Shown: positions 1 through 64,000 of the stretch, piece after piece
Numbering within the stretch: the first letter of the stretch is position 1
How the letters are laid out: every line of letters begins with the position of its first letter
Source: Candidatus Hodarchaeota archaeon
GTDB lineage: Archaea; Asgardarchaeota; Lokiarchaeia; Sigyniarchaeales; SOKP01
Direction of reading: 5' to 3'
NCBI GenBank assembly: GCA_048887225.1
Contig: JBHLJY010000012.1
Span: 10,710-74,709, forward strand
Length of the DNA: 64,000 nucleotides
Translations under genes and position numbers: made by a program
The notes under the pieces: model-generated
Told to the model about the DNA's origin: nothing
The model's input: the letters and a program-made list of their open reading frames with translations, nothing else
The model's database searches: none

Positions 1-1079
1 ATGTTTGGTCAAAGAAAGAAATTGAAAAATCTTTGAGCTCCAAAGATGCTGAATTTATTTTAAAAATTTTTAATATTGAGGATTCTGGCAACTATTTAGA
101 GGAAGCTACTCAAGATAAAACGGGGAATAACATTTTGTATATTGATAGTTTAGAGGATAGCATAATACCAAAATTAGAAGAAATACGAAAGGAATTATTT
201 AACATTAGAGAGAAAAGAATTCATCCACATAAAGATGATAAAATATTATCTGACTGGAATGGATTGATGATTGCTGCTTTAGCGATTGCTTCTCGAGTTC
301 TAAATGAACCAAAATATTTGGAAGCTGCAAAAAATGCGGTTAAATTCATTCTCTCGGTAATGAAAAATTCTGAGAATCGCTTACTTCACAGCTATAGAGA
401 AGGCAAAGCCGAAATTGACGCTTACTTAACTGATTATGCATTCCTAATATGGGGATTAATTGAATTATATGAAGCTACCTTTAATGTTTTTTATCTCAAG
501 TCTGCGTTGGAATTAAATAAAATTCAGATAGATCATTTTTGGGATAATATTATTGGAGGATTTTATTTTACAGCTGATGACAGTGAAAAACTTTTAACAA
601 GACAGAAAGATATTTACGATGGAGCTATACCTTCAGGCAATTCTGTAGCGATGCTAAATTTACTACGTCTAAGTTATATTACTGGTGATTATACGTTAGA
701 AGAAAAAGCAGACATATTAAGCAGAGTTTTCAGTGAGAAATTATATAATACCCCTATAGCTTATACTCAATTTATGGTAGCAGCAGATTTCGCAGTAGGA
801 CCGTCTTATTCAATAGTAATAGCAGGAGATACGGGAGCCAACGATACAAATGAGATAATTGAAGCAATATTTAATGAATATATCCCAAATAAAGTCCTTA
901 TTCATAGACGTACTGATCAAAATCCTCCCGATATTGATGAATTTGCTAATTTTGTTGAATATTTTGATAATTTAAAAGGAAAAGCTACAGCTTATATTTG
1001 TATCAATAAAATGTGTAAGACACCTACGAGTGATGTAAATATAATGCTGGGATTTTTAAATCCGAAATGGAAAAAATAA
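1..1079 (+). CDS. YyaL/SSP411-family thioredoxin-domain protein, C-terminal part (5' truncated by window edge)
   Basis: Motifs DDKILSDWNGLMIAALA, AYLTDYAFLIWGLIELYE, DGAIPSGNS and YICINKMC. The frame is open back to base 3. Confidence 0.9.
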   Translation, partial: VWSKKEIEKSLSSKDAEFILKIFNIEDSGNYLEEATQDKTGNNILYIDSLEDSIIPKLEEIRKELFNIREKRIHPHKDDKILSDWNGLMIAALAIASRVLNEPKYLEAAKNAVKFILSVMKNSENRLLHSYREGKAEIDAYLTDYAFLIWGLIELYEATFNVFYLKSALELNKIQIDHFWDNIIGGFYFTADDSEKLLTRQKDIYDGAIPSGNSVAMLNLLRLSYITGDYTLEEKADILSRVFSEKLYNTPIAYTQFMVAADFAVGPSYSIVIAGDTGANDTNEIIEAIFNEYIPNKVLIHRRTDQNPPDIDEFANFVEYFDNLKGKATAYICINKMCKTPTSDVNIMLGFLNPKWKK

Positions 1080-1105
1080 GAGAGTTTGATTAAGAACTTA
1101 AGGTT

Positions 1106-1297
1106 TTATCTTCTTTCCGTAATCACATCAATCATAGATAGAGGTATATATGTTATATTATTCCTGGGATCCTCCAATATTACAATATCATCTTCGGTGA
1201 TAGATTTAATAACTCCCGCAAATTCTTTATTGATACCTTTAATAAATATGTAAACTCCATTATTTACTAGCTTCTCAATTATTTCTTTTGGAATCAT
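1106..1297 (-). CDS. Small Sm/Lsm-like-fold hypothetical protein
   Basis: 63 aa beta-rich pattern (FAGVIKSITEDDIVILED...YIPLSMIDVI) resembling Sm-fold proteins. Confidence 0.55.
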   Translation of the reverse strand: MIPKEIIEKLVNNGVYIFIKGINKEFAGVIKSITEDDIVILEDPRNNITYIPLSMIDVITERR

Positions 1298-1344
1298 TTT
1301 TATCTTAATTTTATTTTAATTTTAAATATGTCTTACTCATAATA

Positions 1345-1755
1345 TTAACTTTTTCCAGAAAATTTTTTAAGCTTATTAGTAACTAATTCTTTCAGTTCCT
1401 CAATAGATTTAACATTATTCATTACATCTTGCGATATAAATAATTCCAATCCAGAATCAGTTATCATATACGCTGACGGGAATTTAGCATCTTTCATGTT
1501 ATATTTTTCTTTAAATTCGTCTTTATGCAGAAACTCAAATGAAACATTATTATTTTTCAAGGGAACAACATCCTTATCTTTAACAAAATTTTTCCACTCT
1601 TTTTTCATACCAAAGGTGCCATAGGTCACTGCGCAAAGATTACATTGATATGTACTTGGTTTAAATGCTTTATGAAAGTAATCTTTAATTCCCGTTATCA
1701 CTCCCGATGTTGCATTATAAACAAAAATTAACTTATTTTCCTTATCTTTACTCAT
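1345..1755 (-). CDS. Conserved hypothetical protein with CxxC
   Basis: LIFVYNA...YQCNLCAVTYG...EW...FLHKDEF pattern; 136 aa ORF. Confidence 0.65.
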   Translation of the reverse strand: MSKDKENKLIFVYNATSGVITGIKDYFHKAFKPSTYQCNLCAVTYGTFGMKKEWKNFVKDKDVVPLKNNNVSFEFLHKDEFKEKYNMKDAKFPSAYMITDSGLELFISQDVMNNVKSIEELKELVTNKLKKFSGKS

Positions 1756-1897
1756 AATATCACTAAATTATTATTGGTACAAATTTTCCAATCGCTTTTT
1801 TGAGTTTACTTTTGGAGAGTAATTTATCAATCATATGCAAAAAAAAGATAAAATAGAAAGTTAATGAGATTTTATATTTGAATGATTATTTCTCTGC

Positions 1898-2575
1898 TTA
1901 TTCTTTTAGTCTTTGGATAAGATCTGGCCAAAACACTTTTTTAAATTCCCCTGAGTAATTGACTTTATCAATTTTCAATTTTATTGCGCTTTTTGAACAG
2001 GCATTTACACAAGTACCACAACTTATACATTTAGACGGATCTAAATCTGTTTTTAGCTTTTTTCCTTGGTCATTTACTCGCTCTTTATCAGATTTATAAA
2101 AAGCTCCAGTAGGACATACTTCGGCACACGACATACATGAAATGCATTTATTCCAATCTACAGTAATATTACCTTCAACATAGACTTTTGCTTTTCGTTG
2201 GATTTTTTCGCAGTTTACTATCTTATAATCTAATTTTGGCACGACCTTCTTCACAACAATATCTAAATTATCTAATTCAACGCCCTTCCCATCTTTTTTT
2301 AAAGTTATCGCAGAAAATGGACACATATAGGCACAAGTTCCACAGTACGAACATTTAAATGCATTAGGGATATCTGGGATTAAATCTTCAGTCGTTACCC
2401 TTATCTTACCTTCCAGATTTGGATCACAAATAGCTCCTTTAGGACAAACTTTAGTACACGTTCCACAGCCAACGCAATTTTCTAAGTTAAATTCTATTGC
2501 CTGATCTTTAGTAAAAAAGTTCATAGCAATTTCGTTAATTTTTTCGTTTCTTAATTTTTTAACTCTTGGATACAT
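1898..2575 (-). CDS. Polyferredoxin (4x [4Fe-4S]; MvhB/FwdF-like)
   Basis: Four CxxCxxCxxxC motifs; last gene of hdrB-hdrA-mvhD operon. Confidence 0.9.
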   Translation of the reverse strand: MYPRVKKLRNEKINEIAMNFFTKDQAIEFNLENCVGCGTCTKVCPKGAICDPNLEGKIRVTTEDLIPDIPNAFKCSYCGTCAYMCPFSAITLKKDGKGVELDNLDIVVKKVVPKLDYKIVNCEKIQRKAKVYVEGNITVDWNKCISCMSCAEVCPTGAFYKSDKERVNDQGKKLKTDLDPSKCISCGTCVNACSKSAIKLKIDKVNYSGEFKKVFWPDLIQRLKE

Positions 2576-2580
2576 TTTCT

Positions 2581-3006
2581 TTATACCTCCGTTTTTAGTG
2601 GATTAGGTCCTAATTCCTTTAATTCTTCCACGTATTCCTTGACGATTTCAGTTAATTCGGCACCTTCAGAAGCAGATACAAAGGTATATTTTACCCTTTT
2701 TGGATTTATCCCGAATTGTTCTAAATATCGATGAAGAATTGGCATTTTTCGAACTGTTTTATAATTACCTTCTACATAATGACAGTCGCCAGGATGGCAG
2801 TGACTAACTAAAACACCATCAGCCCCGTTCATTAGAGCATCAATTACGAATTGAGGATCAACACGTCCTCCGCACATGACTCTAATGATTCTCAAATTTG
2901 CCGGTCGTTGCATACGAGATGTTCCTGCTTGATCCGCTCCTGCATAACTACACCAATTGCAAAAAATTCCCAATATATATGGATTAAATTCTGTTTGACT
3001 CGCCAT
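2581..3006 (-). CDS. mvhD: MvhD [2Fe-2S] subunit
   Basis: FCNWCSYAGAD, RVMCGGRVD, HCHPGDCHY and VSASEG motifs. Confidence 0.95.
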   Translation of the reverse strand: MASQTEFNPYILGIFCNWCSYAGADQAGTSRMQRPANLRIIRVMCGGRVDPQFVIDALMNGADGVLVSHCHPGDCHYVEGNYKTVRKMPILHRYLEQFGINPKRVKYTFVSASEGAELTEIVKEYVEELKELGPNPLKTEV

Positions 3007-3008
3007 TT

Positions 3009-4997
3009 TTATTCACCTCTAGGATTAGATTCTTGTTTGACCGCGGTTTTTATCATAGGTAAGATCTGTGAATCTCCAAATTGATTTTGGACGATTGCTT
3101 TATTAGGACATGCTGATACGCATGTTCCACATCCTTTACATAATATTTCATTTATCTCAGCAATTCTTTCATATTCATTAAATGTTATCGCATTAAAAGC
3201 ACATAAGCTTAAACAACTTTTACATCCAGAACATAAATGACTAAGAACATAGGAGTAATAGGGTTCAATTTCTACTTCTCCTTGCGCCATTAATGCTGCT
3301 GCACCAGAGGCAGCACCTTTAGCCTGTGCGACTGTATCTGGAATATCTTTAGGTCCCTGAACAGTTCCTGCAACAAAAACACCATCTGTGAGAGTATCGA
3401 CTGGGCGTAACTTTGGATGAGCTTCCATAAAGAAACCATCTTCAGATCGTTGTACATTAAATAATCTCGCTACATCTTCGGCATCACATCGCGGTTCAAG
3501 ACCAATTGACAGAACTAACAAATCCGCTTTAATTTCCACTTGTCTCTGGAGTAAAGTATCTTCACCACGCACAATAACATTATGTTCATCATCCTCGTAA
3601 ACTTCTGCAAGTCTTCCACGAATAAATTTAATTCCGTAGTTTTTTCCTGCTGATTCATAAAATTCTTCGTATCCTTTTCCAAAAGCTCTTACATCCATGT
3701 AAAATATATGAATATCTGCTTTTGGATGTTTTTCTTTATATTGGCGTGCTTGTTTTACAGCATACATGCAACATACTCTTGAACAATATTTATTGCCTTT
3801 TTTTGTAAAATCTCTACTACCAACACATTGAAGAAAGACTATACTATGAGGATCTTTCAAATCTGAAGGTCGTTTGGGCTTACCTTCTGTAGGTCCAAAT
3901 GAGCTTAAAAGACGTTCCATCTGAAAACCTGTAATTACATTTGGATATTTACCGAAACCATATTGTTTTAATACTGTTGGATCGTAAGGATCCCAGCCAG
4001 TGGCTAATATAATAGTCCCAACTTTAACATCTAAATATTCTGGTTTGTCATCATATCTAATAGCTCCAGCAGGACAAACTTCAGCACAAATACCGCATCT
4101 AATACAATGATCCATGTCTATTGTATATTCTCCTGGAACTGCCTGGGGGAAAGGAATATAAATAGCTTTGCGATCTTTCATTCCTAAATCAAATTCATTT
4201 CCACATACCACAGGACATTCTTCAGCACATGTACCACAGCCAGTACATGTTTCTTGATCAATGTAATGTGGTTTTTTCATAATAGTAACGTCAAAATTTC
4301 CGACATAACCAGAAATATCAGTTACTTCTGAATAAGTTAAAAGTTCAACATTTTTAGCATTTGCTACTTCAGACATTTTTGGGGTAATAATACAAGCACT
4401 ACAATCCATTGTAGGGAAAGTTTTATCAAGTTGTGCCATATGCCCCCCAATAGTCGGAGTCTTTTCTACTAAATATACTTTAAATCCTTGATTTGAAAGA
4501 TCTAAAGCGGCATTCATACCAGCAATACCAGCACCTACAATTAAACAAGCGGGTTCGACTTTTACCTTGGTTACCTCTAAAGGTACTAATTTACTGACTT
4601 TCGCCACGGCCATTCTAATATGGTCCTTAGCTACCTCAGTCGCACCTTCAGTATCATATAAATTGACCCATGTACAGTGTTCTCTGATATTTGCCATTTC
4701 AAATAAAAACTGGTTTAAACCGGCTTCTTCACATGTTCGTCTGAAAGTAGGTTCATGCATCCTTGGTGAACACGATGCAACAATAACTCGATTAACTAAC
4801 TCATTTTTTATATCATCCTTGATCATATTTTGACCTATATCGCTACACATAAATTTATACTCGCGTGCGATCACGACATTTGGCAAAGTTTTGGAATACT
4901 CTATTAAATCAGGAACTGAAACGATCCCACCAATATTAATCCCACAATGACAAATATATACACCTATTTTTACATCAACTTCACCCAACTTCCTCAC
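3009..4997 (-). CDS. hdrA: Heterodisulfide reductase subunit A (Cys form)
   Basis: GVYICHCG, GAGIAG, LDKTFPTMDCSAC, QCVGSR, YCSRVCC, GPKDIP and C-terminal ferredoxin. The start may be the TTG a few codons inside. Confidence 0.97.
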   Translation of the reverse strand: MRKLGEVDVKIGVYICHCGINIGGIVSVPDLIEYSKTLPNVVIAREYKFMCSDIGQNMIKDDIKNELVNRVIVASCSPRMHEPTFRRTCEEAGLNQFLFEMANIREHCTWVNLYDTEGATEVAKDHIRMAVAKVSKLVPLEVTKVKVEPACLIVGAGIAGMNAALDLSNQGFKVYLVEKTPTIGGHMAQLDKTFPTMDCSACIITPKMSEVANAKNVELLTYSEVTDISGYVGNFDVTIMKKPHYIDQETCTGCGTCAEECPVVCGNEFDLGMKDRKAIYIPFPQAVPGEYTIDMDHCIRCGICAEVCPAGAIRYDDKPEYLDVKVGTIILATGWDPYDPTVLKQYGFGKYPNVITGFQMERLLSSFGPTEGKPKRPSDLKDPHSIVFLQCVGSRDFTKKGNKYCSRVCCMYAVKQARQYKEKHPKADIHIFYMDVRAFGKGYEEFYESAGKNYGIKFIRGRLAEVYEDDEHNVIVRGEDTLLQRQVEIKADLLVLSIGLEPRCDAEDVARLFNVQRSEDGFFMEAHPKLRPVDTLTDGVFVAGTVQGPKDIPDTVAQAKGAASGAAALMAQGEVEIEPYYSYVLSHLCSGCKSCLSLCAFNAITFNEYERIAEINEILCKGCGTCVSACPNKAIVQNQFGDSQILPMIKTAVKQESNPRGE

Positions 4998-5977
4998 CTA
5001 TTTTCTTTAAAAAAGGTTCCAAGGAAATAAATGGAGGTACTCCACTCAAATCATGCTTTTTTACTAGACCAAGGCTTTCAGGTTCCATACCTAATGCCAG
5101 ACCTAATAATTGTGTGTAATAAATTACAGGTATTTTAAAAGGAGCATCAATTTTATCTTTAAAAATGTTATTTATTTCTACTTGTCCTAAATCTAGTTGT
5201 AAATGACAGAATGGACAAACAGTTATTATTGCATCGGCCCCAGTTGCAACAATGTTCTCTAATTTTTCTCTTGTAAAATCCAAAGAAATTTCTTTAAACG
5301 CTCCCCTTACACCTCCTCCTGCTCCGCAACACATTCTTTTATCTTTGTAATCTAAACTTTTGCAACCAGTAGCCTCTACTAGTTCGTCTAAAAAGCGTGG
5401 ATCTTCAACTTCAAGATCCCATGGTCTAATTTCTCCAGGTTTTAAAAGATGACACCCATAATGAACAGCTACATTTAAATCTAATTTTTCTTTTCGACCG
5501 TATTTTGTTCTATTTTTTATTTTTTCAAGTCCTATATCGTGATATAAAACTTCGATAATATGTTTAATATCAATTTTTCCCTTATATTCTCGACCGATTT
5601 TAGCGAGATGTTGATTAACCATTTTCCTTTTTTCTTTATTGTGCTTTAATGTATGATTTACTTCAAGCAAACTTCCATAACACCCATTACACATTAATGC
5701 AATATCAGTACCATTTTCTTCTGCAATTGTTATATTTCTGGCTCCAATTACTAACCATGTGGTGATATCAAATCCTCGGAAAACTCCTGGGGCGGGACAA
5801 CACGAGGCACCCTCCATATCGACCAATTCAATGCCTAATTTCTCAAATACATTTCGAGTAGCCTGCTCTATAAAAGGGTAACGATTAGGAATTGTGTCTA
5901 ATTATCTAAATGATAAATTAGTTTACACATCCTAAAAATAAGCTGTATGTCAGTTTTTTATTCTTTGATTTTCTCAT
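4981..5977 (-). CDS. hdrB: Heterodisulfide reductase subunit B, split by a 31-nt intron-like insert (exons 5923-5977 and 4981-5891; 321 aa spliced)
   Basis: SCCPAPG, CNGC, HYGCH, CCGAGGG and CPFC motifs. The N-terminus MRKSKNKKLTYSLFLGC lies upstream out of frame and joins to give FLGCVIPNRYP. Confidence 0.9.
5892..5922 (-). other. Putative bulge-helix-bulge mRNA intron in hdrB
   Basis: UUAGGA-U-GUGU-AA^A-CUAAUUUAUC-loop-GAUAAUUAG-ACAC-AA^U-UCCUAA. Cutting after the second bulge nucleotide on each strand restores the frame. Confidence 0.8.
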
Positions 5978-6121
5978 CTTATTCGATCTTATTAGTTTGA
6001 TTAACTTAGAGTTGTAAATTAATGAAATTTTAAAAAATTTGTCTTTATTATTTATGCTCTTATTGGACTCTTACTTTAAATTATAAAACTTTAAAATAAA
6101 ATATTATAATATAATTATAAT

Positions 6122-6412
6122 TTATTTTATTAACTCTAATATCTTTCTACCCAGTTTTTTCATAACTGGGACATGTCCTTGAGAGAATAAAAAATCATTA
6201 AGAAATATTACTGGTGGATCAAGTTCCCCATACTTTTCAATGACTTTTTCTGATGTAATTTTTTCTTGTTTTAAATTAACCTTATCCTTTATATCTGAAA
6301 ATTCAGTCACTAATCTTTCAACGATACTAAGAGTTCTACAACATTTAGAACAAGTATTTTCTGGATCTTCAGAGACTAATATTAAAATTTTAATCTTATC
6401 TTTTATAGCCAT
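6122..6412 (-). CDS. Small thioredoxin/glutaredoxin-like protein
   Basis: CSKCC motif, plus a KYG-x3-PPVIFLND...QGHVP thioredoxin-like tail. Confidence 0.75.
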   Translation of the reverse strand: MAIKDKIKILILVSEDPENTCSKCCRTLSIVERLVTEFSDIKDKVNLKQEKITSEKVIEKYGELDPPVIFLNDFLFSQGHVPVMKKLGRKILELIK

Positions 6413-6718
6413 ATTTCTTTAAATTATTTATTGTTCTAAAAAACAAAATTCAAGAATGTCCTTATAACTATATAATATAAATTATTATAAAATGTTTATG
6501 TAATTTTTGTAAATGATCAAAAAGTTTCATTATTTTATAATTTTGATATAAATTTTAATAAAGAATTTTGTTATATATTAAATTTTTTAGTTTATCGAAA
6601 ATATTGATTATTGATCCTTGAAAAAAAAAAGTTAGATTTTAATAATCTGATTAATTTTCTTATCATAGATTTATATCGAAAAACATAATCATAAATATTG
6701 AGGAGTTGAATATAAAAA

Positions 6719-7384
6719 ATGGTAATTATAACTACTAAAAAACCTTTAAATGAAATTTTGAACGTTATTGAGGGACATGAAAGAATCGCGATAATTTCAT
6801 GTGGATCTTGTGCCGCTTTATGTCAAACAGGAGGAACTGAAAGCGCTAAAGAGATGGAGGAAATTTTGAAAAAAGAAGGTTATAAAGTTATTATTACACT
6901 GGTATCTGAAGATGTTTGCGATAATAGAGTTATGAAGAAAGATTTAAGACGGATCGATGCAGATATCAGCAATTCAGACGCAATTTTAACATTAAGTTGT
7001 GGATTAGGTACCCAATCTATAACAGAGGTGATTAAAGATAAATACCCAAATATGCCCATTTTTGTTAGTACGAACACAGAATTTATGGGTATGACAGAGA
7101 GGATTGGTAGGTTTTATATGAGATGCCTAGGTTGTGGTGATTGTTTATTAAACGAAACAGCAGGCATTTGTCCAATTACAACGTGCGCTAAATCACTTAT
7201 GAATGGTCCATGTGGGGGCCAGGTGAAGGGTAAATGCGAAGTTGGGAACTATGAAAAGGATTGTGGATGGATATTAATTTACAATCGATTAAAAGAATTA
7301 GGAAGATTAGACGCATTCTCTAAATTACGAAAACCTAGAGATTGGAAAGAAACTGGACATCAAAGAGTATTAGTATGGAGGTAG
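6719..7384 (+). CDS. metV: Methylenetetrahydrofolate reductase small subunit MetV
   Basis: CGSCAALCQTGG, LSCGLG, CLGCGDC, CPITTCAKSLMNGPCGG and CEV...CGW motifs. Confidence 0.92.
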   Translation: MVIITTKKPLNEILNVIEGHERIAIISCGSCAALCQTGGTESAKEMEEILKKEGYKVIITLVSEDVCDNRVMKKDLRRIDADISNSDAILTLSCGLGTQSITEVIKDKYPNMPIFVSTNTEFMGMTERIGRFYMRCLGCGDCLLNETAGICPITTCAKSLMNGPCGGQVKGKCEVGNYEKDCGWILIYNRLKELGRLDAFSKLRKPRDWKETGHQRVLVWR

Positions 7385-7392
7385 AATAAAAC

Positions 7393-8322
7393 ATGGAAGT
7401 AAAACCTATTTATTCTAAGTTAGGTGATAAATTATTAAATGGTGATTTTATCTTAACTGGCGAATTGGAGCCAGAAAAAACCTGTGATCTGTCACATACT
7501 ATCCAAGAAGCCAAAGAGATAGCACCTTATGTTATTGCAGCTAATGTTACAGACAGCCCTTTAGGAATTGTGACTATTAATTCAATGGCAGCGTCCCATA
7601 TTATCCAAGAGGAAACTGGTTTAGAATGTGTTTGGCAATTAACTGTACGAGATGTGAACAAATTAGGTATTGCTGGAATGATCATGGGGGCTCATGCTTT
7701 AGGGATTCGCAATATTCTCTCACTTACAGGTGATCACCCAAATATGGGAGATATGCCAGAATCAAAACCAGTATTCGATCTCGATTCTGCAAATTTAATA
7801 AAGCTTGTAAAAGATATGGTGGAAAAACAAGCGATAAACGGCAGTAAAATAGAGAGCCCTCCAAAGATACACGTCGGCGCAGCAGCTAATCCGAATGCAG
7901 ATCCTATGGAGGCTGAAATCTTGAAGATTGGTAGAAAAGCTGAAGCAGGAGCAGAATTTTTACAAACTCAAGTTGTATACGATATTGATCGAACTATTGA
8001 ATTTTTAAGAGGGATTCAGAAGTATAAAGTACCAGTACTTCTTGGTATCTTTCCAATGAAATCATATGCAATTGCAAAAGGATTTGATATGTTTGTTCCT
8101 GGAGTTGACGTACCAAAAGAGGTTCTGGAGAAATGGAAAAAAGTTAAAACAGATATTGTTAATAAAAAAGAAAAGAAGCAAATATATGATCAGTTAAATT
8201 ATGAATTTTTCAAACCATTTATTACAGAACTTAAATCAAAAAGATTATTAGCTGGTGTTCATTGTATGGCCGTTCATTATACAAGAATCTTTCCAAAATT
8301 GATTGAGGTAATCAAAGTTTAA
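7393..8322 (+). CDS. metF: Methylenetetrahydrofolate reductase MetF
   Basis: GELEP, ANVTDSP, QLTVRD, LTGDHP, VFDLDS and KAEAGAEFLQTQ motifs. Confidence 0.93.
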   Translation: MEVKPIYSKLGDKLLNGDFILTGELEPEKTCDLSHTIQEAKEIAPYVIAANVTDSPLGIVTINSMAASHIIQEETGLECVWQLTVRDVNKLGIAGMIMGAHALGIRNILSLTGDHPNMGDMPESKPVFDLDSANLIKLVKDMVEKQAINGSKIESPPKIHVGAAANPNADPMEAEILKIGRKAEAGAEFLQTQVVYDIDRTIEFLRGIQKYKVPVLLGIFPMKSYAIAKGFDMFVPGVDVPKEVLEKWKKVKTDIVNKKEKKQIYDQLNYEFFKPFITELKSKRLLAGVHCMAVHYTRIFPKLIEVIKV

Positions 8323-8426
8323 GATCGGAAATACGAATTATATAAAAACAGGGAAATTTCTTCATAAAATGGCGAAATATCAAAAATCTCTTTTTCTTTT
8401 AATTGTATTATCTGAAGCGGGATCTT

Positions 8427-9056
8427 CTAGATTTTATTATTATTTTTAAGTATTTTGAGTCTTTCAATAATATTTGACCAAAATGGGTCTAAATATTCCC
8501 CTGAATATTTAACCTCTGTAATTTCTAATTTTAAGGCTCCAATAGGACAGGCATTATCGCATGCTCCACAGAATACACATTTTTCCTGATCAACTATAAC
8601 ATTAGGAATCTTCTCCCAACCTTTTCTATCCAAATTGGAGGGTACGGTAATTGCTCCAGAAGGACAAATTTCTGCGCATGTTTGACATCCTCCTGTACAT
8701 TCATTATCAGCAATATTTATTTCTCCATCCATATATTGTTTTACAATCCGTCCGCTTTCTAAAGTTTTGACCTTATATTCAAGTTTAGGAAGTGCTTGTT
8801 CTTTAACCAATGTAAGATCTTCTAAGCTAACGACATTTCCATTAATTTTCAAAGTTATTGCGTCAAACGGACACATATAAACACATACCCCACACATTAC
8901 ACATACATTGGGATCAAAAATTTCTGGAATTATAGTTTCAATAGTTGGAAATCTTTTAGAGGCGCCTATAGGTCCGCGAGAAATAGCTTCTTTAGGGCAT
9001 ACTCGAAAGCAAATTCCACATCCAACACATTTATCCTTATCTAAATTAAGCTCCAT
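8427..9056 (-). CDS. Polyferredoxin (paralog of 1898-2575); true start may lie near 9134
   Basis: Four ferredoxin motifs. The upstream in-frame sequence aligns with the paralog's N-terminus. Confidence 0.88.
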   Translation of the reverse strand: MELNLDKDKCVGCGICFRVCPKEAISRGPIGASKRFPTIETIIPEIFDPNVCVMCGVCVYMCPFDAITLKINGNVVSLEDLTLVKEQALPKLEYKVKTLESGRIVKQYMDGEINIADNECTGGCQTCAEICPSGAITVPSNLDRKGWEKIPNVIVDQEKCVFCGACDNACPIGALKLEITEVKYSGEYLDPFWSNIIERLKILKNNNKI

Positions 9057-9133
9057 ATTTTCTTTTAAAAATTGAAAAGTTATAGATACGTATTGTTCTC
9101 TAATTTTTCTAGAAATTTTTGGAAACGTCTTTC

Positions 9134-11209
9134 TTACACTTCCGCAGAATCTTTTACTAATCCAATACTACGATCTGAATCATACTTCTTCTCATCTATA
9201 ATGAGAATTTCTTCTACTTCTAATTTCTGAATGTTGATCATAGCTCCGAGTTGATTATTTGTAAAATGGTTTTGAATTAATGCTCCAGAGGGACACGCAG
9301 CAACACAAGTTCCGCATCCTTTACAGAGTGCAGGGTTTAGAACGGCAATCTTTTTGAATATATCAAAATCAATCGCACCAAAGGGACATAGAGATTGACA
9401 ACTCTTACATCCTGAACAAATATGATCAAGGACATTTGTGTAGAATGGTTCTATTTCGAATTCCCTATTTGCCATTAATACAGATGCGCTAGAAGCTGCG
9501 CCTTTCGCTTGAGCAACTGTATCAGGAATATCCTTTGGACCTTGAGCAACTCCAGCAACAAATATTCCATTCGTTAAGGTATCTACCGGTTTTAATTTTG
9601 GATGAGCTTCCATGAAAAATCCGTTCGAAGATCTCTGAATATTAAACATTTGAGAAACCTTATTGGCATCCGCTCTTGCTTCTAAAGCGGTAGATAAAAT
9701 TAACAATTCTACCTTTACTTCAATTAAATGTTGGTATAATGTATCTTCAGCTCTAATAATTATATTATGATCTTCATCTTCGCTAACTTCAGCAATTTTT
9801 CCTCTAATGTAATTAATACCATACTCTCTTGCAGCAGATTCGTAGAATTCTTCGTAGTCTTTACCGAACGCTCGGAGGTCGATATAAAAAATATATATTT
9901 CAGCCTCTGGATGTTTCTCTTTATATTGTCTAGCTTGCTTTGTCGCATACATACAACAAACTCTAGAACAATATTTATGACCTCCTTCTCTGAAATTTCT
10001 ACTGCCCACGCATTGGAGGAATGCAATACTATGGGGAGCTTTGAGATCAGAAGGTCTGACTGGTTTTCCTAATGTTGGACCATACGAACTTAATAAACGT
10101 TCCATTTGAAGTCCCGTGATTACGTTAGGACACGTGCCATATTTAAATTGTTCGAGTTCTGATGGATCAAATGAATCCCATCCAGTCGCAATAATAATTG
10201 TTCCAACTTGAATATCTAAATATTCAGGTTTTTCATTAAAATTAATGGCTTGAGCTTCGCAAACATTAAGCTTCGCGCAAATCCCACATTGAATGCATTT
10301 TTCCATATCAATTGTGTACTTTCCCGGTACCGCTTGTGGAAATGGTATATAAATGGCTTTCCTTGTACCCATGCCTAATTCAAATTCATTTCCACAGATT
10401 ATGGGACAAGTATCAACACAAGCACCACAAGCATTACATTTTTCTTGATCAACGTAATGCGGTTTTTTCTTTATGGTAATATTAAAATTTCCCACATATC
10501 CTGCCACATCCACAACCTCAGAATAGGCCATTACTTCAATATTTTCATTTCTTGCTACATCAACCATTCTAGGGGTTAATATACAAGCAGAACAATCCAT
10601 TGTAGGGAATGTTTTATCTAATTGGGTCATATGACCTCCTATTGTAGGACTTCTCTCAACTAAATAAACTTTATAACCTTCATCAGCAAGATCTAAAGCA
10701 GCATTCATACCTGCAATTCCGCCACCTACAACTAAACACGCAGGGTTTACTTTTACCTTTGTTACCTCTAAAGGTTCCAATTCTCTTGCCTTCGCAACTG
10801 CCATATTGATATGATCTTTTGCTATCTCATAGGCGCCTTTAGGATCTTTCATATTAACCCAAGAAGCATGTTCTCTGATATTTGCCATTTCAAATAAAAA
10901 CTGGTTTAAACCGGCTTCTTCACATGTTCGTCTGAAAGTAGGTTCATGCATCCTTGGTGAACAAGCAGCAACAACAACTCGATTAATAAAACCAGCCTCA
11001 ATATCTTTTTTAATTAGTTCTTGTCCAATATCACTACACATGAATTTATATTCTTGTGCTAAAATAACGTCAGGAAGGCTTAATGCATAATCTTTTAGTT
11101 TGAATAGATCTATCACTCCAGCAATATTAATACCACAATGACAAATATAAACACCGATTTTAGGTTTTTCCTTATTGCTAATTTCTATTTTTTCCTTAAT
11201 TTCTGTCAA
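9134..11209 (-). CDS. hdrA: Heterodisulfide reductase subunit A (second Cys-form copy)
   Basis: Full HdrA motif set, as in 3009-4997. Confidence 0.97.
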   Translation of the reverse strand: MTEIKEKIEISNKEKPKIGVYICHCGINIAGVIDLFKLKDYALSLPDVILAQEYKFMCSDIGQELIKKDIEAGFINRVVVAACSPRMHEPTFRRTCEEAGLNQFLFEMANIREHASWVNMKDPKGAYEIAKDHINMAVAKARELEPLEVTKVKVNPACLVVGGGIAGMNAALDLADEGYKVYLVERSPTIGGHMTQLDKTFPTMDCSACILTPRMVDVARNENIEVMAYSEVVDVAGYVGNFNITIKKKPHYVDQEKCNACGACVDTCPIICGNEFELGMGTRKAIYIPFPQAVPGKYTIDMEKCIQCGICAKLNVCEAQAINFNEKPEYLDIQVGTIIIATGWDSFDPSELEQFKYGTCPNVITGLQMERLLSSYGPTLGKPVRPSDLKAPHSIAFLQCVGSRNFREGGHKYCSRVCCMYATKQARQYKEKHPEAEIYIFYIDLRAFGKDYEEFYESAAREYGINYIRGKIAEVSEDEDHNIIIRAEDTLYQHLIEVKVELLILSTALEARADANKVSQMFNIQRSSNGFFMEAHPKLKPVDTLTNGIFVAGVAQGPKDIPDTVAQAKGAASSASVLMANREFEIEPFYTNVLDHICSGCKSCQSLCPFGAIDFDIFKKIAVLNPALCKGCGTCVAACPSGALIQNHFTNNQLGAMINIQKLEVEEILIIDEKKYDSDRSIGLVKDSAEV

Positions 11210-11221
11210 ATCTTATCACTC

Positions 11222-12172
11222 CTAAATTAATTGCTCTTTTACGATATTTACGAATGGTTCGATGGACATAAAAGGAGACACGTTCTTTAAATCATGTGTT
11301 TTTTCTAATCCTAATCTAATTGGATTTAGTCCCATTGAAACTCCAAATAATTGAGTAATATATATAACAGGGATTTTAAATGGTTCTCCAATCTCATCTT
11401 TAAATAAGTTATTTACTTCAACTTGCCCCAAATCAAATTGTAAATGACAGAACGGGCAGCAATCTACGATAATATCTGCGCCTGCATCTCTCATATTCGT
11501 TAACTTTTCGCGCGTAAAATCTGCTGCAATCTCTTTAATCGCACTTCTTACTGCGCCACCCGCACCGCAACACATAAATTTATCCTTGTAGAATATGCTT
11601 TTCGCACCAGTTAATTCAACAAGTTCATCAAGGAATTTTGGGATATTAGCTTTACAGTTCCAAGGTCTTTTATCGGAAGGTTTAACAATATGGCACCCAT
11701 AATGAACTGCAACCTTTAAATCTTTAAATTTATATTTAATATGATCCTCAACATAGTCCTTACCCATATCTAAGTATAATGCCTGAACAATATGTTTAGG
11801 CTCTTGACTACCCTTAAACTCACGACCAACTTTAGCAAGAAGCTCATTTACTTGTTTCTTTTTTTTAAGATCGTGTTGAAATTCATACCATGCATCTCTT
11901 AAACTACCATAACAGCCATTACATCCTGTAATAGGATCAACCCCCAATTCTTCTGCAATTGATAAATTTCTCGCTGCCATTAATTCCCATGTAGGAATAT
12001 GAAATGCTCGAAACACTCCAGGTGCGGGACAACACGACGCCCCCTTTATTTCTAATAATTCCGCTCCAAGCTCACAGAATACATCTCTTATACTTGTTGA
12101 AATCATAGGGTATCTGTTGGGTATTATACATCCTAAAAAAAATCCATACCTAAATTTTCTTTCTAATATCAT
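11222..12172 (-). CDS. hdrB: Heterodisulfide reductase subunit B
   Basis: FFLGCIIPNRYP, SCCPAPG, HYGCH, CCGAGG and CCPFC motifs. Confidence 0.96.
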   Translation of the reverse strand: MILERKFRYGFFLGCIIPNRYPMISTSIRDVFCELGAELLEIKGASCCPAPGVFRAFHIPTWELMAARNLSIAEELGVDPITGCNGCYGSLRDAWYEFQHDLKKKKQVNELLAKVGREFKGSQEPKHIVQALYLDMGKDYVEDHIKYKFKDLKVAVHYGCHIVKPSDKRPWNCKANIPKFLDELVELTGAKSIFYKDKFMCCGAGGAVRSAIKEIAADFTREKLTNMRDAGADIIVDCCPFCHLQFDLGQVEVNNLFKDEIGEPFKIPVIYITQLFGVSMGLNPIRLGLEKTHDLKNVSPFMSIEPFVNIVKEQLI

Positions 12173-12213
12173 TATTTCAACCCAAATATTAATATAGAAA
12201 TATAAAATAAAAT

Positions 12214-12795
12214 TTAAGCAACCATTATTTCCACTTCTTTTAATCTCTTGATTTTGTCTAATAACTCTTTAAAACCACTTAATTTCATGAGAGTTTGACA
12301 TTCCTCAAGTTCTTTCGGAAATGAATGAATTGTAGGTGGTAAAGCAGGTAACCCTAATGATTCTCGTAAATCTCTCCAATTTTTATGAGCTGGAGCATTT
12401 ACCGGTACTCCATGACCTGTTTCATAGAATAATGCGGATAAATTAAAATGTGATTCTAAAAGGTCACCTTCCTCCACAGCAATATTTCTTAACTTTATTA
12501 TTATGTCCGTAATTGGAATATTTCTTGGACAGCGTTCATAGCACGTATAACAAGTTGAACAAAACCAGATTTTAATATCTTTTAGAACGCTCTCATCACC
12601 TAATAAGGCTCTTCTAACTACAGAACGCGTACTCATAGCAGTTCTTCTACCTGATGGACACCCCCCCGAACATGTCCCGCAGTTTATGCATGAGCGTATT
12701 TGCTCTAAACCAGCATCTACAAATTTCTGCGTAATTTTTGAATTAATTGTGTTGTATATCTTACGTATAATGTACTTCTCTACATTATCGCTCAT
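12214..12795 (-). CDS. hdrC: Heterodisulfide reductase subunit C
   Basis: CINCGTCSGGCPSG and WFCSTCYTCYERCPR motifs. Confidence 0.95.
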   Translation of the reverse strand: MSDNVEKYIIRKIYNTINSKITQKFVDAGLEQIRSCINCGTCSGGCPSGRRTAMSTRSVVRRALLGDESVLKDIKIWFCSTCYTCYERCPRNIPITDIIIKLRNIAVEEGDLLESHFNLSALFYETGHGVPVNAPAHKNWRDLRESLGLPALPPTIHSFPKELEECQTLMKLSGFKELLDKIKRLKEVEIMVA

Positions 12796-12845
12796 TTATA
12801 CCTAAATCGCTCCTGTTATTAGTTCAATAACGATTAGTTTTATCA

Positions 12846-13013
12846 TTATGGTAAAATCCAATCGTTTGCATTAATTAAATCAAGCTCATTTTTCTTTTTT
12901 TCCTCTACTTCTTCTTTTTCATCTTCATCTTTAAAGATCAAATGGATTTTTGAACCACATAGAGGACAAACTTCATATTCTTCATTTTTTATAATTTTTT
13001 TTGAAATTAACAA
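12846..13013 (-). CDS. 55-aa microprotein with one CPLCG knuckle and an acidic tail (not in ORF track)
   Basis: TTG start after AGGAGTGA SD. MLISKKIIKNEEYEVCPLCGSKIHLIFKDEDEKEEVEEKKKNELDLINANDWILP. Confidence 0.6.
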   Translation of the reverse strand: MLISKKIIKNEEYEVCPLCGSKIHLIFKDEDEKEEVEEKKKNELDLINANDWILP

Positions 13014-13085
13014 TTATTTCACTCCTTTTTTTTCTTTAATTTTGTTTTATTTTTTTGTAAAAAACTAATTTTGATTTTTTTTTTC

Positions 13086-13520
13086 GATCATTTTCTTCAT
13101 ATTTCTCTATAATTATAATATTAATTATGATTAATAAATGTTTTGATTACGGCATCGGACTACTAAATACATAAATGATGAGTCTGAGATTGATCAGAAA
13201 ATGAATTCTAATTAAATTGATTATCACTCTTGATCATTTTTGTTTATAAAAGAAATAAAAAAGTAAATGTGATCTTTAAAAGCAATGACTCAAAACCAAA
13301 ATTGTGATCTACGTTAAAAATTTGAGTAATTTTTAACTTAATTTAAATAAAAGTTAAATAATTATTATTTTGAGACATTGTTTTTTTTGATCACATAAAT
13401 ATGATTAATATTTGTCATTAGGGATATGATCGAAAAAGTACATAATAATATGAATAAAGCATGATTATTACTGATCCCGATATCTAACCTCACAAAAGCG
13501 ATCACTCAATATCGAAGATC
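13086..13520. promoter_or_regulatory. GATC-motif cluster in the divergent promoter of the hdrCBA operon
   Basis: Ten GATC (13086, 13192, 13232, 13271, 13306, 13389, 13428, 13473, 13500, 13517), mostly as TGATC. Confidence 0.6.
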
Positions 13521-13625
13521 GCAACACTTTTATATCAGAAATCATATACAATTATTGGAATTGAACTTAAAAATTTATCATTTCCAAAATATAAAAAAAA
13601 TAAATATTAAGAAAGGTGGATTAAA

Positions 13626-14228
13626 ATAGAAGATCTGGTATTTGATAAGTTTATTGGTAATCATGTTTCAATATATTTAATGAGAAATCATGAAGTTGAT
13701 GTTCAGCGTAAAGATGTTAGGATCTTTATGGACTATATCAATCATATCCCGATCGACTTTGTGTTAATAGATTCTGGTAGCGATCCAGTTGAAAATTTTA
13801 ATCATAGCTCTTATGCAAAAGTATTAGAAGCCTTAGAGATTCCATATTTTATAATAAATTTGCCCGATCATATAAAAGATCACTATTCAAAAGCGCTTGG
13901 TGAAATTAATTACAAACTTGAAGAATTGACATCATGCTATTCTGGGTTAAAAGATAAAAGCACTCCTGAAGCCCAAGAATTAAAATTTCTAATAGATAGA
14001 TATACGAAAGACATCCAGGAAACAGAGAAATATCTCAATTTTAAATATAGACCTCAGGCCATAATTAAAAAAATTCTAAGTATTGTAAGGAATCGAGGAG
14101 AAGAAATCACTTTTGCCCATATCGGTGATCAGAAGACTTTTCCAAGCATAATGAAACTTTTAAAAGACAATGATATAAAATCTAATGTACTATTTGTACA
14201 TAAAGCACCGACAACAGGATTGATTTAA
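13626..14228 (+). CDS. Uncharacterised TraB/ChaN/TIKI-fold-like coiled-coil protein (paralog of 17683-18324); probable non-canonical ATA start
   Basis: Shares LEALEIPYF..LP, ..R...I..KI and terminal F.H motifs with its paralogs. AGGTGGA SD precedes the in-frame ATA at 13626; the first ATG is at 13680. Confidence 0.7.
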   Translation: MEDLVFDKFIGNHVSIYLMRNHEVDVQRKDVRIFMDYINHIPIDFVLIDSGSDPVENFNHSSYAKVLEALEIPYFIINLPDHIKDHYSKALGEINYKLEELTSCYSGLKDKSTPEAQELKFLIDRYTKDIQETEKYLNFKYRPQAIIKKILSIVRNRGEEITFAHIGDQKTFPSIMKLLKDNDIKSNVLFVHKAPTTGLI

Positions 14229-14324
14229 AATAATTGAGGATACATTAAATTTAATAATAATTTTTGAGATTTTAGGAAGCAAATCAATTATTAGGGATAT
14301 TATAAGAATTTCCATAATTTTGGA

Positions 14325-15881
14325 GTGAATAGTATGCAAGAAAAATTAAACAATTTTCAATATGATTTGGCTGTTATAGGTGCTGGACCAGGGGGTTATC
14401 CCGCTGCAATAAGAGCGGCTCAATACGGAGCAAAAGTTGCATTAATTGAAAAAGACAAATTGGGGGGTACATGTTTAAATAGAGGTTGTATTCCTACAAA
14501 AGCACTTCTTGCGTCTGCAAATCTTATAGAAAAAATTAAGCACTCCGAGGAATTTGGAGTAGAAATAAAAAATTTTAAAGCAGATTTCATTAAAGTTGTT
14601 GAGCGAAAAAATAAAATTGTCCAAGAGCTATGTGATGGTATAGGAGGTTTACAGAAAGCTTGGAAAAATGATGTTTTTATGGGCCATGGAAAAATAATTG
14701 GAGGCGATGCAGACTCTGGATTTAAAATCTTAATTATAGGAGAAGATGAGAAAATTATTGAAGCAAAAAGGATAATTATAGCTACGGGCTCATCTCCTGC
14801 TTTAATACAAAATTTCAATGTCGATCATAAGAGAATTATAACGAGTGATGATATCTTAGATCCTAATTTTAAAACTATACCAGAGCGTTTATTAATTATT
14901 GGTGCTGGAGTAATTGGTTGTGAGTTTGCGGAAATATTTGCCAATTTTGGGAGTAAGGTAACTATGTTAGAGATGCTTCCCACTCCTCTTGCGACAGAGG
15001 AACCGATAATTATCAAGCAACTAGAAAAAAAATTCAAAACCCTGGGAATTAAGATATTTACTTCTGAGAGAGTATTATCTATTGAAAGAATAGATTCCGG
15101 AGTTAGAGCAATTACTTGTGACGTATCTACTCCTGAAGATCAAATTGAGGATGTGGAAAAAACTTTCTTTGAGGCTGATCTATGTCTGATTTCTATAGGG
15201 AGAAAGAAGGAAACTGATAATTTAGTAGAAAAAGAAATTGGAGTGAATTTTAAAAGAGGAGCTATTGAAGTGGACCGTTCTACATTAGAAACATCTGTGA
15301 AAGGAATATATGCAATCGGAGATGTGACTGGAGGTATGATGCTTGCTCATGTTGCAACTTATGAAGGATTTATCGCAGTAAAAAATGCATTATCTAGTTT
15401 AGATAACTTCCAGATTAGTCCTCAAAACGCAAGTTATAGAGTTGTTCCTGCTACAATATTTACTCATCCTAATATTGCCTCGGTGGGGCTTAAAAGAAAA
15501 CAAGCAAAAAATTTAGGAATAGAAACATTAGTAGGGCAGTTTCCATATCAATCTCTTGGAAAAGCAAAATGTATGGGGGAGGAAGGGCTTTTAATTATTT
15601 TAGCTGATAAAAACACCCTTCAAATTATTGGTGCTTCATGTATCGGTGAGGGGGCTCCAGAATTAATTTCGGAAATTACCCTCGCGATGCAAAATGGTTT
15701 AACTATTGAAGATATTTCATCTACGATACATAGCCATCCAACATTATCAGAAATGGTATTAGAAGCTGCTGAAGCAGTTGTAGGAAAATCTATTCATAAA
15801 AAAGGTCGTCCAATATTACCTAGTATCCGAGAATTGTTGATAGGACCATTAATTTATGAAATAGAGAACTTATCATCTTAA
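14325..15881 (+). CDS. lpdA: Dihydrolipoamide dehydrogenase
   Basis: GAGPGGY, GGTCLNRGCIPTK, GAGVIGCE and HSHPTLSE motifs. Confidence 0.93.
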   Translation: MNSMQEKLNNFQYDLAVIGAGPGGYPAAIRAAQYGAKVALIEKDKLGGTCLNRGCIPTKALLASANLIEKIKHSEEFGVEIKNFKADFIKVVERKNKIVQELCDGIGGLQKAWKNDVFMGHGKIIGGDADSGFKILIIGEDEKIIEAKRIIIATGSSPALIQNFNVDHKRIITSDDILDPNFKTIPERLLIIGAGVIGCEFAEIFANFGSKVTMLEMLPTPLATEEPIIIKQLEKKFKTLGIKIFTSERVLSIERIDSGVRAITCDVSTPEDQIEDVEKTFFEADLCLISIGRKKETDNLVEKEIGVNFKRGAIEVDRSTLETSVKGIYAIGDVTGGMMLAHVATYEGFIAVKNALSSLDNFQISPQNASYRVVPATIFTHPNIASVGLKRKQAKNLGIETLVGQFPYQSLGKAKCMGEEGLLIILADKNTLQIIGASCIGEGAPELISEITLAMQNGLTIEDISSTIHSHPTLSEMVLEAAEAVVGKSIHKKGRPILPSIRELLIGPLIYEIENLSS

Positions 15882-15997
15882 CTTATAACCTTTAATTTAA
15901 TTTTTTTCCTTTTTTTTTTAAAAAAAAAGAGAAGAGGAATTTTAGTTAATAATTAAAATGTCGCACGCTTCATCTTTCCATTACTGTTTTAATGGCT

Positions 15998-17695
15998 TTA
16001 TTCTGAGATAAATTGTAAAATTTCTACTTTTTTTCCGAATAATATCTTCTTCGCAATATCAAAAGCATAATTATAGTCAAATATTTTTTTGCCTTTTGTA
16101 TTTGCAGCCTCTTTTAGAATTGACGCCTCAATATTAGATTTGAGATGTCCTAAAACTAATGCTCCTAAGCCATAAATTTCAGGATAAATTTCTTTATTAT
16201 TATCTTTAGGTTTTAGTCCTTTAATTCCATAAGGTGGAACCAAATTGATATCGACGATTAATTTTTTTCCTTCAAGATTAGCCATGATCTTTTCAGATAA
16301 AACTTCAACGCCAGCCCCTGCTAAAGACCAAATTATATCAGCATCTTTGACAATATTATATCTTTGCTCCTCTTTTGGAGCATAAATACCTTCTATAATT
16401 GTGGCATTTTTGCCAGCTTCTTGAGTTAATTCTTTTGTAAGTGTTTTAACATACTCCTCAGTTGATTTATCCCACGTCTCAATTATCAAAGTCTTACATT
16501 TGAGTCTTGCTGCTAAGATCGCAGCAATTTTCGCTACTGGTCCTGCTCCCATTATTAATACTTTTTTACCCTCTAAACTATCTATTCCATGTTCTTGTGC
16601 AATTTCCATGGTTTTTGCTACTATTGCAGAGGCAGTAGTATGAGACCCTCTAGGGTCTACTATAACAGGGCACTCAAATGGAGGAACCAATGACTTCATT
16701 ACTTTTTTCGCTATTTTCTCGGCTTCTTTAACTTTGGCACCCCCGATAAAGAACGTTGTAGGAGCTTTAGGTTTACGAGAAAAAATAGCATCTTGAACTA
16801 ATTTTGGAACTTGATCAGCTGTCATTTTGCTAATAGGTATAACTATATCAAATCCAGCATCATACGCCATGTTAATGTCAAATGGAGACGCATTATCATC
16901 TGTATCAAAAAAATAACAAATTTTGTCTAAATCATCTTTTTTCTTCACTTTGATAGGGGTAATTTCAAGCATGGATTTATTTAAAAAATCTTCTAGTGAA
17001 CTATTTCCTGAATTATTAGTGATTAATGCCGCTTTTTTAATTTTAATAATTTCAGTTTCAATACCCAACTCTTCAGCTAATTGATTAATACCTTCAAAAT
17101 GTCTTGAATCACATAAAAATAGAGCTTTTAATTTCTTATCTTCTTGCTCACTCCCAAAAGCTAATATTTTCATCATCATCCACGCTTCTCGAACTTTATA
17201 TCTTACCTCATCTTCTCGTTCGTTATATTCTTGTTGTAAATATTCTTTCCATACAACTAAATTTTCGAGATTATAGTCATTTACAGGATTTGATAATTCA
17301 TTCTTAATCATGTTTTTTATTTTAGTGGATATTTGCTTTAAAAGAGTTCTATGGCTATCTAAAGCAGCTGATAAATATCCCTCAGCATTTTCAGAAATGT
17401 CAACCTTTAGATAGGGTATATTCCTTTCTCTGAATAATGCTACTAATGGATCATCATCCGGGATAGTATCATCCCAGCGGCTTCCTTTTTCCTCAACTAC
17501 AAAATTTGGTTCATATTTTTCTATAAGATCTTCGATGACTCTGAGATATTCCGTTGAAATTATCTGGAGATTCCATAATATATCGTGGTTCTCTTGGGCT
17601 GGAGCATCAAACCACCAATCTATGGGAAATTCACTCTCAACTAATATCAATGTTAAGGTTTTTTTCTTTAATGGTTTTAATTCTAAAACTTCCAT
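15998..17695 (-). CDS. Fusion: N-terminal TraB/ChaN-like domain + NAD(P)-dependent methylene-H4MPT dehydrogenase (MtdA/MtdB family)
   Basis: C-terminal half has SPFDINMAYDAG, VQDAIFSR, DPRGSHTTASA, GAGPVA and DINLVPPYGI. Confidence 0.85.
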   Translation of the reverse strand: MEVLELKPLKKKTLTLILVESEFPIDWWFDAPAQENHDILWNLQIISTEYLRVIEDLIEKYEPNFVVEEKGSRWDDTIPDDDPLVALFRERNIPYLKVDISENAEGYLSAALDSHRTLLKQISTKIKNMIKNELSNPVNDYNLENLVVWKEYLQQEYNEREDEVRYKVREAWMMMKILAFGSEQEDKKLKALFLCDSRHFEGINQLAEELGIETEIIKIKKAALITNNSGNSSLEDFLNKSMLEITPIKVKKKDDLDKICYFFDTDDNASPFDINMAYDAGFDIVIPISKMTADQVPKLVQDAIFSRKPKAPTTFFIGGAKVKEAEKIAKKVMKSLVPPFECPVIVDPRGSHTTASAIVAKTMEIAQEHGIDSLEGKKVLIMGAGPVAKIAAILAARLKCKTLIIETWDKSTEEYVKTLTKELTQEAGKNATIIEGIYAPKEEQRYNIVKDADIIWSLAGAGVEVLSEKIMANLEGKKLIVDINLVPPYGIKGLKPKDNNKEIYPEIYGLGALVLGHLKSNIEASILKEAANTKGKKIFDYNYAFDIAKKILFGKKVEILQFISE

Positions 17696-18324
17696 AAATT
17701 TATTTCCTCCTGGCTTGTGATTATATTAAATTCTGTACCTTTTTCCATATCATTAAGAGCGATAACTTGCATATCTAAGTCTTTAAAAATTCTCGCTATT
17801 TTCATAAATATATCTTTTTTTGTAAAATGGACAAATAAAACTTTTTCAGACTTAACATTTCTTATAAGGTCTACGATTTTTTTAGCAATCCACTTAGGTC
17901 TTACATATAACGAGAAAGTGCTCTTTTTTTCTTTTATCTCTTCTTCGATCAGATAGATCCAAGATTTTAAATTTTGTCCTTTAATAGATTCTGTGTCTTT
18001 CATTCTTAATAATTCTTCTATTAATTCAGATAACTGTTCTTCTATTTCTATGATTTCATATTCCAAATAACCCTTTGCATATTCAGGTATATCTAATAGA
18101 TAATAGGGTATTTCTAATTTTTCTAGTGATTTTCCTAATCTTGTGTTTAAAAATTCTCTAAAATTTTCACTTTCAACATCAATAGTTATGAATTTTAACT
18201 CATTCGTGTTTAAATAATCAGTGAGACAATTTATTTTGTTTATTTCTATATCTACTTTAGGAACTGTAATTAAATAGACCGTGACATTTTTATTGTTTAT
18301 AGGTTTAATTTCTAATACTTCCAT
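17683..18324 (-). CDS. Uncharacterised protein paralogous to the N-terminal domain of the downstream Mtd fusion
   Basis: MEVLEIKPI vs MEVLELKPL; IPYYLLDIPEYAKGYL vs IPYLKVDISENAEGYL; VRPKW vs VREAW. Confidence 0.8.
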   Translation of the reverse strand: MEVLEIKPINNKNVTVYLITVPKVDIEINKINCLTDYLNTNELKFITIDVESENFREFLNTRLGKSLEKLEIPYYLLDIPEYAKGYLEYEIIEIEEQLSELIEELLRMKDTESIKGQNLKSWIYLIEEEIKEKKSTFSLYVRPKWIAKKIVDLIRNVKSEKVLFVHFTKKDIFMKIARIFKDLDMQVIALNDMEKGTEFNIITSQEEINLWKF

Positions 18325-18668
18325 ATTAATTTATACCACCTCTCAGATATTTTTATAAATCTATTTAATTCTATGTGAATAGTCAAAAGACTTGAATATA
18401 AAAAATTTGATAAGAAAAATTTTTGTCTTTTTGACAATCCTTCTTGTCATTCATCAATTTTTAGCAAAATAAGTTATCAGTAGGATTACTAATTCTTAAT
18501 TGAATTATAAATCAGGTTAAGAATGGTTATATTTATGCTATGAAAATTTTTTTTGTCAAAATTTTTGAAAGAAAATTAAAATATTTCTACAAAGAAAAGA
18601 ATTTTATTTATTAAAACTTAAATTTTTTTCGATATAGTAATGAATACAATACATTTCGTATTATAAAT

Positions 18669-18862
18669 GATCTATACTGATCGATAATATGAATAATTTC
18701 GGCGTTATTATTAATCTAGATTGATCGCAAAATCAAATGATTTTGATCTTTTGACCGATTCTTGGAATTTAATTATGCTTTTAGATCAGCAAATGGAGAA
18801 ATCAGTAGATTTAAATAGATTAATCGCTACTTTTTATATAGAAAAGCATAAAAATAATGATC
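18669..18862. promoter_or_regulatory. GATC-motif cluster upstream of the hdrD-hdrA-mvhD operon
   Basis: GATC at 18669, 18679, 18723, 18745, 18784 and 18859. Confidence 0.55.
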
Positions 18863-18942
18863 GAAAAAAAAAAATTAATTTATATAAATTCTTAAAATAA
18901 AAAAACCTGCAAAAAAAATCTTAAAAGGGGTATGATATATTG

Positions 18943-19104
18943 ATGGAATTAAAAGTAGATCTAAGGGTGTGTGAGAATTGTGGTGTAGCTTTGGAAGCAA
19001 GAGATTATTTCTATCGACATAAAACGCCAAATGCTCCAGGAGGATATATTTGTCATAGCTGTGGCTATTATTTGATTCGCTCTAAAAAAATTCGAAACAA
19101 ATAG
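18943..19104 (+). CDS. 53-aa C4 zinc-finger microprotein (not in ORF track)
   Basis: MELKVDLRVCENCGVALEARDYFYRHKTPNAPGGYICHSCGYYLIRSKKIRNK; CxxC-x23-CxxC; AGGGG SD-like sequence upstream. Confidence 0.75.
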   Translation: MELKVDLRVCENCGVALEARDYFYRHKTPNAPGGYICHSCGYYLIRSKKIRNK

Positions 19105-19124
19105 ATATTAACAAAAAAACGAAA

Positions 19125-20360
19125 TTGGGGATCGGTGATTCAAATATTTATTTCTCACAAGAATCAATTAAAGACATAAAGTCTTATATAAATTATTGTT
19201 ATCACTGTTATCGATGTATTAATGTCTGTCCATTATCCCACTTAGGTGTTTTCTTTCCACAAAGGTTAATTGCAGATTTAACCTTCTCTTCAATGGAAGA
19301 TGGTTTAACAAATAATAACATATGGGAATGCCTCACCTGTGGTCAGTGTTCAATTTATTGTCCAATGACATCTAATTCTTCGGGTGTGAGAATACCTGAA
19401 TTAATTTTAGAATTAAGAAAGAAATCACGAGAGAATAAAAAACAATCTGAAAAAATGTTGTATTGTGAAACGCACAACAATATATTTCCATTGCTTACGA
19501 GATTAATGGCGGATAATCCGTTGAATCCGAACAAATTAGATTTTTTAAATGGGACAAAATTGAAGACGGCAGAAACAGGTCCAATAGCGTATTTTGTTGG
19601 ATGTTCACCATTATTACAAGATATTTTTTATAATTTTGATATAAAATATACTGATTCAGCCATTACAATAATCGCATTACTTAATGAAGCTAATTTTGTT
19701 CCAGTTGTTTTAAATGAAAAATGTTGTGGACATGATATATTGTGGGGTCTTGGAGATATTAAAAGGTTTAAAAAACTAGCTGAATATAACGTAAAACTCT
19801 ACAGAGATGCAGGCATTAAAATAGTTATCATAAGCTGTGCCGAAGGATATAGAACATGGAAGTTCGATTATCCAAAAGTGATTGATAATTTTGATTTTGA
19901 AGTATTACATTTTTCAGAATTTTTATTAAGAGAGAAAATTCTTGAAAACAAGCGATTTCCCAAAGTACATAAAATTAAAGTTACTTACCACGATTCTTGT
20001 CGACTTGGTCGCTTAAGTGATAAATTATATGATCCTCCACGGGAATTACTAAGACAAATTCCAAATGTTGAATTAATTGAGATGGAAAATATTAGAGATA
20101 ACGCTCAATGTTGTGGGGTTTCAGCTTTCCGAGGGTGCAATGAATTTACTCACTTTTTAATCCAAAAGCGTATCAACGAAGCAATTGAAACGGGTGCAGA
20201 TTATTTAATCGTTCCATGCTCAAAATGCCAAACACATTTCACTTGTTATATGAATGAACCCTCTATTAATAGAGAGAAGGGAGATTTGAGAGATAAAATA
20301 AGAATAATTGATTTAGCTAGTTTTATAGGGAGGATGTTATTTATTTTCCAAATGAATTAA
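19125..20360 (+). CDS. HdrD-like (4Fe-4S dicluster + two CCG domains) Fe-S oxidoreductase
   Basis: CYHCYRCINVCP, WECLTCGQCSIYCP, YFVGC, EKCCG, TYHDSCRLGR and CCG motifs. Confidence 0.9.
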   Translation: MGIGDSNIYFSQESIKDIKSYINYCYHCYRCINVCPLSHLGVFFPQRLIADLTFSSMEDGLTNNNIWECLTCGQCSIYCPMTSNSSGVRIPELILELRKKSRENKKQSEKMLYCETHNNIFPLLTRLMADNPLNPNKLDFLNGTKLKTAETGPIAYFVGCSPLLQDIFYNFDIKYTDSAITIIALLNEANFVPVVLNEKCCGHDILWGLGDIKRFKKLAEYNVKLYRDAGIKIVIISCAEGYRTWKFDYPKVIDNFDFEVLHFSEFLLREKILENKRFPKVHKIKVTYHDSCRLGRLSDKLYDPPRELLRQIPNVELIEMENIRDNAQCCGVSAFRGCNEFTHFLIQKRINEAIETGADYLIVPCSKCQTHFTCYMNEPSINREKGDLRDKIRIIDLASFIGRMLFIFQMN

Positions 20361-20381
20361 AAATTGCGATATAGGAGAAGA

Positions 20382-23300
20382 ATGCAAAAATTACAATCAA
20401 GTGTTTTAGTCATAGGCGGTGGGATTGCGGGCATCCAAGCATCTTTAGATCTCACAAAACTAGGTTTTAAAGTATATTTAGTTGAAATAAAACCTACCAT
20501 TGGAGGAACAATGGCACAATTAGACAAAACTTTTCCAACTCTTGATTGTAGTTTATGTATTTTAGCCCCCAAAATGGTCGAGATATATAGAAATCAAAAT
20601 ATTGAGTTATTTACCAATTCCTATATTGAAAAAATTGAAGGAGCTGCGGGAGATTATCGAGTAACGATGATAAAAATGCCGAGATATGTAAAAGAAGATG
20701 TTTGCAATGGATGTGGAGATTGTGCAAATATTTGCCCTGTAAGAGGTATTCCAAGCAAATTTGATATAAATCTAAAAACCCGTGGAGCTATATTTATCCC
20801 TTTTCCATCTTCAGTACCGCCTACTTATATAATTGATGAAACAAAATGTTTACTAATAAATTATGGAATTTGTAATTTATGTGCGAGAGTTTGTACCACC
20901 AATGCTATAGATTTTTTTCAAAAGAAGGAAGAAATAGTTTTAAATGTTGGAGCTATTGTCATTGCTACCGGTTATATCCAAAATATGCCAGGGATATATG
21001 AGAATCTTGCTGGAGAATCACGAAATGTATTATCAAGTATGCAATTTGAACGTTTATTATCCGCAAATGGTCCAACAAATGGAAATATTATAAGATTGGA
21101 TAATTATGAACGTCCAAAGTCAATTGCTTTTTTACAATGTGTTGGCTCACGAGATTTTCATCATCCTGAATGTAAGAAATATTGTTCTTCGATATGTTGT
21201 ATGGCTTCTGCTAAACAGGCAATCATCGTTAAAGAACATAATCCAGAAATTGAATGTTATATATTTAGTACTGAAATCAGAGCTAAGGGGAAAAACTTTT
21301 ATGAATTTATTGAAAGAAGTAAACATGAATATAATGTTATTTATATAAATGGTAAAGTTTCTCTTATTAAGAATTGTTCCGAAAATGGAAAATTAAAACT
21401 GTTTTATGAGGATATTGATGAGGGGATTGTGAGGACCTCAAAAGTAGATATGGCGATATTAGCAAGTGCGTTATTTCCACCTAAATCTTATTATGATCTT
21501 TTAAACCAGTTAAATGTAAGATATAATGAATTTGGTTTTATTAGAGATGATGATTTATATAGTCTCGAAAAGAAAAATATCTTTTTTATAGGTTATTCAA
21601 GAAATCCAAAAGATATTCCTTCCACTGTTGCTGAAGCCTCAGCGTGTGCTGCAAAAATTAGTGAAAGATTACACATTGTTAGATTTCAGAATGTAATCGA
21701 GTCCAAATATCCCCCTGAAATCCCTGTAAATCCTCAAGATGACCCGCGGGTTGGAATACTAATTTGTCGTTGCGGATCCAATATTGGAGGAATTGTAGAT
21801 GTTAAGAGAGTAGTTGATTATGTTTCAAAACTTCCTTACGTTGTTTATGCTGATGAAAATATGTATTCTTGCAGTTCTGATTCCCAGAAACTGATTAAAG
21901 ATATGATTTTGAAACATAATCTTAATAGATTTATAGTAGCTTCATGTACTCCTCGTACACATGAAAATCTCTTTAGAAATACACTCCGAGAGGTCGGATT
22001 AAATCCATATTTATTTGAATTAGTAAATATAAGAGATCAAGATTCTTGGGTACATCAAAATGAACCTGAACAAGCGACTAAAAAAGCTTGTGATTTAATT
22101 AGAATGTATCTTGCGAAAGTAATTAATTTGAAACCATTACAAAAAATTAAAGTTGAAGTCGAAAAGTCAGTATTAATTATAGGAGGTGGAATTGCAGGGA
22201 TTTTTTCTGCTAAAAATTTGGCAAATCAAGGTTTTGAAGTATACCTAATTGAAAGGGAGTCAATTTTAGGAGGCAGAGCTCTAGATTTTATAGATTTATA
22301 TCGTTTACCTTATATTAAAAATGACGTAATGAATACCATTAATGAATTAAAAAAAAAATCAACTGTACATATCTTATTAAATTCTGAAATAAGAGAGATA
22401 CGAGGATATGTCGGCAATTATAAAGTTATAGTAAAAAGCCATTCAAATGGAGTGAAAGAACATAAATTGAATATTGGTACAATAATAGTATCTATAGGTA
22501 CCAAGCAAAAAAGAGTTGAGAGATGGCATGATATATCAGAAAAAAATCCTATGCATGTCTTTACTCAATCAGATTTCATAAAAATTAATGATGAAAATAT
22601 CCCTAGTTTTAAAGATGCCACTATAATATTATGCGTAGATCAGAGAAAAAATGAATATAATAATGGAAATGACTCAAAGACCTATTGTTCTAATGTTTGT
22701 TGCAATATAGCATTAATGAACATCGAAAAATTGTTCCGATTGAATCCAAGAGCCCATATTCATGTTTTATATAGAGAATTGCAATTTTCAGATTTACATG
22801 CCGAAAAAATTGGGCGTGATATAAGAAAGAAAGTTCTTTTTGAAAGATATAGTTCAATTGATAATATAAAAATTTCTAAGAATACGAATCGTTTCAAGAT
22901 AAGATATTATAATGTTGGCGCTCAAACAGACATAGAATTTATTACTGATTTATTAATATTAGCAACACCGGCAATTCCAGAAAGGGGTACAGAAGAATTA
23001 GCAAAAATTTTAAAAGTTCCTACTACGAAAGATGGTTTTTTATTAGAGGCCCATGTAAAATTAAGACCAGTAGATTTCTCTACAGATGGTATATTTTTAT
23101 GTGGTGGAGCTCATTGGCCAAAATGGATTGACGAGAGTATTATTCAAGCATATGCAGCATCTGGAAGAGCAACAATGTTAATGGCAAATGGAGGGATAGA
23201 CACTGAATGTGTAACTGCTTATATGAATGAAGAAAAGTGCTTAGGGTGCGGCAGATGTGCTGAAATTTGTCCTTACAAAGCAATCGAACTAATTGATAAA

Positions 23301-23495
23301 ACCAAACAAATGGGATTATACACAATTAAAATGAAAAAAGCCCAGATTAATAGTGCCATTTGTAAGGGTTGCGGGTTATGTGTGGCAGAATGTTCGCTAG
23401 GGGCAATTGACCAAAACTTTTTTAGTAAATTGCAAATTAATAAGATGATTGAATTGTTGATTGGATTGGAAACAAAAGCAAAAGAATTTAATTAA
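20382..23495 (+). CDS. Large rearranged HdrA-family flavoprotein (two FAD-binding modules, internal N-terminal-type domain)
   Basis: Two GGGIAG motifs, internal ILICRCG..SCTPRTH..NIRDQ, EAHVKLRPVD and C-terminal ferredoxins. ATG at 20382 follows an AGGAGA SD. Confidence 0.92.
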   Translation: MQKLQSSVLVIGGGIAGIQASLDLTKLGFKVYLVEIKPTIGGTMAQLDKTFPTLDCSLCILAPKMVEIYRNQNIELFTNSYIEKIEGAAGDYRVTMIKMPRYVKEDVCNGCGDCANICPVRGIPSKFDINLKTRGAIFIPFPSSVPPTYIIDETKCLLINYGICNLCARVCTTNAIDFFQKKEEIVLNVGAIVIATGYIQNMPGIYENLAGESRNVLSSMQFERLLSANGPTNGNIIRLDNYERPKSIAFLQCVGSRDFHHPECKKYCSSICCMASAKQAIIVKEHNPEIECYIFSTEIRAKGKNFYEFIERSKHEYNVIYINGKVSLIKNCSENGKLKLFYEDIDEGIVRTSKVDMAILASALFPPKSYYDLLNQLNVRYNEFGFIRDDDLYSLEKKNIFFIGYSRNPKDIPSTVAEASACAAKISERLHIVRFQNVIESKYPPEIPVNPQDDPRVGILICRCGSNIGGIVDVKRVVDYVSKLPYVVYADENMYSCSSDSQKLIKDMILKHNLNRFIVASCTPRTHENLFRNTLREVGLNPYLFELVNIRDQDSWVHQNEPEQATKKACDLIRMYLAKVINLKPLQKIKVEVEKSVLIIGGGIAGIFSAKNLANQGFEVYLIERESILGGRALDFIDLYRLPYIKNDVMNTINELKKKSTVHILLNSEIREIRGYVGNYKVIVKSHSNGVKEHKLNIGTIIVSIGTKQKRVERWHDISEKNPMHVFTQSDFIKINDENIPSFKDATIILCVDQRKNEYNNGNDSKTYCSNVCCNIALMNIEKLFRLNPRAHIHVLYRELQFSDLHAEKIGRDIRKKVLFERYSSIDNIKISKNTNRFKIRYYNVGAQTDIEFITDLLILATPAIPERGTEELAKILKVPTTKDGFLLEAHVKLRPVDFSTDGIFLCGGAHWPKWIDESIIQAYAASGRATMLMANGGIDTECVTAYMNEEKCLGCGRCAEICPYKAIELIDKTKQMGLYTIKMKKAQINSAICKGCGLCVAECSLGAIDQNFFSKLQINKMIELLIGLETKAKEFN

Positions 23496-23510
23496 TAACG
23501 AGTGATTAAT

Positions 23511-23975
23511 ATGTCAAAATCCAGAACGAAAAAATATGAAGAATTTGAACCAAATATATTAGTTTTTTGTTGTAATTGGTGTAGCTATGCAGGAGCGGAT
23601 CTAGCTGGGGTTTCGAGGTTCCAATACCCATCAACTATTCGTATTGTTAGAGTCATGTGTTCGGGCAGAGTTGAGCCTGCATTTATCTTAAGAGCTTTTT
23701 ATAATGGAATTGATGGTGTTATAGTTACAGGATGCCATATAGGTGATTGTCATTATATTAAAGGTAATGAACATGCATATATTCGTTTGGAACATTTACA
23801 AAATCTATTGAAAAAAATTGGAATTGAAGAGGAAAGATTTCTAATCCATCCTATTTCAGCCAGCGAAGGAAAGAAATTTTCTGAATTAATAAAAGAATTT
23901 ACAGAAAAAGTCAAGAAAGAAGGGATTTTAAAAATTGCTAAAAAATTAGGGCTTTTAGAGTTTCAGTATAGTTAA
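23511..23975 (+). CDS. mvhD: MvhD [2Fe-2S] subunit
   Basis: FCCNWCSYAGADLAG, RVMCSGRV and GCHIGDCHY motifs. Confidence 0.95.
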   Translation: MSKSRTKKYEEFEPNILVFCCNWCSYAGADLAGVSRFQYPSTIRIVRVMCSGRVEPAFILRAFYNGIDGVIVTGCHIGDCHYIKGNEHAYIRLEHLQNLLKKIGIEEERFLIHPISASEGKKFSELIKEFTEKVKKEGILKIAKKLGLLEFQYS

Positions 23976-23997
23976 AAAAAAAACACACCTGAAATAA

Positions 23998-24159
23998 TCA
24001 ACGCTTTTTCTTTTTTATTTTTTGTGTGATCCTTTCATTAAGACCTGACAACGGAGATCTGCATTTATTAAGTTTGAATAAATCGTCTTTAAATTTTTTA
24101 TTTAATTCTTTTTCCAACTCCTCCTCTAACTTAATCATATTAATTTTTTTACCTTTCAT
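23998..24159 (-). CDS. 53-aa basic microprotein (not in ORF track)
   Basis: AGGAGGAG SD, then MKGKKINMIKLEEELEKELNKKFKDDLFKLNKCRSPLSGLNERITQKIKKKKR. Confidence 0.55.
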   Translation of the reverse strand: MKGKKINMIKLEEELEKELNKKFKDDLFKLNKCRSPLSGLNERITQKIKKKKR

Positions 24160-24200
24160 TTTAGTTCTCCTCCTATTATGTCAAGTACTTTAATCGACGA

Positions 24201-24395
24201 TCAATCCCCTTCTCTATTCTTCTTATGCGTTATTTTTGCGTCTAAATTTCCCTTATTTATAAAATGATAATTTCTATCCTTTATATTCCAACTCATATTT
24301 TTATTGTCAATTTCTGAGATAGGACGGTCATTATATAACGAAATTATTCTTAATCGTTTCTTTATTTTTCTTAAAATGACATCTTTTTCAAGCAT
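24201..24395 (-). CDS. 64-aa basic hypothetical microprotein
   Basis: GGAGGG SD; starts 12 nt after the upstream gene's stop. Confidence 0.5.
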   Translation of the reverse strand: MLEKDVILRKIKKRLRIISLYNDRPISEIDNKNMSWNIKDRNYHFINKGNLDAKITHKKNREGD

Positions 24396-24407
24396 ACTTT
24401 ATCCCTC

Positions 24408-25889
24408 CTAACAGTTTTTTAGTATAGTTGGTTTACAATTATTCTTTTTTTCCATTGCGAGTTTTTCGATTAATAATTGACGTTTTCTTACATCTATTTT
24501 AGGATTTAATTTTACCAAACCTTTATCAATCGCTCTATGAAGAAGAAGCTCTCCTTTTTTGGTTCTAGTAATAACTGAAGACCATCCAGAATCTGAACCA
24601 ATCGCTCCTACAGAAATATCTGCAAATTCTGCTGTTAAATCAGAGCAATAATTACAAAAATTCGCAAAGTAAGATCGGCATTCTTTTAATGAAATAGATA
24701 TAATTTCTCCATTAATTAGATTTAGAAATAACCTACCTTTTTTGATATCCATTTTAACGACATCATCAAGCTCTAAATTAAACTTATATTTAATTAAATT
24801 CATCAAATTCTCATAAGTGAATGTTTTCATACAGAATAGACCAATTTTATATTTGATGTTGTCGAACATCCCCAAATTTAATGGCAAATGTTCTGCTTTT
24901 GCAAGAGCTCTAATTTTACATGGAAGTGCAACTATAGCGATTTTCTTATACTTTTTTGTTTTATTAAGTACAGATAGAATCGGAGCATTTGAATAAATGC
25001 TACCTTGGGTTTTATCCAAATATAGCTTGTTCTTAATGATTGCAATCTTAGGTTTCCAAAATTTTCTCGAATGTTTAACAGTTATAACAGCGTCAACTAG
25101 TTTCTCATCTAATAAATAATAAAGTAATGAACTAATTATGCCTCCATCCTGCTTTTTTTCGTTAAATTCATCTATTAAAGTCTTTGCTGAATATATCTTT
25201 TTATAGTATCCAAGGTTTTCCGTATAATTTAAAGAACTTTGAAAACTTTTTTTATAATTATATAATGGCTGATATGGAACTGAATGAGGACAAACACTAT
25301 AACATAAACCACATGTAATACATTCACTCTCATCTACATATACATAATTATCAGTTTGTTCAATAATATCAATTGGACAAATTGATAAACATAGCCCACA
25401 TCTGGTGCAAATACCACTATCATCAAATGTTAAAATCGATTTGAAATAATTTTCTTGAATTAGGTTTGCGTTGCGTTTGATCTGATATTTTTTTTCTAGT
25501 TTCTGTTCCAAAATCGAACTTCTCTCATCATTGTCCAATATAACCTCAGATTCAATGCTCTCATTAATTAATCCTTTATCTTTTAGATTTAAAATCTCAT
25601 AAATCGTATTAATGGAGGGAAAATCAAAAATTTCAACAATTCCCTCCAATGATAATGGTTGTTTTCCTTTTAACTTCTGAATGATGTATTTTCGCTTTGC
25701 TGCTTCATCTAATATCGATTTTAAAATTAAATTGAGGGTTTTTTCATCAAATTTCCCGTGTTCTAAAATACGTTTCCTTGCTTTAAATAAAGATCTAAAC
25801 TGAAAGTCATTTGAAGCCTTAAGGAAAGAAGTTTTCATCTTATCTGGTGGGATTCCTTTATAATTATAGAAATCACTTATTTTAATCAT
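24408..25889 (-). CDS. N-terminal winged-helix-like domain + ferredoxin + FrhB (F420-binding) family protein
   Basis: YIIQKLKGKQPLSLEGIVEIFDFPSINTIYEILNLKDKGLI; two CxxCxxC motifs; QDGGIIS, ALPC, IGLFC and CNYCSDLTAEFADISVG. Confidence 0.85.
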   Translation of the reverse strand: MIKISDFYNYKGIPPDKMKTSFLKASNDFQFRSLFKARKRILEHGKFDEKTLNLILKSILDEAAKRKYIIQKLKGKQPLSLEGIVEIFDFPSINTIYEILNLKDKGLINESIESEVILDNDERSSILEQKLEKKYQIKRNANLIQENYFKSILTFDDSGICTRCGLCLSICPIDIIEQTDNYVYVDESECITCGLCYSVCPHSVPYQPLYNYKKSFQSSLNYTENLGYYKKIYSAKTLIDEFNEKKQDGGIISSLLYYLLDEKLVDAVITVKHSRKFWKPKIAIIKNKLYLDKTQGSIYSNAPILSVLNKTKKYKKIAIVALPCKIRALAKAEHLPLNLGMFDNIKYKIGLFCMKTFTYENLMNLIKYKFNLELDDVVKMDIKKGRLFLNLINGEIISISLKECRSYFANFCNYCSDLTAEFADISVGAIGSDSGWSSVITRTKKGELLLHRAIDKGLVKLNPKIDVRKRQLLIEKLAMEKKNNCKPTILKNC

Positions 25890-25919
25890 ATTTTTTCATT
25901 CCTTCCTCTTTTTTAATTA

Positions 25920-26068
25920 GATCCTATTTATTGTAAAGAATTTTTTTTTTTACTTGATCCAAAATCGGCATTTTTTTATTAAATATCACAATAAATATAT
26001 ATGAGTTCGATCATTTAAATTTTAGGAAGCGATCATTTATTTTTTCATGATCGATAACATTCATGATC
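25920..26068. promoter_or_regulatory. GATC-motif cluster in the divergent promoter between the two FrhB-HTH genes
   Basis: GATC at 25920, 25956, 26009, 26031, 26049 and 26065. Confidence 0.55.
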
Positions 26069-26108
26069 AATAATTATAAAAATTTAAAGAAAATTTGTGG
26101 TTTGAAAA

Positions 26109-27545
26109 GTGTTAACAAAAGAAAATATGATAGAATATTTAGAATCTTATAATATAGGGTATGGGTTTCAGGATTTATGTGATTTAGTAATTAACAAAAA
26201 AAATTGTATATTTTGTGGAACATGTGCCTCACTTTGTCCCCGTATTGGGATTATAAAAAATAAACCGACCCTTTTAGAAAGCGATCCAGAATGTTCATTA
26301 TGTTCAAGATACTGTGCGAGAACTTACTTCCCTGAAGAGGTGTTTGAAAGAGAGATTTTCAATAATCAAAATCATCGGGATTTTATCTTAGGTTATTATC
26401 AAAAAGCAATAATAGCAAAAAGTACTGATGAAAGCATATTAAAGGTTGCCCAGAATGGTGGAGTGATAACAACATTACTTATTTATGCTTTGAATAAGGG
26501 ATTAATTGATGGAGTATTGCTTACTAATAGAGATGAAAATTGGTTACCCAAACCTTTTGTTGCGAGAACACCAGAAGAAATACTATCATGTTCAGGTTCA
26601 AAATATACTATAGCCCCTACCTTAATTTCATACAGTGATGCAATTCATGAATATGAACTTGAAAAACTTGCATTTGTAGGTATGCCTTGTCAAATTCTAG
26701 CAGCAAGAAAACTCCAATTATGTCCTCCATTATCAGATAAATTAGGTCAATTTAAAATAATTATTGGAATTTTTTGTTCAGTAAATTATAAATATGATTT
26801 AATAGAAAAGATTTTTGTACAGGATTTAAACAAAAAATTGGAGAATGTTAGTAAATTTGATATTTCAGATGGAATATTGTCAGTTATTTCAAAAGATGGT
26901 AGTATAATAAAACTCTCAACTAAATATATTAAAGAATTCATTTGGCCCAGTTGTCGATATTGTAAAGATTTTACTTCCGAATATGCTGATATCTCAGTTG
27001 GTAATGTAGGTGCTCCCTCTGGAGATTTTAATAGCCTTATTGTACGTTCTGATATAGGTAAATCTTTACTGGATAATGCCATCTCTGAAAAGAGAATTAT
27101 AACAACTAATACAATTGATCTTGCAAAAATTAAAATGGAATCTTTAAGAAAGAAATCAGAAATAACTAAAGTTGATAAAAAGATTATTTCTGCCTTGAGA
27201 TTTTTTAATATCCCTGATCTTGAAGCAAAAGTTTATGCCACGTTAATCTCTTTAGGATATACTAATATTGCTCTGCTTAGTGACGTAATGAAAATGGAGT
27301 ATAAAAAAATCTACAAAGCTTTGGAAAAGTTAAAGCGACGTAAATGGATTGTTGAGTTTAATGGTGGCTACAGAACAATTAATCCAATTCAAGTTATGAA
27401 AAATGAAATAACTAAATTCAAAGCCAATTTAGAAAAAAAAATTAATAAATTCAAATCTGAGGTTTTAAAAGAGTTAGAGATCCTTTTTTTACAAAACAAT
27501 ATTCAGCATATAAAATATAATGAATACAATGATTTTTTCTACTGA
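26109..27545 (+). CDS. FrhB-family protein fused to a C-terminal TrmB-type HTH
   Basis: QNGGVIT, GSKY, VGMPCQ, IGIFC and CRYCKDFTSEYADISVG, then IPDLEAKVYATLISLG...IYKALEKLKRRKWIVE...YRTINP. Confidence 0.88.
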   Translation: MLTKENMIEYLESYNIGYGFQDLCDLVINKKNCIFCGTCASLCPRIGIIKNKPTLLESDPECSLCSRYCARTYFPEEVFEREIFNNQNHRDFILGYYQKAIIAKSTDESILKVAQNGGVITTLLIYALNKGLIDGVLLTNRDENWLPKPFVARTPEEILSCSGSKYTIAPTLISYSDAIHEYELEKLAFVGMPCQILAARKLQLCPPLSDKLGQFKIIIGIFCSVNYKYDLIEKIFVQDLNKKLENVSKFDISDGILSVISKDGSIIKLSTKYIKEFIWPSCRYCKDFTSEYADISVGNVGAPSGDFNSLIVRSDIGKSLLDNAISEKRIITTNTIDLAKIKMESLRKKSEITKVDKKIISALRFFNIPDLEAKVYATLISLGYTNIALLSDVMKMEYKKIYKALEKLKRRKWIVEFNGGYRTINPIQVMKNEITKFKANLEKKINKFKSEVLKELEILFLQNNIQHIKYNEYNDFFY

Positions 27546-27662
27546 AAATAAAAAATATACAAAATTCTTTATAATAATAAATAATCTAATCAACAGTAGT
27601 TGCTATAGAATTTTCTTTTAGTAAGATTCCAATTTGATATGGCAAAAATAATTGATATAATC

Positions 27663-28082
27663 CTATTTAATTATATCTGTTATGAAACAAGTTTCTACAA
27701 TATGTATACCTTCTATTTGGCTTATTTTCTCTTCAAGTAAAGGATTGAATTGCTCTAACGAGGGGATTTCAACCATTATAAATAGACCACAATCTCCGCT
27801 TAAACGCCAAATATTATTTATCTCATCTATTTTTTTCAATTCTGTTAAAATCCTCTTAATATCCTTGAAGTTTGGCTCAATTTTTACTGTTGCCCTAGTT
27901 TTAGGTTTCGAATTAACCTCATAATCTATTGTAAATCTTATAATTATTCCATCTTCAATTAATTTTTTCACACGACGACGAACTGTAGCTTCTGTTTTCC
28001 CTATTTTGTGAGAAATTTCATTAAAGGAAATTCTACTATCTTGTTTTAATTCCTCAAGTATTTTAAGATCTATTATATCCAT
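27663..28082 (-). CDS. Lrp/AsnC family transcriptional regulator
   Basis: MDIIDLKILEELKQDSRISFNEIS...TVRRRVKKLIEDGII; C-terminal RAM domain. Confidence 0.95.
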   Translation of the reverse strand: MDIIDLKILEELKQDSRISFNEISHKIGKTEATVRRRVKKLIEDGIIIRFTIDYEVNSKPKTRATVKIEPNFKDIKRILTELKKIDEINNIWRLSGDCGLFIMVEIPSLEQFNPLLEEKISQIEGIHIVETCFITDIIK

Positions 28083-28406
28083 TTTTCACTACCTAATATT
28101 TTTTTTTATAATTTGGAAATAATTCGAGTAATATTTAATAAAACTGTTATTTCTAATTATAAAAAGGTAAAACAAATTATTAAATTTTATCATTTCATTA
28201 TCTGATGTAAAGATCTTTTTATTAGAAATAAAAAAAATATCTGAAAAATAAAAATTAATTTCTGAATTTGAAAATTTCAAATGATGAAATGAATTTATTT
28301 AGAACACAATTTATAATTTTCAGTCAATACTTTCAAAAAAAAATTAATATTTTTTAAGATCTAATTTTGAGATTATTAATGAATATTTTAGAATTGCCAA
28401 TTGATT

Positions 28407-29498
28407 TTAAAAATCTTGATATCGCTTTATTTTTAAACGTGAATATTTTATAAGTAGATCTTTCATTTCATTTTTTTTTGATGCCTCTAGATCTATGCAC
28501 TTAATCACTCCTGTCTCTAATGCTTTTGAAATAAGATCTGCGCCTTTTTTAGTACGAGTTAAAACTGTTGTAAATTTATCTGATGATGCTAATCCTCCAA
28601 ATGAAATATCTGCATAGATATTAGTAAAATCATAGCAAGAATAACAAGCAGCGCGCATATAGGTATTTAATCGATGAAAAGGAATATGAAGGATTTTTTG
28701 CCCATTATTATTTAATTTGAGTCTTAAATCTTCTTTAATGTTTATCTTTTCAATTTTTTCAAATTTAATATGAAATTCTTTTTCAAAATTCTTTATCTTG
28801 AGTTTATCAAAAAAGAAATTTTCATAGCAAAATAATCCTAAACAAATCTCAATGTTTTGTGAAGGCACAACTCCTAAATTTTGCATGCATCTAATAGTAT
28901 AAATTTGACATGGTGTCCCCACAACTGCCAATTTTTTAAATTTATAATGATTTAATTTAGGAATTGATTGAGTATAAGTATTAAATTCTTTTATTTTATC
29001 CAATTGTGAAGAAATATCTAGTTTAATACCCGATGCCTCGATTAAGTCTTCCTTATTTTTAGCAAGTATAGCTTCTCGGGAAAAGGGGGACTTAGAATTT
29101 GCTACAATTGCACCATCAATTATTTTCTTTTTTATTAAATAATCTATAATTGAATTTACAACACCGCCATCAGTTCCGTATTTTAAAAAATCTCTGTCCA
29201 TGGCTTGACAAGAATAGATATCGCGAAAAAATCCAATTGGCATGGAATAAAACTCTGAAAAATTATGTATTTTATTTAAGTCATCATCTAAAATATGTGT
29301 TTGTGGACAAATGCAATAACAAATCCCGCATTCGAGGCATTTTTCTTCATTTATAAATTTTGGAGGTGAGTTTAAATCTTTAAATTCAATAATATCATAG
29401 TCCGCTGAACTACAAAAACTTACACACCCCCCACATTGTTGACAAATCCCTAAATCATGAACTTCTTTAATCAAATCTTTAAATCCTTTTGGGTTCAT
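28407..29498 (-). CDS. Stand-alone FrhB/FdhB-family F420-interacting subunit with ferredoxin domain
   Basis: CQQCGGCVSFC, TDGGVV, VVGTPCQ, LGLFCYENF and CYSCYDFTNIYADISFG motifs. Confidence 0.9.
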   Translation of the reverse strand: MNPKGFKDLIKEVHDLGICQQCGGCVSFCSSADYDIIEFKDLNSPPKFINEEKCLECGICYCICPQTHILDDDLNKIHNFSEFYSMPIGFFRDIYSCQAMDRDFLKYGTDGGVVNSIIDYLIKKKIIDGAIVANSKSPFSREAILAKNKEDLIEASGIKLDISSQLDKIKEFNTYTQSIPKLNHYKFKKLAVVGTPCQIYTIRCMQNLGVVPSQNIEICLGLFCYENFFFDKLKIKNFEKEFHIKFEKIEKINIKEDLRLKLNNNGQKILHIPFHRLNTYMRAACYSCYDFTNIYADISFGGLASSDKFTTVLTRTKKGADLISKALETGVIKCIDLEASKKNEMKDLLIKYSRLKIKRYQDF

Positions 29499-29544
29499 TT
29501 TTGAAAAACCTCCAAATGAGTTTAATTATATTTTTTACTTATTT

Positions 29545-29615
29545 TCCGAAAGCCCACACTAAGGGCTAGTTCCCTTTCAACTAAGATTTATTTGGAAGGG
29601 GCATTCTATTTCGGA
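29545..29615 (-). promoter_or_regulatory. Structured 3'-UTR element after Sec-hdrA (SECIS candidate)
   Basis: UCCGAAA/UUUCGGA outer stem enclosing CCCUUCCAA/UUGAAAGGG and AGCCC/GGGCU hairpins. GC-rich island in AT-rich DNA. Confidence 0.55.
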
Positions 29616-29630
29616 TTAAATCTATTGAGA

Positions 29631-31682
29631 TTAGTTAATTATTTCACCTTTTCTTTTAATTTCATCAATAATTTCTTCCGATTTCTTTTTTAAGCTAATA
29701 TGATCTATAGTGTCAGCATATTCGACGTCATAACTACAAATACCCTTAATTTCTTCTACTATTTGATTATCTCGATAATATATAAGATCGATAGCTCTTG
29801 ACGGACAGGATGTTACTCAAATCCCACAGCCCTTACATTTTAACTCGTCAACTATAGCTGCATTATCAGGACCTACTTTTATGGCTTGATATTCACATAA
29901 TTTTTCACACCTATGACAACCCATACATAGATATGAGTTAACTTCTACGATAATTAACTCCTGTATTATCGAGTCCTTCGAAAATAAAGTTGCTACCTTA
30001 CTTGCTGCTGCTAATGCCGTCGATACAGAATATGGTATATTTTTTGGTCCAACCGCACATCCACATATATATATGCCAGTATTCTTTGTTTCTTGAGGTT
30101 TTAAACACCCATGTATTTCTGTTATAAATCCATTTGGATCTTTTCCTAATCCAAAGATCTCAACAATTTTATCTGTCGTTATTGATGGAACTATTCCTGT
30201 GGATAAAATAACTAAATCCACGTCAAGATTAATCATATCACCAGTTAAAGTTGAAGATGCATGAATCTTTAATTGGTTTGTTTCTGGATCCTCCTTGATT
30301 TCTCCTACTTTTCCACGAATCATTAAAATACCTAGTTCTCTTGCTTTTCTATAGTATTCTTCATTTCCTTTATCAGGTGTTCTTATATCTATATAGAAAA
30401 TGATAATTTCCATTTCAGGGTATTCTTGCTTTAACAATTGAGCATTTTTAAGAGCAACACATCATCAAACAATTGAACAATACGGATTCCCTTTTAAAGA
30501 TCTCGAACCTACACATTGTATCATCGCAACCTTTTTAGGTGCCTTTCCATCAGAAATTCGACATAATTTGCCTCCTGTTGGTCCAACAGGACTTAACATT
30601 CTCTCCAATTCTATTTGTGTAATAACATTAGGATAAATTCCATAGTTATAGTCATTATTTTCATTAATTTGATATTCATCCCAGCCAATAGCTACGATTA
30701 TTGCTCCAATATTAACATTAATGTATTCAGGTTTTTGATTGAAATCAATTGCATCAGCTACACAATTTTTCTGGCAACTTTTACAACCAATACATGCATC
30801 TTTATCGATAAGAGCAACTTTTGGGACAGCTTGAGGGAAGGGAACATAAATAGCGTTCCTTTTCCCTAAACCCCTATCAAATTCATTAGGGATTTTTATC
30901 GGGCATTTTGTTGTACATAAACCACAGCCAGTACATTTTCTTTCTTTTACATAACGAGGATTTTTTCTAATTTTCACATTGTAATTTCCTGGAATCCCAC
31001 TGAATTCAATAATTTCGCTATAAGTAAATAGATTTATATTTGGGTGTTTATAAGTATTAACCATTATTGGAGCAAGAACTCAAATCGCACAATCGTCTGT
31101 AGGATAAATCCGATCTAACTGTGCCATTTTTCCTCCAATGGTAGGTTCTTTTTCAACTAAATAAACAATAATTCCTTGATTCGCTAGATCTAAGGCAGCA
31201 TTCATACCAGCTATTCCAGCACCTATGACTAACGCTGCTTTTTTTACTGAAATTTTTTTACAAGGGATGATTTCTAAATTACGAGCTCGATTTATACCTG
31301 CTTTTACTAATCTTTTTGCTTTTTCTGTCGCACTTTCTGGATCATCTGAATGAACAAATGAACACTGTTCTCGAAGATTAACCATTTGAAAATAGTATGG
31401 ACTTAATCCAGTTTCATCCAAAACACTCCTATATGTTTCTTCATGAATTTTTGGCGTACAAGCAGCAACAACTATTCTGTTTAAATCTAATTGTAATATA
31501 TCTTTTTTAATGATTTCCTGCCCTGGATCACTACATGTAAAATCATTACATCTAGAAATAATTACATTGGGTAATGTTATAACAAAATCCCTCACGATAA
31601 TACAATCAATCGTTGCACCAATATTAACACCTCATCTACAAATATATACTCCAATTCGAATATTGGTCTGTTCTTCAGACAT
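29631..31682 (-). CDS. hdrA: Selenocysteine-containing HdrA, 683 aa, five in-frame UGA (codons 17, 201, 406, 407, 622)
   Basis: Three track ORFs plus flanks lie in one frame. UGA at 31632, 31080, 30465, 30462 and 29817 give ICRUG, DCAIUVL, CSIVUUC and CGIUVTSCP, where the paralogs have Cys. Confidence 0.9.
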
Positions 31683-32106
31683 TTACTCCACCCTTGTAAA
31701 ACATCACCGTTTTTTAAAATTTATAATAAATTATTAAAAAATTTGTACAATTGAGGTTTTTTGTAAAAAAAATGGTCAAATTTAAATTATCATTATCTTG
31801 ACTAATCAATTAATCTTATTGTAGTAAAACTTTAACAGATAACTCAATTAATTTACCCTGATTGTTATACTTAAGATATCTATGTTTTTAAATCGTAATT
31901 TTTTCCCTAATTTCATCAATTTAATACCAATTAGATCTCAATATGACAGAAATATAAATTATCTGATAAGAAAAGTTTTAATTCGTTTGATAAATTTATT
32001 TGTCAAATCTATTCAAAATTTCTATAGAGTAAAAAACCTAAATGATAGACCTCTCTTTTCACCATTCAGATATGAAAAAATTTATGTTCAATATGGTACA
32101 TAAATT

Positions 32107-32249
32107 GATCGAAACCATACATATGTTTATATAATATGACATCTATATTTATCTTGTGGATCATAAAGTTTGCTAAATTAGTCATTGAATTTTTATTTTT
32201 GATCATTTATTGATTTAATAATAAATTCAAAGGAAGAGAGAGGTAGATC
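32107..32249. promoter_or_regulatory. GATC motifs upstream of the HTH-HdrA-MvhD gene
   Basis: GATC at 32107, 32159, 32201 and 32246. Confidence 0.4.
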
Positions 32250-32253
32250 AAGT

Positions 32254-34803
32254 TTGGATATTTATTCTATAATTTCTCATCCATTTAGGCGAAAAATTCT
32301 ATTACTTTTAGAAATTGAAGGCTATATTCCTTATAGTGACTTAATGGAAAAATTAGGATTAGATACAACGGGGCAGCTTAATTTTCATCTGAAAAAATTA
32401 GGAACCCTCATCAATAAGGATAGAAAATCCTACTATCTTACTGAAGATGGAAAAAGAGTAATTAAAATAATGAATATAAATAAGCGTATTTTATTTGGAG
32501 AGAATATGGATGAATATTTAAATTCGAAAGGAAGCGAGATAACCCGTGTAGGAGTTATAATTTGTAATTGTAATACAGAAATTTCAAATGTTTTTAATAT
32601 CATATCACTTCAGAATTATATCAATAAATTAAAGAATGTAGTATCTGTAAAGGTTTTTGAAAATTTATGTCAAGAGAAGAACTTTAAGAAGATTACAGAT
32701 TGGGTGAGGGAGAACTTCTTAAATAAAATAATTATTGCTGCGTGTTCCCCAAAAACACATCAGCATCTTTTTGAACGAATTTTTGATGATGTTATTGACC
32801 ATTCAAATATAGAAATCGCTAATATAAGAGAGCAATGTGCTTGGGTGCATCAGTCTAACTCTGATCATATCGATACCGCTCTTACTTTAGAAAAAGCTCG
32901 ACTACTAATTGAAGCGGCAATTGAACGAGTTACATTGCAAAAAATCGTAAAAGTTAAGAGAGTAGAAGTAGAAAAAAGTTGTGCCATTTTAGGAGGAGGG
33001 ATTGCAGGAATGACTCTTGCTTTAAATTTAGCACGCGCAGGCATTAAAGTACATCTTATTGAAAAATCACCTACATTAGGAGGTAAAGTCGCTAGATGGC
33101 ACCGAATATCAAATATCGGGGATTGTTCAATATGCTTTATCTCGGAATTAATAGGAGAATTAGTGAATGAAAAAAATATAAAAATACAAACAAATACGGA
33201 ATTTGTTGATGTATCAGGAGGAGTTGGAGATTTTTCTATAGAGTTGATTAAAAAACCTCGATATGTTGATGTGAAAAAATGTACTGGTTGTAAACAATGT
33301 ATCGATGTTTGTAGTATAGAAAAACCTAATCAATATGAATATGGTTTAACAAATCGAAAAATCATCTATATTCCTTTTATTCATTCTTACCCATACGCTC
33401 CATTAATTGATGAAGCTGACCTTAAAAATTGTCTCAACTGTAGAATATGTGAAAGAGCATGCGTAAATAAAGCAATTGATCTGGATCAAAAACCAAAAAG
33501 AGTAAAAATCAAGGTTGGTGCAAAAGTTATAGCAATTGGTTCTGATCTTTACTTTGATTTAGAAAAATATCATTATAATCCTCAGAATGATATTATAACA
33601 ACACCTGAATTCGAGCGAATGCTTTCATCAGATGGTTTTACCGATGGCGAGATATTAAAGGTCTCTGATAAAATCCCTCCAAAAACTATTTCAATTATCC
33701 AATGTGTGGGACCTTCAGATAGCAAATGTGAATTTAATTATATCTTGGCGTTAAAATATTTAGAATCTATTAAACAGAAAATTCCTAATTGTATAGTTAA
33801 TGTCTTTTATGATTTGAGTCAATTAAGAGAAAATAATAATTTTTTATTTAAATCTACAGATCCTAGATTTCACTATATAAATAAGCTTGAAATTATTGAT
33901 AGAAATAATCAAAAATTTGTTAAAGCAGATGCAGAGGAATTTCAGAGTGATTTAATAATTCTAAATATAACGATGGTACCAAATAAAGATTTAAAATCAC
34001 TGCGAAAAACAATGGATTTTACATTGGATGACTATGGCTTTATGAGCGAAGATACATTAACATCTGGAATCTATGGAGTTGGTACGATTTTTGGCCAATT
34101 AAATTATAATTCTACGATATCAACTGCGAACAATGTAGCTTTAAAAATAATTTCATTATTATCGAAAGATTTTTTAATCGCGGAATTTAGTGGAATTGAT
34201 ATCAACGAAGAATTATGCGGTTTATGTGGATTATGTTTGAAAACATGTCCATATAATGCTCTAACTATCGAATCAGATGTTATTACTATTGATAAATTTA
34301 AATGTAAAGGATGTGGCACTTGTGTAAGTGTTTGTCCTACAAATGCCATTGAAATGAATCTTGATACTTCTGAAAAAATTATTAAAACTATAGAAGTTTT
34401 TTCAAAATTTAAAAAAAGACCAAAAATTATCGCTTTTTGTTGTCGTTCATGTGGTTATGCTGCTGCTGATGATGCGGGTTTAAAAAAAAAATATTATATT
34501 CCAAATACATTTATCGTTCGAGTGCCATGTACCGGTCGTATTGATACAAATTTTATCATTAAATCTTTCGAAAATGGTTTTGATGGAGTAATAATTATCG
34601 GTTGTAGAAAAAATTCTTGTAGATACATTGATGGAATACAAAAAGCAAAAAAAAAAGTTCAATTATTAAAGAATATACTAAGATCGGGGTATAAAGAACG
34701 AATACTTCTTGAACATATGAATGCTGTTGAGGGGAATAAATTTGCTGAGATTGTTAATGAATTTTATGATAAAATAAAGGAGGAGATTAAATTTGAAGCC
34801 TAG
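32254..34803 (+). CDS. Fusion: ArsR-type wHTH + divergent HdrA + MvhD
   Basis: SHPFRRKILLLL...YSDLMEKLGLDTTGQLNFHLKKLG...YYLTEDGK; then GVIICNC, ACSPKTH, NIREQCAWVH, GGGIAG; C-terminal FCCRSCGYAAAD, RVPCTGR, GC..SCRY. Confidence 0.92.
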   Translation: MDIYSIISHPFRRKILLLLEIEGYIPYSDLMEKLGLDTTGQLNFHLKKLGTLINKDRKSYYLTEDGKRVIKIMNINKRILFGENMDEYLNSKGSEITRVGVIICNCNTEISNVFNIISLQNYINKLKNVVSVKVFENLCQEKNFKKITDWVRENFLNKIIIAACSPKTHQHLFERIFDDVIDHSNIEIANIREQCAWVHQSNSDHIDTALTLEKARLLIEAAIERVTLQKIVKVKRVEVEKSCAILGGGIAGMTLALNLARAGIKVHLIEKSPTLGGKVARWHRISNIGDCSICFISELIGELVNEKNIKIQTNTEFVDVSGGVGDFSIELIKKPRYVDVKKCTGCKQCIDVCSIEKPNQYEYGLTNRKIIYIPFIHSYPYAPLIDEADLKNCLNCRICERACVNKAIDLDQKPKRVKIKVGAKVIAIGSDLYFDLEKYHYNPQNDIITTPEFERMLSSDGFTDGEILKVSDKIPPKTISIIQCVGPSDSKCEFNYILALKYLESIKQKIPNCIVNVFYDLSQLRENNNFLFKSTDPRFHYINKLEIIDRNNQKFVKADAEEFQSDLIILNITMVPNKDLKSLRKTMDFTLDDYGFMSEDTLTSGIYGVGTIFGQLNYNSTISTANNVALKIISLLSKDFLIAEFSGIDINEELCGLCGLCLKTCPYNALTIESDVITIDKFKCKGCGTCVSVCPTNAIEMNLDTSEKIIKTIEVFSKFKKRPKIIAFCCRSCGYAAADDAGLKKKYYIPNTFIVRVPCTGRIDTNFIIKSFENGFDGVIIIGCRKNSCRYIDGIQKAKKKVQLLKNILRSGYKERILLEHMNAVEGNKFAEIVNEFYDKIKEEIKFEA

Positions 34804-35557
34804 ATTTCTAATTTCTTCTTTAACTAGTTGTAGTGGTTGTATTTCTTCATTAGTAACATTAGATATTTTCCCACAATTTCTGGAAAGAACAAAAGTTCAA
34901 TATTTTAATTTTATCTCAGATACTAAAGAAATTAAAGAATGTGATATCGCATTAATCGAGGGATGTGTGAGTGAACCTCCACAGATTAGTCTCCTTAAAA
35001 TTATTAGGAAAAATGCGAAAAAAATTTATAGTCTGGGTTCTTGTGCTGCGTTTGGAGGTATATTAAGTCTTTCAGAAAAAAAATCCGCAGAACCAATATC
35101 CGAATATATTGAGATTGATGGTTTTTTCCCAGGGTGTCCACCTCCCTCTAAATTATTAGGTAATACTTTAATAAAATTAATTGAAAATATCGAGAGCCCT
35201 ATAATTCCGCCTAAAAAGAATCTATGCGCAACCTGTCCATTGAGAGATATTAATAACTTTAATTTTGAAACAGAAATAACAAAAATATACCCTAATCCTA
35301 ATGAGATTATTACGCCTGAAGAAAATTTAATTTGTTTTTTAAAAAATGGGATTTTGTGTTTAGGACCAATTACACGAGAAGGATGTGAAAATATTTGTAT
35401 TGCACATGGTATTCCATGTGAGGGCTGTATGGGTTCTGTTTCAAAAGATTTTTTTGCGGATATAATCAATTTTTTAAGCTTAATTAAAATTTCTGATAAA
35501 TTAAAGAATTATAAGGGTATTTTTTATAGATTTTCAAAACCCAAATTTAAAGAGTGA
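34793..35557 (+). CDS. [NiFe] hydrogenase small subunit, MvhG-like
   Basis: SCSGC, EGCV, LGSCAAFGG, PGCPP and CLGPITREGC...CEGCMG motifs. Confidence 0.9.
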   Translation: MKPRFLISSLTSCSGCISSLVTLDIFPQFLERTKVQYFNFISDTKEIKECDIALIEGCVSEPPQISLLKIIRKNAKKIYSLGSCAAFGGILSLSEKKSAEPISEYIEIDGFFPGCPPPSKLLGNTLIKLIENIESPIIPPKKNLCATCPLRDINNFNFETEITKIYPNPNEIITPEENLICFLKNGILCLGPITREGCENICIAHGIPCEGCMGSVSKDFFADIINFLSLIKISDKLKNYKGIFYRFSKPKFKE

Positions 35558-36864
35558 AATGGTTGAAAAAAGTAATTGATATTTGTACGAGAGTTGAAGG
35601 TCATGGCAATGTAAACATTTTTCTCGAAAATCAAAACGAAGAAATTTCGGAAGTAAATTTTGAAATCTCTATATTTCGAGGATTTGAAAATATATTATTA
35701 AGAAAAGAATTATTAGACATTCCTAAAATAATATCACGCGTGTGTGGGTTATGTTATGCATCTCAATCAATTGCTAGTTGTAAAGCTATAGAAAATTTAT
35801 ATGATATAGAAGTTCCAGAGCAGTCTATTCTTTTAAGACGGCTATTATTAACTGGTGAATTAATAAAATCACATTCCATGCATTTCTTTTTTCATTCATT
35901 ACCAGATTTATTAGAAATTTTTAATATTTTAGAGAATACACCATCGCCATATGAAATAATTAATTACGATCTCCATTTGACAACAAATTTCTATGAATTA
36001 ATAAAAATCGGAAATGAAATCAATAAAATATTTGGTGGAAGGGCAGTTCATTGTATTACTCAAGTTCCAGGAGGAAATCTTTATTTCCCTTCCAGAAAAA
36101 ATATTACTATTGCTCGGAAATATTTACAAAAAGCAATTTTTAGTTTGGAATGGATAATTGAAAAGTTTATTGAATTGTTTTCAGCACAAACTCCTCCTAT
36201 TGACTATGAACTTCCAAATTGTACGTTTTTTGGATTACATAGCCATGGTAAGTATGACAGATATTCTGGAATTTTAGGAATAAAGCAATTTAATCACAAA
36301 ATCATTAATTTTTTAGATAAAAATTATTCAAAATATTTAGATAAAGATCCAGATCTACGAGGTATTAATTTTTTTATGGGAAAAAATATTTTAGTTGGAC
36401 CTCTTGCTAGACAAAAAATAATTGAGGATTATGGAAAACCAGAAATTTCAACATACTTGAGTTATTTTGATAATTCGTGGCAATATAATATTTTATTTTC
36501 AACCTTCATTAAATTATTGGAAATGTATATGGAGGCGAAACTAGGTTTAGAAATTTTACAAAATCCTATGTTAGATAATAAAATTTCCTTACCTACGCTT
36601 AAATCGATAAAAAATTCAGATGGCATTGGGGTTGTAGAAGCCCCAAGAGGGACATTAATGCATCATTACACATTAAACAGAAATAACGAAATTGATGAAA
36701 TAAAGCTTTACATTGCTACTGAAATCAACTTACCGCTTATAAATATAATGATTACTGATTACGCAAGGAAATTATATGAAAAACATGATATTAATTTAGT
36801 AAAGGAAAAAATCCAGAAGATAATTAGAGCTTTTGATCCATGTATTTCATGTGCAACACATTAA
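35554..36864 (+). CDS. [NiFe] hydrogenase large subunit, group 3-like, with no C-terminal extension
   Basis: TRVEGHG, RGFE, RVCGLC and EAPRG motifs; ends DPCISCATH-stop. Confidence 0.92.
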   Translation: MKWLKKVIDICTRVEGHGNVNIFLENQNEEISEVNFEISIFRGFENILLRKELLDIPKIISRVCGLCYASQSIASCKAIENLYDIEVPEQSILLRRLLLTGELIKSHSMHFFFHSLPDLLEIFNILENTPSPYEIINYDLHLTTNFYELIKIGNEINKIFGGRAVHCITQVPGGNLYFPSRKNITIARKYLQKAIFSLEWIIEKFIELFSAQTPPIDYELPNCTFFGLHSHGKYDRYSGILGIKQFNHKIINFLDKNYSKYLDKDPDLRGINFFMGKNILVGPLARQKIIEDYGKPEISTYLSYFDNSWQYNILFSTFIKLLEMYMEAKLGLEILQNPMLDNKISLPTLKSIKNSDGIGVVEAPRGTLMHHYTLNRNNEIDEIKLYIATEINLPLINIMITDYARKLYEKHDINLVKEKIQKIIRAFDPCISCATH

Positions 36865-36894
36865 CTTATTATTAATAATTAATGGTAATTCGAA

Positions 36895-37917
36895 ATGATT
36901 GATTTTTTTACTAAGAATGAAACAAAAGACGACAAACTCGAAGACATCTGTGAAGTATATCTTCTTTATTTTGATGAATCTAAAGGTCCAATCCCAATTC
37001 TTATCTATCCTGATGAATCTATAAAAAATAATCCTGAAAAAATGCGATTAATTAATATACATCCAATTTGGTTTTTGGATATAAAAAAGCATGAAAATTT
37101 TAATCGCATCGATTTAGAGTATGAAGGAAAAATGTTTTTTGCTAAAAAATTCTTTGTAAATTCGAAAAGAAAAAAGAAAAGAGCTGGATTAGGAACTACT
37201 ACTCCAGAAACAATTATCTTAATTATTGCTCTTTCTAATGATATTGACTTATTTGGAAATTTGCTTCTAAATAAAATTACTGAGGCTATTATTACAAATT
37301 TTGGTAGTAATTTATATCAGGTGATTGAATCGGAAATTGTTAAATATAATTTGGTGAAAACTCCAAAATTAAGAGAAATTGTTACTAAAGGAGATTACTT
37401 AAAGATGAGGCTTTCCAATTTAATAAAGAAAATTTGTAATGAATTCTTCCTATCTTTCATAGAACAGATTGATGCTACATCTATTAAATTGCAGAAAGCT
37501 TTATCGTATTTCATGTTAAAAGGGATTTTTTTAAACAAAAGATTATTAAATAGAGAAAAAAAACAGTTTTCAATCACAGAGCTTTTTGAATCGACAAAAA
37601 ATGATATTAACAAAATAGGACAGCAAACTTTATTTAAATTTATGAATTTCAAAATTATTCAAGATTCAAGCGAGATAGAGATTAAAGTAAAAAACATCTC
37701 CAAAAAATTTATAGAAAATTTGAGAACCAAAATCACGTACGTAAAAGAATTTTTTGAAGATGATCTTTTAAATGAAAAAATAGATTACTGGCATCCCGAA
37801 GAGGAAATTCTTATAATCTTTCCAATTATTCCTGGAATTAGTGATTACATATTTTATATTATTGGAAATGCCGATAGAAATATATTATTTTCAAAAAAAA
37901 TTGAAATAAGAAGATGA
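36895..37917 (+). CDS. Hypothetical protein with uDENN/longin-like N-terminus
   Basis: VYLLYFDESKGPIPILIYP resembles the hhhhFD..xGP..hh.YP opening of uDENN/longin domains. Confidence 0.55.
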   Translation: MIDFFTKNETKDDKLEDICEVYLLYFDESKGPIPILIYPDESIKNNPEKMRLINIHPIWFLDIKKHENFNRIDLEYEGKMFFAKKFFVNSKRKKKRAGLGTTTPETIILIIALSNDIDLFGNLLLNKITEAIITNFGSNLYQVIESEIVKYNLVKTPKLREIVTKGDYLKMRLSNLIKKICNEFFLSFIEQIDATSIKLQKALSYFMLKGIFLNKRLLNREKKQFSITELFESTKNDINKIGQQTLFKFMNFKIIQDSSEIEIKVKNISKKFIENLRTKITYVKEFFEDDLLNEKIDYWHPEEEILIIFPIIPGISDYIFYIIGNADRNILFSKKIEIRR

Positions 37918-38055
37918 TATAATTTTATCTTTTTGCTTGATTCTGGGCTTTTTTAAACTATAAATAAATTATAATATTTCTATAAACCGAGTTAAATTAT
38001 TAATTTAAATTCATATTCTCATATTTTTATCATTCTATTAAGAATGCCTTCTCGA

Positions 38056-38835
38056 TTATACCCTCCAAACCATAAATTTTACAAGAATAATTATACCTAA
38101 CATTATAGCAATACTTCCTATTAAAAATCGTGCCTTACTCTGATTTTTAATTTTACTAGTTCCAAACGCTCCGAAAAAAGCAGCAAAAGTTCCACTAATG
38201 ACTAATAGCTTTAATAATGTATAATCTGAAATTCCATATATAATATAAAATGTAAAAAATCCAGCAATAGATATAAGAAACTTGGCTGCTTTAGTTACTC
38301 CTATAGCTTGTTTGGCGTCTCTGCCTGAAATGATCTGACCTGTGGTAAGAATTGGTCCGAAACCGCCTCCTGAAATTGCCTTATTAAAGGCACTAATAAT
38401 ACTAAAAATCTCTAATTTTTTCCAAGAAAATTTGAAACTTTTTATAAATAATAAAACAAATCCAACAAAGATTATTGAAATTCCGATGTATATCTCGATA
38501 AAAACCTTTGGTATTTGTAATACAATAATTATAGAAATTATCATGGTAATGACACATAATATAGTAAAAAGAAAAACAACTCTAATATTTTTTTCTTTTA
38601 AACCTAAATTACAATTACCCATCTCATGATGGAAAATGGTAGCACTTAAACTTGTTAGCATTTCTGAAAATAAAATTGACGGAATTACTAAAAACACATC
38701 AAAACCTAATAGTAATAATATAGGACACATTAAAGTACCATACCCCATTCCAAGCGAACTATCTAGAAATTCACAACAGAATGCCAGAAATAAAATTATA
38801 ATAATTATTGTAATGTCGATAAAACACCACTCCAT
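38056..38835 (-). CDS. TauE/SafE-family (sulfite exporter) membrane protein
   Basis: DSSLGMGYG and NKAISGGGFGP motifs; multiple TM helices. Confidence 0.88.
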   Translation of the reverse strand: MEWCFIDITIIIIILFLAFCCEFLDSSLGMGYGTLMCPILLLLGFDVFLVIPSILFSEMLTSLSATIFHHEMGNCNLGLKEKNIRVVFLFTILCVITMIISIIIVLQIPKVFIEIYIGISIIFVGFVLLFIKSFKFSWKKLEIFSIISAFNKAISGGGFGPILTTGQIISGRDAKQAIGVTKAAKFLISIAGFFTFYIIYGISDYTLLKLLVISGTFAAFFGAFGTSKIKNQSKARFLIGSIAIMLGIIILVKFMVWRV

Positions 38836-38865
38836 TTCTTTTGACTCCTATTGGTAATAATGATT

Positions 38866-39678
38866 TTAGATAATTATTGTATAAAGGATGTATACTCCAA
38901 TTCCTATAGCGTAGGTTGGTATAATGAATTTCCATACTGTATTAGGAACTACTCGTACAATATAAGGAGTTATTAATGCTCCAAAGAAAGCGCCGGTGAA
39001 AATCCATGGTAGAAGGATGAGTTCAACTTTTACGCCAATTGCTGATACAACGAGAAATGAAAAAGTACCCGCTACGGATACCATTGCCTCTGAAAAAGAA
39101 ACAATAGCGGTCGCACTTTTTTCATATACCCCGCTAGAAACTTCTCCTAAAGTAATAACTGGACCATAACCTCCACCACCTACACCTTTATTAAAACCAG
39201 CAAGAACAGCAAAACCTATCATTAATTTCAGATTAGGATTTAACTCTTTTTTTTTCGTAATTTTTGCTCTGAAAACTCCAAATATACCCATGAAAAGAAC
39301 TAAAATTGCTACATATAATTTAATAAAAGCTTTTGGTAGCTTCAACGCAGCATAAGTAAGATAAATCGAAAACACAATAGATAAACATCCAAAAAAGGCA
39401 ATAATAAAAGCTAATTTCGTACTATCACTCATAGGCCGGAATTTAAATTCAACATTTTTAAATTCATTATCAAAATAAGAATCAACAAAGCCCGTTACTG
39501 ATTCCGAAATTAAAATTGTGGGCACTATTTGTAAAGGATCAAATCCCATCAATAATAATATCGGTGCCATTCCTGTTCCAAAACCCATTCCAGTACCAGA
39601 ATCCATTATTTCAAAAAGAAATGCTATTAAAATTATTAATATAATTAATTCTAACGTTAATGTAACCATTTCACTCAC
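38866..39678 (-). CDS. TauE/SafE-family membrane protein (tandem paralog)
   Basis: DSGTGMGFGT and NKGVGGGGYGP motifs. Confidence 0.88.
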   Translation of the reverse strand: MSEMVTLTLELIILIILIAFLFEIMDSGTGMGFGTGMAPILLLMGFDPLQIVPTILISESVTGFVDSYFDNEFKNVEFKFRPMSDSTKLAFIIAFFGCLSIVFSIYLTYAALKLPKAFIKLYVAILVLFMGIFGVFRAKITKKKELNPNLKLMIGFAVLAGFNKGVGGGGYGPVITLGEVSSGVYEKSATAIVSFSEAMVSVAGTFSFLVVSAIGVKVELILLPWIFTGAFFGALITPYIVRVVPNTVWKFIIPTYAIGIGVYILYTIII

Positions 39679-39722
39679 TCAAAGAAATATAATAATTGGA
39701 AATAATAATAAATTGAGAGATT

Positions 39723-39878
39723 TTAAAGAAACACTGTAAAAAGTATCATAAAAGCGATGTAAATTAATAGTGCTACAAGGATTTTCTTAATAGACCGACT
39801 TTCGATCTTCATTCTTTCTTTTATATTTTTATCATCTAATAATCTTGCTCTTTCTCCAATATTCCGTTGCTTTGACAT
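39723..39878 (-). CDS. 51-aa tail-anchored membrane microprotein (not in ORF track)
   Basis: MSKQRNIGERARLLDDKNIKERMKIESRSIKKILVALLIYIAFMILFTVFL; a single C-terminal TM helix preceded by KK. Confidence 0.6.
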   Translation of the reverse strand: MSKQRNIGERARLLDDKNIKERMKIESRSIKKILVALLIYIAFMILFTVFL

Positions 39879-40156
39879 TTTTCAACAACTATATTTTTTA
39901 ATTACTGGTAATTATATATCGATAATAATTAATTACTAGTAATTATTCGATGATATTTAAATATTGGCCTTTTCTATCCTCAAATTTAAGAAATTTATTT
40001 TATCAGTAATAATAAATTATTTAATCATAAAAAAAAAGTTAAATCTTTACCCAGAATTCAGAGAAATTTAAACTTTAAAATTTCTATACACTATAAAAAA
40101 AATAAAAAACCAAAGAAGTGAAGAGCTTTTTAAATTTTTACCATATTTTTAAATTA

Positions 40157-40723
40157 TTATTTATTATTTATGCTTGCTATATCCTCCTTTTTTTCATAAT
40201 CACCAATACCTACAAGTTTATCAAACTCAGTACTCTTTAACAAAGTTCTAATTTCTTCTTCAGCTTCGGGGGAACGATGAGTTGTAGGGGGTACTCTACT
40301 CAGATTATATGATTCTCTCAGGTTATTCCACTTCTTATCATTAATAGGAACTCCATGCCCCCATTTATAAAGAAATCCGCATAAAGCTTTATGTGGGCCT
40401 TGCATGATACCCTTTTGAACTGCTAAATTTCTCAAGAAAATAATCATATCTGTAACTGGCACACCTCGAGGACATCTTTCAAAGCAGGTATAACATGTCG
40501 AGCAAAACCACAATTCTTTATCTGAAAGTACTTCATCAAGTCCTAATTGAGCTTTTCTTATTAAAGATCTTGTTCTCAAAGCAGTCCTTCTTCCCGAAGG
40601 ACATCCTCCAGTACAAGTACCACATTGAATACATGACCCAATTTCTAATAATCCCGCGTCTCTCAATAAATTAGCTAATTCATCAGTGAATTCTGTAATT
40701 TTATCAGACTTTAATTCTTCCAT
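40157..40723 (-). CDS. hdrC: Heterodisulfide reductase subunit C (orphan copy)
   Basis: CIQCGTCTGGCPSG and WFCSTCYTCFERCPR motifs. Confidence 0.95.
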   Translation of the reverse strand: MEELKSDKITEFTDELANLLRDAGLLEIGSCIQCGTCTGGCPSGRRTALRTRSLIRKAQLGLDEVLSDKELWFCSTCYTCFERCPRGVPVTDMIIFLRNLAVQKGIMQGPHKALCGFLYKWGHGVPINDKKWNNLRESYNLSRVPPTTHRSPEAEEEIRTLLKSTEFDKLVGIGDYEKKEDIASINNK

Positions 40724-41030
40724 TATTCTTCCTTTTTATTTACTTTTCAAATTAAAATTATAAATAATAAATCAAAAGATGAAAAAGTATTTTTTAATAA
40801 AAACTTATTCTTTAAGATTTAGAACTAATCTGGGCACAAATTTTAATTCATATACATAGATTTTTTAAAAGGAGAATCCATTATTTTTTGATTTTTTTCC
40901 CTTTCTTTTTAAATTCTTTCGATATATAATTGCGTCTTTATTTTTTGGTTCTATTTTTATACAAAAGAAAAGAAAAGCTTAGAGATCTAAGTCAGAATGT
41001 GCTGATTACAAGTTAATTTTAAATGAGAAA

Positions 41031-41264
41031 TTACACATTCTCAAAAATTTTATTCCAAATAATAAACAACTCATCAAGATATTCAGTTTGCTTTTCCTCG
41101 TTCAGAAAAGCTAATTCTTTTAATAAAATTTTTTTTTTTTCTTCAGAAACATTTAAATTCTTCAATCTTTCTCGAATTTTTGCGTCTAAAACTGTATATA
41201 TTCTTGAAAAATACTTTTTAACAATGTCAAGCTCTTCAAAATTTTTATCGTTAACTTTTATCAC
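41031..41264 (-). CDS. Small helical hypothetical protein
   Basis: 77 aa charged ORF downstream of the radical SAM gene on the same strand. Confidence 0.45.
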   Translation of the reverse strand: MIKVNDKNFEELDIVKKYFSRIYTVLDAKIRERLKNLNVSEEKKKILLKELAFLNEEKQTEYLDELFIIWNKIFENV

Positions 41265-41344
41265 CTATTTTATAAAAAATTAGCCTTCCATATAAAAATA
41301 TAGGAGTTCAATTCTTCAAAATAACGAGTTTCAATTATTTAATT

Positions 41345-42394
41345 TCAAAGTGCTTCTACTCCAACATTTCTTATTAATTCTTTCATTTCATCCGCAGTGC
41401 TAGCAAAAACTCCAACATTGCCAATCCTGACGTTTTTTAAACCGATTTTTTTTATCGCTGTATAAGTTTCTAATATTTCTGATAAATTTGGGGATCGATA
41501 ATCTTTCAATTTATATTGCGGGAAGAACGCTAATATATGAAAAGGAAGAGTCTCATCTAATTCTACAATTAATTCAGCAATCTTCTCAAACTGATCAATT
41601 TCTACTAGATTCGGAATGTAAACTGTTAGAATTTCTAAAACAAAATTTCTTTTTAAGATCTCTTTTGGAGAATTTAATACAGTTTTATTAGGAGTTCCGC
41701 ATAGTTTTTTGTAAATATCAGCATCGAAGGCTTTAATGTCTAACCAATATGAGTCTAAACTAGCTTTTTGAAAGAGATCTAAATTTTTTGGAGTTAAACC
41801 ATAACCATTAGACTCTAATAAAACCCATATATTATCACACTTTTTTTTTATTTTTTGTGTTACTTCCGCATAAAATTTTGCTTGGCATGCAATATCACCT
41901 CCAGTAAACGCAACGATATTTCTTGCGGGTCCCCAACCCTGGGGACTTAATACTATTTCATCTCTTGAGACTTTATTTGGGCATAAAGGACTTCTCTTAT
42001 TAAAATAAATACATGATCCGCAATGTTTGCACAAATCAGTGGCGTAATACATTAATGCTCGTTCTCTTGGTTCAAAAATAGTAACTTTTTTCTCGTATTG
42101 CTTACAAAGTTCAGCAATTTCTTCTGTAGAATACCATTCACCGTTAAAATTTTTGGAAAATTCCCATGAATGACATTTCAAACAATTATGATTACACCCT
42201 GATTGATAGATTGAAAAATAATCTTCTGGTCTTGATAAATGCATTGATTTAATAACTCGATGAAATTGACCCTTATCATATTTCAATGTAGAGATACATG
42301 CCGAGTTTGTAGAACCGTTTTTTAAAGAGACTTCACACGCACCTTTAGAGTATCCTTGCTTCACCATTCTACATGATATGGCTCTATTTTCCAT
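41345..42394 (-). CDS. Radical SAM protein (PflA/PflX-like)
   Basis: GCNHNCLKCHS, FTGGD, ESNG and WLDIKAFD motifs; extra Cys cluster CKHCGSC. Confidence 0.85.
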   Translation of the reverse strand: MENRAISCRMVKQGYSKGACEVSLKNGSTNSACISTLKYDKGQFHRVIKSMHLSRPEDYFSIYQSGCNHNCLKCHSWEFSKNFNGEWYSTEEIAELCKQYEKKVTIFEPRERALMYYATDLCKHCGSCIYFNKRSPLCPNKVSRDEIVLSPQGWGPARNIVAFTGGDIACQAKFYAEVTQKIKKKCDNIWVLLESNGYGLTPKNLDLFQKASLDSYWLDIKAFDADIYKKLCGTPNKTVLNSPKEILKRNFVLEILTVYIPNLVEIDQFEKIAELIVELDETLPFHILAFFPQYKLKDYRSPNLSEILETYTAIKKIGLKNVRIGNVGVFASTADEMKELIRNVGVEAL

Positions 42395-42419
42395 CTTTTA
42401 AAGAAAAAAAAAATTTATT

Positions 42420-45134
42420 TTAAATTATTGGAAGAGAAAAGTAAAATCTGCTGCCTTTATCTTTCCCTTCAGATTCTGCCCAAATTTTTCCACCATGCAA
42501 TTCCACGATTTTTTTAGAAATATATAATCCAAGTCCAGATCCTTTTATATCAATATCCCAACCTTCACCATATCTTTCAATCTTACCAAATTGTTTAAAT
42601 AATTTGCTTTTCTCCTCTTTGGTGAATCCAATTCCTTTATCTTCTATACAAATTACATAAAATTTTTCTTTTATTTCTGATTTAATCGTTATCTCTCCAC
42701 CAGGAGGAGTGTATTTAATGGCGTTTGTTAATAAGTTTGAAACAACTTCATACATTTTCTCTTTATCGAACGAAGCTGTTAAATATTCGTGAATATTTAA
42801 TATGATTTTCTGATTTCTAAGTTCCAACATTCCCCGCAAATCTCGCAAAACAAATTTAATTAGAAAAGTTAAATCTTCTGTTGATTTATTTAACTCAAGA
42901 AGTCCTTGTTCTAATCTCGAACTTTCAAGAAGTGCATTAATATTTTCTTCCAAACGTATGCCTCCTTCCTTTATATCTTCTATAATTGAGATCATATCTG
43001 TATCTAATTTGGAAGAGTGGAGTGTGAGTAAGAGATCAGTAAAGCCTTTAATTGCGATAAGAGGTGTCTTTAGTTCATGTGAGGTTCTAGATAATAACTC
43101 CGTCTTAAGCTTATTTTGTTCCTCTAAATGTTGTTGTACTTGCCATCTTCTCTGCTCTATCTCAATTGCGTCGGATATTAAAAATAATACTAATACATCT
43201 TGGTGGTCTAGATATGGATTTTCTCGATGAAAAACACATATTCCACTATTATATTCTTCTTCTTGTGACTTAATTAATTTACCAAAACAACCTTTTGCTT
43301 TTTTCTCTTTAATATATCGATCAGTCATAGCATAGTTAGTTTCATTTATATTAATAAATGTTTGAGTATAATCGTGATCTGCTTGAAACAATTCGCTAAT
43401 AATGAAATGATTTTCAAATTCTTCAGAATCTAAAATTAAACTCTCTTTATCACTTGACATTAATTGGTATTTTTCAATTCCATTTTGTATTTGTCGATAA
43501 CAATATAATACAACTTCTGCATTTAATAATTTACAACAAGTTTCAAGTAACATTTCAATATTGTTTTGGACATCTGTGGTGAAATTCAAAAAATTTACAT
43601 TTAATTCGTAAATAAGCCTCTCATACATCTTTTTCTCTGTGATATCATCCAGCCACATAACAAAACCTATTAATTCTCCTTTATCGTTGTATTGATTCAA
43701 TCTGTTGCCTTTGACCCATTTTAGATTTCCATTTTTATCATATAGTCTAAATTCAACTTCTTCAGTCTCAGTTGCTTTATAAAACGTTTTAATATCTTCA
43801 GGATGAATGATCTTTTCAAAAATCGTTTTATCTAAAGTTTTTTCTTTCTTGTAGCCCAGAATATTTAATAACTTAGGGTTAGTATATTTAATATTTTTCA
43901 CTCTAAAATCATATTCCAATATTCCCATTAATGATTGCTCCGTAATCATTCTAAATTTTTTTTCAGAATCTTTTAGTTTTTGTTCAGTGATCTTTAAATC
44001 TGTAATATCTGTCCACGAACCAATAGTCTCTATTGGGTTTCCGTTTTCGTCTTTAATTAGTTTAGCTTCATCACGCATCCAATGATAAGTTCCGTCTTTA
44101 AATTTAAAGCGATAGTCGTAGATTATATTTCCCTTTTCAGGTAATATTGAGAGTTTTGATAAAACTTCTTCTGTATCTTCTGGATGAATATTATTTAGCC
44201 AAAAATCTGAATATTTTATGAAGTCTTCAGATATATAACCTGTTTGAGCCTCTACATTTTCACTAATAAATGTAGCACTGTAATCCCCTGATGCTTTAGA
44301 AGTATAAATCATCATTGGACTTGATGAAATAAGATATTTAAATCGTTCTTCAGATTCTTTTAATTTTTGATCCTTCATTTTTCTTTCAGTTATATCTCTT
44401 GAAATAGTAAGACCTTTTACTAATCCATCCTTATTTCTAAATGCTCTGCCTCTAACTTCTATCCAAATATAAGTCCCATCTTTCTTTCTATATCTTAATT
44501 CTGCCTTTCCTTCACCATATTTTAAACGTTCTTTTATAAGATTTGCTATCTCGTTTGCATTGTCAGGATGGATAAATTTTAAAAATGGCTTCCCCATTAA
44601 ATCCTTTTTTGAATATCCTAATACTCTTTTGTGAACTTCTTCATTAATAAATTCAAATCTTAATTTCTCGTTAAAAACTGCAATCAAATCGTTTGCGTGT
44701 TCTGAAATTACTCTATAAGTCTCTTCACTTAGTTCTAAATTCTTGTATTTGGATAGATCTTTTAGAATTAAAAGCAATTTTTTTTGGTGATTATCATCTC
44801 TGAATGGTTTTATTTTACATTCAAACCACTTAAATTCACCGTTTATGTTTTTAATTCTCAGTTCTTCGTAAACAGCTTCAATGTCTACGCTTTTCTTTAA
44901 TACGGTAAGAAATTTATTTGAATCATCTGGATACATAAAATCCAAAATCGATTGTTCGATTAAATCTTTGCTTGAATATCCTAATGATTTCAGAAATAGC
45001 GGTTCATTAATATATTCAAATCTGAAAAAATCGTGGGATTCAACGATAGCAATTAAATCGTTGATATTTTCAATAATTAATGGATATATATTAAAAGTGT
45101 TAGGTTTTAAACCAATCATAGTTTTCTCTTCCAC
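42420..45134 (-). CDS. Multi-PAS sensor histidine kinase
   Basis: Four PAS/PAC repeats; H-box SHELKTPL; NLLTNAIKYT; DKGIG; GSGLGL. Confidence 0.95.
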   Translation of the reverse strand: MEEKTMIGLKPNTFNIYPLIIENINDLIAIVESHDFFRFEYINEPLFLKSLGYSSKDLIEQSILDFMYPDDSNKFLTVLKKSVDIEAVYEELRIKNINGEFKWFECKIKPFRDDNHQKKLLLILKDLSKYKNLELSEETYRVISEHANDLIAVFNEKLRFEFINEEVHKRVLGYSKKDLMGKPFLKFIHPDNANEIANLIKERLKYGEGKAELRYRKKDGTYIWIEVRGRAFRNKDGLVKGLTISRDITERKMKDQKLKESEERFKYLISSSPMMIYTSKASGDYSATFISENVEAQTGYISEDFIKYSDFWLNNIHPEDTEEVLSKLSILPEKGNIIYDYRFKFKDGTYHWMRDEAKLIKDENGNPIETIGSWTDITDLKITEQKLKDSEKKFRMITEQSLMGILEYDFRVKNIKYTNPKLLNILGYKKEKTLDKTIFEKIIHPEDIKTFYKATETEEVEFRLYDKNGNLKWVKGNRLNQYNDKGELIGFVMWLDDITEKKMYERLIYELNVNFLNFTTDVQNNIEMLLETCCKLLNAEVVLYCYRQIQNGIEKYQLMSSDKESLILDSEEFENHFIISELFQADHDYTQTFININETNYAMTDRYIKEKKAKGCFGKLIKSQEEEYNSGICVFHRENPYLDHQDVLVLFLISDAIEIEQRRWQVQQHLEEQNKLKTELLSRTSHELKTPLIAIKGFTDLLLTLHSSKLDTDMISIIEDIKEGGIRLEENINALLESSRLEQGLLELNKSTEDLTFLIKFVLRDLRGMLELRNQKIILNIHEYLTASFDKEKMYEVVSNLLTNAIKYTPPGGEITIKSEIKEKFYVICIEDKGIGFTKEEKSKLFKQFGKIERYGEGWDIDIKGSGLGLYISKKIVELHGGKIWAESEGKDKGSRFYFSLPII

Positions 45135-45267
45135 CTTTTTTTATTCCAATGCGAATTTTTCTTTAAGATCTAATTAATATTATAGAAGAATATGATTTAT
45201 TTATTTTATTTGCAACACTGAGAGAGTGTGAAAATAATTAAATAATTTATCATCCTAATTTGTATTT

Positions 45268-45696
45268 ATGGAATTAATAAGTAATGATTTTAAGCATAAT
45301 GAGTTGATGGATAAAAAATTTTCATATCGAGCAGATAATAAATCGCCTCATTTAAAATGGAGTGATCCACCAAGCAGCACTAAAAGCTTTGCCATCTCGT
45401 GTAATGACCCAGATGCTCCTGTAGGCGATTGGATCCATTGGTATGTTATTAACATCCCGAGGGATGTAATAGAAATACCACAAGGAGGTCCCATTCCAGG
45501 AAAAGAATTAGAAAACGATTATGGTCAAAAAGGTTATGGGGGGCCTGCTCCTCCAAGTGGAACGCATAGATATTTCTTTAAAGTTTACGCTCTTGACATT
45601 GAAAAGTTAGAGGGTGTTAATAAAAGAAATTTTAAAGAAAAGATAAAAAAATATACTCTTGATTCGGCAGAAATTATAGGTTTATATAAAAGCTAA
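45268..45696 (+). CDS. YbhB/YbcL (PEBP/Raf kinase inhibitor-like) protein
   Basis: SPHLKW, DPDAP, WIHW and YGGPAPPSGTHRYFF motifs. Confidence 0.93.
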   Translation: MELISNDFKHNELMDKKFSYRADNKSPHLKWSDPPSSTKSFAISCNDPDAPVGDWIHWYVINIPRDVIEIPQGGPIPGKELENDYGQKGYGGPAPPSGTHRYFFKVYALDIEKLEGVNKRNFKEKIKKYTLDSAEIIGLYKS

Positions 45697-45748
45697 TGAA
45701 TATCCCTTTCTAACTGGCGCTTTTTAGATGAAATAAAGAATAAATTAT

Positions 45749-47464
45749 TTAGGCATTTATTACCTTAATTTTTGGTGTATAATAATTTCCAATAGCATAG
45801 TTGTTGAAATTTATACTATAATGTTCTCTCCAATGCGCCTTAACATCGTCTAAAACAGCGTTATATATGCTTTCTTTAATTTTACCTTTAGAAACAAGCG
45901 TCTTGCTAATAAGTGAGGTCATTATTTCACCATCCTTAACTACAATTTGACCATCTTTTATTGTAAATGTTGCGTTAGAAAACGCTTTCTCGATGGAATT
46001 ACCATCCATTTTATTCGGATCTAATTTGAATATTGAAACATCTCCTATCGCTCCTACACCTAAATGACCTCTATCTGTCATACCTAAACATTTCGCTGTA
46101 CCCGCTCTCGAGACTATACATAATTCGTTTAAAGTTAGTTCTCGATCAATGTCCCTCAGTTGCGTCTGTGAGTTTGCTTTTGGAGAACAGACATTATCGA
46201 GCATATCAATTCTCGTTTTTTTATCCATTAACCATCTAATGATTTTTGGATAATAAATGAAAGGACCTCCGTTCGGATGATCAGTTGTCATGTAAATTTG
46301 ATAAGGATTTTTAATTAAAAGCAATAATTCAAGACCAATGGCCCATTGAATAGCATTAACGCCTACTTTAGGAGAAAAGAAATATGGTACAACTCCAGAA
46401 CCAGATTCCCCTTCAACTTGACCATTTATCCATTTTATACCTGGTTTAGACCCCCATGCTGACATTCCACCAAGGTGGTGGAGAGCGAATTCCCAGGGAC
46501 CATCTGCAGTCATAGTTGTTGTTGCTGCTTTGGCAAAAATCACTTGTCCAACATCAATAGTAATATGTTTATGCGTGTTAAGATAATCTGCTATTTGAGC
46601 GGCTCCTGAACTAAAATTACCCCAATTTGTTCCTGCGTAAGCATTAAATTGACAATGTGTCAAGTGAAAAGTGGTTTCACGTCCTTTTTTAGGTTTAATC
46701 TTTTCCGAAGCTTTAAATGTTTCGATGGTATGTTCAAAATTTCCTGGATGTCCAAGATTATTTGCGTGGACATGAATTGTGTGAGGTAATTCTAATATTT
46801 CATTTACTTTTGCTAATCCTTCGATAATCTCTCTAGGGGTTACTTCAAAATGAAAAACGTGATCATCTAAAGATTCAACATTTTTACCCCATGCCCAATT
46901 TTCAACCCCTCCGGGATTTACAATTTTAACAGCATATCCTTTTGTGGCTTCTAAAATCCATGATACATATCCCGCCAATTTATCATAATCCCTATCTTTG
47001 ATATATTTCATTACAAACCAATTATTTCCAAATAATGGAAAAGCAGCTTTATCAATTATAGGAATCTCTAAAAATTCTTCATGAGTATGTCGTGCTTCAA
47101 GTAATGGCATAGCGGGTTCAACTACAGTTGTATAACCAAGTTTAGCATATCGATATCCAGTAATCCAAGTCGAAGGAACAGAATATCCAGTCCCACTACG
47201 AGCTAATTTTGACTTTTGAACAGGATCGATGTAATGATCTTCTGGTCGAAAAATCCTTCCAGCATTGACTTTTGCTCCAGCGATATGAGAATGTATATCA
47301 ACACCTCCAGGCATAACAATCATTCCCGAGGCATCTATTATTTTCGCATCCTCATTTACTTTATCTACTACAATACCGTCTTTAATGTGGATTTCTTTTT
47401 TTTCACCCTCAATGCCATTTAAGGGATCATAAACCAAGCCATTTTTAATAATTAGATCTTTCAT
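45749..47464 (-). CDS. fwdA: Formylmethanofuran dehydrogenase subunit A
   Basis: PGGVDIHSHIAG, KIVNPGGVENW, HVHANNLGHPGN and TTDHPNGGPF motifs. Likely start MKDLIIKNG. Confidence 0.95.
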   Translation of the reverse strand: MKDLIIKNGLVYDPLNGIEGEKKEIHIKDGIVVDKVNEDAKIIDASGMIVMPGGVDIHSHIAGAKVNAGRIFRPEDHYIDPVQKSKLARSGTGYSVPSTWITGYRYAKLGYTTVVEPAMPLLEARHTHEEFLEIPIIDKAAFPLFGNNWFVMKYIKDRDYDKLAGYVSWILEATKGYAVKIVNPGGVENWAWGKNVESLDDHVFHFEVTPREIIEGLAKVNEILELPHTIHVHANNLGHPGNFEHTIETFKASEKIKPKKGRETTFHLTHCQFNAYAGTNWGNFSSGAAQIADYLNTHKHITIDVGQVIFAKAATTTMTADGPWEFALHHLGGMSAWGSKPGIKWINGQVEGESGSGVVPYFFSPKVGVNAIQWAIGLELLLLIKNPYQIYMTTDHPNGGPFIYYPKIIRWLMDKKTRIDMLDNVCSPKANSQTQLRDIDRELTLNELCIVSRAGTAKCLGMTDRGHLGVGAIGDVSIFKLDPNKMDGNSIEKAFSNATFTIKDGQIVVKDGEIMTSLISKTLVSKGKIKESIYNAVLDDVKAHWREHYSINFNNYAIGNYYTPKIKVINA

Positions 47465-47608
47465 AACAATATTCTTAAAATTTAGCCACAATTTTCAGAG
47501 AAATTCTAATATTTTAAAGAATCTATTATTTTTATAAAAATTTATTATTAAATTTAAGTCAACTAATTTTTATGATTTTAAAGCATAAAAGCATTTAAAT
47601 AAAAAGAA

Positions 47609-47983
47609 TTAATCTTGCCCAAACATATCTCCAAATGCACCCATCATTGCTTCAATCATTTTCTTAAGAAAATCTCCGAAAAATAAATCGTTCAATAAAT
47701 TATAGACTTTTTTGAAATCTTTTTCCTCCTTAAACTTTAATAGCATAGTTCTTTTTTTTTGATTAATTTCGATATCACAGTCTAAAGGTTCTTTCTTGCC
47801 TAGAAATTGTCCGAGAGATTGTTTCATTTCATCTCCGTCTCTGAGCATTCCACCAACCATCTGATTCTCTTCAATGTTTGATTCAAGTATTGAGATTTTT
47901 ATCGATAAATCCTCCTCTTTTTTTTCAAGTTTAACAGCTTTTTGGAGTTGTTCTTTTATCTCTTCCCAATCAAGATTTTCCAT
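47609..47983 (-). CDS. Hypothetical protein
   Basis: 124 aa ORF with host-like codon and amino-acid usage. Confidence 0.6.
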   Translation of the reverse strand: MENLDWEEIKEQLQKAVKLEKKEEDLSIKISILESNIEENQMVGGMLRDGDEMKQSLGQFLGKKEPLDCDIEINQKKRTMLLKFKEEKDFKKVYNLLNDLFFGDFLKKMIEAMMGAFGDMFGQD

Positions 47984-48197
47984 TTTTTAATCTTCCATTT
48001 AAAAATAAGTATTTATTAAATAATTGAAAGATCCTTTAAAATATAAAACTCGTTAATTTTAGTTATTCTAAAAAGAAATAGATTGAAATTTCTTTATTTA
48101 AAATTTTTCAATGATAAAATGGTATCTTATAGCTAGATTTATATATAACAAAACATCAAATTTATCATAACAACTTAACAAAATATGGTGTAATTCT

Positions 48198-48716
48198 ATG
48201 AATACTGGACAAATATTATGTGTATTAGCTGCAATTATCACTCTCATTGCGACCTATATATTCTACTGGTTTTCATATATCTATTTGGATCTTTATTACA
48301 TTAATGGTATTGGATTTTTAAAAAATTACTTGGATCTGTGGATGAATCCAAATACTAATGCTTTATTTTATGGATTACCATTAATATTTTACTATGCTAT
48401 TGTAGTCCTGTTCACTATTTTCATGATTTCTCCAATTCTACAACTAGTTGGCTTGAAAAAAAAATTTGCTCCTTATGTAGGGGGTGTTATGCCTTTAGTT
48501 ATCGGTGTTTTTATATTATTATATGCTTTGATTGGGTTTGCTCCAAGCTTCATAAAATGGCTTCTAATGTTTGGTGATACAGAGCCTTTGATTGAAGGTG
48601 CCTTTCCCTTAGTATTAGCAATTGAGGGACGCTTTGAATTTTGGGGAACCTACGTATTGATTGCAGCAGGGATCTTAAGTCTTATCGCCGGAAAAAAAAG
48701 CGGGGAGGGACTTTAA
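48198..48716 (+). CDS. Hypothetical membrane protein (about 4 TM)
   Basis: Four hydrophobic segments; GGTG SD. Confidence 0.7.
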   Translation: MNTGQILCVLAAIITLIATYIFYWFSYIYLDLYYINGIGFLKNYLDLWMNPNTNALFYGLPLIFYYAIVVLFTIFMISPILQLVGLKKKFAPYVGGVMPLVIGVFILLYALIGFAPSFIKWLLMFGDTEPLIEGAFPLVLAIEGRFEFWGTYVLIAAGILSLIAGKKSGEGL

Positions 48717-48854
48717 ATAACAACATTTTTTTTTTTAAATTTAATTAGGAATATCATCACCGATATTCAATCTTTATACGAAGCCATAGAACTTCTACTT
48801 TTTCCAACTTTTACAATAGTTTTTTCCCTCTATAAATAATTGAGGATTTAAAAA

Positions 48855-49376
48855 ATGGAAACTGAAAATGTAAAAGAAAGTGAGGAAAAAAAATCAAAAG
48901 CTTTCGATGTGAGACCTCTAAGCCTTAGAATTTCCTTAATTGCTATAACAGCTGCCTTATATATTGCTCTTGGATATATATTTCAACCTATAAGCTTTCT
49001 AGGAGTACAATTTCGAGTAGCTGAATTAATAGTAGGAATGTGTATCATTTTTCCTTTAGAGGGGTTAATAGGAAATGTCATTGGGGTATTTTTCGTCAAC
49101 CTATCTTCACCGCTTGGTCCGATCGATTTAATTAGTTGTATAGTTAATGTGCCGGCGCTATACTGTATAATATATTTTAGAGATAGAGGGAGGTTAAAGT
49201 ACTTAGGAGGTGTATTATACGCAATTATAATATCGATTTATGTAGCGATAATTTTAAATATTGTGTTAGCACTGCCAATCTGGCTTATGTTCATTCAAGT
49301 TCTAATCTCTGAAATCATATTAGCAACTCTGGGAATATTTCTATTTGATAAAATTAAGAAAAAGTTAGAGATTTAG
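48855..49376 (+). CDS. QueT-family ECF S-component transporter
   Basis: AALYIAL...PISFLGVQFRVAE and SPLGPID motifs. Confidence 0.85.
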   Translation: METENVKESEEKKSKAFDVRPLSLRISLIAITAALYIALGYIFQPISFLGVQFRVAELIVGMCIIFPLEGLIGNVIGVFFVNLSSPLGPIDLISCIVNVPALYCIIYFRDRGRLKYLGGVLYAIIISIYVAIILNIVLALPIWLMFIQVLISEIILATLGIFLFDKIKKKLEI

Positions 49377-49409
49377 CCCTAATTAGTCAAAGAAAAGATA
49401 TATAATTAA

Positions 49410-50084
49410 TCATTGCTGGTAAATTTTCATTAGTTTTTCGAGATCAATAGGATCATTTATATTGATGAAACTAATTAACTTCTCATCTATAGGGTGGATT
49501 GCGTTTTCTATAGATATATAGTTAATGTTCCAATCATTATCTAGTAAATTTGTTAACTTATACGATTTATTCCTTAAATTCTCTTTTGCTATTTGAAACG
49601 CTTTTTTAATTGGATAGATGGCAAATAGAGGTTCTAAATATCCATTATTCCATCTTGGAATACAACAATCAAAAACTTCAGATTTTTTAATTATTAATTC
49701 AACTATTTCATGCTTAATTAAAGGTGTATCACAAGATAATATGAAAACCATATCGTATCCTAAGTTATCAAGTTCTTTGAAAGCTGAATACATCCCAATC
49801 ATCGGAGTACGAAATTCTTTGTCAGAAATGATCTCTTTATCGTCCAAAATAAAACCTTTTATGTTTTCAGTATTAATCTTGATTTTATAAGTCTGAACCT
49901 GATCTTGGGAATGAGCCACTAAAAAAATATCGAGCTTAAATTTTGATAATGTTTCAATTTGATATGATATTAATGGTTTTCCAAGGAATTCAAAAATTCC
50001 TTTATCACTTCCAAAACGAGTGCTTTTTCCACCAATTAAAATTGCAAATGCAAGATATTTGTTGTTATTGCTTATCTTTGACAT
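49410..50084 (-). CDS. mobA: Molybdenum cofactor guanylyltransferase
   Basis: ILIGGKSTRFGSDKG, LSCDTP, EPLFAIY and FININDP motifs. Confidence 0.9.
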   Translation of the reverse strand: MSKISNNNKYLAFAILIGGKSTRFGSDKGIFEFLGKPLISYQIETLSKFKLDIFLVAHSQDQVQTYKIKINTENIKGFILDDKEIISDKEFRTPMIGMYSAFKELDNLGYDMVFILSCDTPLIKHEIVELIIKKSEVFDCCIPRWNNGYLEPLFAIYPIKKAFQIAKENLRNKSYKLTNLLDNDWNINYISIENAIHPIDEKLISFININDPIDLEKLMKIYQQ

Positions 50085-50119
50085 CTTTCTTTATTAATTG
50101 GATACTTTCAGGTTAACTC

Positions 50120-51517
50120 CTATTCTACGCCATCCCAGCAATAAGTGCACAGTTTTTCTTTTGGTAGACCAATAGCTTTAACTAAATCTTCGAGTCTCTG
50201 GTATTTTAATGTCGTCAATTGCAATTTTTTACGGATAACATCAACCATGGCTTTATAATTGTCAGATTCTGGGTCGGTATACTCGGCAGGATCGTCGTTA
50301 TCACTTCCAGTGAGTTTTTTAATGGCCCATCGTCCCGCCAAATCTAACTCAGAACGAGACCGGGAGAAATTAAGGAATTTACAGCTATAAATAAGCGGAG
50401 GGCATGCTGGTCTCATATGAACCTCCTTGGCACCTGAATCATATAGTCTTTGAATTTGTTTTCGAAGTTGCGTCCCTCTCACGATTGAATCTTCACAGAA
50501 AAGTAAACGTTTATCCTTAATGAGTTCTTTAATCGGGATGAGTTTCATTTTCGCAACTAGGTCCCTAATAGATTGTATGTGAGGCATGAAGCTTCGAGGC
50601 CACGTCGGGGTGTATTTTACATAAGGTCGTGAATAAGGAATTTTTGCTTCATTTGCATAACCCACACCATGCGCAGTTCCAGAATCTGGGATGCCCGCCA
50701 CGAGGTCAATTTCCACATTATCATTCTTTGCTAAATATGAGCCGCATTTATAACGGACAGCTTCCACATTAATTCCCTCGTAATTAGATGCGGGATATCC
50801 ATAATATACCCATAAAAAAGCACAAATTTGCAATCGGTTGCCAGGAGCGATTTTCTTTTCGACCCCCTTCTCACTTAATAAAATTACTTCACCTGGTCCG
50901 AGGTATTCTGTTATTTTATACCCGAGGTTAGGGAATGCACAAGTTTCCATTGCAATGGCATAAGACCCAGGTTTCTCCCCTATGATGAGGGGTGTTCTAC
51001 CGAGTTTATCTCGCGCTGCATAGATACCTTCCTCTGTTAAAATAAGCATGGTACACGAGCCATCAATTATATTTTGGGCTTTCTGAATTCCTTCTTCAAA
51101 GGTAGCATTTTGGCCAATTATCATTGCTATCATTTCTGTGGGATTTATTTCCCCTCCACGCATTTCTGAGAAATGTGATCCGCCTTTTAATGCTATATTT
51201 GCTAGCTCATCTAAATTATTAATTTTCCCAACTGTGGTAATGGCAAATACACCTAACCGTGAGTTGATTATTAAAGGTTGATCTTCATAATCACTGATCA
51301 CACCAATACCTTTATTCCCGTGCATTTTTATAATATCTTTCTCGAATTTTGACCTGAATTGAGTTGTTGTGATGTCTTTGATGAATCTTTGAAAACCTCC
51401 TTCGTTCTTTACTGCCAATCCACCTCTTCTGGTTCCCAGATGAGAATGATAATCTGTCCCATAAAAAAGATCCTTTAAACAATCTTTATCTGAAAAAACT
51501 CCGAAAAGGCCACCCAT
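50120..51517 (-). CDS. purF: Amidophosphoribosyltransferase, variant lacking the N-terminal catalytic Cys
   Basis: Starts MGGLFG; ARDKLGRTPL, GIPDSG, EDSIVRGTQ and LCTYCW motifs. Confidence 0.88.
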   Translation of the reverse strand: MGGLFGVFSDKDCLKDLFYGTDYHSHLGTRRGGLAVKNEGGFQRFIKDITTTQFRSKFEKDIIKMHGNKGIGVISDYEDQPLIINSRLGVFAITTVGKINNLDELANIALKGGSHFSEMRGGEINPTEMIAMIIGQNATFEEGIQKAQNIIDGSCTMLILTEEGIYAARDKLGRTPLIIGEKPGSYAIAMETCAFPNLGYKITEYLGPGEVILLSEKGVEKKIAPGNRLQICAFLWVYYGYPASNYEGINVEAVRYKCGSYLAKNDNVEIDLVAGIPDSGTAHGVGYANEAKIPYSRPYVKYTPTWPRSFMPHIQSIRDLVAKMKLIPIKELIKDKRLLFCEDSIVRGTQLRKQIQRLYDSGAKEVHMRPACPPLIYSCKFLNFSRSRSELDLAGRWAIKKLTGSDNDDPAEYTDPESDNYKAMVDVIRKKLQLTTLKYQRLEDLVKAIGLPKEKLCTYCWDGVE

Positions 51518-51580
51518 ATCTCATCCACTATATATCTAATTAGAACAATTTCATTTAAATAAAATTATTAATGGATTATA

Positions 51581-52210
51581 TTATTTTCTACAATATTTTA
51601 TAAAGTTCTTATATATCTGAATTCCGTACTTGCTTGATTTTTCTGGGTGGAACTGAGTAGCAATAATATTATCTCTACCAATAATTGAGCAATATTCAAC
51701 TTCTCCATATTTAGTAAGGCCTATAATGAGATCTTTATTTTCAGGATCCGCGTAAAAACTATGGACAAAATAAAAGTAAGAATTATTAGGAATTCCTTGA
51801 ATTAGAAAATTTTCCTTTGTCAAAAATTCGACACTATTCCAGCCAATTTGAGGTATTTTATCTACTTTTGAAATATCAAATGGAATGATGTCTCCTTTAA
51901 TCAGATTTAAACCTTCGTGCTCACCCATTTCATAACTTTTTGAAAAAATTAATTGTTGTCCTAAACAAATGCCAAATAATGGTTTTTTCTCATTTACTAT
52001 TTGAGTTATCACAGGAATAAGGTTCTTTTCTTTTAGGTGTCTCATTGCATCGCCAAATGCTCCAACTCCAGGCAAAATCACACCATCAGTATCTAATATT
52101 ACTTTCGAATCATCAGTAATAATGGTATCCACATTCAAATGTTTTAAACATTTATAGATGCTTTTTAAATTCCCCATTTCGTAATCTATAATAGCGATAT
52201 TAAATGGCAT
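51581..52210 (-). CDS. hisH: Imidazole glycerol phosphate synthase glutaminase subunit
   Basis: DYEMGNL, PGVGAF, GICLG and QFHPEKS motifs. Confidence 0.96.
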   Translation of the reverse strand: MPFNIAIIDYEMGNLKSIYKCLKHLNVDTIITDDSKVILDTDGVILPGVGAFGDAMRHLKEKNLIPVITQIVNEKKPLFGICLGQQLIFSKSYEMGEHEGLNLIKGDIIPFDISKVDKIPQIGWNSVEFLTKENFLIQGIPNNSYFYFVHSFYADPENKDLIIGLTKYGEVEYCSIIGRDNIIATQFHPEKSSKYGIQIYKNFIKYCRK

Positions 52211-52212
52211 AA

Positions 52213-53028
52213 TTATAACCTCATTGGGATTCCCGCATTTTTACATTGTTCCTTTATAATCGGAATTGGATATTCATTATAATGAAAAATAGAAGCGGCC
52301 AATGCCGCATCTGCTTTACCGATTTTAAAAGCGTCAATAATATGTTGAGGTTTTCCAGCACCTCCAGAAGCTATTATTGGAACGCTTAATTTTTCACTAA
52401 ATGTTCTAGTAAGCTCTAAGTCGAAATTATCTTTTGTCCCATCTTTATCCATTGATGTTAATAAAATCTCTCCACTTCCTAGTTCAGTAGCTTTTTCACC
52501 CCATAATACAGCGTCTTTACCAGTGGGCGTTCTACCACCATTGATATAGACTTCCCACCAACAATACTTATCTTCGATTTGAATCACCACTTTATCCCTT
52601 GCTACTTCTGGAGATTCAACATATACTCTTTTTGCGTCAATAGAAGTAACAATACATTGGGATCCAAAAATTTTTGCTCCTTCTTTAATAAGATCTGGTG
52701 TAGTAACTGCAGCAGTATTTAATGAAACTTTATCCGCACCTGCTCTTAAAATTTCTTTAATATCCTCAACATCCCTTAAACCCCCACCAACAGTAAATGG
52801 GATAAAGACTTGTTCTCCAGTCCTTTCAACCAAATCGATTAGAATTTTTCTTTTATCTGAAGAAGCGGTAATATCTAAAAAAACTAGCTCATCTGCTCCC
52901 TGATCATCATAAAATGCGCCTAACTCTACAGCATCTCCAGCATCTCTAAGATTAATAAATTTAGTTCCTTTCACAACTCTACCTTTTGTTACATCTAAAC
53001 AAGGAATAATGCGTTTTGTTAAGGGCAT
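52213..53028 (-). CDS. hisF: Imidazole glycerol phosphate synthase cyclase subunit
   Basis: [21 protein letters not shown] and IASGGAG motifs. Confidence 0.97.
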
Positions 53029-53161
53029 ACTTATTTTTCTTCTCTTTTTTATCTAAATAAATATATCACGCAAATTATTTAGGATTTACTCTGATATCGA
53101 TTAAAGTATACCATCTTAATTGATATGACTTGAAAAACTATAAAAAAATAGTTTGTTTTAT

Positions 53162-54009
53162 TTATATTCTCATTGGTACTCCATTTTTCGCACAATATTG
53201 TTTAACTTCTCTTATAGATATTTCTCTAAAATGAAAGATCGAAGCTGCTAAAGCTGCTGCTGCTTTACCTATTGTAAATGCTTCAAGGATATGATTCATA
53301 GTACCAGCGCCCCCGCTAGCCATTATAGGGAGTCCAGTCGCTTCTGCAATTCCACGTGTCATTTCTAAATCGTACCCATTTTTTGTCCCATCAAATGTCT
53401 TGCTCGTCGGCAGTATCTCCCCTACTCCTAAATCTTTAACTCTTTTCGCCCACTTAATCGCATCCATGCCTGTAGATTTCGTACCACTATGAGTCATAAC
53501 ATCAAACCAACAGAATCTATCCTCTACTTTAAAGAGAATTTTTTCTGGTGCCTCTTCCTCAGAATTAACATATACTCTATTACCATCAATAGCACAAACA
53601 AGTCTCTCTGGACCGTATTCTCTGGAAATTTTAGCTAAAAGTTCTGGATTTTTCACAGCAGCGCTATTTAGAGAAACTTTATTTGCTTTTGCCTCTAGTA
53701 TTGCTTTAACATCTTCCATGGATCTTATACCTCCTCCTACAGTAAATGGTATTGAAATTCTCTCTGCGACTTTCTTAACTAAATCTACTACAGTTTTTCT
53801 TTTTTCTAAAGTTGCTGTAATGTCTAAGAAAACCAATTCATCAGCACCCTCATCCTGATAATATCTTGCAAATTCGACAGGATCACCTGCATCCCTTAAG
53901 TTTATAAATTGAATTCCTTTTACAACCCTTCCATCTTTTACGCCGTTTTATACGATATGTAGAAAAACTTTACATCGAGGCAGGGCACAATTTTCTTATA
54001 ATCTGTCAT
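53162..54009 (-). CDS. hisF: Second HisF, split by a 32-nt intron-like insert (exons 53970-54009 and 53162-53937; 271 aa spliced)
   Basis: The spliced N-terminus is [35 protein letters not shown]. Spliced length 816 nt equals the adjacent intact hisF. Confidence 0.88.
53938..53969 (-). other. Putative relaxed BHB mRNA intron in hisF
   Basis: AUGU-AA^A-GUUUU...AAAAC-G-GCGU-AA^A. Removal restores LDVKDG. Confidence 0.7.
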
Positions 54010-54121
54010 TTTAGAAAGCTTTAATTTTAAGATTTGTTATTTAATAATCTTTAATCATCTAATAATTTAGATACTTCTTCATTATGTATGAATTCTAAAA
54101 ATTTTAAAAGAAATTTAAAAA

Positions 54122-55207
54122 TTAGTAACTTATTTCTGCTCCAGGAATTTCTTCTCTTAATTCCCTTTTCATAGTTATAGCATCTTCAGGACATGTTACT
54201 GCGCATAAACCACAGCCAACGCATTTATCTGTATTAACTTCAGCTACATCATTAACGGTTATAGCTCCAAACTTACATCGTCCTAAGCATGTTTCACACC
54301 CTACACATAATTCTCGATCAATATAAGAAATAAAGTTGGCTTTAGCTATTGATCTTGGGTTGTCTAGTCTTGTCAATCCAGCAAGCATCCCACAACAGCA
54401 TTCACAGCAATTGCAAATTATTCGAGTATTTGTAGCATCGTTATCTGTACCATGTATAAGACCAATATCAGATGCTTCTCTTACAATTTTTTTTATTTCT
54501 TCTTTTGAAGCAGCTCTAACAACAGGGTCTCCCATTTCTAGTACTGCTTTAGCAAACGATCCCATCATAATACAGTTGTGGATTGGATATTTATCTTTAC
54601 ACTCTCTTATACCTTCAATCTCTTTTCTGTTTCTACATGGACATGGTATAACAGCAAAATCATCCCATTGATCTATAATACAATATACCTCTTCTATTGG
54701 AATAATCTCACGCTCATGTTCTACTTCTTCACTAACAGTTATTACTCTCAAGCGAGGTATACCACTTCGACTAGTTTCCCATGTTTTATAATATTCGTCC
54801 TCCACAAAGAATTTTCTGCTTAATTGAGCTAATTTCACTCCATCCTCAGTACTATAAACTTCCTTCAATATAAACGGCATATCATAAATAAATAATGGCA
54901 TTGGTTGAGCATATTGTCGTCCTAATTTTATAACATACCCTTTTTTTACGTATGGCTCAAGCTCATCGATCAATTCTTTTTTCTTTTTATTAATCTTTTT
55001 AGCTAATTTCACGATTGACATTGTATCAGGAAATACAGGTAATTCTAATACTGTTTTTATAATTTCAGAATTATACATAATGCTCAAGTATTCTAGATAA
55101 GTTTCTGTTGGCTCTCCATTCTCATCCTGAGGAAATGATTGCCGCTTGAATTTCAATTTTTTTGCGAATTTTATTAAATCTGCCCGATGTTCTTCATTAT
55201 CGATCAT
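54122..55207 (-). CDS. Fe-S protein with N-terminal wHTH-like segment, Cys-rich core and C-terminal 2[4Fe-4S] ferredoxin
   Basis: PCPCR, ICNCCECCCG, CVGCETCLGRC and CVGCGLCAVTCP motifs. Confidence 0.85.
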   Translation of the reverse strand: MIDNEEHRADLIKFAKKLKFKRQSFPQDENGEPTETYLEYLSIMYNSEIIKTVLELPVFPDTMSIVKLAKKINKKKKELIDELEPYVKKGYVIKLGRQYAQPMPLFIYDMPFILKEVYSTEDGVKLAQLSRKFFVEDEYYKTWETSRSGIPRLRVITVSEEVEHEREIIPIEEVYCIIDQWDDFAVIPCPCRNRKEIEGIRECKDKYPIHNCIMMGSFAKAVLEMGDPVVRAASKEEIKKIVREASDIGLIHGTDNDATNTRIICNCCECCCGMLAGLTRLDNPRSIAKANFISYIDRELCVGCETCLGRCKFGAITVNDVAEVNTDKCVGCGLCAVTCPEDAITMKRELREEIPGAEISY

Positions 55208-55265
55208 ATTAATTACATACCTCTATAATATTTTGAAACATAATTTCTATTTGGATATACTTATA

Positions 55266-57662
55266 TTAATAACTTCTATTTTTAAAAATACCTCCAATTA
55301 ATTGTCCCGTGCTTATTCCAGCATCTCCAGGAGGTATTATATCATGTTCTAAAAATTCAAAACCACATTGAGTTATTATTCCTTTAATTGTTTTTGAAAA
55401 AGAGTAATTGTAAGCAACACCTCCAGTTAATCCAATTTTATTTATCATATTTTTTTCGGCGATATCAATGGCTACATCTGCAAAAACCTTGCCAAATTCA
55501 ATTTGAAATTTAGCGGCAATATCTTCTGGTTTATTTTTTGAATCGTCAAGTAAATTAACAATATCAAGGATTAAATCAGAAGTGTTTATGATACACACAC
55601 CGCCTTTCTCCTTGTATTTAACCTCCAATTTTACATTGCTTGAATTACCTTTAGATGCTAATCCTTCAAGTCTCATTGCGGGTTCTCCTCTATATGTCTT
55701 GATGTTACAAGCTCCCAACAAATATGATACAGTATCAAAAATTCTTCCAGTGGAGCTTGACAAAGGAATATTTTCGTTTGGAAAAGTGTTATTAGCTTGT
55801 TGGAAGTGAGATATTAAGGTTTTTAATTCTAACTCTTTATGTTCTAAATCGTTTTCAAGATTTAATTTTTTAAAAATATTCACTGAATTACCAATTCCTA
55901 GAGTTTTAAGAATAATTGAAGCTGCCATTCTAGCAGGATATTTAGTGCAACGGTCACCTCCAATCATAGGTTGATATTCTAAATGACCTAGGCGTTCATA
56001 TCCATTATACGAGCTTAATAAAATTTCACCACCCCATATATTACCATCATCCCCGTAACCAACTCCGTCTGTAGAAATACCAATAATTTTCTCATCATTT
56101 CTTATATTATTTTCAGCCATTAAACTCAATATGTGGGAAAAATGATGTTGGATGGGATATAATGGTACATTAAATTGAGCAGCTAATTCTTTTGCAAATT
56201 TAGTAGTAATAAAAGTTGGATGAGCATCGCAAGATATGAATTCTATTTCTGAATCTTTAATTTGTAAAAGTTTTTTCATGTGAAAGAGTGCTTCTTTCAA
56301 GAAATTATATGTTTCCAAATGAGCTACATTTCCTATATGCTGTGTTGGAAATATTCGATTTTTTCTTAGAACTGCTCCCGTAACTGTTAATTCTGGCCCT
56401 GTAGCTAATGCTCCGGGAATATCAACTTCAAATGGTAAAGGTAAATATTCTGGGATATATCCTCTTGATCTTCTTATCAATTTTATCTTATTGTCGTGAA
56501 TCCTTAAAACGCTATCATCCGCTCTCTGATAGATTGTTCTGTTATGCAATAGGAAAATATCCGCAAGGTGTTGGAGTTGGTCGAAGATTTTATCATTTTT
56601 TATACCCATAGGAATATTTGAAGGATTTCCACTGGTATAGACCAACGGTTTTTCTCCAATAAAATCAAACAATAAATAATGAATTCCTGAATAAGGAAGC
56701 ATAAAACCTACATTATTTAAGCCAGGAGCAACTTGATAACTAATATTTGAAATTTTTAAATTTTCTTTTCGTTCCAATAATACTATAGGTCGTCGAAAAG
56801 ATGTTAATAATTCTCTTTCTTTATTAGAAATCTTAAAATATTCTTTAACTATTTCTAGTTTTGGAATCATTAAAGCGAAAGGTTTTGATTTCCTTCCACC
56901 TTTTCGTTTCCGGAGTTTAAGGATAACATTATCATTATCACCTAAACAAACTAAATGGACTCCTCCAATTCCTTTAACAGCAACAATTTCACCTTCATTA
57001 ATTCTTTTTGAGACTTCTTTAAGAATTTCTTCAATGGAGCCTTTTTTAATTATTTCTCGTGATGTATTGTATAATTTATAATTAGGGCCACATATAGAAC
57101 AGGCAAAAGTTTGAGCGTGAAATCTGCGATTATCAAAATCGGAATATTCTTGAATACAAGAAGGATTTCCTCGTGTGCATAAAGGAAATTCAGTCATAGT
57201 ACTTCGTTCTCTGTCATATGGTAATGCTTTTGCTGTAGTAAATCTTGGTCCACAAACAGCACACGCTATAAAAGGATACATATGATATTTAGATAAATTT
57301 TTATTTCTCATATCTTTTAAGCAATTATCGCAAATTGCTATATCTGGAGGCAGAGTTAAACTAATTCCTCTGCCTTGTTCACTTTTTTTAATTTCAAGGT
57401 TTTCAAATATCTCTGAGGAAACTAATTTTTTTACATATAGACCTTCAATAAAGGAGATTTTTGGTTTTTTATTCTCTATATCTACAATAAATTTATCAAT
57501 ATCTTCAGAATTTCCCTGAAGTACTAATCTCACTCCAGCATTTCCACGGTTTAAAACGAAACCTTTCAACCCCCGATTTCTGGCTAAATTGAACAAGAAA
57601 GGTCGAAATCCAACGCCTTGAACTATACCAGTTAAATTAATTTCTACAGTTTTCTTACTCAT
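55266..57662 (-). CDS. hypF: Carbamoyltransferase HypF
   Basis: GIVQGVGFRPF, Zn fingers, RRFHAQ, KGIGG, QHH, DGVGYG and PPGDAG motifs. Confidence 0.97.
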   Translation of the reverse strand: MSKKTVEINLTGIVQGVGFRPFLFNLARNRGLKGFVLNRGNAGVRLVLQGNSEDIDKFIVDIENKKPKISFIEGLYVKKLVSSEIFENLEIKKSEQGRGISLTLPPDIAICDNCLKDMRNKNLSKYHMYPFIACAVCGPRFTTAKALPYDRERSTMTEFPLCTRGNPSCIQEYSDFDNRRFHAQTFACSICGPNYKLYNTSREIIKKGSIEEILKEVSKRINEGEIVAVKGIGGVHLVCLGDNDNVILKLRKRKGGRKSKPFALMIPKLEIVKEYFKISNKERELLTSFRRPIVLLERKENLKISNISYQVAPGLNNVGFMLPYSGIHYLLFDFIGEKPLVYTSGNPSNIPMGIKNDKIFDQLQHLADIFLLHNRTIYQRADDSVLRIHDNKIKLIRRSRGYIPEYLPLPFEVDIPGALATGPELTVTGAVLRKNRIFPTQHIGNVAHLETYNFLKEALFHMKKLLQIKDSEIEFISCDAHPTFITTKFAKELAAQFNVPLYPIQHHFSHILSLMAENNIRNDEKIIGISTDGVGYGDDGNIWGGEILLSSYNGYERLGHLEYQPMIGGDRCTKYPARMAASIILKTLGIGNSVNIFKKLNLENDLEHKELELKTLISHFQQANNTFPNENIPLSSSTGRIFDTVSYLLGACNIKTYRGEPAMRLEGLASKGNSSNVKLEVKYKEKGGVCIINTSDLILDIVNLLDDSKNKPEDIAAKFQIEFGKVFADVAIDIAEKNMINKIGLTGGVAYNYSFSKTIKGIITQCGFEFLEHDIIPPGDAGISTGQLIGGIFKNRSY

Positions 57663-57766
57663 TTAATAAATTAAAATGCCAAACTTATATAAATCAAATG
57701 ATTTTATATAGAAAGTAATATTCTTCATGATTTTTATTATTAAAATAATGAAAATGTGATTGAATT

Positions 57767-58573
57767 TTGAAATTCGCATTAAATCAAGCAACTTTGATAA
57801 AAACTCCGATGGAAATATTTTTAAAAGCTATTGCTAAGGCAGGATTCCAAGGTGTTGAATTAAGGAGAGATGAAACTTTTGCCTATTTAGAAAGTCATTC
57901 TGTTGATAATTTAAAAAAAAAATTGGAAGATTTAAATCTCGATTGTATTACTTTTAATGCTGTTGAATTATTTTCTTTATGTCATGAAAAAGAATTTGAA
58001 CGAATTTTAAGTTATTCAGAAAAACTAATGAAAATTGGCAATCAAATTGGGTGTGATACTCTTATAACTGTTCCGAGTTTTCTTGAGGAACCACTTAGCG
58101 ATGCTAAAATTTATTCTCGCACTGTCGAAAGATTAGAGCTTCTTGCGGTTTTAGCTGAAAAATACGATTTTAATCTTGGTTTTGAACCTTTGGGATTTCT
58201 TAATTGTTCAGTTAGAAAAATAGACATGGCATTAAGAATTATTAATGAGTTTCCAAATATAGGATTAATAATCGATACTTTTCATTATTTTATTGGAGAA
58301 CACTCAATCAATGAATTAGATAATATTGAACTTGATAAATTGTGGTTAATCCATATTAACGATGCTATTGAAAAACCATTTAAAGAATTACATGATTTTC
58401 ACAGAGTTTTACCATGTCAAGGATTTTTTAACCTTAAAATGTTTGTTAATAAATTAATGGAAATAGGATACAATAAATGGATTTCTTTAGAATTATTTAA
58501 CGAAAAGATTTGGGAAGAAGATCCTTATAAAGTTGCAAAAGATTCAATGGATTCCCTAAAAAAGTTGATATAA
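57767..58573 (+). CDS. Sugar phosphate isomerase/epimerase (IolE/IolI-like TIM barrel)
   Basis: GFQGVEL, FEPLGF, IDTFH, IHIND and SLELF motifs. Confidence 0.85.
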   Translation: MKFALNQATLIKTPMEIFLKAIAKAGFQGVELRRDETFAYLESHSVDNLKKKLEDLNLDCITFNAVELFSLCHEKEFERILSYSEKLMKIGNQIGCDTLITVPSFLEEPLSDAKIYSRTVERLELLAVLAEKYDFNLGFEPLGFLNCSVRKIDMALRIINEFPNIGLIIDTFHYFIGEHSINELDNIELDKLWLIHINDAIEKPFKELHDFHRVLPCQGFFNLKMFVNKLMEIGYNKWISLELFNEKIWEEDPYKVAKDSMDSLKKLI

Positions 58574-58641
58574 TCTTTCGTTTTTATTCTTTTATAATTT
58601 GTGACACAAATTCTTTTAATTTCGAATTCTTTCATTATATT

Positions 58642-59694
58642 ATGAGTGAGAAAAATGAGAGCTCAAAAGTCATCCGTTTAGCTCATGGTGCTGGTGGGAT
58701 TTTACAAGGAGAATTAATTGATTTTATAACAAAGGATATTGCGTTAAAAAATGTCAATCATGGGATTGGTGTGGAAGAATTAGATGACGGGGCAACTATC
58801 CCGCTTGAGAAATTTGATAATGAAATTGTTATAACTGCTGATGGACACACAGTATATCCCTTATTCTTTCCAGGTGGAGATTTAGGAACATTAAGCATTT
58901 GCGGCACAGTAAACGATTTATTGATGATGGGTGCAGACCCTTTAGCGCTTACTTCAATGTTTATTATTGAAGAAGGTTTTAAATTTGAGACATTAGAAAA
59001 AATTGTTAACTCATTTAATATGAAGGCAAAAGAAGCGAAAATAGCAATAATAGCAGGAGATACTAAAATTATGCCTCGTGGTAGTTTAAACGAGATGATT
59101 ATAGCCACATCTGGTATTGGAATTAAGGATAAAGAAATTAAAATAGTAGATAACGGCTTAAAAGTTGGGGATAAAATAATAATTACTGGATCTATTGGAG
59201 ATCATGGAACCGCACTAATGGCAAGTCGAGAAAATTTAAATATTTCTACAGATCTAAAATCTGATATAAATTTATTACTAGAAATTAATAAATCTATTAA
59301 ATCTGAAATTAATTCAAATCATATTCACGCCATGAAAGATCCAACTAGGGGCGGAATTGCAGGAGCTTTAAACGATTTTGCAACTAAATCAAATGTAAGT
59401 ATTTATCTTGAAGAGGAAAAAATTCCAATTAAAAAACAAGTAAAGTCTATTTGTGACATGTTAGGATTAGATCCATTTACTATAGCATGTGAAGGGCGAG
59501 CTATCTTGTCCGTTGATTCAAGTCAAGCGGATCATATTTTAAGAAAAATTAAATCTACTCAAATTGGTGCGGATGCTGAAATAATAGGGGAAGTTAGGGC
59601 GGATAATCCCAAAAAAGTATTATTAAAAACTGTTGTAGGTGGTACAAGATTTGTAGATATGCCCTTAGGTGAGCCTATACCTAGAATTTGTTAA
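58642..59694 (+). CDS. hypE: Hydrogenase maturation protein HypE
   Basis: LAHGAGG, PLFFPGGDLG and DPTRGG motifs; C-terminal PRIC. Confidence 0.97.
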   Translation: MSEKNESSKVIRLAHGAGGILQGELIDFITKDIALKNVNHGIGVEELDDGATIPLEKFDNEIVITADGHTVYPLFFPGGDLGTLSICGTVNDLLMMGADPLALTSMFIIEEGFKFETLEKIVNSFNMKAKEAKIAIIAGDTKIMPRGSLNEMIIATSGIGIKDKEIKIVDNGLKVGDKIIITGSIGDHGTALMASRENLNISTDLKSDINLLLEINKSIKSEINSNHIHAMKDPTRGGIAGALNDFATKSNVSIYLEEEKIPIKKQVKSICDMLGLDPFTIACEGRAILSVDSSQADHILRKIKSTQIGADAEIIGEVRADNPKKVLLKTVVGGTRFVDMPLGEPIPRIC

Positions 59695-59754
59695 TTGATA
59701 TCTAGATTTTATATTCAAAATTAAAAGAAAGTAATAAGACTATAAGAGAATAGT

Positions 59755-60858
59755 ATGGAAATTCCTGGAACTAAAGTTTTAAGAAGTAAGCAATTCACAG
59801 CTAAGATAATTAATTCAATTAATAAGAATATAAAGGAGATTAATAGGCCAATTAAAATAATGCATGTATGTGGTACCCATGAGCATACAATCTCAAAATA
59901 TGGATTAAGATCACTTTTACCGAAAGAAATAGAGATTGTTTCTGGACCTGGTTGTCCAGTATGTGTCTGTCCAGCAGCAGATATCGATAAAGCAATTGAA
60001 TTAGGTAAGCGGGACGATACAATAATTACAACTTTTGGTGATATGATAAGGGTACCAGCAACCAATATATCCCTTGCTGAACTTAAAGCAAGTGGATCCG
60101 ATATAAGAATAGTTTATGGTCCAAATGACGCTGTCAAGATTGCAAGAGAAAATCCAGAAAAAGAGATAATCTTTTTTGCTATAGGATTTGAAACTACCAT
60201 CCCTTTAACTGGATACGAAATAAAAAATAATCCTCCCTCAAATTTCTCTGTAATATGTGCACACAAGCTAATTCCTGCAGCTTTAGAATTATTAATGAGT
60301 ATTGATCGATTAAATATTAATGGATTTATATCGCCTGGTCACGTATCTACTATTATTGGCTTGAAACCATTTGAATTATTTTCTGATGCATATCGCGTTC
60401 CTAATGTTATTGCTGGTTTTGAACCCAATGATGTTCTACTCGCAATCTTGATGCTTCTCAAACAGGTTATAAATAAGCAATTCAAAACTTTAAATGAATA
60501 TTCGAGAGTAGTGAAACCAGAAGGAAATATAGTTGCACAAAAAGTTATTTCAGAAGTGTTTGAACCTGTTTCGTCTCCATGGAGGGGTATTGGAAGAATT
60601 CTTGATGGAGGACTGAAAATTAAAAAAAAATATAATAAATATGATGCTGATGAAAAATTCGATATAAGGATTGAAAAATCACGGGATATTCCTCCTGAAT
60701 GCTTATGCCATTTGGTAATGACGGGTAAATTGTATCCAAACGAATGTAAGCTATTTAGAAAAAGATGCACTCCTCTTAATCCGATTGGACCTTGTATGGT
60801 TTCGATGGAAGGAACATGTAGTATTTTTTATAAATATTATGGCAAAGATTCATTATAA
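59755..60858 (+). CDS. hypD: Hydrogenase maturation protein HypD
   Basis: MHVCGTHE, GPGCPVC, GFETT, PGHVS and GPCMVSMEGTC motifs. Confidence 0.97.
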   Translation: MEIPGTKVLRSKQFTAKIINSINKNIKEINRPIKIMHVCGTHEHTISKYGLRSLLPKEIEIVSGPGCPVCVCPAADIDKAIELGKRDDTIITTFGDMIRVPATNISLAELKASGSDIRIVYGPNDAVKIARENPEKEIIFFAIGFETTIPLTGYEIKNNPPSNFSVICAHKLIPAALELLMSIDRLNINGFISPGHVSTIIGLKPFELFSDAYRVPNVIAGFEPNDVLLAILMLLKQVINKQFKTLNEYSRVVKPEGNIVAQKVISEVFEPVSSPWRGIGRILDGGLKIKKKYNKYDADEKFDIRIEKSRDIPPECLCHLVMTGKLYPNECKLFRKRCTPLNPIGPCMVSMEGTCSIFYKYYGKDSL

Positions 60859-61006
60859 TTATAATTATTTTAAATTTTGATTAAATCAGAATTTTTTAAT
60901 ATCTTCCCAAATAAACTATCACATCCTAATTTTTTTTTATTAATTGGGAAATAGAATTTTAAATTAAAAAAACAAGAAAAAAAACATAAAAAAAAAGTGA
61001 ATTGAA

Positions 61007-62317
61007 ATGGTCAAAGTAGCATTTATGCAACTCTCAGATTGTTGGGGGTGCCACCAGAGCTTAGTAAATTTACATTTAAGTCTCTTACCGGTACTTCCTG
61101 CTCTTGAGATTGTATATTGGCCAGCTGTAGTCGATTTTAAACATGATTCTTTAGTAGCTAGAGCTGACGGAGAGATCATTGTAGGTTTTATCGAAGGTTC
61201 AATTAGAACTAAACAAGACTTAGAAAATGTTAAACTGATGAGACAAAAAAGTGCAATCATAGTAGTTTTTGGTTCTTGCGCTTGCTACGGTAATGTAGCT
61301 GGATTAGCCAACCAATGGGAGATTAGTGAATGCATTGATAGAAAATTCAATACGGTAGAGAGTAAAAGTTCTGGTGGTGGAGAGCCTATACAACATGTTC
61401 CTGGATTTGAATCAAAGATAGTAAACGTTGATGAAGTCATCAAGGTTGATGCTTATATGGCAGGATGCCCTCCAAAGCCAGAACATATTTTCAGTGCAGT
61501 AGGATTTTTACTAGGTCAAAAGCCATTCCCTATGAATGATCTTGCTTTTTGTAATGATTGTTCATTAAATCAATCGGGATGTCTCTTAGATGCTGGTAAA
61601 TTATGTTTTGGCCCAATTACCAGCATTGGCTGTTCGATGAAATGTCCTAATGCAGGTAATCCTTGTGTGGGATGTATGGGACCTGCTAAAACGGTTGCTG
61701 CCCGCGCTTTAAAGTTAAACGATATGACTAAAAACCTCGCTTCCGCAAGTTCCGGTGATATAAAGAGCACGTATGAATTTCTCACGTTATTTTTAAACGT
61801 GCCATTAATGGCGGGTTTTGACTTAGTAGGGGATATTCTAAAACAAGTAAAGAAGACGGGTGCTCCAACAACTCCATTAGCAAACTTACCACCTGATACA
61901 GAAACTATTGCTTCTAATATATTAGGATTTTTAAGGGGCAATCGAGACTTCACAGAGATCTCAAATGTTTGCGATACATGTGATAGGATTATCGGCAGTA
62001 AATCAACGATGACGAACGTGAAGAGAGATTATGAGGGGCTTCCAAATTTAGATGATTGTTTAATTGAACAAGGTTATATTTGTATGGGTCCCGTTACCAA
62101 AGCTGGCTGTGGTGCTTTATGTGTTCGGGTTAATGCTCCATGTACAGGTTGTTATGGCCAAACTGAATGGGGTGTTAATCAAGCAGAAAGGTTTGCTGAT
62201 ACGGTACTTAAAGGATTTAACGTAAGCTTATCTAAAGAAGCTTTACTTGCTCAGGTTAAAGATCCTATTGGTACTTTCGAGAAATTTACATTAGCATCAA
62301 GAAAAGGAGGCGTATAA
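61007..62317 (+). CDS. mvhG: MvhG/VhuG small subunit with a duplicated C-terminal Fe-S domain
   Basis: SDCWGC, EGSIR, GSCACYG and GCPP motifs; two C..C...CL...C.GP.T..GC...C...PC.GC blocks. Confidence 0.92.
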   Translation: MVKVAFMQLSDCWGCHQSLVNLHLSLLPVLPALEIVYWPAVVDFKHDSLVARADGEIIVGFIEGSIRTKQDLENVKLMRQKSAIIVVFGSCACYGNVAGLANQWEISECIDRKFNTVESKSSGGGEPIQHVPGFESKIVNVDEVIKVDAYMAGCPPKPEHIFSAVGFLLGQKPFPMNDLAFCNDCSLNQSGCLLDAGKLCFGPITSIGCSMKCPNAGNPCVGCMGPAKTVAARALKLNDMTKNLASASSGDIKSTYEFLTLFLNVPLMAGFDLVGDILKQVKKTGAPTTPLANLPPDTETIASNILGFLRGNRDFTEISNVCDTCDRIIGSKSTMTNVKRDYEGLPNLDDCLIEQGYICMGPVTKAGCGALCVRVNAPCTGCYGQTEWGVNQAERFADTVLKGFNVSLSKEALLAQVKDPIGTFEKFTLASRKGGV

Positions 62318-62321
62318 AAAA

Positions 62322-63626
62322 ATGGTCAAAGAAATAGAAGTAGAGCCCGTAACTCGATTAGAGGGGCATGGTGGATTAAGATTAACTTTAGGCGATGACG
62401 GAACTGTACAAGATGTTCAATTTAACATTCAATCAACAAGGTTTTTTGAAAAATTCCTTGAAGGGCGGTATATGGAACATGTTCCAAGAATAACTCCAAG
62501 AATTTGTGGAATTTGTCCAATACCACACCATTTAGCTCCAACTAAAGCTGTTGAAGATGCTTGGGGTGTTCAAATTCCTGAACCTGCAAGAAAATTAAGA
62601 CAACTCTTAATTAATGCCAAACAATATAGTTCTCACGCAATTCATTTTTATGCTCTTGCAGCACCTGATTTCTTATTAGGACCTATGGCAGATCCTGCTT
62701 TAAGAAATGTTGTGCATGTAATTAATCAGATGCCTGATGTTGGAGCGATGGCATTAAAAATGATGGATTTCGGACAAAAACTATGTGCTGCGATTGGTGG
62801 TAAATCTGTTCATCCAATTGTTGCTATTCCTGGAGGAATGAAAAAATCTTTGGATGAGGCTGTTCGAGATAAATTCATTAAAGAGATTGATAATCAAGTT
62901 GAATGGTCAAAAAAGACTGTAGAGATTGGATTAAAGGTTGTAGAAGATTATTGGGATGTCGTTGCTAATGTAGGAAATGTTCCTACATACTATGCGGGAA
63001 TGACTAAGAATGGTGTTCATGACATTTATGAAGGAGATATAAGAATTGTTTCTCCAGATGGAGAAAAATTTGACTATCCCCCCCAAAAATATTTGGATGC
63101 CTTAGGAGAACATATTCCTGAACACTCATACGCAACTCATATGTATTACAAACCTGCGGGATATCCTGATGGTATTTATCGTGCTAACACATTAGCAATG
63201 ATTAATGCCGCTGATAAAATGGCTACACCATTAGCTGATGAAGCATTGAAAGCAATGAGGGCTAAAATTGGTAATACCCCTCATTTCACCTTTGCATATC
63301 ACTGGGCTAGATTAATTGAATTAGTCGAATCTATTGAAATGATTGCAACCTTACTCCAAGACCCAGATATTGTAAATCCTGACTGTAAAACATTGGATGT
63401 TCAGCCAAGAGACGCAGATGGTGTAGGTTTAGTAGAAGCTCCACGAGGTCTTTTATTATACCACTTATTCTCTGATGCAGAAGGAATAGTTAAAAAGGCT
63501 AATCTCCTAGTAGCAACAAATCACAATATCGCAGGAATCGAGAAGACATTGATGCATGTAGCTAAACAAGTATTTGAAGACAAAGCATTAGAAGGACTTA
63601 AATTACCAGATCCATGGATAAAATAA
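62322..63626 (+). CDS. vhuA: VhuA-type hydrogenase large subunit lacking the C-terminal Ni-binding motif
   Basis: TRLEGHG, RICGICPIPH and EAPRG motifs; ends LPDPWIK with no DPCxxC. Confidence 0.9.
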   Translation: MVKEIEVEPVTRLEGHGGLRLTLGDDGTVQDVQFNIQSTRFFEKFLEGRYMEHVPRITPRICGICPIPHHLAPTKAVEDAWGVQIPEPARKLRQLLINAKQYSSHAIHFYALAAPDFLLGPMADPALRNVVHVINQMPDVGAMALKMMDFGQKLCAAIGGKSVHPIVAIPGGMKKSLDEAVRDKFIKEIDNQVEWSKKTVEIGLKVVEDYWDVVANVGNVPTYYAGMTKNGVHDIYEGDIRIVSPDGEKFDYPPQKYLDALGEHIPEHSYATHMYYKPAGYPDGIYRANTLAMINAADKMATPLADEALKAMRAKIGNTPHFTFAYHWARLIELVESIEMIATLLQDPDIVNPDCKTLDVQPRDADGVGLVEAPRGLLLYHLFSDAEGIVKKANLLVATNHNIAGIEKTLMHVAKQVFEDKALEGLKLPDPWIK

Positions 63627-63662
63627 TCTAAATCAAAATTAATATAGAGTGTGAAAAAAAAG

Positions 63663-63812
63663 ATGAGTGATATACCAGAAGGAGTAGTAAATGTCTTAGA
63701 AATGATAGTCCGCTGTTTTGACTGCTGACTATCGTGTGCCGCTCACATCACAGTTGTTGATGAGAATGGTAAAGAAATTTACTCTCGTGAGATGCATGTT
63801 GGTTTAGGATGA
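63663..63812 (+). CDS. vhuU: VhuU selenopeptide (49 aa, Sec at codon 22; not in ORF track)
   Basis: MSDIPEGVVNVLEMIVRCFDCULSCAAHITVVDENGKEIYSREMHVGLG. The UGA at 63726 occupies the first Cys of the DPCxxCxxH motif. Confidence 0.9.
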
Positions 63813-63834
63813 AATATCTAATAAAAATTATAGA

Positions 63835-63869
63835 TTGGATATGACTGCCCTCGCAAGGGTTAAAACCAA
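63835..63869 (+). promoter_or_regulatory. 3'-UTR hairpin after vhuU (SECIS candidate)
   Basis: UUGG-AUAUGACU-GCCCU-CGCA-AGGGU-UAAAA-CCAA stem/internal loop/stem. Confidence 0.55.
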
Positions 63870-63919
63870 CAAATATGGAAAAAATGAATTGGAAAAAACT
63901 CAAAAAAAAGTGAAAAAAA

Positions 63920-64000
63920 ATGACATTACCATTGGGTATAGATTTTGAATTTAGGAAACTTATAATGGATGTACATATTGGATCTGATAAAATTAAATAC
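63920..64000 (+). CDS. 5' end of a gene running off the window (possibly an HdrC-like Fe-S protein)
   Basis: MTLPLGIDFEFRKLIMDVHIGSDKIKY, open to the window end. Confidence 0.4.
   Translation, partial: MTLPLGIDFEFRKLIMDVHIGSDKIKY

Follow-up and report, generated by a model that had tools for sequence, protein, structure and literature searches.

Among archaeal messenger RNAs, splicing at a motif of bulge-helix-bulge (BHB) form has been demonstrated for the cbf5 gene by RT-PCR and in vitro cleavage (Watanabe 2002; Yoshinari 2006; Yokobori 2009, PMC2738675). The splicing endonuclease EndA in its (alpha-beta)2 form has been tied to the cbf5 pre-mRNA intron (PMC2738675), and the (alpha-beta)2 enzyme of Asgard archaea, which has the L1 loop, and of TACK archaea is tied to broad substrate specificity (PMC5829648). 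BHB introns also occur in archaeal tRNAs, and in Asgard archaea the non-canonical ones are very numerous (Marck and Grosjean 2003; preprint 10.64898/2026.10.13.758758); that preprint mentions mRNAs zero times. In our own literature search, of incomplete coverage, crenarchaeal cbf5 was essentially the only archaeal gene with reported mRNA BHB introns, and there was no such report from Asgard archaea.

In eukaryotic HAC1/XBP1 splicing, Ire1 cuts at the stem-loops that flank a short intron, leaving a 2',3'-cyclic phosphate, and the exons are joined by tRNA ligase or RtcB with a change of reading frame. In gene 60 of phage T4, the coding sequence has a gap, tens of nucleotides long and with a stop codon and a hairpin in it, that is skipped to make the protein. 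This bypass leaves the RNA uncut and requires matching take-off and landing codons together with a nascent-peptide signal.

Here we analyze an interrupted hdrB gene in a 64-kb stretch of DNA from an Asgard archaeon (G000:C12:10710-74709), hereafter called the window. The source genome G000 has a size of 3.27 Mb, a G+C content of ~31% and a completeness of 98%; the relatives that its genes retrieve bear the names Promethearchaeota, Hermodarchaeota and Thorarchaeota, which places it among the Asgard archaea. We consider it likely that the 31 nt at positions 5922-5892 form a tRNA-type BHB intron in the hdrB pre-mRNA that is removed by the tRNA-splicing machinery.

Results

Anatomy of the interrupted hdrB gene

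The first-pass annotation had described hdrB as broken after codon 18 by 31 nt that carry an in-frame TAA and shift the frame, at the head of an operon hdrB-hdrA-mvhD-ferredoxin. Both statements hold on the minus strand, where we find the following features:

5923-5977, minus strand: hdrB exon 1 (ATG, 17 codons and the first base of a split Ile codon)
5892-5922, minus strand: putative hdrB intron, 31 nt (predicted circular product)
4981-5891, minus strand: hdrB exon 2 (the remaining two bases of the Ile codon, then 302 codons and a stop), with two CCG domains
3009-4997, minus strand: hdrA, whose start overlaps the hdrB stop by 17 nt
2581-3006, minus strand: mvhD (FlpD family)
1898-2575, minus strand: polyferredoxin-like protein with four Fer4 motifs, last gene of the cluster
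40157-40723, minus strand: cognate hdrC, unlinked and 34 kb away, with 76% aa identity to hdrC of the ortholog L003

The 18 codons of exon 1 (5977-5924, with the ATG at 5977-5975) encode MRKSKNKKLTYSLFLGCV, which carries the first Cys of the N-terminal CCG motif, and A5923 provides the first base of the split Ile codon. In the unspliced sequence the frame continues with AAC TAA and stops at 5920-5918. A second frame (P0001), which opens within the insert, encodes the 303 aa IPNRYPFIEQ..., starting at 5892 and ending with the stop at 4981-4983. The deposited annotation contains the corresponding 303-aa protein MPNRYPF... (P0124), with the ATT at 5892 as its start. An AA repeat allows the boundaries of the insert to be placed up to 2 nt away, with the same product in each case.

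Pfam CCG is matched twice in the exon-2 protein, which aligns with solved HdrB chains (E = 4e-103) from their residue 11-12 onward; 10-11 residues thus precede the exon-2 start point in the solved chains. The gene therefore has the two CCG domains with five Cys each that characterize HdrB, the N-terminal motif being complete only after removal of the 31 nt.

In the ortholog L003, hdrC lies directly upstream of hdrB. The cognate hdrC, hdrA and mvhD are all intact in the source genome, and the window also contains a second, paralogous hdrC-hdrB-hdrA cluster at 9134-12795. As points that could be held against an intron, one may note here that hdrC is not adjacent to the interrupted gene and that the paralogous cluster might cover its function.

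RNA structure and cutting register

The RNA around the insert can be drawn as a BHB motif with the following elements:

5930-5935 and 5885-5890, minus strand: outer exon helix h (UUAGGA with UCCUAA), 6 bp, with 95.8% of alignment cells paired
5929, minus strand: unpaired U opposite the 3' bulge
5925-5928, minus strand: 5' strand of the central helix H (GUGU, exon), pairing with 5894-5897
5894-5897, minus strand: 3' strand of the central helix (ACAC, intron)
5922-5924, minus strand: 5' bulge AAA, with the predicted cut between 5923 and 5922
5891-5893, minus strand: 3' bulge AAU, with the predicted cut between 5892 and 5891
5898-5921, minus strand: inner hairpin h' of 9 bp (CUAAUU(U)AUC, loop AUUUA, GAUAAUUAG)

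The central helix GUGU/ACAC is thus bordered by two 3-nt bulges, the inner hairpin comes directly after the 5' bulge, and the outer helix closes the motif. For the RNA from 5940 to 5880 the minimum free energy (MFE) is -14.5 kcal/mol (z = -3.7), and none of 200 shuffles folded as well. The stems, central helix and bulges proposed in the first-pass annotation therefore stand, with one correction: in the MFE fold, U5929 and A5893 form an additional pair, which lengthens the central helix to 5 bp and leaves a 3' bulge of 2 nt, so that the motif belongs to the HBh' class with an outer helix offset by one base and not to the strict hBHBh' class. This departure is a point against an intron.

Three registers restore the HdrB peptide, and just one of the three combines 4/4 pairs in the central helix with an inner stem. 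When all (site, length) pairs of the genome are considered, a fraction of ~6.6e-4, or 228,448 hits, combines 4/4 central pairs with an inner stem of 4 bp or more. The same register fits, in sequence, the intron of tRNA-Ser(CGA) from the same genome, placing it after position 37, the canonical site; among the seven ARAGORN intron calls that we tested, only this one had a clean motif at the predicted coordinates. ARAGORN found no tRNA over the 64-kb window, Rfam gave no match at 5600-6200, and blastn-short detected no other copy of the hdrB insert in the genome, so that the insert is not a member of a repeat family.

The restored protein

Cutting after the second nucleotide of each bulge excises exactly 31 nt and yields GGAUGUGUAA/UUCCUAAU, that is ...LFLGCV/IPNRYP (a slash marks the junction throughout). 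In this in silico test, the predicted spliced DNA GGATGTGTAA/TTCC was identical, letter for letter, to the uninterrupted GGATGTGTAATTCC of the ortholog L005, and the spliced peptide LFLGCVIPNRYPFIE agreed with the orthologs. Genomes and metagenomes provided 23 orthologs in which the gene is uninterrupted (55-81% aa identity), and the corresponding segment reads (F/Y)LGC(V/I)(I/V/M)PNR(Y/F)P. The product FLGC-V-IPNRYP had already been proposed with the same register; the paralog at 11222-12172 (FLGCIIPNRYP), to which it had been matched, fits the spliced peptide less well than these orthologs do.

Excision also restores the Cys spacing C-x31-CC-x35-C-x2-C, so that the five-Cys CCG motif regains its first Cys. 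In HdrB, a noncubane [4Fe-4S] cluster is ligated by all five Cys of this motif (PMC10861901). Since the first Cys is encoded in exon 1, an HdrB without exon 1 lacks the first ligand of the cluster.

Interrupted relatives

A search of a protein collection with exon 2 gave several gene calls of 271-281 aa among full-length HdrBs of 305-334 aa. It is only as such truncated calls, of 277-278 aa, that the insert-bearing relatives surfaced in the protein collection; searches of genome and metagenome contigs with the exon-2 protein returned uninterrupted genes only. Three other short calls were rejected as intron cases, one ending at the contig end (L194), one having an in-frame stop upstream (L195) and one having unrelated 5' sequence (L196).

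Two metagenomic relatives, L189 (85% aa identity) and L193 (80%), have a 31-nt insert at the same site, identical to that of the window at 27/31 and 25/31 positions, respectively. The ACAC strand and its AA, which form the core of the insert, are invariant in the three sequences. Both relatives have a 5' leader homologous to that of the window, and L189 has a small upstream gene of 98 aa, compared with a thioredoxin-like ORF of 96 aa in the window. A further type is represented by L190-L192 (75% aa identity; three records from different samples), which carry at the same site an unrelated 30-nt hairpin insert with a different 9-bp stem (UUGGUUUUU/AAAAAUCAA), 3/4 central pairs and the same junction as in the window.

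On folding, all four insert variants adopt one architecture, that of L193 weakly (z = -1.3). In the four-variant alignment 90.8% of cells are paired, versus 32-48% when the partner is slid. At four pairs both partners have changed, and values as high as those observed arise in 2-3 of 500 shuffles, on a small sample of four sequences; the inner stem of L190 is a compensatory replacement by a different stem. Covariation in orthologs, which had been named beforehand as a check on the BHB reading, is thus found, with 90.8% pairing and four compensatory pairs among four sequences. The smallness of this sample, the weak fold of L193 and the incomplete central helix of L190 are, however, points against an intron. 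A quick tree was used descriptively.

Insert-free twins and a putative recombination boundary

Each insert-bearing hdrB has a very close insert-free twin. Within a pair, the two sequences resemble each other precisely from the opening base of exon 2 onward, and are unrelated in exon 1 and everywhere upstream. Changes were assigned to branches by outgroups and counted as synonymous or nonsynonymous. The pairs, with DNA identity from exon 2 onward and synonymous/nonsynonymous counts, are:

Window and twin L188: 94.5% identity; 20/8 on the window branch, 18/6 on the L188 branch
L189 and twin L201: 90.8% identity; 27/10 on the L189 branch, 33/6 on the L201 branch
L190 and twin L197: 99.0% identity; 6/0 on the L190 branch, 3/3 on the L197 branch

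In L201 and L197, hdrC is directly upstream; L188 has 23 nt of upstream sequence only, which resembles the hdrC-linked type. By these alignments the insert site coincides with a recombination boundary in the three pairs. The simplest reading would be a homologous exchange between insert-bearing and insert-free alleles, with a tract ending where heterology begins. Recombination of this kind could refresh exon 2 irrespective of its own function, a point that also counts against an intron.

The source genome and nine representative relatives have one hdrB of the present type each, and none of these ten genomes holds both the insert-bearing and the insert-free form. For the genomes examined, we thus rejected a model with two paralogs in one genome. 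A collapsed repeat in the metagenome-assembled genome (MAG) may hide a second form. In same-genus genomes, no hdrB is closer than 62%.

Selection on exons and insert

Both hdrB exons are under strong purifying selection. For exon 2 of the insert-bearing genes, dN/dS is 0.06-0.095 (Nei-Gojobori), with saturated synonymous sites (pS 0.62-0.70). Synonymous sites differ at 62-67%, and the insert at only 13-19% of positions, a conservation three to five times higher. Within exon 1, the codons for YSLFLGCV contain five variable sites, in YSLF, between the window, L189 and L193, and all five changes (5/5) are synonymous. The ATG and the exon-1 frame are kept in all three lineages, and this frame joins exon 2 only after removal of 3n+1 bases. 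The four insert-bearing lineages have no further stops or frameshifts. Relaxed selection on exon 2, which would have been the sign of a pseudogene, is not what we observed: dN/dS is low and the branches resemble those of the insert-free twins.

Splicing enzymes

The source genome encodes two EndA paralogs of ~200 aa each, at C1:186656-187261 and C3:60977-61582. That on contig C1 has the Tyr/His/Lys triad and aligns with chain 3P1Z_B of A. pernix across the loop region (NKPR versus EKPR), and in that on C3 a Ser replaces the catalytic His, as in a beta subunit. Judging from these sequences, the EndA of this genome is of the (alpha-beta)2 arrangement and of the broad-specificity type. The RtcB ligase is also encoded, on C13, where its Pfam profile is covered from 1 to 46 and from 48 to 426. 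The rtcB gene itself is interrupted by a 29-nt BHB insert.

Inserts in other genes

We examined eight sites, hdrB included, that were defined from homology and not from structure, using tblastn with the genome's own ORFs and with ORFs from 205 kb of the same-genus genome G001:

hdrB: 31 nt
csp: 30 nt, TGHVK/WFDYRKGYGF
acs: 30 nt, DTYWQ/TETGG
FGGY kinase: 33 nt, ITNQ/RET
rtcB: 29 nt, GGVGY/DINCG
uL11: 28 nt, with a 7-bp outer and an 8-bp inner helix
thiolase: 36 nt, with the motif at the homology-defined break point
aldolase: 32 nt, with the motif at the homology-defined break point

All peptide-restoring registers were listed for five sites and likewise for uL11, and at each of six sites (hdrB, csp, acs, FGGY kinase, rtcB and uL11) one register has the full motif. 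The inserts of rtcB and the FGGY kinase lie mid-domain, and the Pfam profiles are contiguous across both junctions (RtcB 1-46 and 48-426; FGGY_N 1-78 and 79-245). For the single uL11 gene of the genome, the N-domain profile is matched from position 21 only.

A structure-free census against the 205 kb of G001 gave one split gene in the source genome (rtcB) and none in G001. A naive genome-wide scan for BHB motifs that merge open frames gave 800 hits versus 771-814 in controls, in which the 3' partner was shifted by 1-3 nt; a strict version gave 64 loci versus 48-70, and no insert length formed a peak. Because adjacent genes swamp the signal in such a scan, we dropped it as a test and used the homology-defined sites instead. 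That a set of disabling insertions would all have the geometry of a splice motif and the right register is not credible.

Discussion

A model for hdrB expression

The first-pass annotation had read the insert as a BHB intron, and our analysis sustains this through the restored protein, the cutting register, covariation, selection on the exons, the presence of EndA and RtcB, and sister cases in the same genome. In the model that we propose, the hdrB transcript would fold so that GUGU of the exon pairs with ACAC of the intron, with a 3-nt bulge on each strand, the intron hairpin inside and the exon-exon helix outside. The (alpha-beta)2 EndA would cleave after the second nucleotide of both bulges, and RtcB would ligate the exons and circularise the 31-nt intron; we infer these steps of cleavage, ligation and circle formation. 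The mature mRNA would be translated into a 321-aa HdrB with the junction ...LFLGCV/IPNRYP... and the full five-Cys CCG motif, when unspliced hdrB RNA would give only a 19-aa peptide. The predicted spliced junction is GGAUGUGUAA/UUCCUAAUCG and the tryptic peptide expected to span it is LTYSLFLGCVIPNR.

With regard to translation, one would also wonder how folding proceeds so near the start codon, where transcription-coupled translation could compete with it, and this again can be set against an intron.

Alternative explanations

One could assume that the insertion simply inactivates the gene, hdrB being a pseudogene or a redundant copy whose exon 2 is refreshed by recombination or gene conversion with an insert-free, hdrC-linked copy. 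The three pairs, with 91-99% identity that sets in where exon 2 opens and no relatedness upstream, would fit such a history, as would the missing upstream hdrC, the second hdrCBA cluster in the window and the presence in the source sample of related sequences at 90-95% identity. We nevertheless hold this to be unlikely. The changes that followed the split of each pair are mostly synonymous, as on the insert-free branches, and exon 1 could not be refreshed by an insert-free donor without loss of the insert, yet its conserved codons vary only synonymously. The insert, moreover, is far more conserved than synonymous sites, the two forms occur together in no genome examined, and the same architecture interrupts both rtcB and the single uL11 gene. 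Still less probable, in our opinion, is that exon 2 is expressed alone from an internal start (ATT 5892 or TTG 5826), the upstream codons and the hairpin being a leader or regulatory element. Automatic annotation does propose such products, with the deposited MPNRYPF protein of 303 aa here and calls of 277-278 aa elsewhere. However, the first noncubane cluster has five Cys ligands (PMC10861901), of which the truncated HdrB would miss one, (F/Y)LGC is kept in 23/23 orthologs, and exon 1 is constrained at the protein level in a frame that reaches exon 2 only once 3n+1 bases are removed; nor would an internal start account for the mid-domain inserts of rtcB and the FGGY kinase.

An uncut RNA could also be read by ribosomes that bypass the 31 nt, as in the hopping of T4 gene 60, or by another form of recoding. 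The stop two codons past the junction codon and the hairpin in the gap give a superficial resemblance to gene 60, but the take-off and landing codons are mismatched (GUA A.. versus ..A AUU), and what has been conserved are the features of a BHB, namely the 4-bp exon-intron helix and the two 3-nt bulges, which recur in seven other genes with different junction codons. We therefore regard bypass as highly improbable. As for an artefact of assembly or sequencing, we found nothing in its favour beyond the fact that the MAG is a short-read assembly, and it can practically be discarded: a stretch of 3391 nt with the insert in it recurs at 100% identity in the Logan contig L200 (which may come from the same sample), another study provides a contig of 212 nt that is 98% identical from exon 2 to fourteen bases into the insert, and diverged copies of the insert are present in L189 and L193 from other projects. 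A sample of ~1 in 100 reads from the raw-read run of the source study contained none over the site.

Possible introns in several genes

If the 31 nt are indeed a BHB intron, hdrB is probably not an isolated case. We lean towards the view that cutting and rejoining of mRNAs by tRNA-splicing enzymes is routine in this lineage, in which at least eight genes, including those for a ribosomal protein, for central metabolism and rtcB itself, would have BHB mini-introns of 28-36 nt, gained repeatedly (twice at the hdrB site) and marking recombination boundaries. On this basis, the RtcB ligase would have to splice its own rtcB message. The idea, put forward in the first-pass annotation, that hdrB splicing is a post-transcriptional switch for the operon finds no support. 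Similar inserts are observed in unrelated genes (ribosomal protein, ligase, kinase, cold-shock protein). Their spread over such genes suggests tolerated, spreading introns, which fit better than a gene-specific regulation.

Splicing of mRNA by proteins alone would then be confined neither to one gene nor to one phylum, and would be found here in Asgard archaea, the group closest to eukaryotes. The hdrB gene could offer a testable case of how coding sequence can acquire and retain introns at a stage when no spliceosome exists. There may also be a practical consequence, since current annotation would mis-call such genes: the public hdrB record starts at ATT and is short of a cluster-binding Cys, and metabolic reconstructions from Asgard MAGs may wrongly score such genes as truncated or broken.

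Comparison with known systems

The closest parallel can be drawn with the cbf5 intron. Both have a host with a hetero-oligomeric EndA of broad specificity, and both are patchy among relatives, which implies gain and loss. On the other hand, hdrB belongs to Asgard archaea and not to Crenarchaeota, it encodes a catalytic subunit of energy metabolism instead of an RNA-modification enzyme, and its splicing is inferred when that of cbf5 is demonstrated. Unlike for cbf5, two unrelated putative introns occupy one site across lineages, and several further genes of the genome are interrupted. The kind of intron is therefore already known, and our data support its extension to a new phylum and a new functional class.

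With archaeal tRNA introns of the BHB type, the putative hdrB intron shares the geometry, the cutting register, a similar size and the same predicted enzymes, as well as repeated, apparently independent gains at BHB-compatible sites. It differs in its host, an mRNA, which provides no tRNA body to aid recognition and in which the reading frame must hold. As regards T4 gene 60, the matching codons and the nascent-peptide signal needed for bypass are absent from hdrB.

Finally, the proposed mechanism parallels that of eukaryotic HAC1/XBP1 splicing (XBP1 is mentioned in PMC5435141). The two would work alike, through a protein endonuclease and a tRNA ligase. They differ in that neither Ire1 nor the motif it recognizes is related to EndA or the BHB, and in that HAC1/XBP1 splicing is a regulated stress switch.

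Insert-free twins of hdrB

Three insert-free, hdrC-linked hdrB genes proved to be twins of insert-bearing ones: L188 of the window gene, and L201 and L197 of the genes at L189 and L190, two relatives with the insert (for L188, the linkage is deduced from just 23 nt of DNA preceding the gene). The pairs are 94.5%, 90.8% and 99.0% identical, respectively, in each case starting at the first base of exon 2, and no relationship exists between the twins and their insert-bearing partners in exon 1 or the upstream DNA. Because identity begins at exon 2 next to unrelated exon 1 and upstream DNA, three recombination boundaries fall exactly at the site of the predicted bulge-helix-bulge (BHB) intron.

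The insert-bearing relatives were found via their shortened gene calls, other gene callers predicting products of 277-278 aa. In the public annotation of the window contig, HdrB is a 303-aa protein (4981-5892, minus strand) that starts at an ATT right after the insert (MPNRYPF...).

The usual place of hdrC for this type of hdrB is directly upstream of it. In the window, this hdrC is solitary and located 34 kb from hdrB, though still intact (40157-40723, minus strand). Just past its stop, positions 40090-40145 (ATGGTAAAAATTTAA...CTTCTTTGG) faintly resemble ortholog hdrB starts (ATGGTACAAAATAAA...TTTCTTGG); the segment may be what is left, in degraded form, of a former hdrB 5' end.

A search of the same-genus genomes G001-G009 found no hdrB closer than 62% to that of the window, and orthologs at 74-81% occur in genomes named Hermodarchaeota or Promethearchaeota. 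The hdrB-hdrA-mvhD cluster may have been acquired laterally, or may have been lost in the congeners. A full paralogous hdrC-hdrB-hdrA cluster lies 5 kb off (9134-12795, minus strand), with an HdrB of 58% amino acid identity; metV and metF (methylene-tetrahydrofolate reductase) stand between both hdr clusters (6719-8322).

Similar inserts elsewhere in the genome

Such inserts were also found on other contigs of the source genome (G000), five of them forming a 30-36-nt set:

G000:C2:11573-11602, minus strand, BHB insert, cold-shock protein gene
G000:C5:191631-191663, minus strand, BHB insert, FGGY sugar kinase
G000:C2:89906-89935, plus strand, BHB insert, acetyl-CoA synthetase-like gene
G000:C4:215764-215799, plus strand, BHB insert, thiolase
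G000:C1:321212-321243, plus strand, BHB insert, DeoC/LsrF-like aldolase
G000:C4:65567-65594, minus strand, 28-nt frame-shifting insert with the helix pattern, uL11 ribosomal protein gene (L186)
G000:C13:33458-33486, plus strand, 29-nt insert of textbook BHB geometry splitting rtcB, the tRNA-splicing ligase gene (L202)

In the first three genes, exactly one peptide-restoring register each has BHB geometry; for thiolase and aldolase, the break point is defined by homology, and the motif is found there.

The interrupted uL11 is the sole copy in the genome. Its 28-nt insert forms outer, central and inner helices of 7, 4 and 8 bp, and the peptide across the predicted junction would read PPIGPA-V-GPTGIN. 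Another insert of about 36 nt, with a less clear motif, lies upstream, and the Pfam match to the N-domain begins only from profile position 21.

The rtcB insert combines a UUGG/CCAA helix with a 9-bp inner stem. The Pfam RtcB profile matches at positions 1-46 upstream of it and 48-426 downstream, and the ortholog of the congener G001 (492 aa) is without insert. If the rtcB insert is spliced, the ligase would have to join its own mRNA.

Follow-up and report, generated by a model that had tools for sequence, protein, structure and literature searches.

A divergent pair of FrhB-family proteins in an Asgard archaeon: one winged helix points to an enzyme adaptor, the other may belong to a redox-sensing regulator

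The window, a stretch of 64,000 nucleotides from a Candidatus Hodarchaeota archaeon (GCA_048887225.1, contig JBHLJY010000012.1), contains two divergently transcribed genes of the FrhB family, P0001 and P0002. The initial annotation had placed these two open reading frames at exactly the coordinates found here and had noted an adjoining Lrp regulator, which is confirmed. It was also right that neither frhA nor frhG is adjacent: no hydrogenase subunit gene adjoins either FrhB gene. The locus is organized as follows.

24408-25889, minus strand: P0001, 493 aa, composed of a helical and winged-helix extension, a 2x[4Fe-4S] ferredoxin and FrhB
25890-26108, no strand: divergent spacer between P0001 and P0002, 219 bp with six GATC
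26109-27545, plus strand: P0002, FrhB-TrmB fusion, 478 aa, GTG start
27663-28082, minus strand: Lrp/AsnC-family regulator, 139 aa (HTH_24 62 bits, AsnC_trans_reg 42 bits)
28407-29498, minus strand: third FrhB paralog, 363 aa, ferredoxin and FrhB without winged helix
24201-24395, minus strand: small ORF of 64 aa, 3' of P0001, with a conserved C-terminal L-D/E-A-K-I-x-H/R-K/R-x-x-x-E-G-D
19125-23975, plus strand: operon of hdrD-like (CCG), double hdrA and canonical mvhD genes, convergent with P0001
15998-18324: operon of a 213-aa protein and Mpt_N, with a box copy 348 bp upstream

P0001 is composed of a ferredoxin-FrhB module and an N-terminal extension.

25434-25889, minus strand: N-terminal extension, aa 1-152; the winged helix, aa 74-137, corresponds to 25479-25670
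24501-25424, minus strand: ferredoxin, aa 156-204, and FrhB_N/FrhB_C, aa 232-463 (Pfam)

FrhB_N and FrhB_C (PF04422 and PF04432) are recognized with 68.5 and 131.8 bits, and C324, C353, C412 and C415 as well as Q247-G250 are invariant in 40 homologs. The 150 N-terminal residues have no Pfam match, HTH_68 being the best with E 0.12. In the AF2 model (pLDDT 81), the extension forms four helices and a winged helix, in agreement with the wHTH-like segment noticed earlier ahead of the FrhB module. A Foldseek search of the extension against the PDB gave nothing at E <= 0.001 (best E 0.02). VIA-align retrieved generic wHTH proteins of the PadR, MarR and IclR types with Z <= 7.1, the best match having Z 7.1 and an rmsd of 6.2 Å over 87 residues. 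A profile of the extension matches stand-alone ArsR/HTH_5-like proteins. The winged-helix region of P0001-type proteins is acidic (mean charge -2.6), and its H2-H3 region, with a mean charge of -2.5, is not basic. An ArsR-, PadR- or MarR-type regulator was considered for the extension and rejected; there is no family match and no basic helix, only a generic fold.

In 17 of the 77 P0001 homologs, an MvhD-like domain precedes the extension, which is itself followed by ferredoxin and FrhB. Because the extension is internal in these relatives, we read it as an adaptor linked to Hdr/MvhD. P0001-type winged helices are also found on a canonical MvhD (P0257) and joined to FrhB-GltD enzymes (P0261). 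The acidic character of the winged helix, its lack of a Pfam HTH match and the MvhD-like context therefore indicate an adaptor of enzyme complexes. Judged from sequence, the P0001 extension points to an Hdr/MvhD-linked enzyme adaptor and not to a regulator. One of the two winged helices of the pair thus resembles a docking element within an electron-transfer complex.

FrhB paralogs of methanogens and ANME cluster with hdrA and mvhD, and coupling of F420 to Hdr has been proposed for them (PMC9012536). P0001 resembles these modules through the MvhD-like domain that its relatives carry as a fusion. The Asgard proteins differ by the insertion of the helical and winged-helix adaptor, and their fused MvhD-like domain lacks the Cys ligands. 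These domains are 13-24% identical to the window MvhD, the Cys motifs of which are intact. With such identities and the Cys motifs missing, they were discarded as an alignment for the window MvhD. A predicted complex of P0001 (alignment A4) with the window MvhD had a score of 0.00 and a mark of 0.32 and was used neither way.

In P0002, the winged helix lies at the other end of the protein.

26184-26348, plus strand: ferredoxin domain, aa 26-80, with seven invariant Cys (Fer4, 26-70)
26409-27110, plus strand: FrhB_N and FrhB_C, aa 101-334, with the FAD loop QNGG and the [4Fe-4S] ligands C194, C223, C282 and C285
27195-27392, plus strand: TrmB-type wHTH, aa 363-428, its recognition helix carrying Y402 at the position of TrmB Y50
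27384-27533, plus strand: C-terminal long helix, coiled coil, aa 426-475, with invariant N463 and N464

Pfam identifies FrhB_N (101-172, 89.7 bits), FrhB_C (185-334, 118.9 bits) and TrmB (PF01978, 363-428, 34.6 bits for a cut-off of 25.6). The motifs QNGG, PCQ, GIFC, CRYCKD and ADISVG are present and invariant across 54 homologs, as are the four cysteines C194, C223, C282 and C285 and the flavin loop Q115-G118. At the position of the GTG start, the aligned orthologs have ATG. AF2 models residues 338-478 (pLDDT 87) as a wHTH and a 50-residue helix. The top Foldseek matches of this model are TrmBL2 (E 2e-5, TM 0.61-0.66), and the tail profile matches TrmBL2 (E 2e-4) and TrmB (E 7e-4) by sequence. 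Pfam, motifs and AF2 agree with the earlier description of P0002 as a protein in which a complete FrhB module precedes a TrmB wHTH and a coiled coil; the AlphaFold check proposed for the two HTH segments gives winged helices in both P0001 and P0002. With TIGR03289, the FrhB equivalog, scores of 221-223 bits for a cut-off of 331.5 show that we are not dealing with the genuine FrhB of an F420-reducing hydrogenase. F420 is a plausible ligand of the FrhB modules, because cofG, cofD and cofE are all above curated cut-offs in the Asgard host genome.

As in the TrmB family (P. furiosus TrmB, 3QPH; TrmBL2, 5BPD), the wHTH of P0002 is followed by an amphipathic dimerisation helix, PF01978 scores above its cut-off and a tyrosine occupies the Tyr50-equivalent position. 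The coiled coil should make P0002 a dimer. The wHTH of the window protein has a net charge of +5, and its Y402 aligns with TrmB Tyr50, called essential for DNA recognition (PMC4158304). The domain order is opposite to that of TrmB: the FrhB module (aa 1-335), the presumed sensor, is N-terminal and the putative DNA-binding module (aa 363-428) C-terminal. TrmB pairs its wHTH with a sugar-binding domain, P0002 with a flavo-Fe-S oxidoreductase. In addition, the tyrosine is not conserved across the FrhB-TrmB family.

The PF01978+PF04432+PF04422 architecture is common to more than 250 homologs collected with the whole protein, including those at 50-60% identity to P0002. Using an alignment as query, the full-length fusion was found at ~45 Asgard species loci, with no non-Asgard match; a single-protein query gave no loci, and a word-index search using just the tail matched only the window's own protein. 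The fusion is thus a recurrent Asgard protein, which contradicts the absence from related genomes that the initial annotation had named as a refutation. Pfam still recognizes most members as TrmB. The recognition helix is not conserved in the family: the net charge of the wHTH is close to zero overall, many recognition helices begin with E-E and, within the set of loci compared, Tyr at the Tyr50 position is retained by a single clade (7 loci) and by the window. The fusion gene is mostly monocistronic. Hdr or MvhD genes are found within 6 kb of it at ~14 of 44 loci and P0001-type genes at 7 of 44; at locus L042, it is located directly 3' of hdrA-mvhD. Databases name both FrhB-TrmB and P0001-type proteins only "F420 hydrogenase beta subunit C-terminal domain", and our literature search found no paper on the FrhB-TrmB fusion.

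The spacer between the two genes contains repeated motifs, and a related box lies elsewhere in the window.

26009-26017 and 26031-26039: GATCATTTA
26048-26057: TGATCGATAA
26064-26073: TGATCAATAA
18660-18690, minus strand: box copy ATAGATCATTTATAAT, 348 bp 5' of the operon of the 213-aa protein and Mpt_N; same box and distance at locus L021

The repeats are two copies of GATCATTTA and two of TGATC(G/A)ATAA. A GATC-rich divergent promoter had been proposed here, and the spacer indeed has six GATC in a genome where this tetranucleotide occurs about as often as expected (9075 observed against 9167). It is one of just six 220-bp stretches of the genome with at least six GATC, and three of the genome's six densest GATC clusters lie in redox promoters of the window. 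GATCATTTA occurs genome-wide at chance (83 copies, ~95 expected), several intergenic copies being near unrelated genes (EF-1A, beta-oxidation, lipid genes). A GATC-centred palindrome was not retained, its arms TATATGCAAAT and ATTTATATG being only imperfectly symmetric.

A box, GATCATTTATAT with at most one mismatch, is found at about -98 to -132 in 17 of 41 orthologous loci, belonging to three protein clades; its flanks have diverged in the loci that share it. The box recurs ahead of P0001-type and Mtd operons. Extra copies lie 100-110 bp 5' of P0001-type genes at loci lacking the divergent arrangement of the pair (L028, L030, L044), and the box is also present ~330-350 bp 5' of the operon of a 210-aa protein (213 aa in the window) and Mpt_N, in L021 and in the window. 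Three 31-bp tandem units, AAATGATC-N4-TCGATAAT, precede a HEAT + FrhB operon in the same genome. The recognition helix is more basic where the box is present (+3.5 versus +0.5; Mann-Whitney p 8e-5, uncorrected for phylogeny and drawn from just 2-3 independent clades). A PWM of the 17 orthologous boxes gave nothing above 14 bits at the window sites and one match elsewhere in the genome, so that the argument for a regulon in this genome rests on short motifs. Orthologs with a perfect box have Y, N, K, V, R or I at the Tyr50-equivalent position, so that something other than the recognition helix may read the box. The box includes a TATA-like TTTATAT; it might represent a conserved core promoter acting in both directions or be bound by a different factor, for example Lrp, a regulator of this family adjoining the pair as first described.

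P0001 and P0002 are not two copies of one thing. We tentatively prefer to see P0001 as an adaptor-bearing electron-input subunit and P0002 as a redox-responsive regulator akin to trigger enzymes. Trigger enzymes such as PutA and BirA combine an active cofactor-dependent enzyme and a DNA-binding domain in one polypeptide, and in PutA the redox state of the flavin switches the protein away from DNA. Their folds and cofactors are unrelated to those of P0002, the DNA binding of which is putative, and we know of no F420- or Fe-S-linked trigger enzyme. In our proposal, P0001 would be an F420-type electron-input subunit, with the extension tying its ferredoxin-FrhB module to MvhD/HdrA-type partners. 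P0002, in which a complete F420-reductase-like chain of ferredoxin domain, [4Fe-4S] and FAD precedes the TrmB wHTH and the presumably dimer-forming coiled coil, would act in this lineage as a PutA-like trigger enzyme. On sequence criteria, its TrmB-type tail may be part of a redox-sensing regulator. The flavin and Fe-S centres of P0002 would be reduced or oxidised according to F420H2/F420 and/or ferredoxin. Their redox state would alter the seating of the two wHTHs on GATC-centred boxes overlapping BRE/TATA, at the P0002 promoter and likewise at those of P0001-type, Mtd and Hdr operons. Expression would thereby track the low-potential electron pool of the cell. The domain architecture and its conservation, the folds, the intact cofactor ligands, the F420 biosynthesis genes and the conserved upstream box are observed; DNA binding, the ligand, the reader of the box and the sign of the control are inferred. 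A bolder version, which we regard as rather unlikely, would make Lokiarchaeia-type FrhB-TrmB proteins the first transcription factors to read the F420 (or ferredoxin) pool directly through an intact flavin/Fe-S module and to control Hdr, FrhB and Wood-Ljungdahl operons through a GATC-centred BRE/TATA box.

A close rival, of nearly the same probability, would have P0002 act purely as an enzyme, either a dimeric F420:ferredoxin oxidoreductase or an Hdr-linked F420 oxidoreductase, with a TrmB-derived tail that serves dimerisation or docking and has ceased to bind DNA; the box would be a core promoter, as its TATA-like core suggests, or belong to another regulator. The nearest solved homolog of P0002 (residues 22-354, E 4e-57) is the zeta F420-reductase subunit of the Ca. 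Ethanoperedens thermophilum CODH (8RIU chain B). It shares a ferredoxin domain, with two clusters and alignable to that of P0002, an FrhB-like F420-reductase domain and a C-terminal extension, which forms the homodimer interface in the CODH complex (PMC11493965). The zeta extension has ~20 residues for dimerisation, whereas that of P0002 has ~140 residues forming a TrmB wHTH and a coiled coil; zeta sits in the CODH complex, whereas P0002-type genes mostly have no partner genes nearby. The invariance of every P0002 cofactor ligand and the chain of three clusters and FAD, as required of a docking enzyme subunit, argue for the enzyme. So do the variable, often acidic recognition helices of the family, the Hdr/MvhD neighbours at one third of the loci with the L042 gene right after hdrA-mvhD, and P0001 as a case of a winged helix used as a structural part in such enzymes. 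Against it, most members score as TrmB in Pfam, whereas the P0001 winged helix is outside every Pfam HTH model, the window P0002 helix is basic with the TrmB Tyr kept, two thirds of the loci lack redox partner genes within 6 kb, and tandem box arrays are unexpected for a plain core promoter.

The initial annotation had considered both P0001 and P0002 as one-component regulators sensing F420/F420H2. The shared winged-helix fold, the repeated boxes in the spacer common to the pair and the stand-alone ArsR-like proteins among the remote relatives of the P0001 extension would fit. This reading is improbable: the P0001 helix is acidic and without Pfam HTH match, is internal between MvhD-like domain and ferredoxin in 17 homologs, and also occurs on MvhD alone (P0257) and on FrhB-GltD enzymes (P0261). 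Only its P0002 half stands as possible, tempered by a recognition helix not conserved family-wide and a nearest solved homolog that is a docking subunit. Least probable of all, the P0002 tail would bind DNA non-specifically and tether an active redox enzyme to chromatin, in the manner of TrmBL2, its best match by structure and sequence and described as a chromosomal protein (PMC4158304); non-specific binding would make recognition-helix variability matter less, but the wHTH is neutral or acidic in many members. No function is known to us for an F420 enzyme tethered to chromatin.

Among prokaryotes, Asgard archaea are the closest to the eukaryotes and, to our knowledge, the regulation of their energy metabolism is essentially unknown. 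DNA binding by FrhB-TrmB would make the protein a sensor responding directly to a pool of low-potential cofactor, and would open a redox regulon of Hdr, FrhB and methylene-H4MPT dehydrogenase operons to experiment. In the opposite case, regulator-derived winged helices would have been reused as structural parts of electron-bifurcating complexes, as seems already the case for P0001.

Several features of the neighbourhood had been omitted from the initial annotation: the third FrhB paralog, the hdr/mvhD operon, the 64-aa ORF and a [NiFe] hydrogenase large-subunit gene located ~8 kb downstream. The 64-aa ORF is also found 3' of P0001-type genes in three other genomes.

The genome holding the window (3.27 Mb, ca 30% G+C; the window is C12:10710-74709) gives 11 FrhB_C matches. 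By the source names of its proteins' homologs, it belongs to the Asgard archaea (Promethearchaeota). F420 is probably made by this organism, since cofG, cofD and cofE all score over curated cut-offs. The two FrhB genes of interest, P0001 and P0002, were found as ORFs at exactly the positions of the initial annotation, and Pfam domains and AF2 folds confirm its observation that each carries a winged-helix part. The genes concerned are the following (window positions); the operon at 19125-23975, the third FrhB paralog, the two HdrA-encoding genes between 29631 and 34803 and the hydrogenase gene were missed in the initial annotation.

19125-23975, operon of hdrD-like, double-hdrA and mvhD genes, converging on P0001
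24201-24395 (-), 64-aa ORF located 3' of P0001, C-terminal motif LDAKI.HKK.REGD
24408-25889 (-), P0001: two [4Fe-4S] motifs 156-204, FrhB_N/FrhB_C 232-463
26109-27545 (+), P0002: ferredoxin motif 26-70, FrhB_N 101-172, FrhB_C 185-334, TrmB (PF01978) 363-428
27663-28082 (-), Lrp/AsnC protein
28407-29498, third FrhB paralog
29631-31682 (-), HdrA with five in-frame TGA codons
32254-34803 (+), DUF7347(wHTH)-HdrA-MvhD gene
ca 8 kb downstream, [NiFe] hydrogenase large-subunit gene

The TrmB match of P0002 reaches 34.6 bits for a Pfam cut-off of 25.6. The combination PF01978+PF04432+PF04422 is common to more than 250 homologs of equal length, with 50-60% identity. In a scan with one genome per species, full-length matches were found at ca 45 Asgard loci. 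Non-Asgard matches (Methanobacteriota, Hydrothermarchaeota and others) end near residue 360 and therefore lack the tail. As judged from these alignments, the FrhB-TrmB fusion is conserved and restricted to Asgard archaea. Of 201 genomes sampled evenly across the phylum, ca 19 contain the tail within a 470-500-aa frame, in three families.

The AF2 model of P0002 residues 338-478 (pLDDT 87) is composed of a linker helix, a wHTH and a 50-residue helix. By structure it matches TrmBL2 chains best (E 2e-5, TM 0.61-0.66), and a profile of the tail also matches TrmBL2 and TrmB at the sequence level. Within the family, every Cys ligand and the QNGG loop are invariant. The FrhB module is nearest to 8RIU chain B (E 4e-57), the zeta F420-reductase subunit of Ethanoperedens CODH, in which a ferredoxin domain with two clusters and an F420-reductase domain are followed by a short extension at the C-terminus that makes the homodimer interface (PMC11493965). 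P0002 may be read as only a dimeric F420 oxidoreductase that uses a regulator-derived tail for pairing, a possibility which we rate almost as high as our preferred reading. The latter, itself tentative and somewhat short of an even bet, is that in this lineage P0002 acts as a redox-responsive regulator of the trigger-enzyme kind.

The gene neighbourhood of the fusion is variable. In the closest relative the P0001/P0002 pair is again divergent, and in another the two types of genes are co-directional. P0001-type genes lie within 6 kb of the fusion gene at 7 of 44 species loci, and Hdr or MvhD genes at ca 14 of 44. At the remaining loci the fusion gene stands alone, flanked by unrelated genes. 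Carboxylesterase or alpha-beta-hydrolase genes occur near a stand-alone fusion gene at three unrelated loci (L013 9660-11204, L014 10569-11777, L011 2859-3836), possibly by chance.

A box, GATCATTTATAT (at most 1 mismatch), is present between -98 and -132, in most cases at -102 to -104, in 17 of 41 orthologous upstream regions. These 17 loci belong to three protein clades and the flanks of the box have diverged among them. In L028, L030 and L044 the two genes are not arranged divergently, and the P0001-type gene has a second copy 100-110 bp 5' of it. Another copy lies ca 330-350 bp 5' of the operon encoding a 210-aa protein and Mpt_N, in L021 and in the window (18672). The box holds a TATA-like TTTATAT, and may serve as core promoter, as an operator overlying BRE/TATA, or as both. 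The spacer between P0001 and P0002 contains two GATCATTTA at 22-bp distance and two TGATC(G/A)ATAA at 16-bp distance. GATC occurs at the expected frequency in the genome as a whole, and three of the six genome stretches with at least six GATC per 220 bp lie in divergent redox promoter regions of the window (13085-13631, 18668-18858 and 25919-26064). On contig C16 (28243-28320), three tandem 31-bp units AAATGATC-N4-TCGATAAT precede an operon made up of a HEAT-repeat gene (C16:26571-28151) and the gene of a FrhB paralog of 502 aa that is extended at its C-terminus. Other genomic copies of the short motifs are located near unrelated genes, and a genome scan with a PWM of the box recovered no clean regulon.

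A second clade (L020, L027, L032-L034, L037, L038, L048, L052, L058, L060) lacks the GATC box in front of the fusion gene. Instead, the region ca 200 to 90 bp upstream contains the conserved, I/V/L-rich end of a coding sequence (..IIIVAVLI.*) together with a strong hairpin (AAGCGAAACAAATCCGC...GCGGTTTTGTTCGCTT), an arrangement resembling that of a leader peptide or a terminator.

Tyr50 of the TrmB recognition helix is essential (review, PMC4158304). Alignment to TrmB and TrmBL2 places P0002 Y402 at this position, where a tyrosine is also observed at seven loci forming one clade. Among other orthologs, some of which have a perfect box, the residue is N, R, K, I or V. The wHTH net charge is +5 in P0002 versus a family mean of ca 0. 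The recognition helix is more basic in box-bearing loci (+3.5 versus +0.5, p 8e-5), a comparison behind which stand only two or three independent clades. Tyrosine, basic helix and upstream box are kept in only some clades; P0002 is one of the proteins with all three.

The first 150 residues of P0001 matched none of the Pfam families. AF2 (pLDDT 81) predicts four helices and a winged helix, whose structural matches are generic wHTH proteins and nothing more specific. Ca 100 full-length Asgard homologs include this extension. A profile search of 1.8 billion representatives retrieved 69 relatives. They include further proteins of winged-helix-ferredoxin-FrhB type (HTH_IclR scores 29.9 bits in one of them), a fusion of winged-helix-ferredoxin-FrhB-GltD type, the protein P0257, in which a P0001-type winged helix follows a canonical MvhD, and stand-alone ArsR-like proteins of ca 115 aa. 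Since the P0001 winged helix is internal to redox proteins, acidic (mean charge -2.6; H2-H3 region -2.5) and outside every Pfam HTH model, its best interpretation is that of a docking piece or enzyme adaptor, not a regulator. The proposal that both proteins are one-component regulators can thus be correct in kind for no more than one of the two: it does not hold for P0001, and P0002 is a candidate only.

In 17 of 77 P0001 homologs, an extra 130-140 residues annotated FlpD/MvhD precede the extension. Such fused domains (P0126-P0158, first ca 135 residues) contain 0-3 cysteines and lack the CCNWCSY and GCHxGDCHY motifs of canonical MvhD; they are probably cluster-less docking domains. The window's own MvhD keeps its Cys motifs. 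Directly before each of two P0001 paralogs of this genome (contigs C16 and C1) is a gene whose product carries the MvhD-like motif GPNPIN at its C-terminus. The motif of the 64-aa ORF, which has no Pfam match, is conserved in four genomes, the three others being Asgard genomes with 80-86-aa ORFs after P0001-type genes.

The 684-codon HdrA frame is interrupted only by TGA at positions 17, 201, 406, 407 and 622, consistent with a multi-selenocysteine HdrA. An element of ca 45 nt (TTAGTTGAAAGGGAACTA..TGGG.TTTCGGAA) lies 3' of this gene (29545-29615; C12:40293, -), with similar copies 3' of the MvhD-like genes preceding the two P0001 paralogs (C1:229438, -; C16:31055, +). It is a candidate SECIS-like structure. 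The 849-aa DUF7347-HdrA-MvhD protein, with an N-terminal wHTH-like DUF7347 (42.8 bits) and HdrA, ferredoxin and MvhD domains, is the third winged-helix-to-redox fusion inside 10 kb, and GATCATTTA is found 53 bp 5' of its gene. Another FrhB fusion is a 630-aa paralog (C23:25570-27459, -) whose C-terminal region, on inspection by eye, looks similar to an FAD/NAD-binding and Fe-S electron-transfer subunit (PyrK-like).

Follow-up and report, generated by a model that had tools for sequence, protein, structure and literature searches.

A probable selenoprotein gene of the HdrA family with five in-frame TGA codons, two of them adjacent, in a Candidatus Hodarchaeota archaeon

An HdrA reading frame that meets TGA five times, twice in adjacent codons, raises the question of whether the gene is decaying or whether its UGA codons are decoded as selenocysteine (Sec). 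The frame lies within a 64,000-nucleotide stretch of contig JBHLJY010000012.1 of a Candidatus Hodarchaeota genome; this whole stretch, the window, was analysed, and all coordinates below refer to it unless a contig or locus is named.

A single HdrA frame and its TGA codons

The coding sequence and its TGA codons are the following.

29631-31682, minus strand: hdrA coding sequence (683 codons and a TAA stop), with type-I HdrA architecture and five TGA codons in frame
31632-31634, minus strand: TGA codon 17 (CRU), equivalent to C13 of 5ODC, in the N-terminal cluster domain
31080-31082, minus strand: TGA codon 201 (DCAIU), the canonical HdrA Sec site, equivalent to Cys/Sec197
30462-30467, minus strand: tandem TGA-TGA, codons 406-407 (SIVUUC), equivalent to C403/C404, in the CVGSR...YCSxVCC motif of the thioredoxin-reductase domain
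29817-29819, minus strand: TGA codon 622 (CKGCGIUVTSCP), third Cys of the last CxxCxxCxxxCP ferredoxin motif, equivalent to C623 of 5ODC

Translation of 29631-31682 revealed no TAA, TAG or frameshift within the frame. A preliminary description of this DNA had proposed one frame broken by TGA alone, with an extra Cys after the tandem pair, and had expected annotation pipelines to fragment it; the frame, whose strand it had left unstated, and the UUC triplet are as it described, and ordinary ORF calling breaks the gene into pieces of 171, 199 and 206 aa.

By sequence comparison, the gene belongs unambiguously to the HdrA family. In a search of solved structures, residues 8-648 matched residues 4-649 of 5ODC_A, the HdrA of Methanothermococcus thermolithotrophicus, with E=2.6e-215, and Pfam domains Pyr_redox_2, NAD_binding_8 and FAD_binding_2 were found together with 4Fe-4S ferredoxin domains. 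The FAD-associated residues E356 and K409 of 5ODC, whose roles in HdrA have been described (PMC12054007), align with E360 and K412. The columns of the five TGA codons are those of C13, C197, C403, C404 and C623 of 5ODC_A, and in the Cys sets for six clusters (the N-terminal domain, the CVGSR...YCSxxCC motif, two ferredoxin domains and Cys197) every position is either Cys or TGA.

In an alignment of eight paralogs from the same genome, all five TGA columns hold Cys or TGA, as they do in about 95 homologs taken from related genomes and from metagenomes. Only 36 of the 338 single-base changes that could create a stop codon in hdrA convert Cys to TGA, so the chance that five out of five would fall on Cys is about 1.4e-5, and that of three out of three for the unusual sites (406, 407 and 622) about 1.2e-3. 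Of 244 columns with conservation of 97% or more across the family, hdrA keeps 239; between U201 and U406 it keeps 80 of 84, and between U407 and U622, 75 of 76. The C-terminal tail of HdrA is variable in all members. The dN/dS ratio was 0.08-0.15 in segments 18-200, 202-405 and 408-621 (Nei-Gojobori, six homologs, dS near saturation), and 0.11-0.16 against the closest relative (L162) over residues 18-385, with a dS of 0.3. The placement of each TGA on a conserved Cys, as first described, is thus confirmed by the paralogs, the homologs and 5ODC_A; Cys and UGA alternate in these columns, and dN/dS downstream of the UGAs is not elevated, at about 0.1. Together with the Sec machinery described below, the conserved Cys positions and the purifying selection downstream favour the view, already taken in the preliminary description, of an HdrA selenoprotein gene rather than a random pseudogene.

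Sec machinery and SECIS element

The source genome is a MAG of 3.27 Mb in 49 contigs, 98% complete. It encodes a Sec-containing SelD with one TGA in frame, a SepSecS (490 bits), an EFSec/SelB (249 bits, above cut-off) and a PSTK-like protein whose score, 156 bits, is under the curated cut-off of 290 bits. A tRNA-Sec gene completes the set, all components that had been named for verification being present.

Contig C4 of the source genome (G000), 44554-44706, locus L170: tRNA-Sec gene, 70 nt upstream of SepSecS, detected by nhmmer and ARAGORN

An nhmmer profile made from three tRNA-Sec genes of sister families matched C4:44581-44675 with E=2e-10. The gene contains two inserts of about 30 nt each, in the D-arm and in the T-loop, and ARAGORN calls a tRNA-SeC with anticodon TCA once both introns are removed in silico. 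These introns account for the failure of standard tools: neither Rfam RF01852 nor ARAGORN found tRNA-Sec in the raw genome, with the same result in all nine genomes of the genus, and a simple hairpin scanner did not find it either. Surveys of the Sec trait based on tRNA would therefore score the genus negative. TGA terminates 203 of the 1435 long open frames genome-wide (14%); it is a normal stop codon, which rules out a genome-wide reassignment.

A SECIS element, overlooked in the preliminary description, is present in the spacer between hdrA and the next gene, 26 nt after the hdrA stop codon. It consists of the following parts.

29545-29615, minus strand: 3'UTR SECIS of Loki type, in a three-way junction, identified by a covariance model and by homologs behind related hdrA genes
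29610-29615/29545-29550, minus strand: outer stem
29601-29604, minus strand: core, AUGC
29592-29600/29572-29580, minus strand: 9-bp stem with one C.A mismatch
29581-29591, minus strand: 11-nt loop, AUAAAUCUUAG
29570-29571, minus strand: 3' AA
29551-29567, minus strand: second hairpin

The spacer before frhB reads AATAGA-AUGC-CCCUUCCAA-AUAAAUCUUAG-UUGAAAGGG-AA-CUAGCC, and the 3' arm is identical in the closest paralog. A covariance model built from 65 related elements, from which this gene's own element was left out, matched 29564-29610 (minus strand) with 54.0 bits and E=1.8e-9, the second highest score among the seven SECIS matched by the model in the sources searched; the model detected no further SECIS near hdrA or frhB. 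An Rfam scan of 27-36 kb gave noise only, with no match to a SECIS family, and the spacer, folded by itself, had no significant MFE (z = -0.5); the element is therefore recognised by homology and not by folding energy. An AT-rich hairpin with ATGA behind frhB (about 28150-28200) was discarded as a chance structure, its stem and loop having the wrong sizes and no match to the model.

The 3' GA/AA, the 9-bp stem, the 11-nt A-rich loop and the position just past the coding sequence are those of a Loki-type SECIS, and the loop variant AUAAA and the single stem mismatch are within the variation of the 65 relatives. The 5' core, AUGA in this type, reads AUGC. In a scan without core constraint, AUGA was found in 76 of 77 elements of other loci, the sole AUGC being that of the hdrA element, and AUGA is the core of all ten other lokiSECIS-shaped elements with an AUGN core in the source genome. 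In eukaryotic SECIS, the corresponding core A belongs to the essential GA quartet (PMC11227280). The 3' partner of the deviant position varies in the lineage, being G or A, so the core site may tolerate change. The deviant base, C at 29601 (minus strand), abuts a CCC run and may be an assembly or consensus error, in which case the selenoprotein interpretation would be stronger. As the sequence stands, the atypical core makes present-day function less certain than the preliminary description had assumed.

The outer stem and the second hairpin are undamaged in the hdrA SECIS. Across the 66 elements, the hdrA element included, the outer stem (UCCGAA/UUCGGA) occurs in 61 and the second 3' hairpin (AACCC...GGGUU) in 65, and by eye both show paired changes on their two sides in the printed sequences. 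Other examples of a SECIS in a three-way junction are L153:6411-6505 and L161:5411-5505.

Locus layout and Sec positions among relatives

The published HdrA genes with several Sec are followed by vhuD. No vhuD was found downstream of the five-TGA hdrA, nor were hdrBC found next to it, its neighbours being FrhB-like genes and an HTH-HdrA-MvhD fusion. The first gene downstream is the following.

28407-29498, minus strand: FrhB/FdhB-family gene, 363 aa (Pfam FrhB_FdhB_C 6.4e-36, FrhB_FdhB_N 2e-13)

The tandem of HdrA and VhuD that shares one SECIS is thus missing here. The four other Sec-HdrA paralogs of the genome have their SECIS about 475-520 nt downstream, behind vhuD, and in the published Loki form: AUGA, a stem of 9 bp, an A-rich loop of 11 nt, and GA or AA. 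About 25 related loci have the SECIS straight after hdrA and lack vhuD; in the VhuD-less hdrA genes of L153, L158 and L161 the element comes directly after the stop codon and has the canonical AUGA core. Related Sec-hdrA loci are flanked, like the source locus, by FrhB genes and an HTH-HdrA-MvhD fusion, FrhB genes being adjacent to related hdrA genes in L153, L156, L158, L160, L161 and L171. The FrhB gene noted on the same strand in the preliminary description therefore recurs in the subfamily. Since cofH, cofD and cofE are also present in the genome, all above cut-offs, use of F420 is plausible, and the FrhB-like protein is a plausible, possibly F420-linked, partner of HdrA.

The window is unusually dense in Hdr and FrhB genes. 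It holds at least four further HdrA-family genes of the Cys type (3045-4979, 9194-11164, 20391-23456 and 32254-34803), of which two are full-length, one is a long fused form and one is the HTH-HdrA-MvhD fusion, and three FrhB-family genes lie within 24408-29498. It also contains a small selenoprotein gene of another kind.

63651-63850, plus strand: gene for a VhuU-type selenopeptide, 56 aa (...RCFDCULSCAAH...)

This gene follows those of the small (61007-62317) and large (62322-63626) subunits of a [NiFe] hydrogenase and has its own SECIS (63803-63850, 42 bits), in which the core is offset by one base (AUGAA).

The preliminary description had considered Sec outside the DCxxU position of HdrA to be undescribed. 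This is not supported: Loki HdrA with up to four Sec, at five possible positions, was published in 2016 (Mariotti et al., 2016; PMC4989117), and the class is therefore known. Several of the individual sites are also familiar in relatives. Sec at 17 occurs in nearly all relatives of the clade, 17 plus 201 being the rule, and many genes of the VhuD-less HdrA subfamily have Sec at one of the two sites 406 and 407, with a normal SECIS. Many gene-caller fragments have the size of the UGA201-UGA406 piece (199-200 aa) and end in ...YCSxV or ...YCSxVC; their contigs carry hdrA genes in which Sec at 17 and 201 is joined by Sec at one of 406 and 407. These cases are scattered on the tree, which points to recurrent gains of Sec at 406/407. 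Further Sec sites seen are positions 50, 75, 257, 300 and 303.

Two related loci carry Sec codons at such further positions. The VhuD-less HdrA of L165 (G204:C40:1-1956) has a TGA at 257, the third Cys of the first inserted-ferredoxin motif (CTGCGIUTTKCP), on a contig that stops before position 406. In a sister species of the same genus, locus L175 (G009:C7:35700-39200) encodes an HdrA paralog, about 51% identical, with five TGA codons at Cys 17, 50, 75, 201 and 303. From the latter pattern, the N-terminal cluster could have Sec at most, or even all, of its ligand positions. This gene and the related loci also mean that five Sec, the VhuD-less layout and Sec on Fe-S Cys are not unique to the source gene.

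What appears to be new, judging from these comparisons, is the tandem UGA-UGA and a Sec622 with no neighbouring Cys; the rest appears to be known. Among 400 Asgard species genomes, the source gene was the sole hdrA with adjacent UGA-UGA, and the sole other match for Sec at the 622 site was in a different motif. A pattern scan for tandem UGA-UGA in 185,579 GTDB species genomes gave 22 matches, none of them HdrA. The HdrA sequences in the supplement of Huang et al. (2024) include no adjacent Sec pair and just one Sec at 407, the literature yielded no usable precedent for adjacent Sec, and no gene-caller fragment of the size expected from Sec622 was found. No ortholog with more than 78% identity was detected in 40 relatives or 80 JGI metagenome loci. 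The closest relative, L162 (ENA ERZ27271168 k141_53000), is 88-90% identical and ends at residue 385, in adapter: it is a contig of 1180 nt that ends in an Illumina adapter, and the adapter is translated into the last ~15 residues of the deposited protein. For codons 386-683 there is no ortholog above 78% identity, so UGA406, UGA407 and UGA622 are seen in one assembly only. The preliminary description had regarded UGAs unique to this assembly as evidence against a selenoprotein; codons 17 and 201 are common in relatives, while 406 and 407 together, and 622, occur here alone among the sequences searched.

Alternative explanations and comparison with known systems

We consider it probable that hdrA is a genuine selenoprotein gene encoding a full-length type-I HdrA, in which five conserved Cys codons have become UGA and are decoded as Sec. 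Type-I HdrA is the electron-bifurcating subunit with FAD and six [4Fe-4S] clusters. The gene belongs to an Asgard HdrA subfamily that lost vhuD, has its own SECIS and repeatedly exchanged Cys for Sec at Fe-S-ligand positions; here the single Loki-type SECIS in the 3'UTR would direct recoding of five UGAs located 0.2-2.0 kb upstream, two of them adjacent. The predicted product is an HdrA with Se in place of S at five positions. U17 would belong to the N-terminal cluster domain, and U201 would occupy position 197, a ligand site between protomers; U406 and U407 would stand side by side in the cluster motif next to the bifurcating FAD, and the last ferredoxin motif would contain U622. Going by the conserved motifs and the description of 5ODC, 406 and 407 (C403/C404) would both be ligands of the thioredoxin-reductase-domain cluster, and 622 a ligand of a ferredoxin cluster. 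Actual Sec insertion and Se-Fe ligation are what we infer from the sequence. The fullest version, in which the whole frame is translated, one SECIS inserts a vicinal Sec-Sec, the flavin-side [4Fe-4S] cluster has two Se ligands and two other clusters carry more Se, is put forward tentatively, as somewhat doubtful.

The SECIS core leaves room for a different history, in which an A-to-C change at this position ended recoding, so that translation now stops at codon 17 of an early pseudogene. We regard this as unlikely, though deserving serious consideration, as AUGC is the sole exception among 77 elements, the several Sec-HdrA and Cys-HdrA paralogs of the genome could compensate for the loss, and the extra UGAs are unique to the source genome. 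It is opposed by the integrity of everything else: the SECIS retains its flanks, outer stem and second hairpin as well as its 9-bp stem and 11-nt loop, the frame is neither shifted nor broken by TAA or TAG, every segment retains its conserved residues, and dN/dS against the closest relative is 0.11-0.16. Any decay must therefore be very recent, and even then the three additional UGAs would have arisen while recoding still worked.

It is very improbable that assembly or consensus errors created the three unusual TGAs, or some of them, the true gene being an ordinary two- or three-Sec HdrA. The source is a MAG of 49 contigs and no second sequence supports the three sites; but three independent substitutions would be needed, each producing TGA on a conserved Cys (a chance of ~1e-3 given three stop-creating errors), in a gene that otherwise looks undamaged and whose relatives do have Sec at 406, at 407 or at a ferredoxin-motif Cys. 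We give equally little credence to the UGAs being decoded, through near-cognate reading or a suppressor, as one of the standard amino acids (Cys or Trp): the genome has a complete Sec pathway with tRNA-Sec and SECIS, TGA is a normal stop codon, and ARAGORN, which found 32 tRNAs and missed the intron-bearing tRNA-Sec, reported no suppressor tRNA. In conclusion, this is a real and striking gene, but an extreme member of a published class, and the unusual core base leaves its recoding signal in some doubt.

The gene is the extreme of a trend: in Asgard HdrA, Cys-to-Sec replacement recurs at at least 10 Fe-S-ligand positions (17, 50, 75, 201, 257, 300, 303, 406, 407 and 622), a pattern that points to very processive recoding and to tolerance of, or selection for, Se on electron-transfer clusters. 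Two features would lend themselves to testing ideas about how selenoproteins are synthesised and how redox properties are tuned in flavin-based electron bifurcation: the decoding of adjacent UGA-UGA and a [4Fe-4S] cluster with two Se ligands. As gene callers split hdrA and miss the intron-containing tRNA-Sec, the selenoproteome and the Hdr inventory of the genome are mis-annotated.

One of the closest known systems is the multi-Sec Loki HdrA (PMC4989117; surveyed in PMC11227280), which has in common with the source gene several UGAs at conserved Cys positions, always including the canonical site at about 200, and one eukaryote-like SECIS for UGAs spread across ~2 kb; a single element there serves up to six UGAs, and one of the described Sec falls in the last Fe-S motif, next to an additional Cys (PMC4989117). 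In the published loci, hdrA is described as always followed by vhuD, with the shared SECIS behind vhuD, whereas the source gene has its own SECIS and no vhuD. It also differs in its predicted five Sec, the adjacent pair, a Sec622 without compensating Cys and the AUGC core. The Sec-HdrA of Methanococcales (VhuD-HdrA), whose Cys form is the solved 5ODC, shares the fold, the domain order, Sec at the 197-equivalent and the equivalents of E356/K409, but has one Sec and a SECIS of euryarchaeal type, whereas the source gene would have four more Sec and a Loki-type SECIS. Cys197 is a ligand of the N-terminal cluster in the other protomer (PMC9012536), and Sec197 was seen in the cryo-EM structure of M. 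maripaludis, where it may form a selenylsulfide relay (PMC13518236). The preliminary description had likewise stated Sec at DCxxU in Methanococcales.

Parallels also exist in other selenoproteins. In [NiFeSe] hydrogenase and formate dehydrogenase, Sec likewise stands in place of a metal-coordinating Cys; those enzymes carry a single Sec and catalytic Ni or Mo/W, whereas HdrA would have, judging from the motif, up to two Se per electron-transfer [4Fe-4S] cluster. Eukaryotic selenoprotein P (SelenoP) resembles the source gene in having many UGAs per mRNA, processive decoding and a 3'UTR SECIS with a kink-turn-type core. The UGAs of SelenoP are closely spaced. SelenoP transports Se, has two SECIS and depends on SBP2, a protein not known from Asgard archaea (PMC11227280), whereas the source gene encodes a predicted Fe-S flavoenzyme and has one SECIS. 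A 2026 review gives prokaryotic selenoproteins at most 2-3 Sec (PMC13188914). If all five UGAs were indeed decoded as Sec, this HdrA would be the most Sec-rich prokaryotic protein in the literature searched, it would show that back-to-back UGAs are recoded in nature, and its AUGC_AA core would be a working one.

Follow-up and report, generated by a model that had tools for sequence, protein, structure and literature searches.

An operon with a self-repressing hydrogenase as its probable product

Analysis of a 64,000-nucleotide stretch of Candidatus Hodarchaeota archaeon DNA (the whole stretch is called the window below) led us to favor, if only somewhat, the reading that one of its operons encodes a working, HdrBC-independent, Asgard-specific cytoplasmic H2:ferredoxin [NiFe] hydrogenase that also regulates its own transcription. 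ORF calls gave three plus-strand genes with overlaps of 11 and 4 nt, and the operon and its flanks were annotated as follows.

29631-31682, minus strand: divergent canonical HdrA gene (Sec-hdrA) with five selenocysteine codons (in-frame TGA), upstream of gene 1
32254-34803, plus strand: gene 1, 849 aa, fusion of a winged helix-turn-helix (wHTH) with HdrA and MvhD
34793-35557, plus strand: gene 2, 254 aa, MvhG-like small subunit (PF01058; PDB 5odc_E, E = 4e-29)
35554-36864, plus strand: gene 3, 436 aa, [NiFe] large subunit of group 3 (3c-like), with Gln for His in L1 and without C-terminal extension
36895-37917, plus strand: gene 4, Asgard-only protein, 3′ of gene 3

Both the coordinates and the synteny agree with an earlier note on this DNA, which had described an overlapping three-gene operon lacking hdrB and hdrC and divergent from Sec-hdrA, and the details it gave of genes 1 to 3 (the fusion, the lost motifs, the MvhG-like subunit, the L1 variant, and the DPCISCATH end) were all reproduced. 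The operon itself contains neither hdrB nor hdrC, and no hdrBC was found in the operon at any of the more than 40 orthologous loci compared. The divergent arrangement of Sec-hdrA and gene 1 recurs in many relatives, and gene 4 follows gene 3 at roughly half of the orthologous loci. A profile search of gene 4 against Pfam and NCBIfam returned no match, and its structure weakly resembles folliculin/NPR2-type proteins (TM 0.43 to 0.45); its membership in the hydrogenase system is uncertain. The window also carries hypDEF, in line with a catalytic role, as well as a PAS histidine kinase gene 5.5 kb from the operon (42420-45134); no kinase gene was found within the operon at any locus compared (more than 40).

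The earlier note had suggested looking for the fusion architecture and for conserved synteny in relatives, and both were found. Several Asgard families share the fusion, always alongside the tail-less type of large subunit, and the three-gene operon is retained in more than 40 loci with large-subunit identity down to 33%. Among 63 near-complete genomes of the family, the fusion was present in 46, and the tail-less large subunit in 45 of those 46.

Gene 1 joins a winged helix to an HdrA-MvhD body without cluster HA4

The following features were located within gene 1.

32254-32490, plus strand: ArsR-like wHTH (DUF7347), aa 1-79, with recognition helix TGQLNFHLKK
32545-34413, plus strand: HdrA body, aa 98-720 (PDB HdrA, E = 3e-109)
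33700-33741, plus strand: site of the lost [4Fe-4S] cluster HA4, QCVGPSDSKCEFNY (alignment to solved HdrA)
34414-34803, plus strand: MvhD domain ([2Fe-2S]), aa 721-849 (PDB MvhD, E = 7e-27)

Pfam DUF7347 matched aa 2-72 of gene 1 with an E value of 7e-11 (47 bits versus a cut-off of 27.6), and the domain also matched the ArsR-like structure PDB 1y0u (E = 0.013). The AF2 model of the wHTH had a pLDDT of about 90, with aa 82-94 forming a disordered linker, and Foldseek searches with this model retrieved YodB, CadC, NolR, and ArsR. Mean identity of the wHTH over 120 relatives was 75%, a conservation equal to that of the catalytic domains, and the recognition-helix residues G40, N43, H45, and L46 were invariant. 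Both sequence and fold thus identify the HTH of the earlier note as a true ArsR-like winged helix, and it is kept in all of the orthologs found.

The HdrA2-like body (aa 98-843) comprises an N-terminal cluster domain, an FAD/thioredoxin-reductase domain with a DCSIC pair, an inserted ferredoxin, a C-terminal ferredoxin, and FlpD/MvhD (PF02662) at aa 725-843 (E = 6e-37). Its best NCBIfam match was HdrA2 (NF040770), at 575 bits versus a curated cut-off of 1100. Cys 729, 730, 733, 759, 784, and 789 of the MvhD domain are conserved, and the Cys ligands of the HdrA part, including eight in the ferredoxin-exit domain, are invariant except for those of HA4. Alignment to solved HdrA revealed QCVGPSDSKCEFNY, with six residues deleted, in place of the canonical CVGSRx..YCSRVCC, and GQLNYN in place of the GPKDIP loop. 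The subfamily has lost all four HA4 ligands, and conservation does not extend to the two Cys that remain (484 and 492). HA4 is the electron exit to HdrC/HdrB, and no path between FAD and HdrC other than this cluster is described (PMC9012536, PMC13580544). With the cluster that supplies HdrC/HdrB missing, the complex appears to be uncoupled from HdrBC. Distant HTH-bearing relatives keep the HA4 ligands; HA4 and the GPK loop were lost stepwise, in a series starting from complete ancestors, and sequence comparison places the HTH fusion before the loss of HA4.

The hydrogenase subunits retain the Ni-Fe ligands

Gene 2 aligns to MvhG (PDB 5odc_E), including the cluster Cys motifs. In gene 3, L1 reads RVCGLCYASQ and the protein stops right after DPCISCATH, a point beyond which MvhA of 5odc extends for about 25 residues. 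The L2 His is the C-terminal end in 119 of 120 large-subunit relatives, and the L1 Gln is present in 118 of the 120; these counts indicate that both are family traits and not chance. The four Ni-Fe Cys (C64, C67, C430, and C433), the Glu of RxEGH, and the Arg of PRG are all invariant. The best matches of gene 3 belong to group 3 (ShyA, VhuA, and FrhA models; PDB 7t2r_D, 5odc_F, and 5xf9_D), and by these profile and PDB matches the subunit is assigned to group 3, not group 2.

The Vhu-type enzyme of the same genome retains a 21-aa tail, and one HycI-like protease gene is present. Since tail-less large subunits also occur in groups 4c, 4e, and 4g (PMC7294309), the missing tail is not specific to sensors. 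The large subunit evolves faster than the HdrA fusion (55-70% versus 66-78% identity), and this, taken with the L1 Gln in place of a near-universal His and the loss of the tail, HA4, and the GPK loop, could mean weakened catalysis.

A conserved dyad lies on the operon's own promoter

A conserved dyad upstream of the operon, newly identified in this analysis, provides candidate operators.

31986-32007, unstranded: distal operator candidate, perfect 22-nt palindrome TTTGATAAATTTATTTGTCAAA, between Sec-hdrA and gene 1
32126-32134, plus strand: TATA-box-like TTTATATAA, operon promoter, read directly
32138-32153, unstranded: proximal operator candidate GACAT-N6-TTATC, 3 nt downstream of the TATA box
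32169-32185, plus strand: further conserved promoter/5′UTR element TTTGCTAAATTAGTCAT, aligned by eye with loci L095, L094, L093, L090, and L087

The distal palindrome was identified through k-mer conservation; it has two perfect matches in the whole 3.27 Mb genome, this copy included, and its pattern, with at most 2 mismatches, occurred in 25 of 37 orthologous upstream regions (0.30 expected). The proximal site differs by one mismatch from the core GAYAA-N6-TTRTC, of which a perfect copy lies 150 nt upstream. Exact core sites numbered 45 in 31 of the 38 orthologous upstream regions, versus 0.44 expected, and were missing from the other 7. Across 496 kb of loci, 45 of the 57 dyad sites were located upstream of gene 1. 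A TATA-like box directly abutting the core was found in 16 of 38 orthologous promoters (0.37 expected). The dyad also borders the operon in a relative with 35% identity, and in loci without Sec-hdrA it still goes with gene 1. Two palindromes lie 230-400 nt upstream of Sec-hdrA in genus g11, and Sec-hdrA is a possible second target via the shared intergenic region with its distal palindrome.

Scanning of the whole 3.27 Mb genome returned the TATA-plus-core pattern once, at the operon's own promoter, with no further TATA-plus-operator target, and exact core sites were at chance level (33 versus 21-36). Thus, no regulon is visible, and regulation alone would lack an output. The matching dyad on the operon's own TATA box makes control of its own genes very probable, and the transcriptional role proposed in the earlier note gains a conserved candidate operator in that promoter; the dyad could also be bound by another factor.

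Enzyme, sensor, or both

Were the complex a pure H2/redox sensor, turnover would only set the redox state of the flavoprotein and Vhu-type enzymes would perform metabolic H2 exchange. We regard this as unlikely, and as less likely than a self-repressing enzyme. The tail-less large subunit recalls the group 2b/2d sensors, but catalytic groups 4c, 4e, and 4g are tail-less as well; the distal dyad sits in a region common to Sec-hdrA, yet the dyad accompanies gene 1 even where Sec-hdrA is missing, and the TATA-plus-operator arrangement is confined to the operon's own promoter, with core sites elsewhere at chance. A Vhu-type enzyme is also encoded in 42 of the 46 near-complete fusion-bearing genomes; however, a search of the near-complete MAGs G199 (99% complete), G163, and G264 for hydrogenases of any class found none besides the tail-less type. 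Finally, the L1 Gln, the stepwise loss of HA4 and the GPK loop from complete ancestors, and the better conservation of the HTH fusion than of the large subunit would all suit a sensor, whereas all eight Cys in the ferredoxin-exit domain are retained without exception and some relatives' operons include FrhB-like or NuoEF-like electron-transfer partner genes. The earlier note had proposed an MvhAGD-HdrA complex repurposed as a one-component H2/redox-responsive transcription factor. The HTH, the own-promoter dyad, and the uncoupling from HdrBC bear out part of this reading, but a sensor in place of an enzyme is not supported, given the invariant remaining electron wire, the status of sole detectable hydrogenase in three near-complete relatives, the operon partners, the single promoter with the TATA-plus-operator pattern, the non-specific tail loss, and an HTH fusion that predates the loss of HA4.

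Somewhat less probable still is a purely metabolic hydrogenase, in which the winged helix would be a structural or docking domain and the dyad would serve a separate regulator. Winged helices are protein-protein modules in many archaeal and eukaryotic complexes, and in the same genome DUF7347 is also fused to an NrdD-like enzyme, while an FrhB protein carries a fused TrmB HTH, possibly a habit of the lineage. The domain here, however, matches DNA-binding repressors in sequence and fold and has an invariant recognition helix. Every catalytic ligand is indeed retained, as a metabolic enzyme would need, but the HTH fusion is the only gene that is always found with the dyad, in several families and down to the 35%-identical relative, and the dyad lies on the TATA/TSS region, where archaeal repressors act.

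It is very improbable that the complex is a classical bifurcating Mvh-Hdr enzyme drawing on HdrBC from other loci. Genes for hdrB/hdrC do exist in the window (4981-5826, 11222-12795, and 40157-40723) and on contig C35, and distant HTH-bearing relatives still have the HA4 ligands, but the subfamily has lost all four ligands of this sole described link between FAD and HdrC without conserving its two residual Cys, hdrBC is absent from the operon in more than 40 loci, and each of the other sets adjoins its own canonical HdrA or hydrogenase.

Proposed mechanism and significance

In the self-repressing hydrogenase that we favor, MvhA-like and MvhG-like subunits would assemble with the HdrA-MvhD fusion, and electrons would run from the NiFe site through three [4Fe-4S] clusters, the MvhD [2Fe-2S] cluster, FAD, the N-terminal cluster, and the inserted ferredoxin clusters to ferredoxin. 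The net reaction would be H2:ferredoxin exchange without a heterodisulfide branch, and FrhB-like or NuoEF-like partners may join the electron path in some lineages. HdrA is predicted to be an obligate dimer because it retains the DCSIC pair and the N-terminal cluster. The two wHTH domains of the dimer would sit on the dyad, where they would prevent RNA polymerase from being recruited and so bring about autorepression; the divergent Sec-hdrA may be controlled too. DNA binding would shift with the flavin redox state or with the position of the mobile HdrA arm that bears the N-terminal domain, and operon expression would track H2 or ferredoxin status, much as PutA is switched when its FAD is reduced. 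Self-repression would thus be PutA-like and would probably respond to the flavin redox state.

We found no description in the papers searched of a hydrogenase electron-transfer subunit with a DNA-binding domain and an operator at its own operon. If true, such a subunit would be a new and very direct coupling of gene expression to H2 or ferredoxin status. We propose more tentatively, as a plausible reading, that the complex is a self-contained H2-responsive transcription factor, in which the flavin is reduced by H2 split at the Ni-Fe site of the complex and the HdrA arm with the winged helices shifts as a result, so that the operator is engaged or released; this would be the first hydrogenase with a readout directly on DNA. 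Bacterial H2 sensors signal through kinases, and we know of no molecular H2 sensor in archaea, so that the candidate would, if true, be the first. The hosts belong to the Lokiarchaeia-type Asgard archaea, and current models of eukaryogenesis build on the H2-based syntrophy of these organisms. Studies of flavin-based bifurcation could also profit from the family, since its HdrA naturally lacks the HdrBC branch, and its group 3 large subunit would undergo maturation with no C-terminal extension.

Comparison with known systems

The complex has modules homologous to MvhA, MvhG, MvhD, and HdrA of the methanogen MvhAGD-HdrABC (PDB 5odc, 8rvu, and 9sw2), with which it shares FAD, the N-terminal cluster, the DCSxC pair, and both ferredoxin domains. 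Unlike that complex, it has an added N-terminal wHTH, an MvhD fused to HdrA, no HA4 or GPKDIP loop, no operonic HdrBC, a Gln replacing the L1 His, no C-terminal extension, and a large subunit with an identity of only about 30%. Thus, of the group 3c traits, the four L1/L2 Cys and a small subunit for three Fe-S clusters, with Cys motifs aligned to MvhG, are present, whereas an HdrA with all six [4Fe-4S] clusters (HA4 included), operonic HdrB/HdrC, and a cleavable C-terminal extension are absent. HdrA2 of Methanosarcina HdrA2B2C2 has the same HdrA-MvhD fusion order, but the complex described here lacks the HdrB2C2 partners and HA4, carries a wHTH in addition, and is joined to a hydrogenase, with a match of 575 bits, far below the cut-off of 1100.

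HoxBC/HupUV (groups 2b and 2d, with HoxJ-HoxA) likewise have a tail-less large subunit and link a hydrogenase to transcription, as proposed here; they are bacterial group 2 enzymes that signal via a histidine kinase (HoxJ/HupT) and a response regulator and carry no DNA-binding domain themselves. ArsR/SmtB and Rex-type repressors resemble gene 1 in wHTH fold and sequence (1y0u, YodB, CadC, and NolR) and in having a dyad operator as target, and solved Rex-family repressors gave a weak full-length match to the model of aa 1-240 (E = 2.6e-4, rmsd of about 16 Å). Their sensor part is a small ligand-binding domain, whereas here it would be a 750-residue Fe-S flavoprotein wired to a hydrogenase. PutA of enterobacteria provides a functional analogy: this flavoenzyme, too, bears a DNA-binding domain and has operators within the divergent promoter region of its gene, an arrangement predicted here from sequence. 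PutA represses the divergent putA-putP promoter and regulates no locus other than this one, with flavin reduction as its switch. The two proteins are unrelated, in that PutA uses a ribbon-helix-helix domain and switches by membrane binding, whereas the hydrogenase would use an ArsR-like winged helix and is predicted to switch by redox state.

Gene products of the operon

The genome is of the Lokiarchaeia type within Asgard and AT-rich (~30% GC). All motifs quoted in the earlier note were found in the sequence, and the operon and the gene behind it are as follows:

32254-34803 (+): gene 1, 849 aa, overlapping gene 2 by 11 nt; DUF7347 winged helix (aa 2-72), HdrA body (aa 98-720; E 3e-109 against solved HdrA) and MvhD domain (aa 721-849)
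34793-35557 (+): gene 2, 254 aa, overlapping gene 3 by 4 nt; small subunit
35554-36864 (+): gene 3, 436 aa; [NiFe] large subunit
36895-37917 (+): gene 4, 340 aa, Asgard-only, without known family; present behind the hydrogenase in roughly half the loci

Gene 2 aligned with MvhG, cluster motifs included. Gene 3, judged by profile and PDB matches, is predicted to be a group 3 [NiFe] large subunit, its closest counterparts being 7t2r_D, MvhA (5odc_F) and the ShyA/VhuA/FrhA profiles. Its Ni-Fe ligand motif L1 reads RVCGLCYASQ, and the stop codon directly follows DPCISCATH. In structure, the gene 4 product resembled folliculin/NPR2-type and Arf-fused proteins only weakly (Atlas, TM 0.43-0.45).

The winged helix, claimed earlier to be of the ArsR type, matched 1y0u, an ArsR-like repressor of Archaeoglobus, and this assignment was upheld by structure prediction. 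In an AF2 model that drew on 24 aligned sequences, aa 11-70 had a pLDDT of ~90 with the order H-H-strand-H-H-wing-H, and the linker (aa 82-94) was disordered; Foldseek superposed the winged helix on YodB, CadC, NolR and an ArsR, all of them DNA-binding repressors, and the domain after it on the HdrA N-terminal domain (2.1 A). Among 120 relatives of gene 1, the winged helix was conserved like the catalytic domains (identity 0.75 versus 0.71-0.76), and the recognition helix TGQLNFHLKK is nearly invariant. When two copies of the winged helix (aa 1-97) were predicted as a homodimer from an alignment, the score was 0.18, a value that speaks neither way. In the search for the same architecture, 849-aa proteins with the HTH, HdrA and MvhD layout made up more than 100 clusters, at 66-78% identity and with an Asgard label throughout. 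On contig C2 of the same genome, a second DUF7347 winged helix is fused to a 660-aa NrdD-like protein of the anaerobic ribonucleotide reductase family (L001:4600-6582, +).

Loss of cluster HA4 and of the C-terminal tail

In published structures, HA4 is the cluster of the HdrA thioredoxin-reductase domain, through which the high-potential electron passes from FAD to HdrC/HdrB, while the low-potential electron exits via the N-terminal cluster and the inserted ferredoxin domain (PMC9012536, PMC13580544, PMC12350162). Across the 120 relatives, all Fe-S ligands of gene 1 were invariant except at this cluster, where the residual Cys 484 and 492 were not conserved, confirming the reported loss of the motif. 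Given that HA4 is the route to HdrC/HdrB, the gene 1 HdrA is, on its ligand pattern, predicted to be disconnected from HdrBC but to retain the ferredoxin branch.

The variant L1 and missing tail of gene 3 turned out to be family traits: among 120 large-subunit relatives, the L1 His was replaced by Gln in 118 and the C terminus lay exactly at the L2 His in 119, whereas the four Ni-Fe Cys, the RxEGH Glu and the PRG Arg were invariant. The two other large subunits of this genome are split VhuA/VhuU selenoproteins, both with a canonical L1. The copy within the window reads:

55266-60858: hypF, hypE and hypD, adjoining the Vhu-type hydrogenase
61007-63626 (+): Vhu-type hydrogenase, 436-aa small subunit and 434-aa VhuA ending before L2
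63663-63812 (+): VhuU-like peptide encoded apart from VhuA, containing Sec (FDCULSCAAH) and a 21-aa tail

The other copy lies on contig C35 with hdrC and hdrB behind it, and no VhuU was found beside its VhuA. Since a Vhu enzyme with a tail and a HycI-like protease gene occur in the same genome, the missing tail is specific to gene 3.

Synteny and order of events

Synteny was read from loci located by genome search. More than 40 loci, drawn from several Asgard families, kept the three-gene operon, including those with a large subunit of only 33-36% identity, and hdrBC was absent from the operon in every locus examined, as it had been described for this one. In 63 genomes of the same family, each at least 95% complete, the fusion occurred in 46, always in single copy, and was accompanied by a tail-less large subunit in 45. 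In the exception, genome G218, only one full-length subunit other than Vhu was found, and it belongs to another type and lies on another contig. A third, unsplit large subunit type of 449 aa, distant kin of gene 3, was seen in some genomes of the family (G177:C378, G202:C39, G218:C163 and G227:C16).

In a library of 1.8 billion proteins at 50% identity, only ~7 clusters represent fusion of an HTH to the HdrA N-domain. The HA4 cysteines persist in the remotest members, which are locus L121 and proteins of 35-44% identity; the database proteins among them also retain the GPK loop. The partner large subunits that were readable, those of loci L121 and L127, keep the L1 His and carry a 7-9-aa tail, and tails of 5-11 aa occur in other intermediate lineages. 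From these relatives, we infer that the HTH fusion came first, followed in turn by loss of HA4, replacement of the L1 His by Gln and loss of the tail.

Upstream of gene 1, genus g11 has an FrhB-family gene, and one distant relative, L127 (fusion protein 35% identical), has NuoE/F/G-like genes, its cluster running GCV-H, NuoE/F/G-like genes, a small-subunit-like gene, HTH-HdrA-MvhD, G and A. The single MvhA of cultured MK-D1 adjoins hdrB/hdrC, which marks it as the other type. MK-D1 also has a cluster labelled 'MvhD'/MvhG/FrhB-like (DSAG12_01148-01150).

A candidate operator at the gene 1 promoter

Screening the regions upstream of the orthologues for conserved k-mers singled out the first of these elements:

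31986-32007: distal candidate, palindrome TTTGATAAATTTATTTGTCAAA
32126-32134: TATA box TTTATATAA, followed by ATA and the proximal dyad
32138-32153: proximal dyad GACAT-CTATAT-TTATC

Allowing up to 2 mismatches, TTTGAYAA-N6-TTRTCAAA was present in 25 of the other 37 upstream regions (0.30 in shuffles), and the exact core GAYAA-N6-TTRTC in 31 of 38 (45 copies versus 0.44 expected). Of the 57 sites in 496 kb of fetched loci, 45 lay upstream of gene 1; the higher-GC loci L119 and L120 retained the core without AT flanks. The 35%-identical relative L127 has two perfect dyad copies, the nearly identical palindromes TTAGACAAGAARATTTGTCTAA (L127:775-796 and L127:11555-11576), which flank the GCV-H/Nuo-like/HTH-HdrA-MvhD cluster; one of them lies 66 nt ahead of the first gene of this long operon.

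A TATA box directly abutted the core in 16 of 38 promoters (0.37 expected), and the combined pattern occurs once in the 3.27-Mb genome, at the gene 1 promoter. A dyad at the TATA position lies where archaeal repressors block polymerase recruitment. Because the HTH fusion is the only gene constantly found with the dyad, self-regulation by the HdrA dimer at this putative operator would be the simplest reading; the obligate HdrA dimer is defined by the DCSIC pair and the ligands of the N-terminal cluster, both of which gene 1 retains.

GATC was twofold enriched upstream of gene 1 in orthologous promoters (67 versus 34.5 expected, including window 32100-32250); 29 of the 67 lay at -150 to -100, and pairs ~40 nt apart often flank the TATA box and operator candidate. 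Upstream of the DUF7347-NrdD-like gene, a TATA box precedes CTTGTTAAC...TTTATCATA, reminiscent of the right half-site of the hydrogenase operator.

A wider regulon in this genome was rejected: the 22-nt pattern gave 34 matches when up to 2 mismatches were allowed (~31 expected) and the exact core 33 (21-36 expected), both at chance level. A second perfect site (C7:118907), flanked by a DUF998 gene and a GNAT gene, showed no link. Dyad copies with 2 mismatches at 18430 and 18539, within the background rate, precede one other operon:

19125-23975 (+): HdrD-like HdrC-HdrB fusion (411 aa), tandem double HdrA (1043 aa) and MvhD (157 aa)

Thus, no target was found in this genome other than the gene 1 promoter and perhaps that of the divergent Sec-hdrA. 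Elsewhere in the window, a divergent FrhB-family pair (24408-25889, -, and 26109-27545, +), the latter with a C-terminal TrmB-type HTH (Pfam E 2e-8), is followed by an Lrp/AsnC regulator (27663-28082).

Enzyme or sensor

The earlier note had proposed a complex repurposed as an H2-sensing transcription factor. The DNA-binding-type winged helix and the operator candidate stand on the side of this proposal, but the enzyme features lead us to lean towards a bifunctional enzyme-repressor of the PutA kind. Invariance of all remaining clusters, the ferredoxin exit included, favours the latter, and with no other target found, a complex that only regulates would have nothing else to regulate. Genomes G199 (99% complete), G163 and G264 carry the gene 3-type enzyme only, no Vhu-type, group 4 or [FeFe] hydrogenase being found in them, and relatives encode electron-transfer partners in the same operon. 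A pure sensor would agree with a large subunit that has Gln in L1, lacks the tail and evolves faster than the fusion protein, and with the stepwise disappearance of HA4 and the GPK loop; tail-less large subunits are, however, also known in the catalytic groups 4c, 4e and 4g (PMC7294309), and we consider this explanation rather unlikely. An enzyme whose winged helix does not bind DNA, despite its repressor-type fold and the operator candidate, appears quite improbable, and a classical HdrBC-coupled enzyme is scarcely credible for an HdrA predicted to be severed from HdrBC. The enzyme-repressor thus remains our preferred reading.

Relation to known systems

Redox enzyme-HTH fusions seem to recur in this genome. 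In the literature searched, we found no description of an HTH-bearing HdrA or a hydrogenase-linked DNA-binding domain, nor of DUF7347 or of ArsR plus hydrogenase in Asgard. For Asgard, earlier papers describe HdrA-MvhD fusions as well as multiple copies of HdrA (PMC11237513) and group 3c hydrogenases (PMC11291895, PMC7015854); Sec-HdrA has also been described (PMC11227280).

Follow-up and report, generated by a model that had tools for sequence, protein, structure and literature searches.

A candidate BHB mini-intron in the coding sequence of a hisF paralog from a Promethearchaeota genome

The hisF-2 locus and its orthologs

The window, i.e. the whole 64-kb stretch of DNA analysed here, belongs to a Promethearchaeota (Lokiarchaeia-type Asgard) MAG of 3.27 Mb, 30% GC and 49 contigs, referred to as G000 (contig C12:10710-74709). 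It carries two neighbouring hisF genes, hisF-2 and hisF-1, of which hisF-2 is interrupted shortly after its start codon (ATG at 54009-54007, minus strand). The features relevant to this study are listed below.

53970..54009, minus strand: hisF-2 exon 1, 40 nt (from the ATG, 13 codons and 1 nt), encoding MTDYKKIVPCLDV-K
53938..53969, minus strand: hisF-2 putative BHB-type mini-intron, 32 nt, sequence AGTTTTTCTACATATCGTATAAAACGGCGTAA, the final three bases being an in-frame TAA
53162..53937, minus strand: hisF-2 exon 2, 776 nt (258 codons and stop), beginning AAGATGGAAGGGTTGTAAAAGGA
52213..53028, minus strand: hisF-1, uninterrupted paralog, 271 aa, with hisH as the next gene
51581..52210: hisH, after hisF-1
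5892..5922, minus strand: putative BHB intron of hdrB, 31 nt, between exon 1 (5977..5923) and exon 2 (5891..4981)

Read on the minus strand, hisF-2 runs CTC GAT GTA A, followed by the 32 nt and then AA GAT GGA AGG GTT GTA AAA GGA. The unspliced frame, MTDYKKIVPCLDVKFFYISYKTA, stops at the TAA at 53940-53938, and removal of the insert yields a CDS of 40 + 776 = 816 nt that reads PCLDVKDGRVVKG, which is the CDS length of hisF-1, with 54% identity in an ungapped alignment. The initial annotation had reported the 32-nt insert, the TAA at its 3' junction and the 816-nt CDS upon removal correctly in every detail; its duplicated hisF with an intact neighbour of equal length is likewise found at 52213..53028, and the insert it described in hdrB (5922..5892, 31 nt) is real. 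GTAAA is present at both junctions of the hisF-2 insert in G000, which enables the boundary to slide. Rfam and tRNA scans of the 64-kb window gave no match.

The two catalytic aspartates of HisF are D11 and D130 (T. maritima numbering), and both are kept in hisF-2, one in the PCLD motif of exon 1 and the other in AIDGN of exon 2. The hisF-2 product matches PF00977 with 236 bits, and in alignments with solved HisF structures exon 2 covers residues 17-251 (E = 1e-79), so that profile and structure-sequence alignment together describe a full (beta-alpha)8 barrel with both catalytic residues.

An insert of 30-32 nt occupies the identical site in nine distinct hisF-2 orthologs, which between them contain six diverged insert sequences. 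Besides G000, this set comprises G008, another species of the same genus with a 31-nt insert of different sequence at the identical position; L182-184, L185 and L186, whose 32-nt inserts are near-copies of the one in G000; and L188/L193 (31 nt), L189 (30 nt), L190 (31 nt) and L194 (31 nt), all with diverged inserts. Exon 1 is intact in all nine, and exon 2 offers an open frame of 254 aa from VVKG to the stop. The 30-nt insert of L189 is in frame, yet it has a TAA inside. Since the inserts measure 30, 31 and 32 nt, a common product is possible only by precise excision. That the same site is filled in nine orthologs by six diverged sequences speaks against the strain-specific inactivating mutation that the initial annotation had considered as a way in which the intron reading could fail.

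About 21 hisF-2 orthologs are insert-less, and the hisF-2/hisF-1 pair occurs without an insert in G006, G024, G013 and G017. The suggestion that the insert gates the expression of one paralog of a pair therefore finds no footing, as most hisF-2 orthologs do without it and the pair exists in its absence; no link of the insert to regulation was found among the orthologs compared. The gene tree is a near-polytomy with insert-bearers in six places, of which the well-supported branches force only one change, and a clade of G000 and G008 was not rejected in the AU test (p = 0.079), so the insert may have been gained once, long ago, and lost several times, or it may have been gained repeatedly. Moreover, compared over window 53160-54110, L182, L185 and L186 share with G000, at 90-98% identity, a 5' segment that spans the 5'UTR, exon 1 and the intron and runs ~250-300 nt into exon 2, up to about codon 100, whereas their 3' halves are 65-83% identical to that of G000 and the flanking genes are unrelated. 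This suggests that the hisF-2 segment, intron included, was recently exchanged by recombination among these four, which owing to the shared segment are not independent witnesses.

The gene neighbourhood varies as well. Immediately upstream of hisF-2, L185 and L188 have hypF (compared with window 54122-57662); in G000 a gene for a 361-aa Fe-S protein (54122..55207) separates the two. Downstream of hisF-2, L185 has a gene for a GATase_7 protein, not hisF-1. L196 (ENA contig NODE_15632) has a 174-aa hisF-2-like ORF that starts at ...KISLNSAA and is preceded by unrelated sequence; this ORF is either a truncated fragment or differently interrupted.

The BHB fold and the codon choice of the exons

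The elements of the fold are given below for hisF-2 of G000, with columns referring to A1, an alignment of the nine insert-bearing sequences, and ^ marking the predicted cuts.

53977..53985, minus strand: outer helix h, 5' strand, exon 1, CCCUGCCUC (A1 columns 3-11)
53972..53975, minus strand: central helix H (4 bp), 5' strand, exon 1, AUGU
53969..53971, minus strand: 5' bulge AA^A, predicted cut between 53970 and 53969
53964..53968, minus strand: inner helix h', 5' strand, GUUUU
53945..53949, minus strand: inner helix h', 3' strand, AAAAC, with 53944 (G) as an extra unpaired base
53940..53943, minus strand: central helix H, 3' strand, intron, GCGU
53937..53939, minus strand: 3' bulge AA^A, predicted cut between 53938 and 53937
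53926..53935, minus strand: outer helix h, 3' strand, exon 2, GAUGGAAGGG, with two unpaired bases

RNAalifold, run unconstrained on A1, returned the full hBHBh' motif with both cut sites exactly at the frame-restoring junctions. The consensus consists of an exon-exon helix of 8 pairs (columns 3-11/53-62), a central 4-bp helix (13-16/45-48), bulges at columns 17-19 and 49-51, and an inner helix of 5 bp (20-24/39-43); the canonical cuts, placed after the second bulge base, coincide with both junctions. On this structure 94.8% of the cells are paired, a share that drops to 43-56% if partners are shifted by 1-3 columns. Both sides change in four pairs, and the covariation score was matched by 1/500 shuffles. 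As these very sequences also yielded the structure, the controls are lenient. Across the nine orthologs, 94.4% of the central-helix cells are paired, as is characteristic of a BHB, and the flanking outer helix h, with its 8 pairs, is 100% paired in 9/9 insert-bearers. The inner helix h' ranges from 4 to 9 bp and covaries (GUUUU/AAAAC, CAUUU/AAAUG, AUUUCUUA/UAAGAAAU). Several variants have an extra unpaired base at column 44, in L189 and L190 the central helix is mismatched at its outer pair, and the outer helix contains two single-base bulges as well as a G-A mismatch beside the 3' bulge. The initial annotation had drawn a relaxed BHB from the AUGU/GCGU and GUUUU/AAAAC helices; both helices hold, but the qualifier does not, as the 8-pair exon-exon outer helix was not listed there.

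The position of the junctions is set by the fold despite the GTAAA repeat. A single product-preserving register in G000 (GTAA^A ... GTAA^A) combines a 4/4 central helix with a 5-bp inner stem, and PCLDVKDGRVVKG is restored in exactly this register, the sole BHB-compatible one; the same applies to the 30-, 31- and 32-nt inserts. Shuffled inserts did as well in 43/20000 cases for G000, 7/20000 for G008, where the inner stem has 9 bp, and 23/20000 for hdrB. The BHB is also what minimum-energy folding of single sequences gives for L188, L194, G008 and hdrB, with z between -2.3 and -3.9 and a value of -3.45 for the hdrB locus. The single-sequence fold of G000 was not better than those of shuffles (z = 0.21 and -0.88 in two runs); its central helix is weak, with two G-U pairs, and absent from this fold, and the extra G interrupts the junction of H and h'.

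The most telling evidence lies in the exons. We scored the eight outer-helix pairs in each ortholog, using the equivalent positions in insert-less genes (9 vs 21 distinct genes). The exon-exon helix is 8/8 paired in 9/9 insert-bearers and 3-6/8 paired in the 21 insert-less genes (Mann-Whitney p = 2.5e-6; 3.7e-5 with near-identical introns collapsed), though the pairing and covariation statistics are possibly inflated by kinship, as the insert-bearers are not a resolved clade. Against kinship as the sole cause, synonymous sites are saturated between lineages (dS >1.4), and other synonymous sites of exon 1 vary. The Arg codon opposite the exon 1 CCU is AGG in 9/9 insert-bearers, compared with 2/21 insert-less genes, where it is mostly CGN or AGA. 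Likewise, the Leu codon is CTY in all insert-bearers and often TTR in the insert-less genes. The third position of the Gly codon, which is unpaired in the model, may be A, T, C or G among the insert-bearers, whereas the paired third position of the Arg codon is invariant. Codon choice in both exons (AGG, CTY, CCY) thus visibly tracks the presence of the intron and appears to build the splice motif.

Splicing enzymes and the proposed fate of the hisF-2 transcript

By its gene inventory, G000 encodes both a predicted splicing endonuclease of a kind able to cut BHBs beyond tRNAs and an RNA ligase. Regarding the EndA type, which the initial annotation had thought worth determining, two EndA-domain genes were found, in the C1:186989 region and the C3:61052 region, one of them catalytic by its residues and the other devoid of the catalytic His. 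The first paralog finds its best alignments among the catalytic subunits of heterotetramers from Aeropyrum, Sulfolobus and Pyrobaculum, and keeps the Tyr/His/Lys triad together with the Lys-Pro-Arg of the Crenarchaea-specific loop (CSL), a loop that confers broad substrate specificity on EndA (PMC3241643). The second, with KDSAKY in place of the KEHSVY of M. jannaschii, looks as expected for a structural beta subunit. Judged by its residues, this pair indicates an (alpha-beta)2-type EndA, and (alpha-beta)2 EndA with an L1 loop is known from Asgard archaea (PMC5829648). The RtcB match in G000 scores 483 bits, and the rtcB gene is itself interrupted.

The hisF-2 insert displays every sequence-level feature of archaeal BHB introns, and we consider it highly likely that these 32 nt are such an intron within the CDS of a hisF paralog. 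Its reading as a short EndA-type intron is well supported by the comparative evidence and the enzyme inventory, and the hisF-2 mRNA is very probably spliced. The cleavage and ligation of the transcript, as well as the enzymes responsible for both, are what we infer from the insert, the restoration of the frame, the conserved and covarying structure, the adaptation of the exons, the selection acting on them and the presence of the enzyme genes. In the primary transcript, CCCUGCCUC of exon 1 would pair with GAUGGAAGGG of exon 2, AUGU of exon 1 would pair with GCGU at the insert's 3' end, and the GUUUU/AAAAC hairpin would close the insert. Each strand would be left with one 3-nt bulge, AA^A in both cases, the two lying 4 bp apart. 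The heterotetrameric EndA would then cut after the second base of each bulge, and RtcB would join ...GAUGUAA to AAGAUGG..., restoring PCLDVKDGRVVKG with the predicted junction CTCGATGTAA^AAGATGGAAGG, while the released 32-nt insert would probably be a circle.

Removal or toleration of the insert without EndA and RtcB, either through another endonuclease acting on the hairpin or through assembly of a 23-aa peptide with a product from an internal start, appears very unlikely to us. Public gene calls of insert-bearing hisF-2 are 185, 206, 221, 224 or 264 aa long, as opposed to the 271-aa orthologs, and these 185-264-aa products are annotated from internal starts, which would suit a two-part protein. 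Nevertheless, internal-start products would be devoid of strand beta-1 and the catalytic Asp, and the geometry fits an EndA substrate exactly, in that cuts after the second bulge base give the right frame. As the inserts shorten the gene calls, length outliers in ortholog clusters also offer a practical way to find more introns.

It is likewise hardly probable that the insert is an inactivating insertion or its footprint, with GTAAA as target duplication and hisF-2 as a young pseudogene made dispensable by hisF-1. The GTAAA repeat at both ends in G000, the adjacent intact paralog and the lack of the insert in most orthologs would all agree with such an origin. The other insert variants, however, have the junction pairs GTAAG/ATAAA, GTAAA/GTAGA, GTAAA/GGAAA and GTAAA/GCAAA, so that the 5-nt repeat is not kept and the insertion footprint contemplated in the initial annotation loses its basis; the repeat itself is explained by the motif being two-fold symmetric, each helix strand having U as its last base and then the AA of a bulge. 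Furthermore, nine orthologs with six diverged inserts of 30-32 nt at one site show no other lesion. The dN/dS between hisF-2 of G000 and G008 is ~0.08, compared with 0.04-0.10 for insert-less pairs, which points to strong purifying selection on the hisF-2 exons. Neither in G000 nor in most other insert-bearers did we find a unique substitution at otherwise invariant protein columns of hisF-2, and in codons 4-13 of exon 1 the nine insert-bearing orthologs differ almost only synonymously. The decay of exon 2, named beforehand as a sign of inactivation, is thus contradicted by a frame that is open in all nine and by the dN/dS of 0.08, and a pseudogene would leave unaccounted for the synonymous sites of the exons that are tuned to pair around the insert.

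A third alternative is programmed translational bypass, with take-off at GUA (Val) and landing on the second GUA 32 nt downstream. Known bypass elements are those of T4 gene 60 and the mitochondrial 'byps' of Magnusiomyces, and the hisF-2 insert resembles them as a short non-coding gap of about 30-50 nt that interrupts a coding region and contains a hairpin and a stop codon. In G000 and L194 the insert lies between matching GUA codons, and only these two have identical take-off and landing codons; the landing codon in G008, L189 and L190 is AUA, GGA and GCA, respectively, and a GUA-to-GUA hop in L188 would give VEDG, not the conserved VKDG. Unlike in T4 gene 60 and the byps, the defining matched codons are hence missing in half of the variants, and they are also missing from the hdrB insert. 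As bypass would in addition leave unexplained the exon-exon helix and the 4-bp helix with its symmetric 3-nt bulges, we give it scant credence. An assembly or sequencing artefact, conceivable for a 49-contig MAG, is effectively refuted, as NCBI, JGI, ENA and Logan samples provide independent assemblies with inserts at the same site.

Other candidate introns and relation to known systems

The initial annotation had extrapolated from hdrB and hisF-2 that short mRNA introns may be common in this genome, a plausible claim that draws on the hdrB case confirmed here and for which our genome-wide tests had no power. A scan of G000 for the BHB pattern combined with ORF rescue gave thousands of matches, their number rising with length, and a paralog-continuity filter retained 225 loci, many of them spurious and one strong match being an uninterrupted gene. 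Compared with the mirror-image topology, the true BHB showed no excess in G000, neither by ORF rescue (211 vs 199) nor at paralog-supported junctions (12 vs 10 loci), and a BHB-like fold with a rescued ORF is consequently weak evidence without homologs. The UGUAA^A junction common to hdrB and hisF-2 is seen in two cases and set by codons (GTA-A..), and may or may not be meaningful. A tblastn spliced-alignment screen of G000 against paralogs returned no more than 10 loci, for the most part hdrA/mvhD pairs that are split or fused; the 17-43-nt 'inserts' flagged in these were rejected, since they look like the result of gene splitting or fusion and not like introns. One paralog (C5:149436-152925) unites an HdrA-like and an MvhD-like part, whereas at window 2581-4997 (minus strand), C1:307871, C8:60199 and C16:38132 the two are neighbouring genes in different frames.

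The rtcB gene of G000 is split at C13:33300-33560, with Pfam positions 1-47 and 47-426 in different frames. The two parts are about 26-29 nt apart, between GVGY and DINCG, with stops in between, and the insert contains a 7-bp hairpin; a canonical BHB did not fit the rtcB insert in any product-preserving register. ARAGORN found only 32 tRNA genes in this 98%-complete genome, 15 of them with odd intron calls. Non-canonical introns probably conceal many more, as has been reported for other Asgard lineages. These ARAGORN introns were too unreliable to serve as the source of a bulge consensus.

The BHB intron of cbf5 was reportedly described by Watanabe in 2002 and by Yoshinari in 2006. It resides in the coding region of the pre-mRNA of this pseudouridine synthase in Crenarchaeota (Yokobori 2009, PMC2738675). 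The hisF-2 insert is comparable in being a short intron candidate within an archaeal coding region with a BHB at the exon-intron borders, in occurring in a lineage with hetero-oligomeric EndA, and in its patchy presence and absence among relatives, indicative of gain and loss. It differs in that it is found in Asgard/Promethearchaeota, in a metabolic gene, with a length of 30-32 nt and a distance of 40 nt from the start codon, and further in that its splicing is predicted from sequence and that the exon codon choice (AGG, CTY, CCY) tracks it. In Haloferax volcanii, the HVO_1309 mRNA has a BHB intron in its 5'UTR, described in a paper (Schwarz et al. 2020, PMC7714728) where cbf5 is stated to be the only other known mRNA example. 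hisF-2 would share with HVO_1309 that an mRNA is the substrate of the tRNA splicing endonuclease; however, a homodimeric EndA cuts the HVO_1309 intron, which is located in an untranslated leader, whereas the hisF-2 insert interrupts the reading frame, which makes splicing obligatory for any product. These two, cbf5 in Crenarchaeota and one Haloferax 5'UTR, are the only published archaeal mRNA introns that we found.

Among tRNAs, non-canonical introns of Thermoproteales are said to have been treated by Marck and Grosjean in 2003. Such introns are abundant in Asgard archaea (Valentin-Alvarado 2024, PMC11291895; bioRxiv 10.64898/2026.10.13.758758), and the literature searched mentioned only tRNA introns, no protein-coding ones, for Asgard archaea. 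The hisF-2 insert resembles the Asgard and Thermoproteales tRNA introns in its two 3-nt bulges, 4-bp helix and helices h and h', in the presumed (alpha-beta)2 EndA with L1/CSL loop together with RtcB, in its shortness and in its fast sequence turnover. It is distinguished by its host RNA being an mRNA, and for this reason codons have to supply the motif's exon half.

As proposed, the hisF-2 intron would extend mRNA splicing by EndA and RtcB to an ordinary metabolic gene in the lineage nearest to eukaryotes. The nine orthologs with matched insert-less controls are rare material and make up a substrate set for studying Asgard EndA specificity in vitro. On the practical side, the truncation of insert-bearing genes by gene callers to 185-264 aa implies that pathway reconstructions from Asgard MAGs under-call such genes. 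More broadly, the excision of BHB mini-introns of 30-odd nt from mRNAs by the tRNA-splicing machinery could be routine and selectively maintained in Promethearchaeota, in many metabolic and informational genes and possibly in rtcB, a generalization that in our judgement might equally well prove right or wrong. If it were true, the closest archaeal relatives of eukaryotes would already have obligatory non-spliceosomal pre-mRNA splicing, and coding sequences in Promethearchaeota would co-evolve with their introns.

The hisF-2 subfamily is also distinct at the protein level. It carries throughout the motif GEILPTSKT(F/Y)DGTK (window 53390-53440, residues about 170-185 of exon 2), at a site where canonical HisF, including hisF-1, has GEILLTSMD(K/R)DGTK, also given as LLTSMDRDGTK. 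A paralog with this motif may have a different substrate or phosphate binding, or a different partner.
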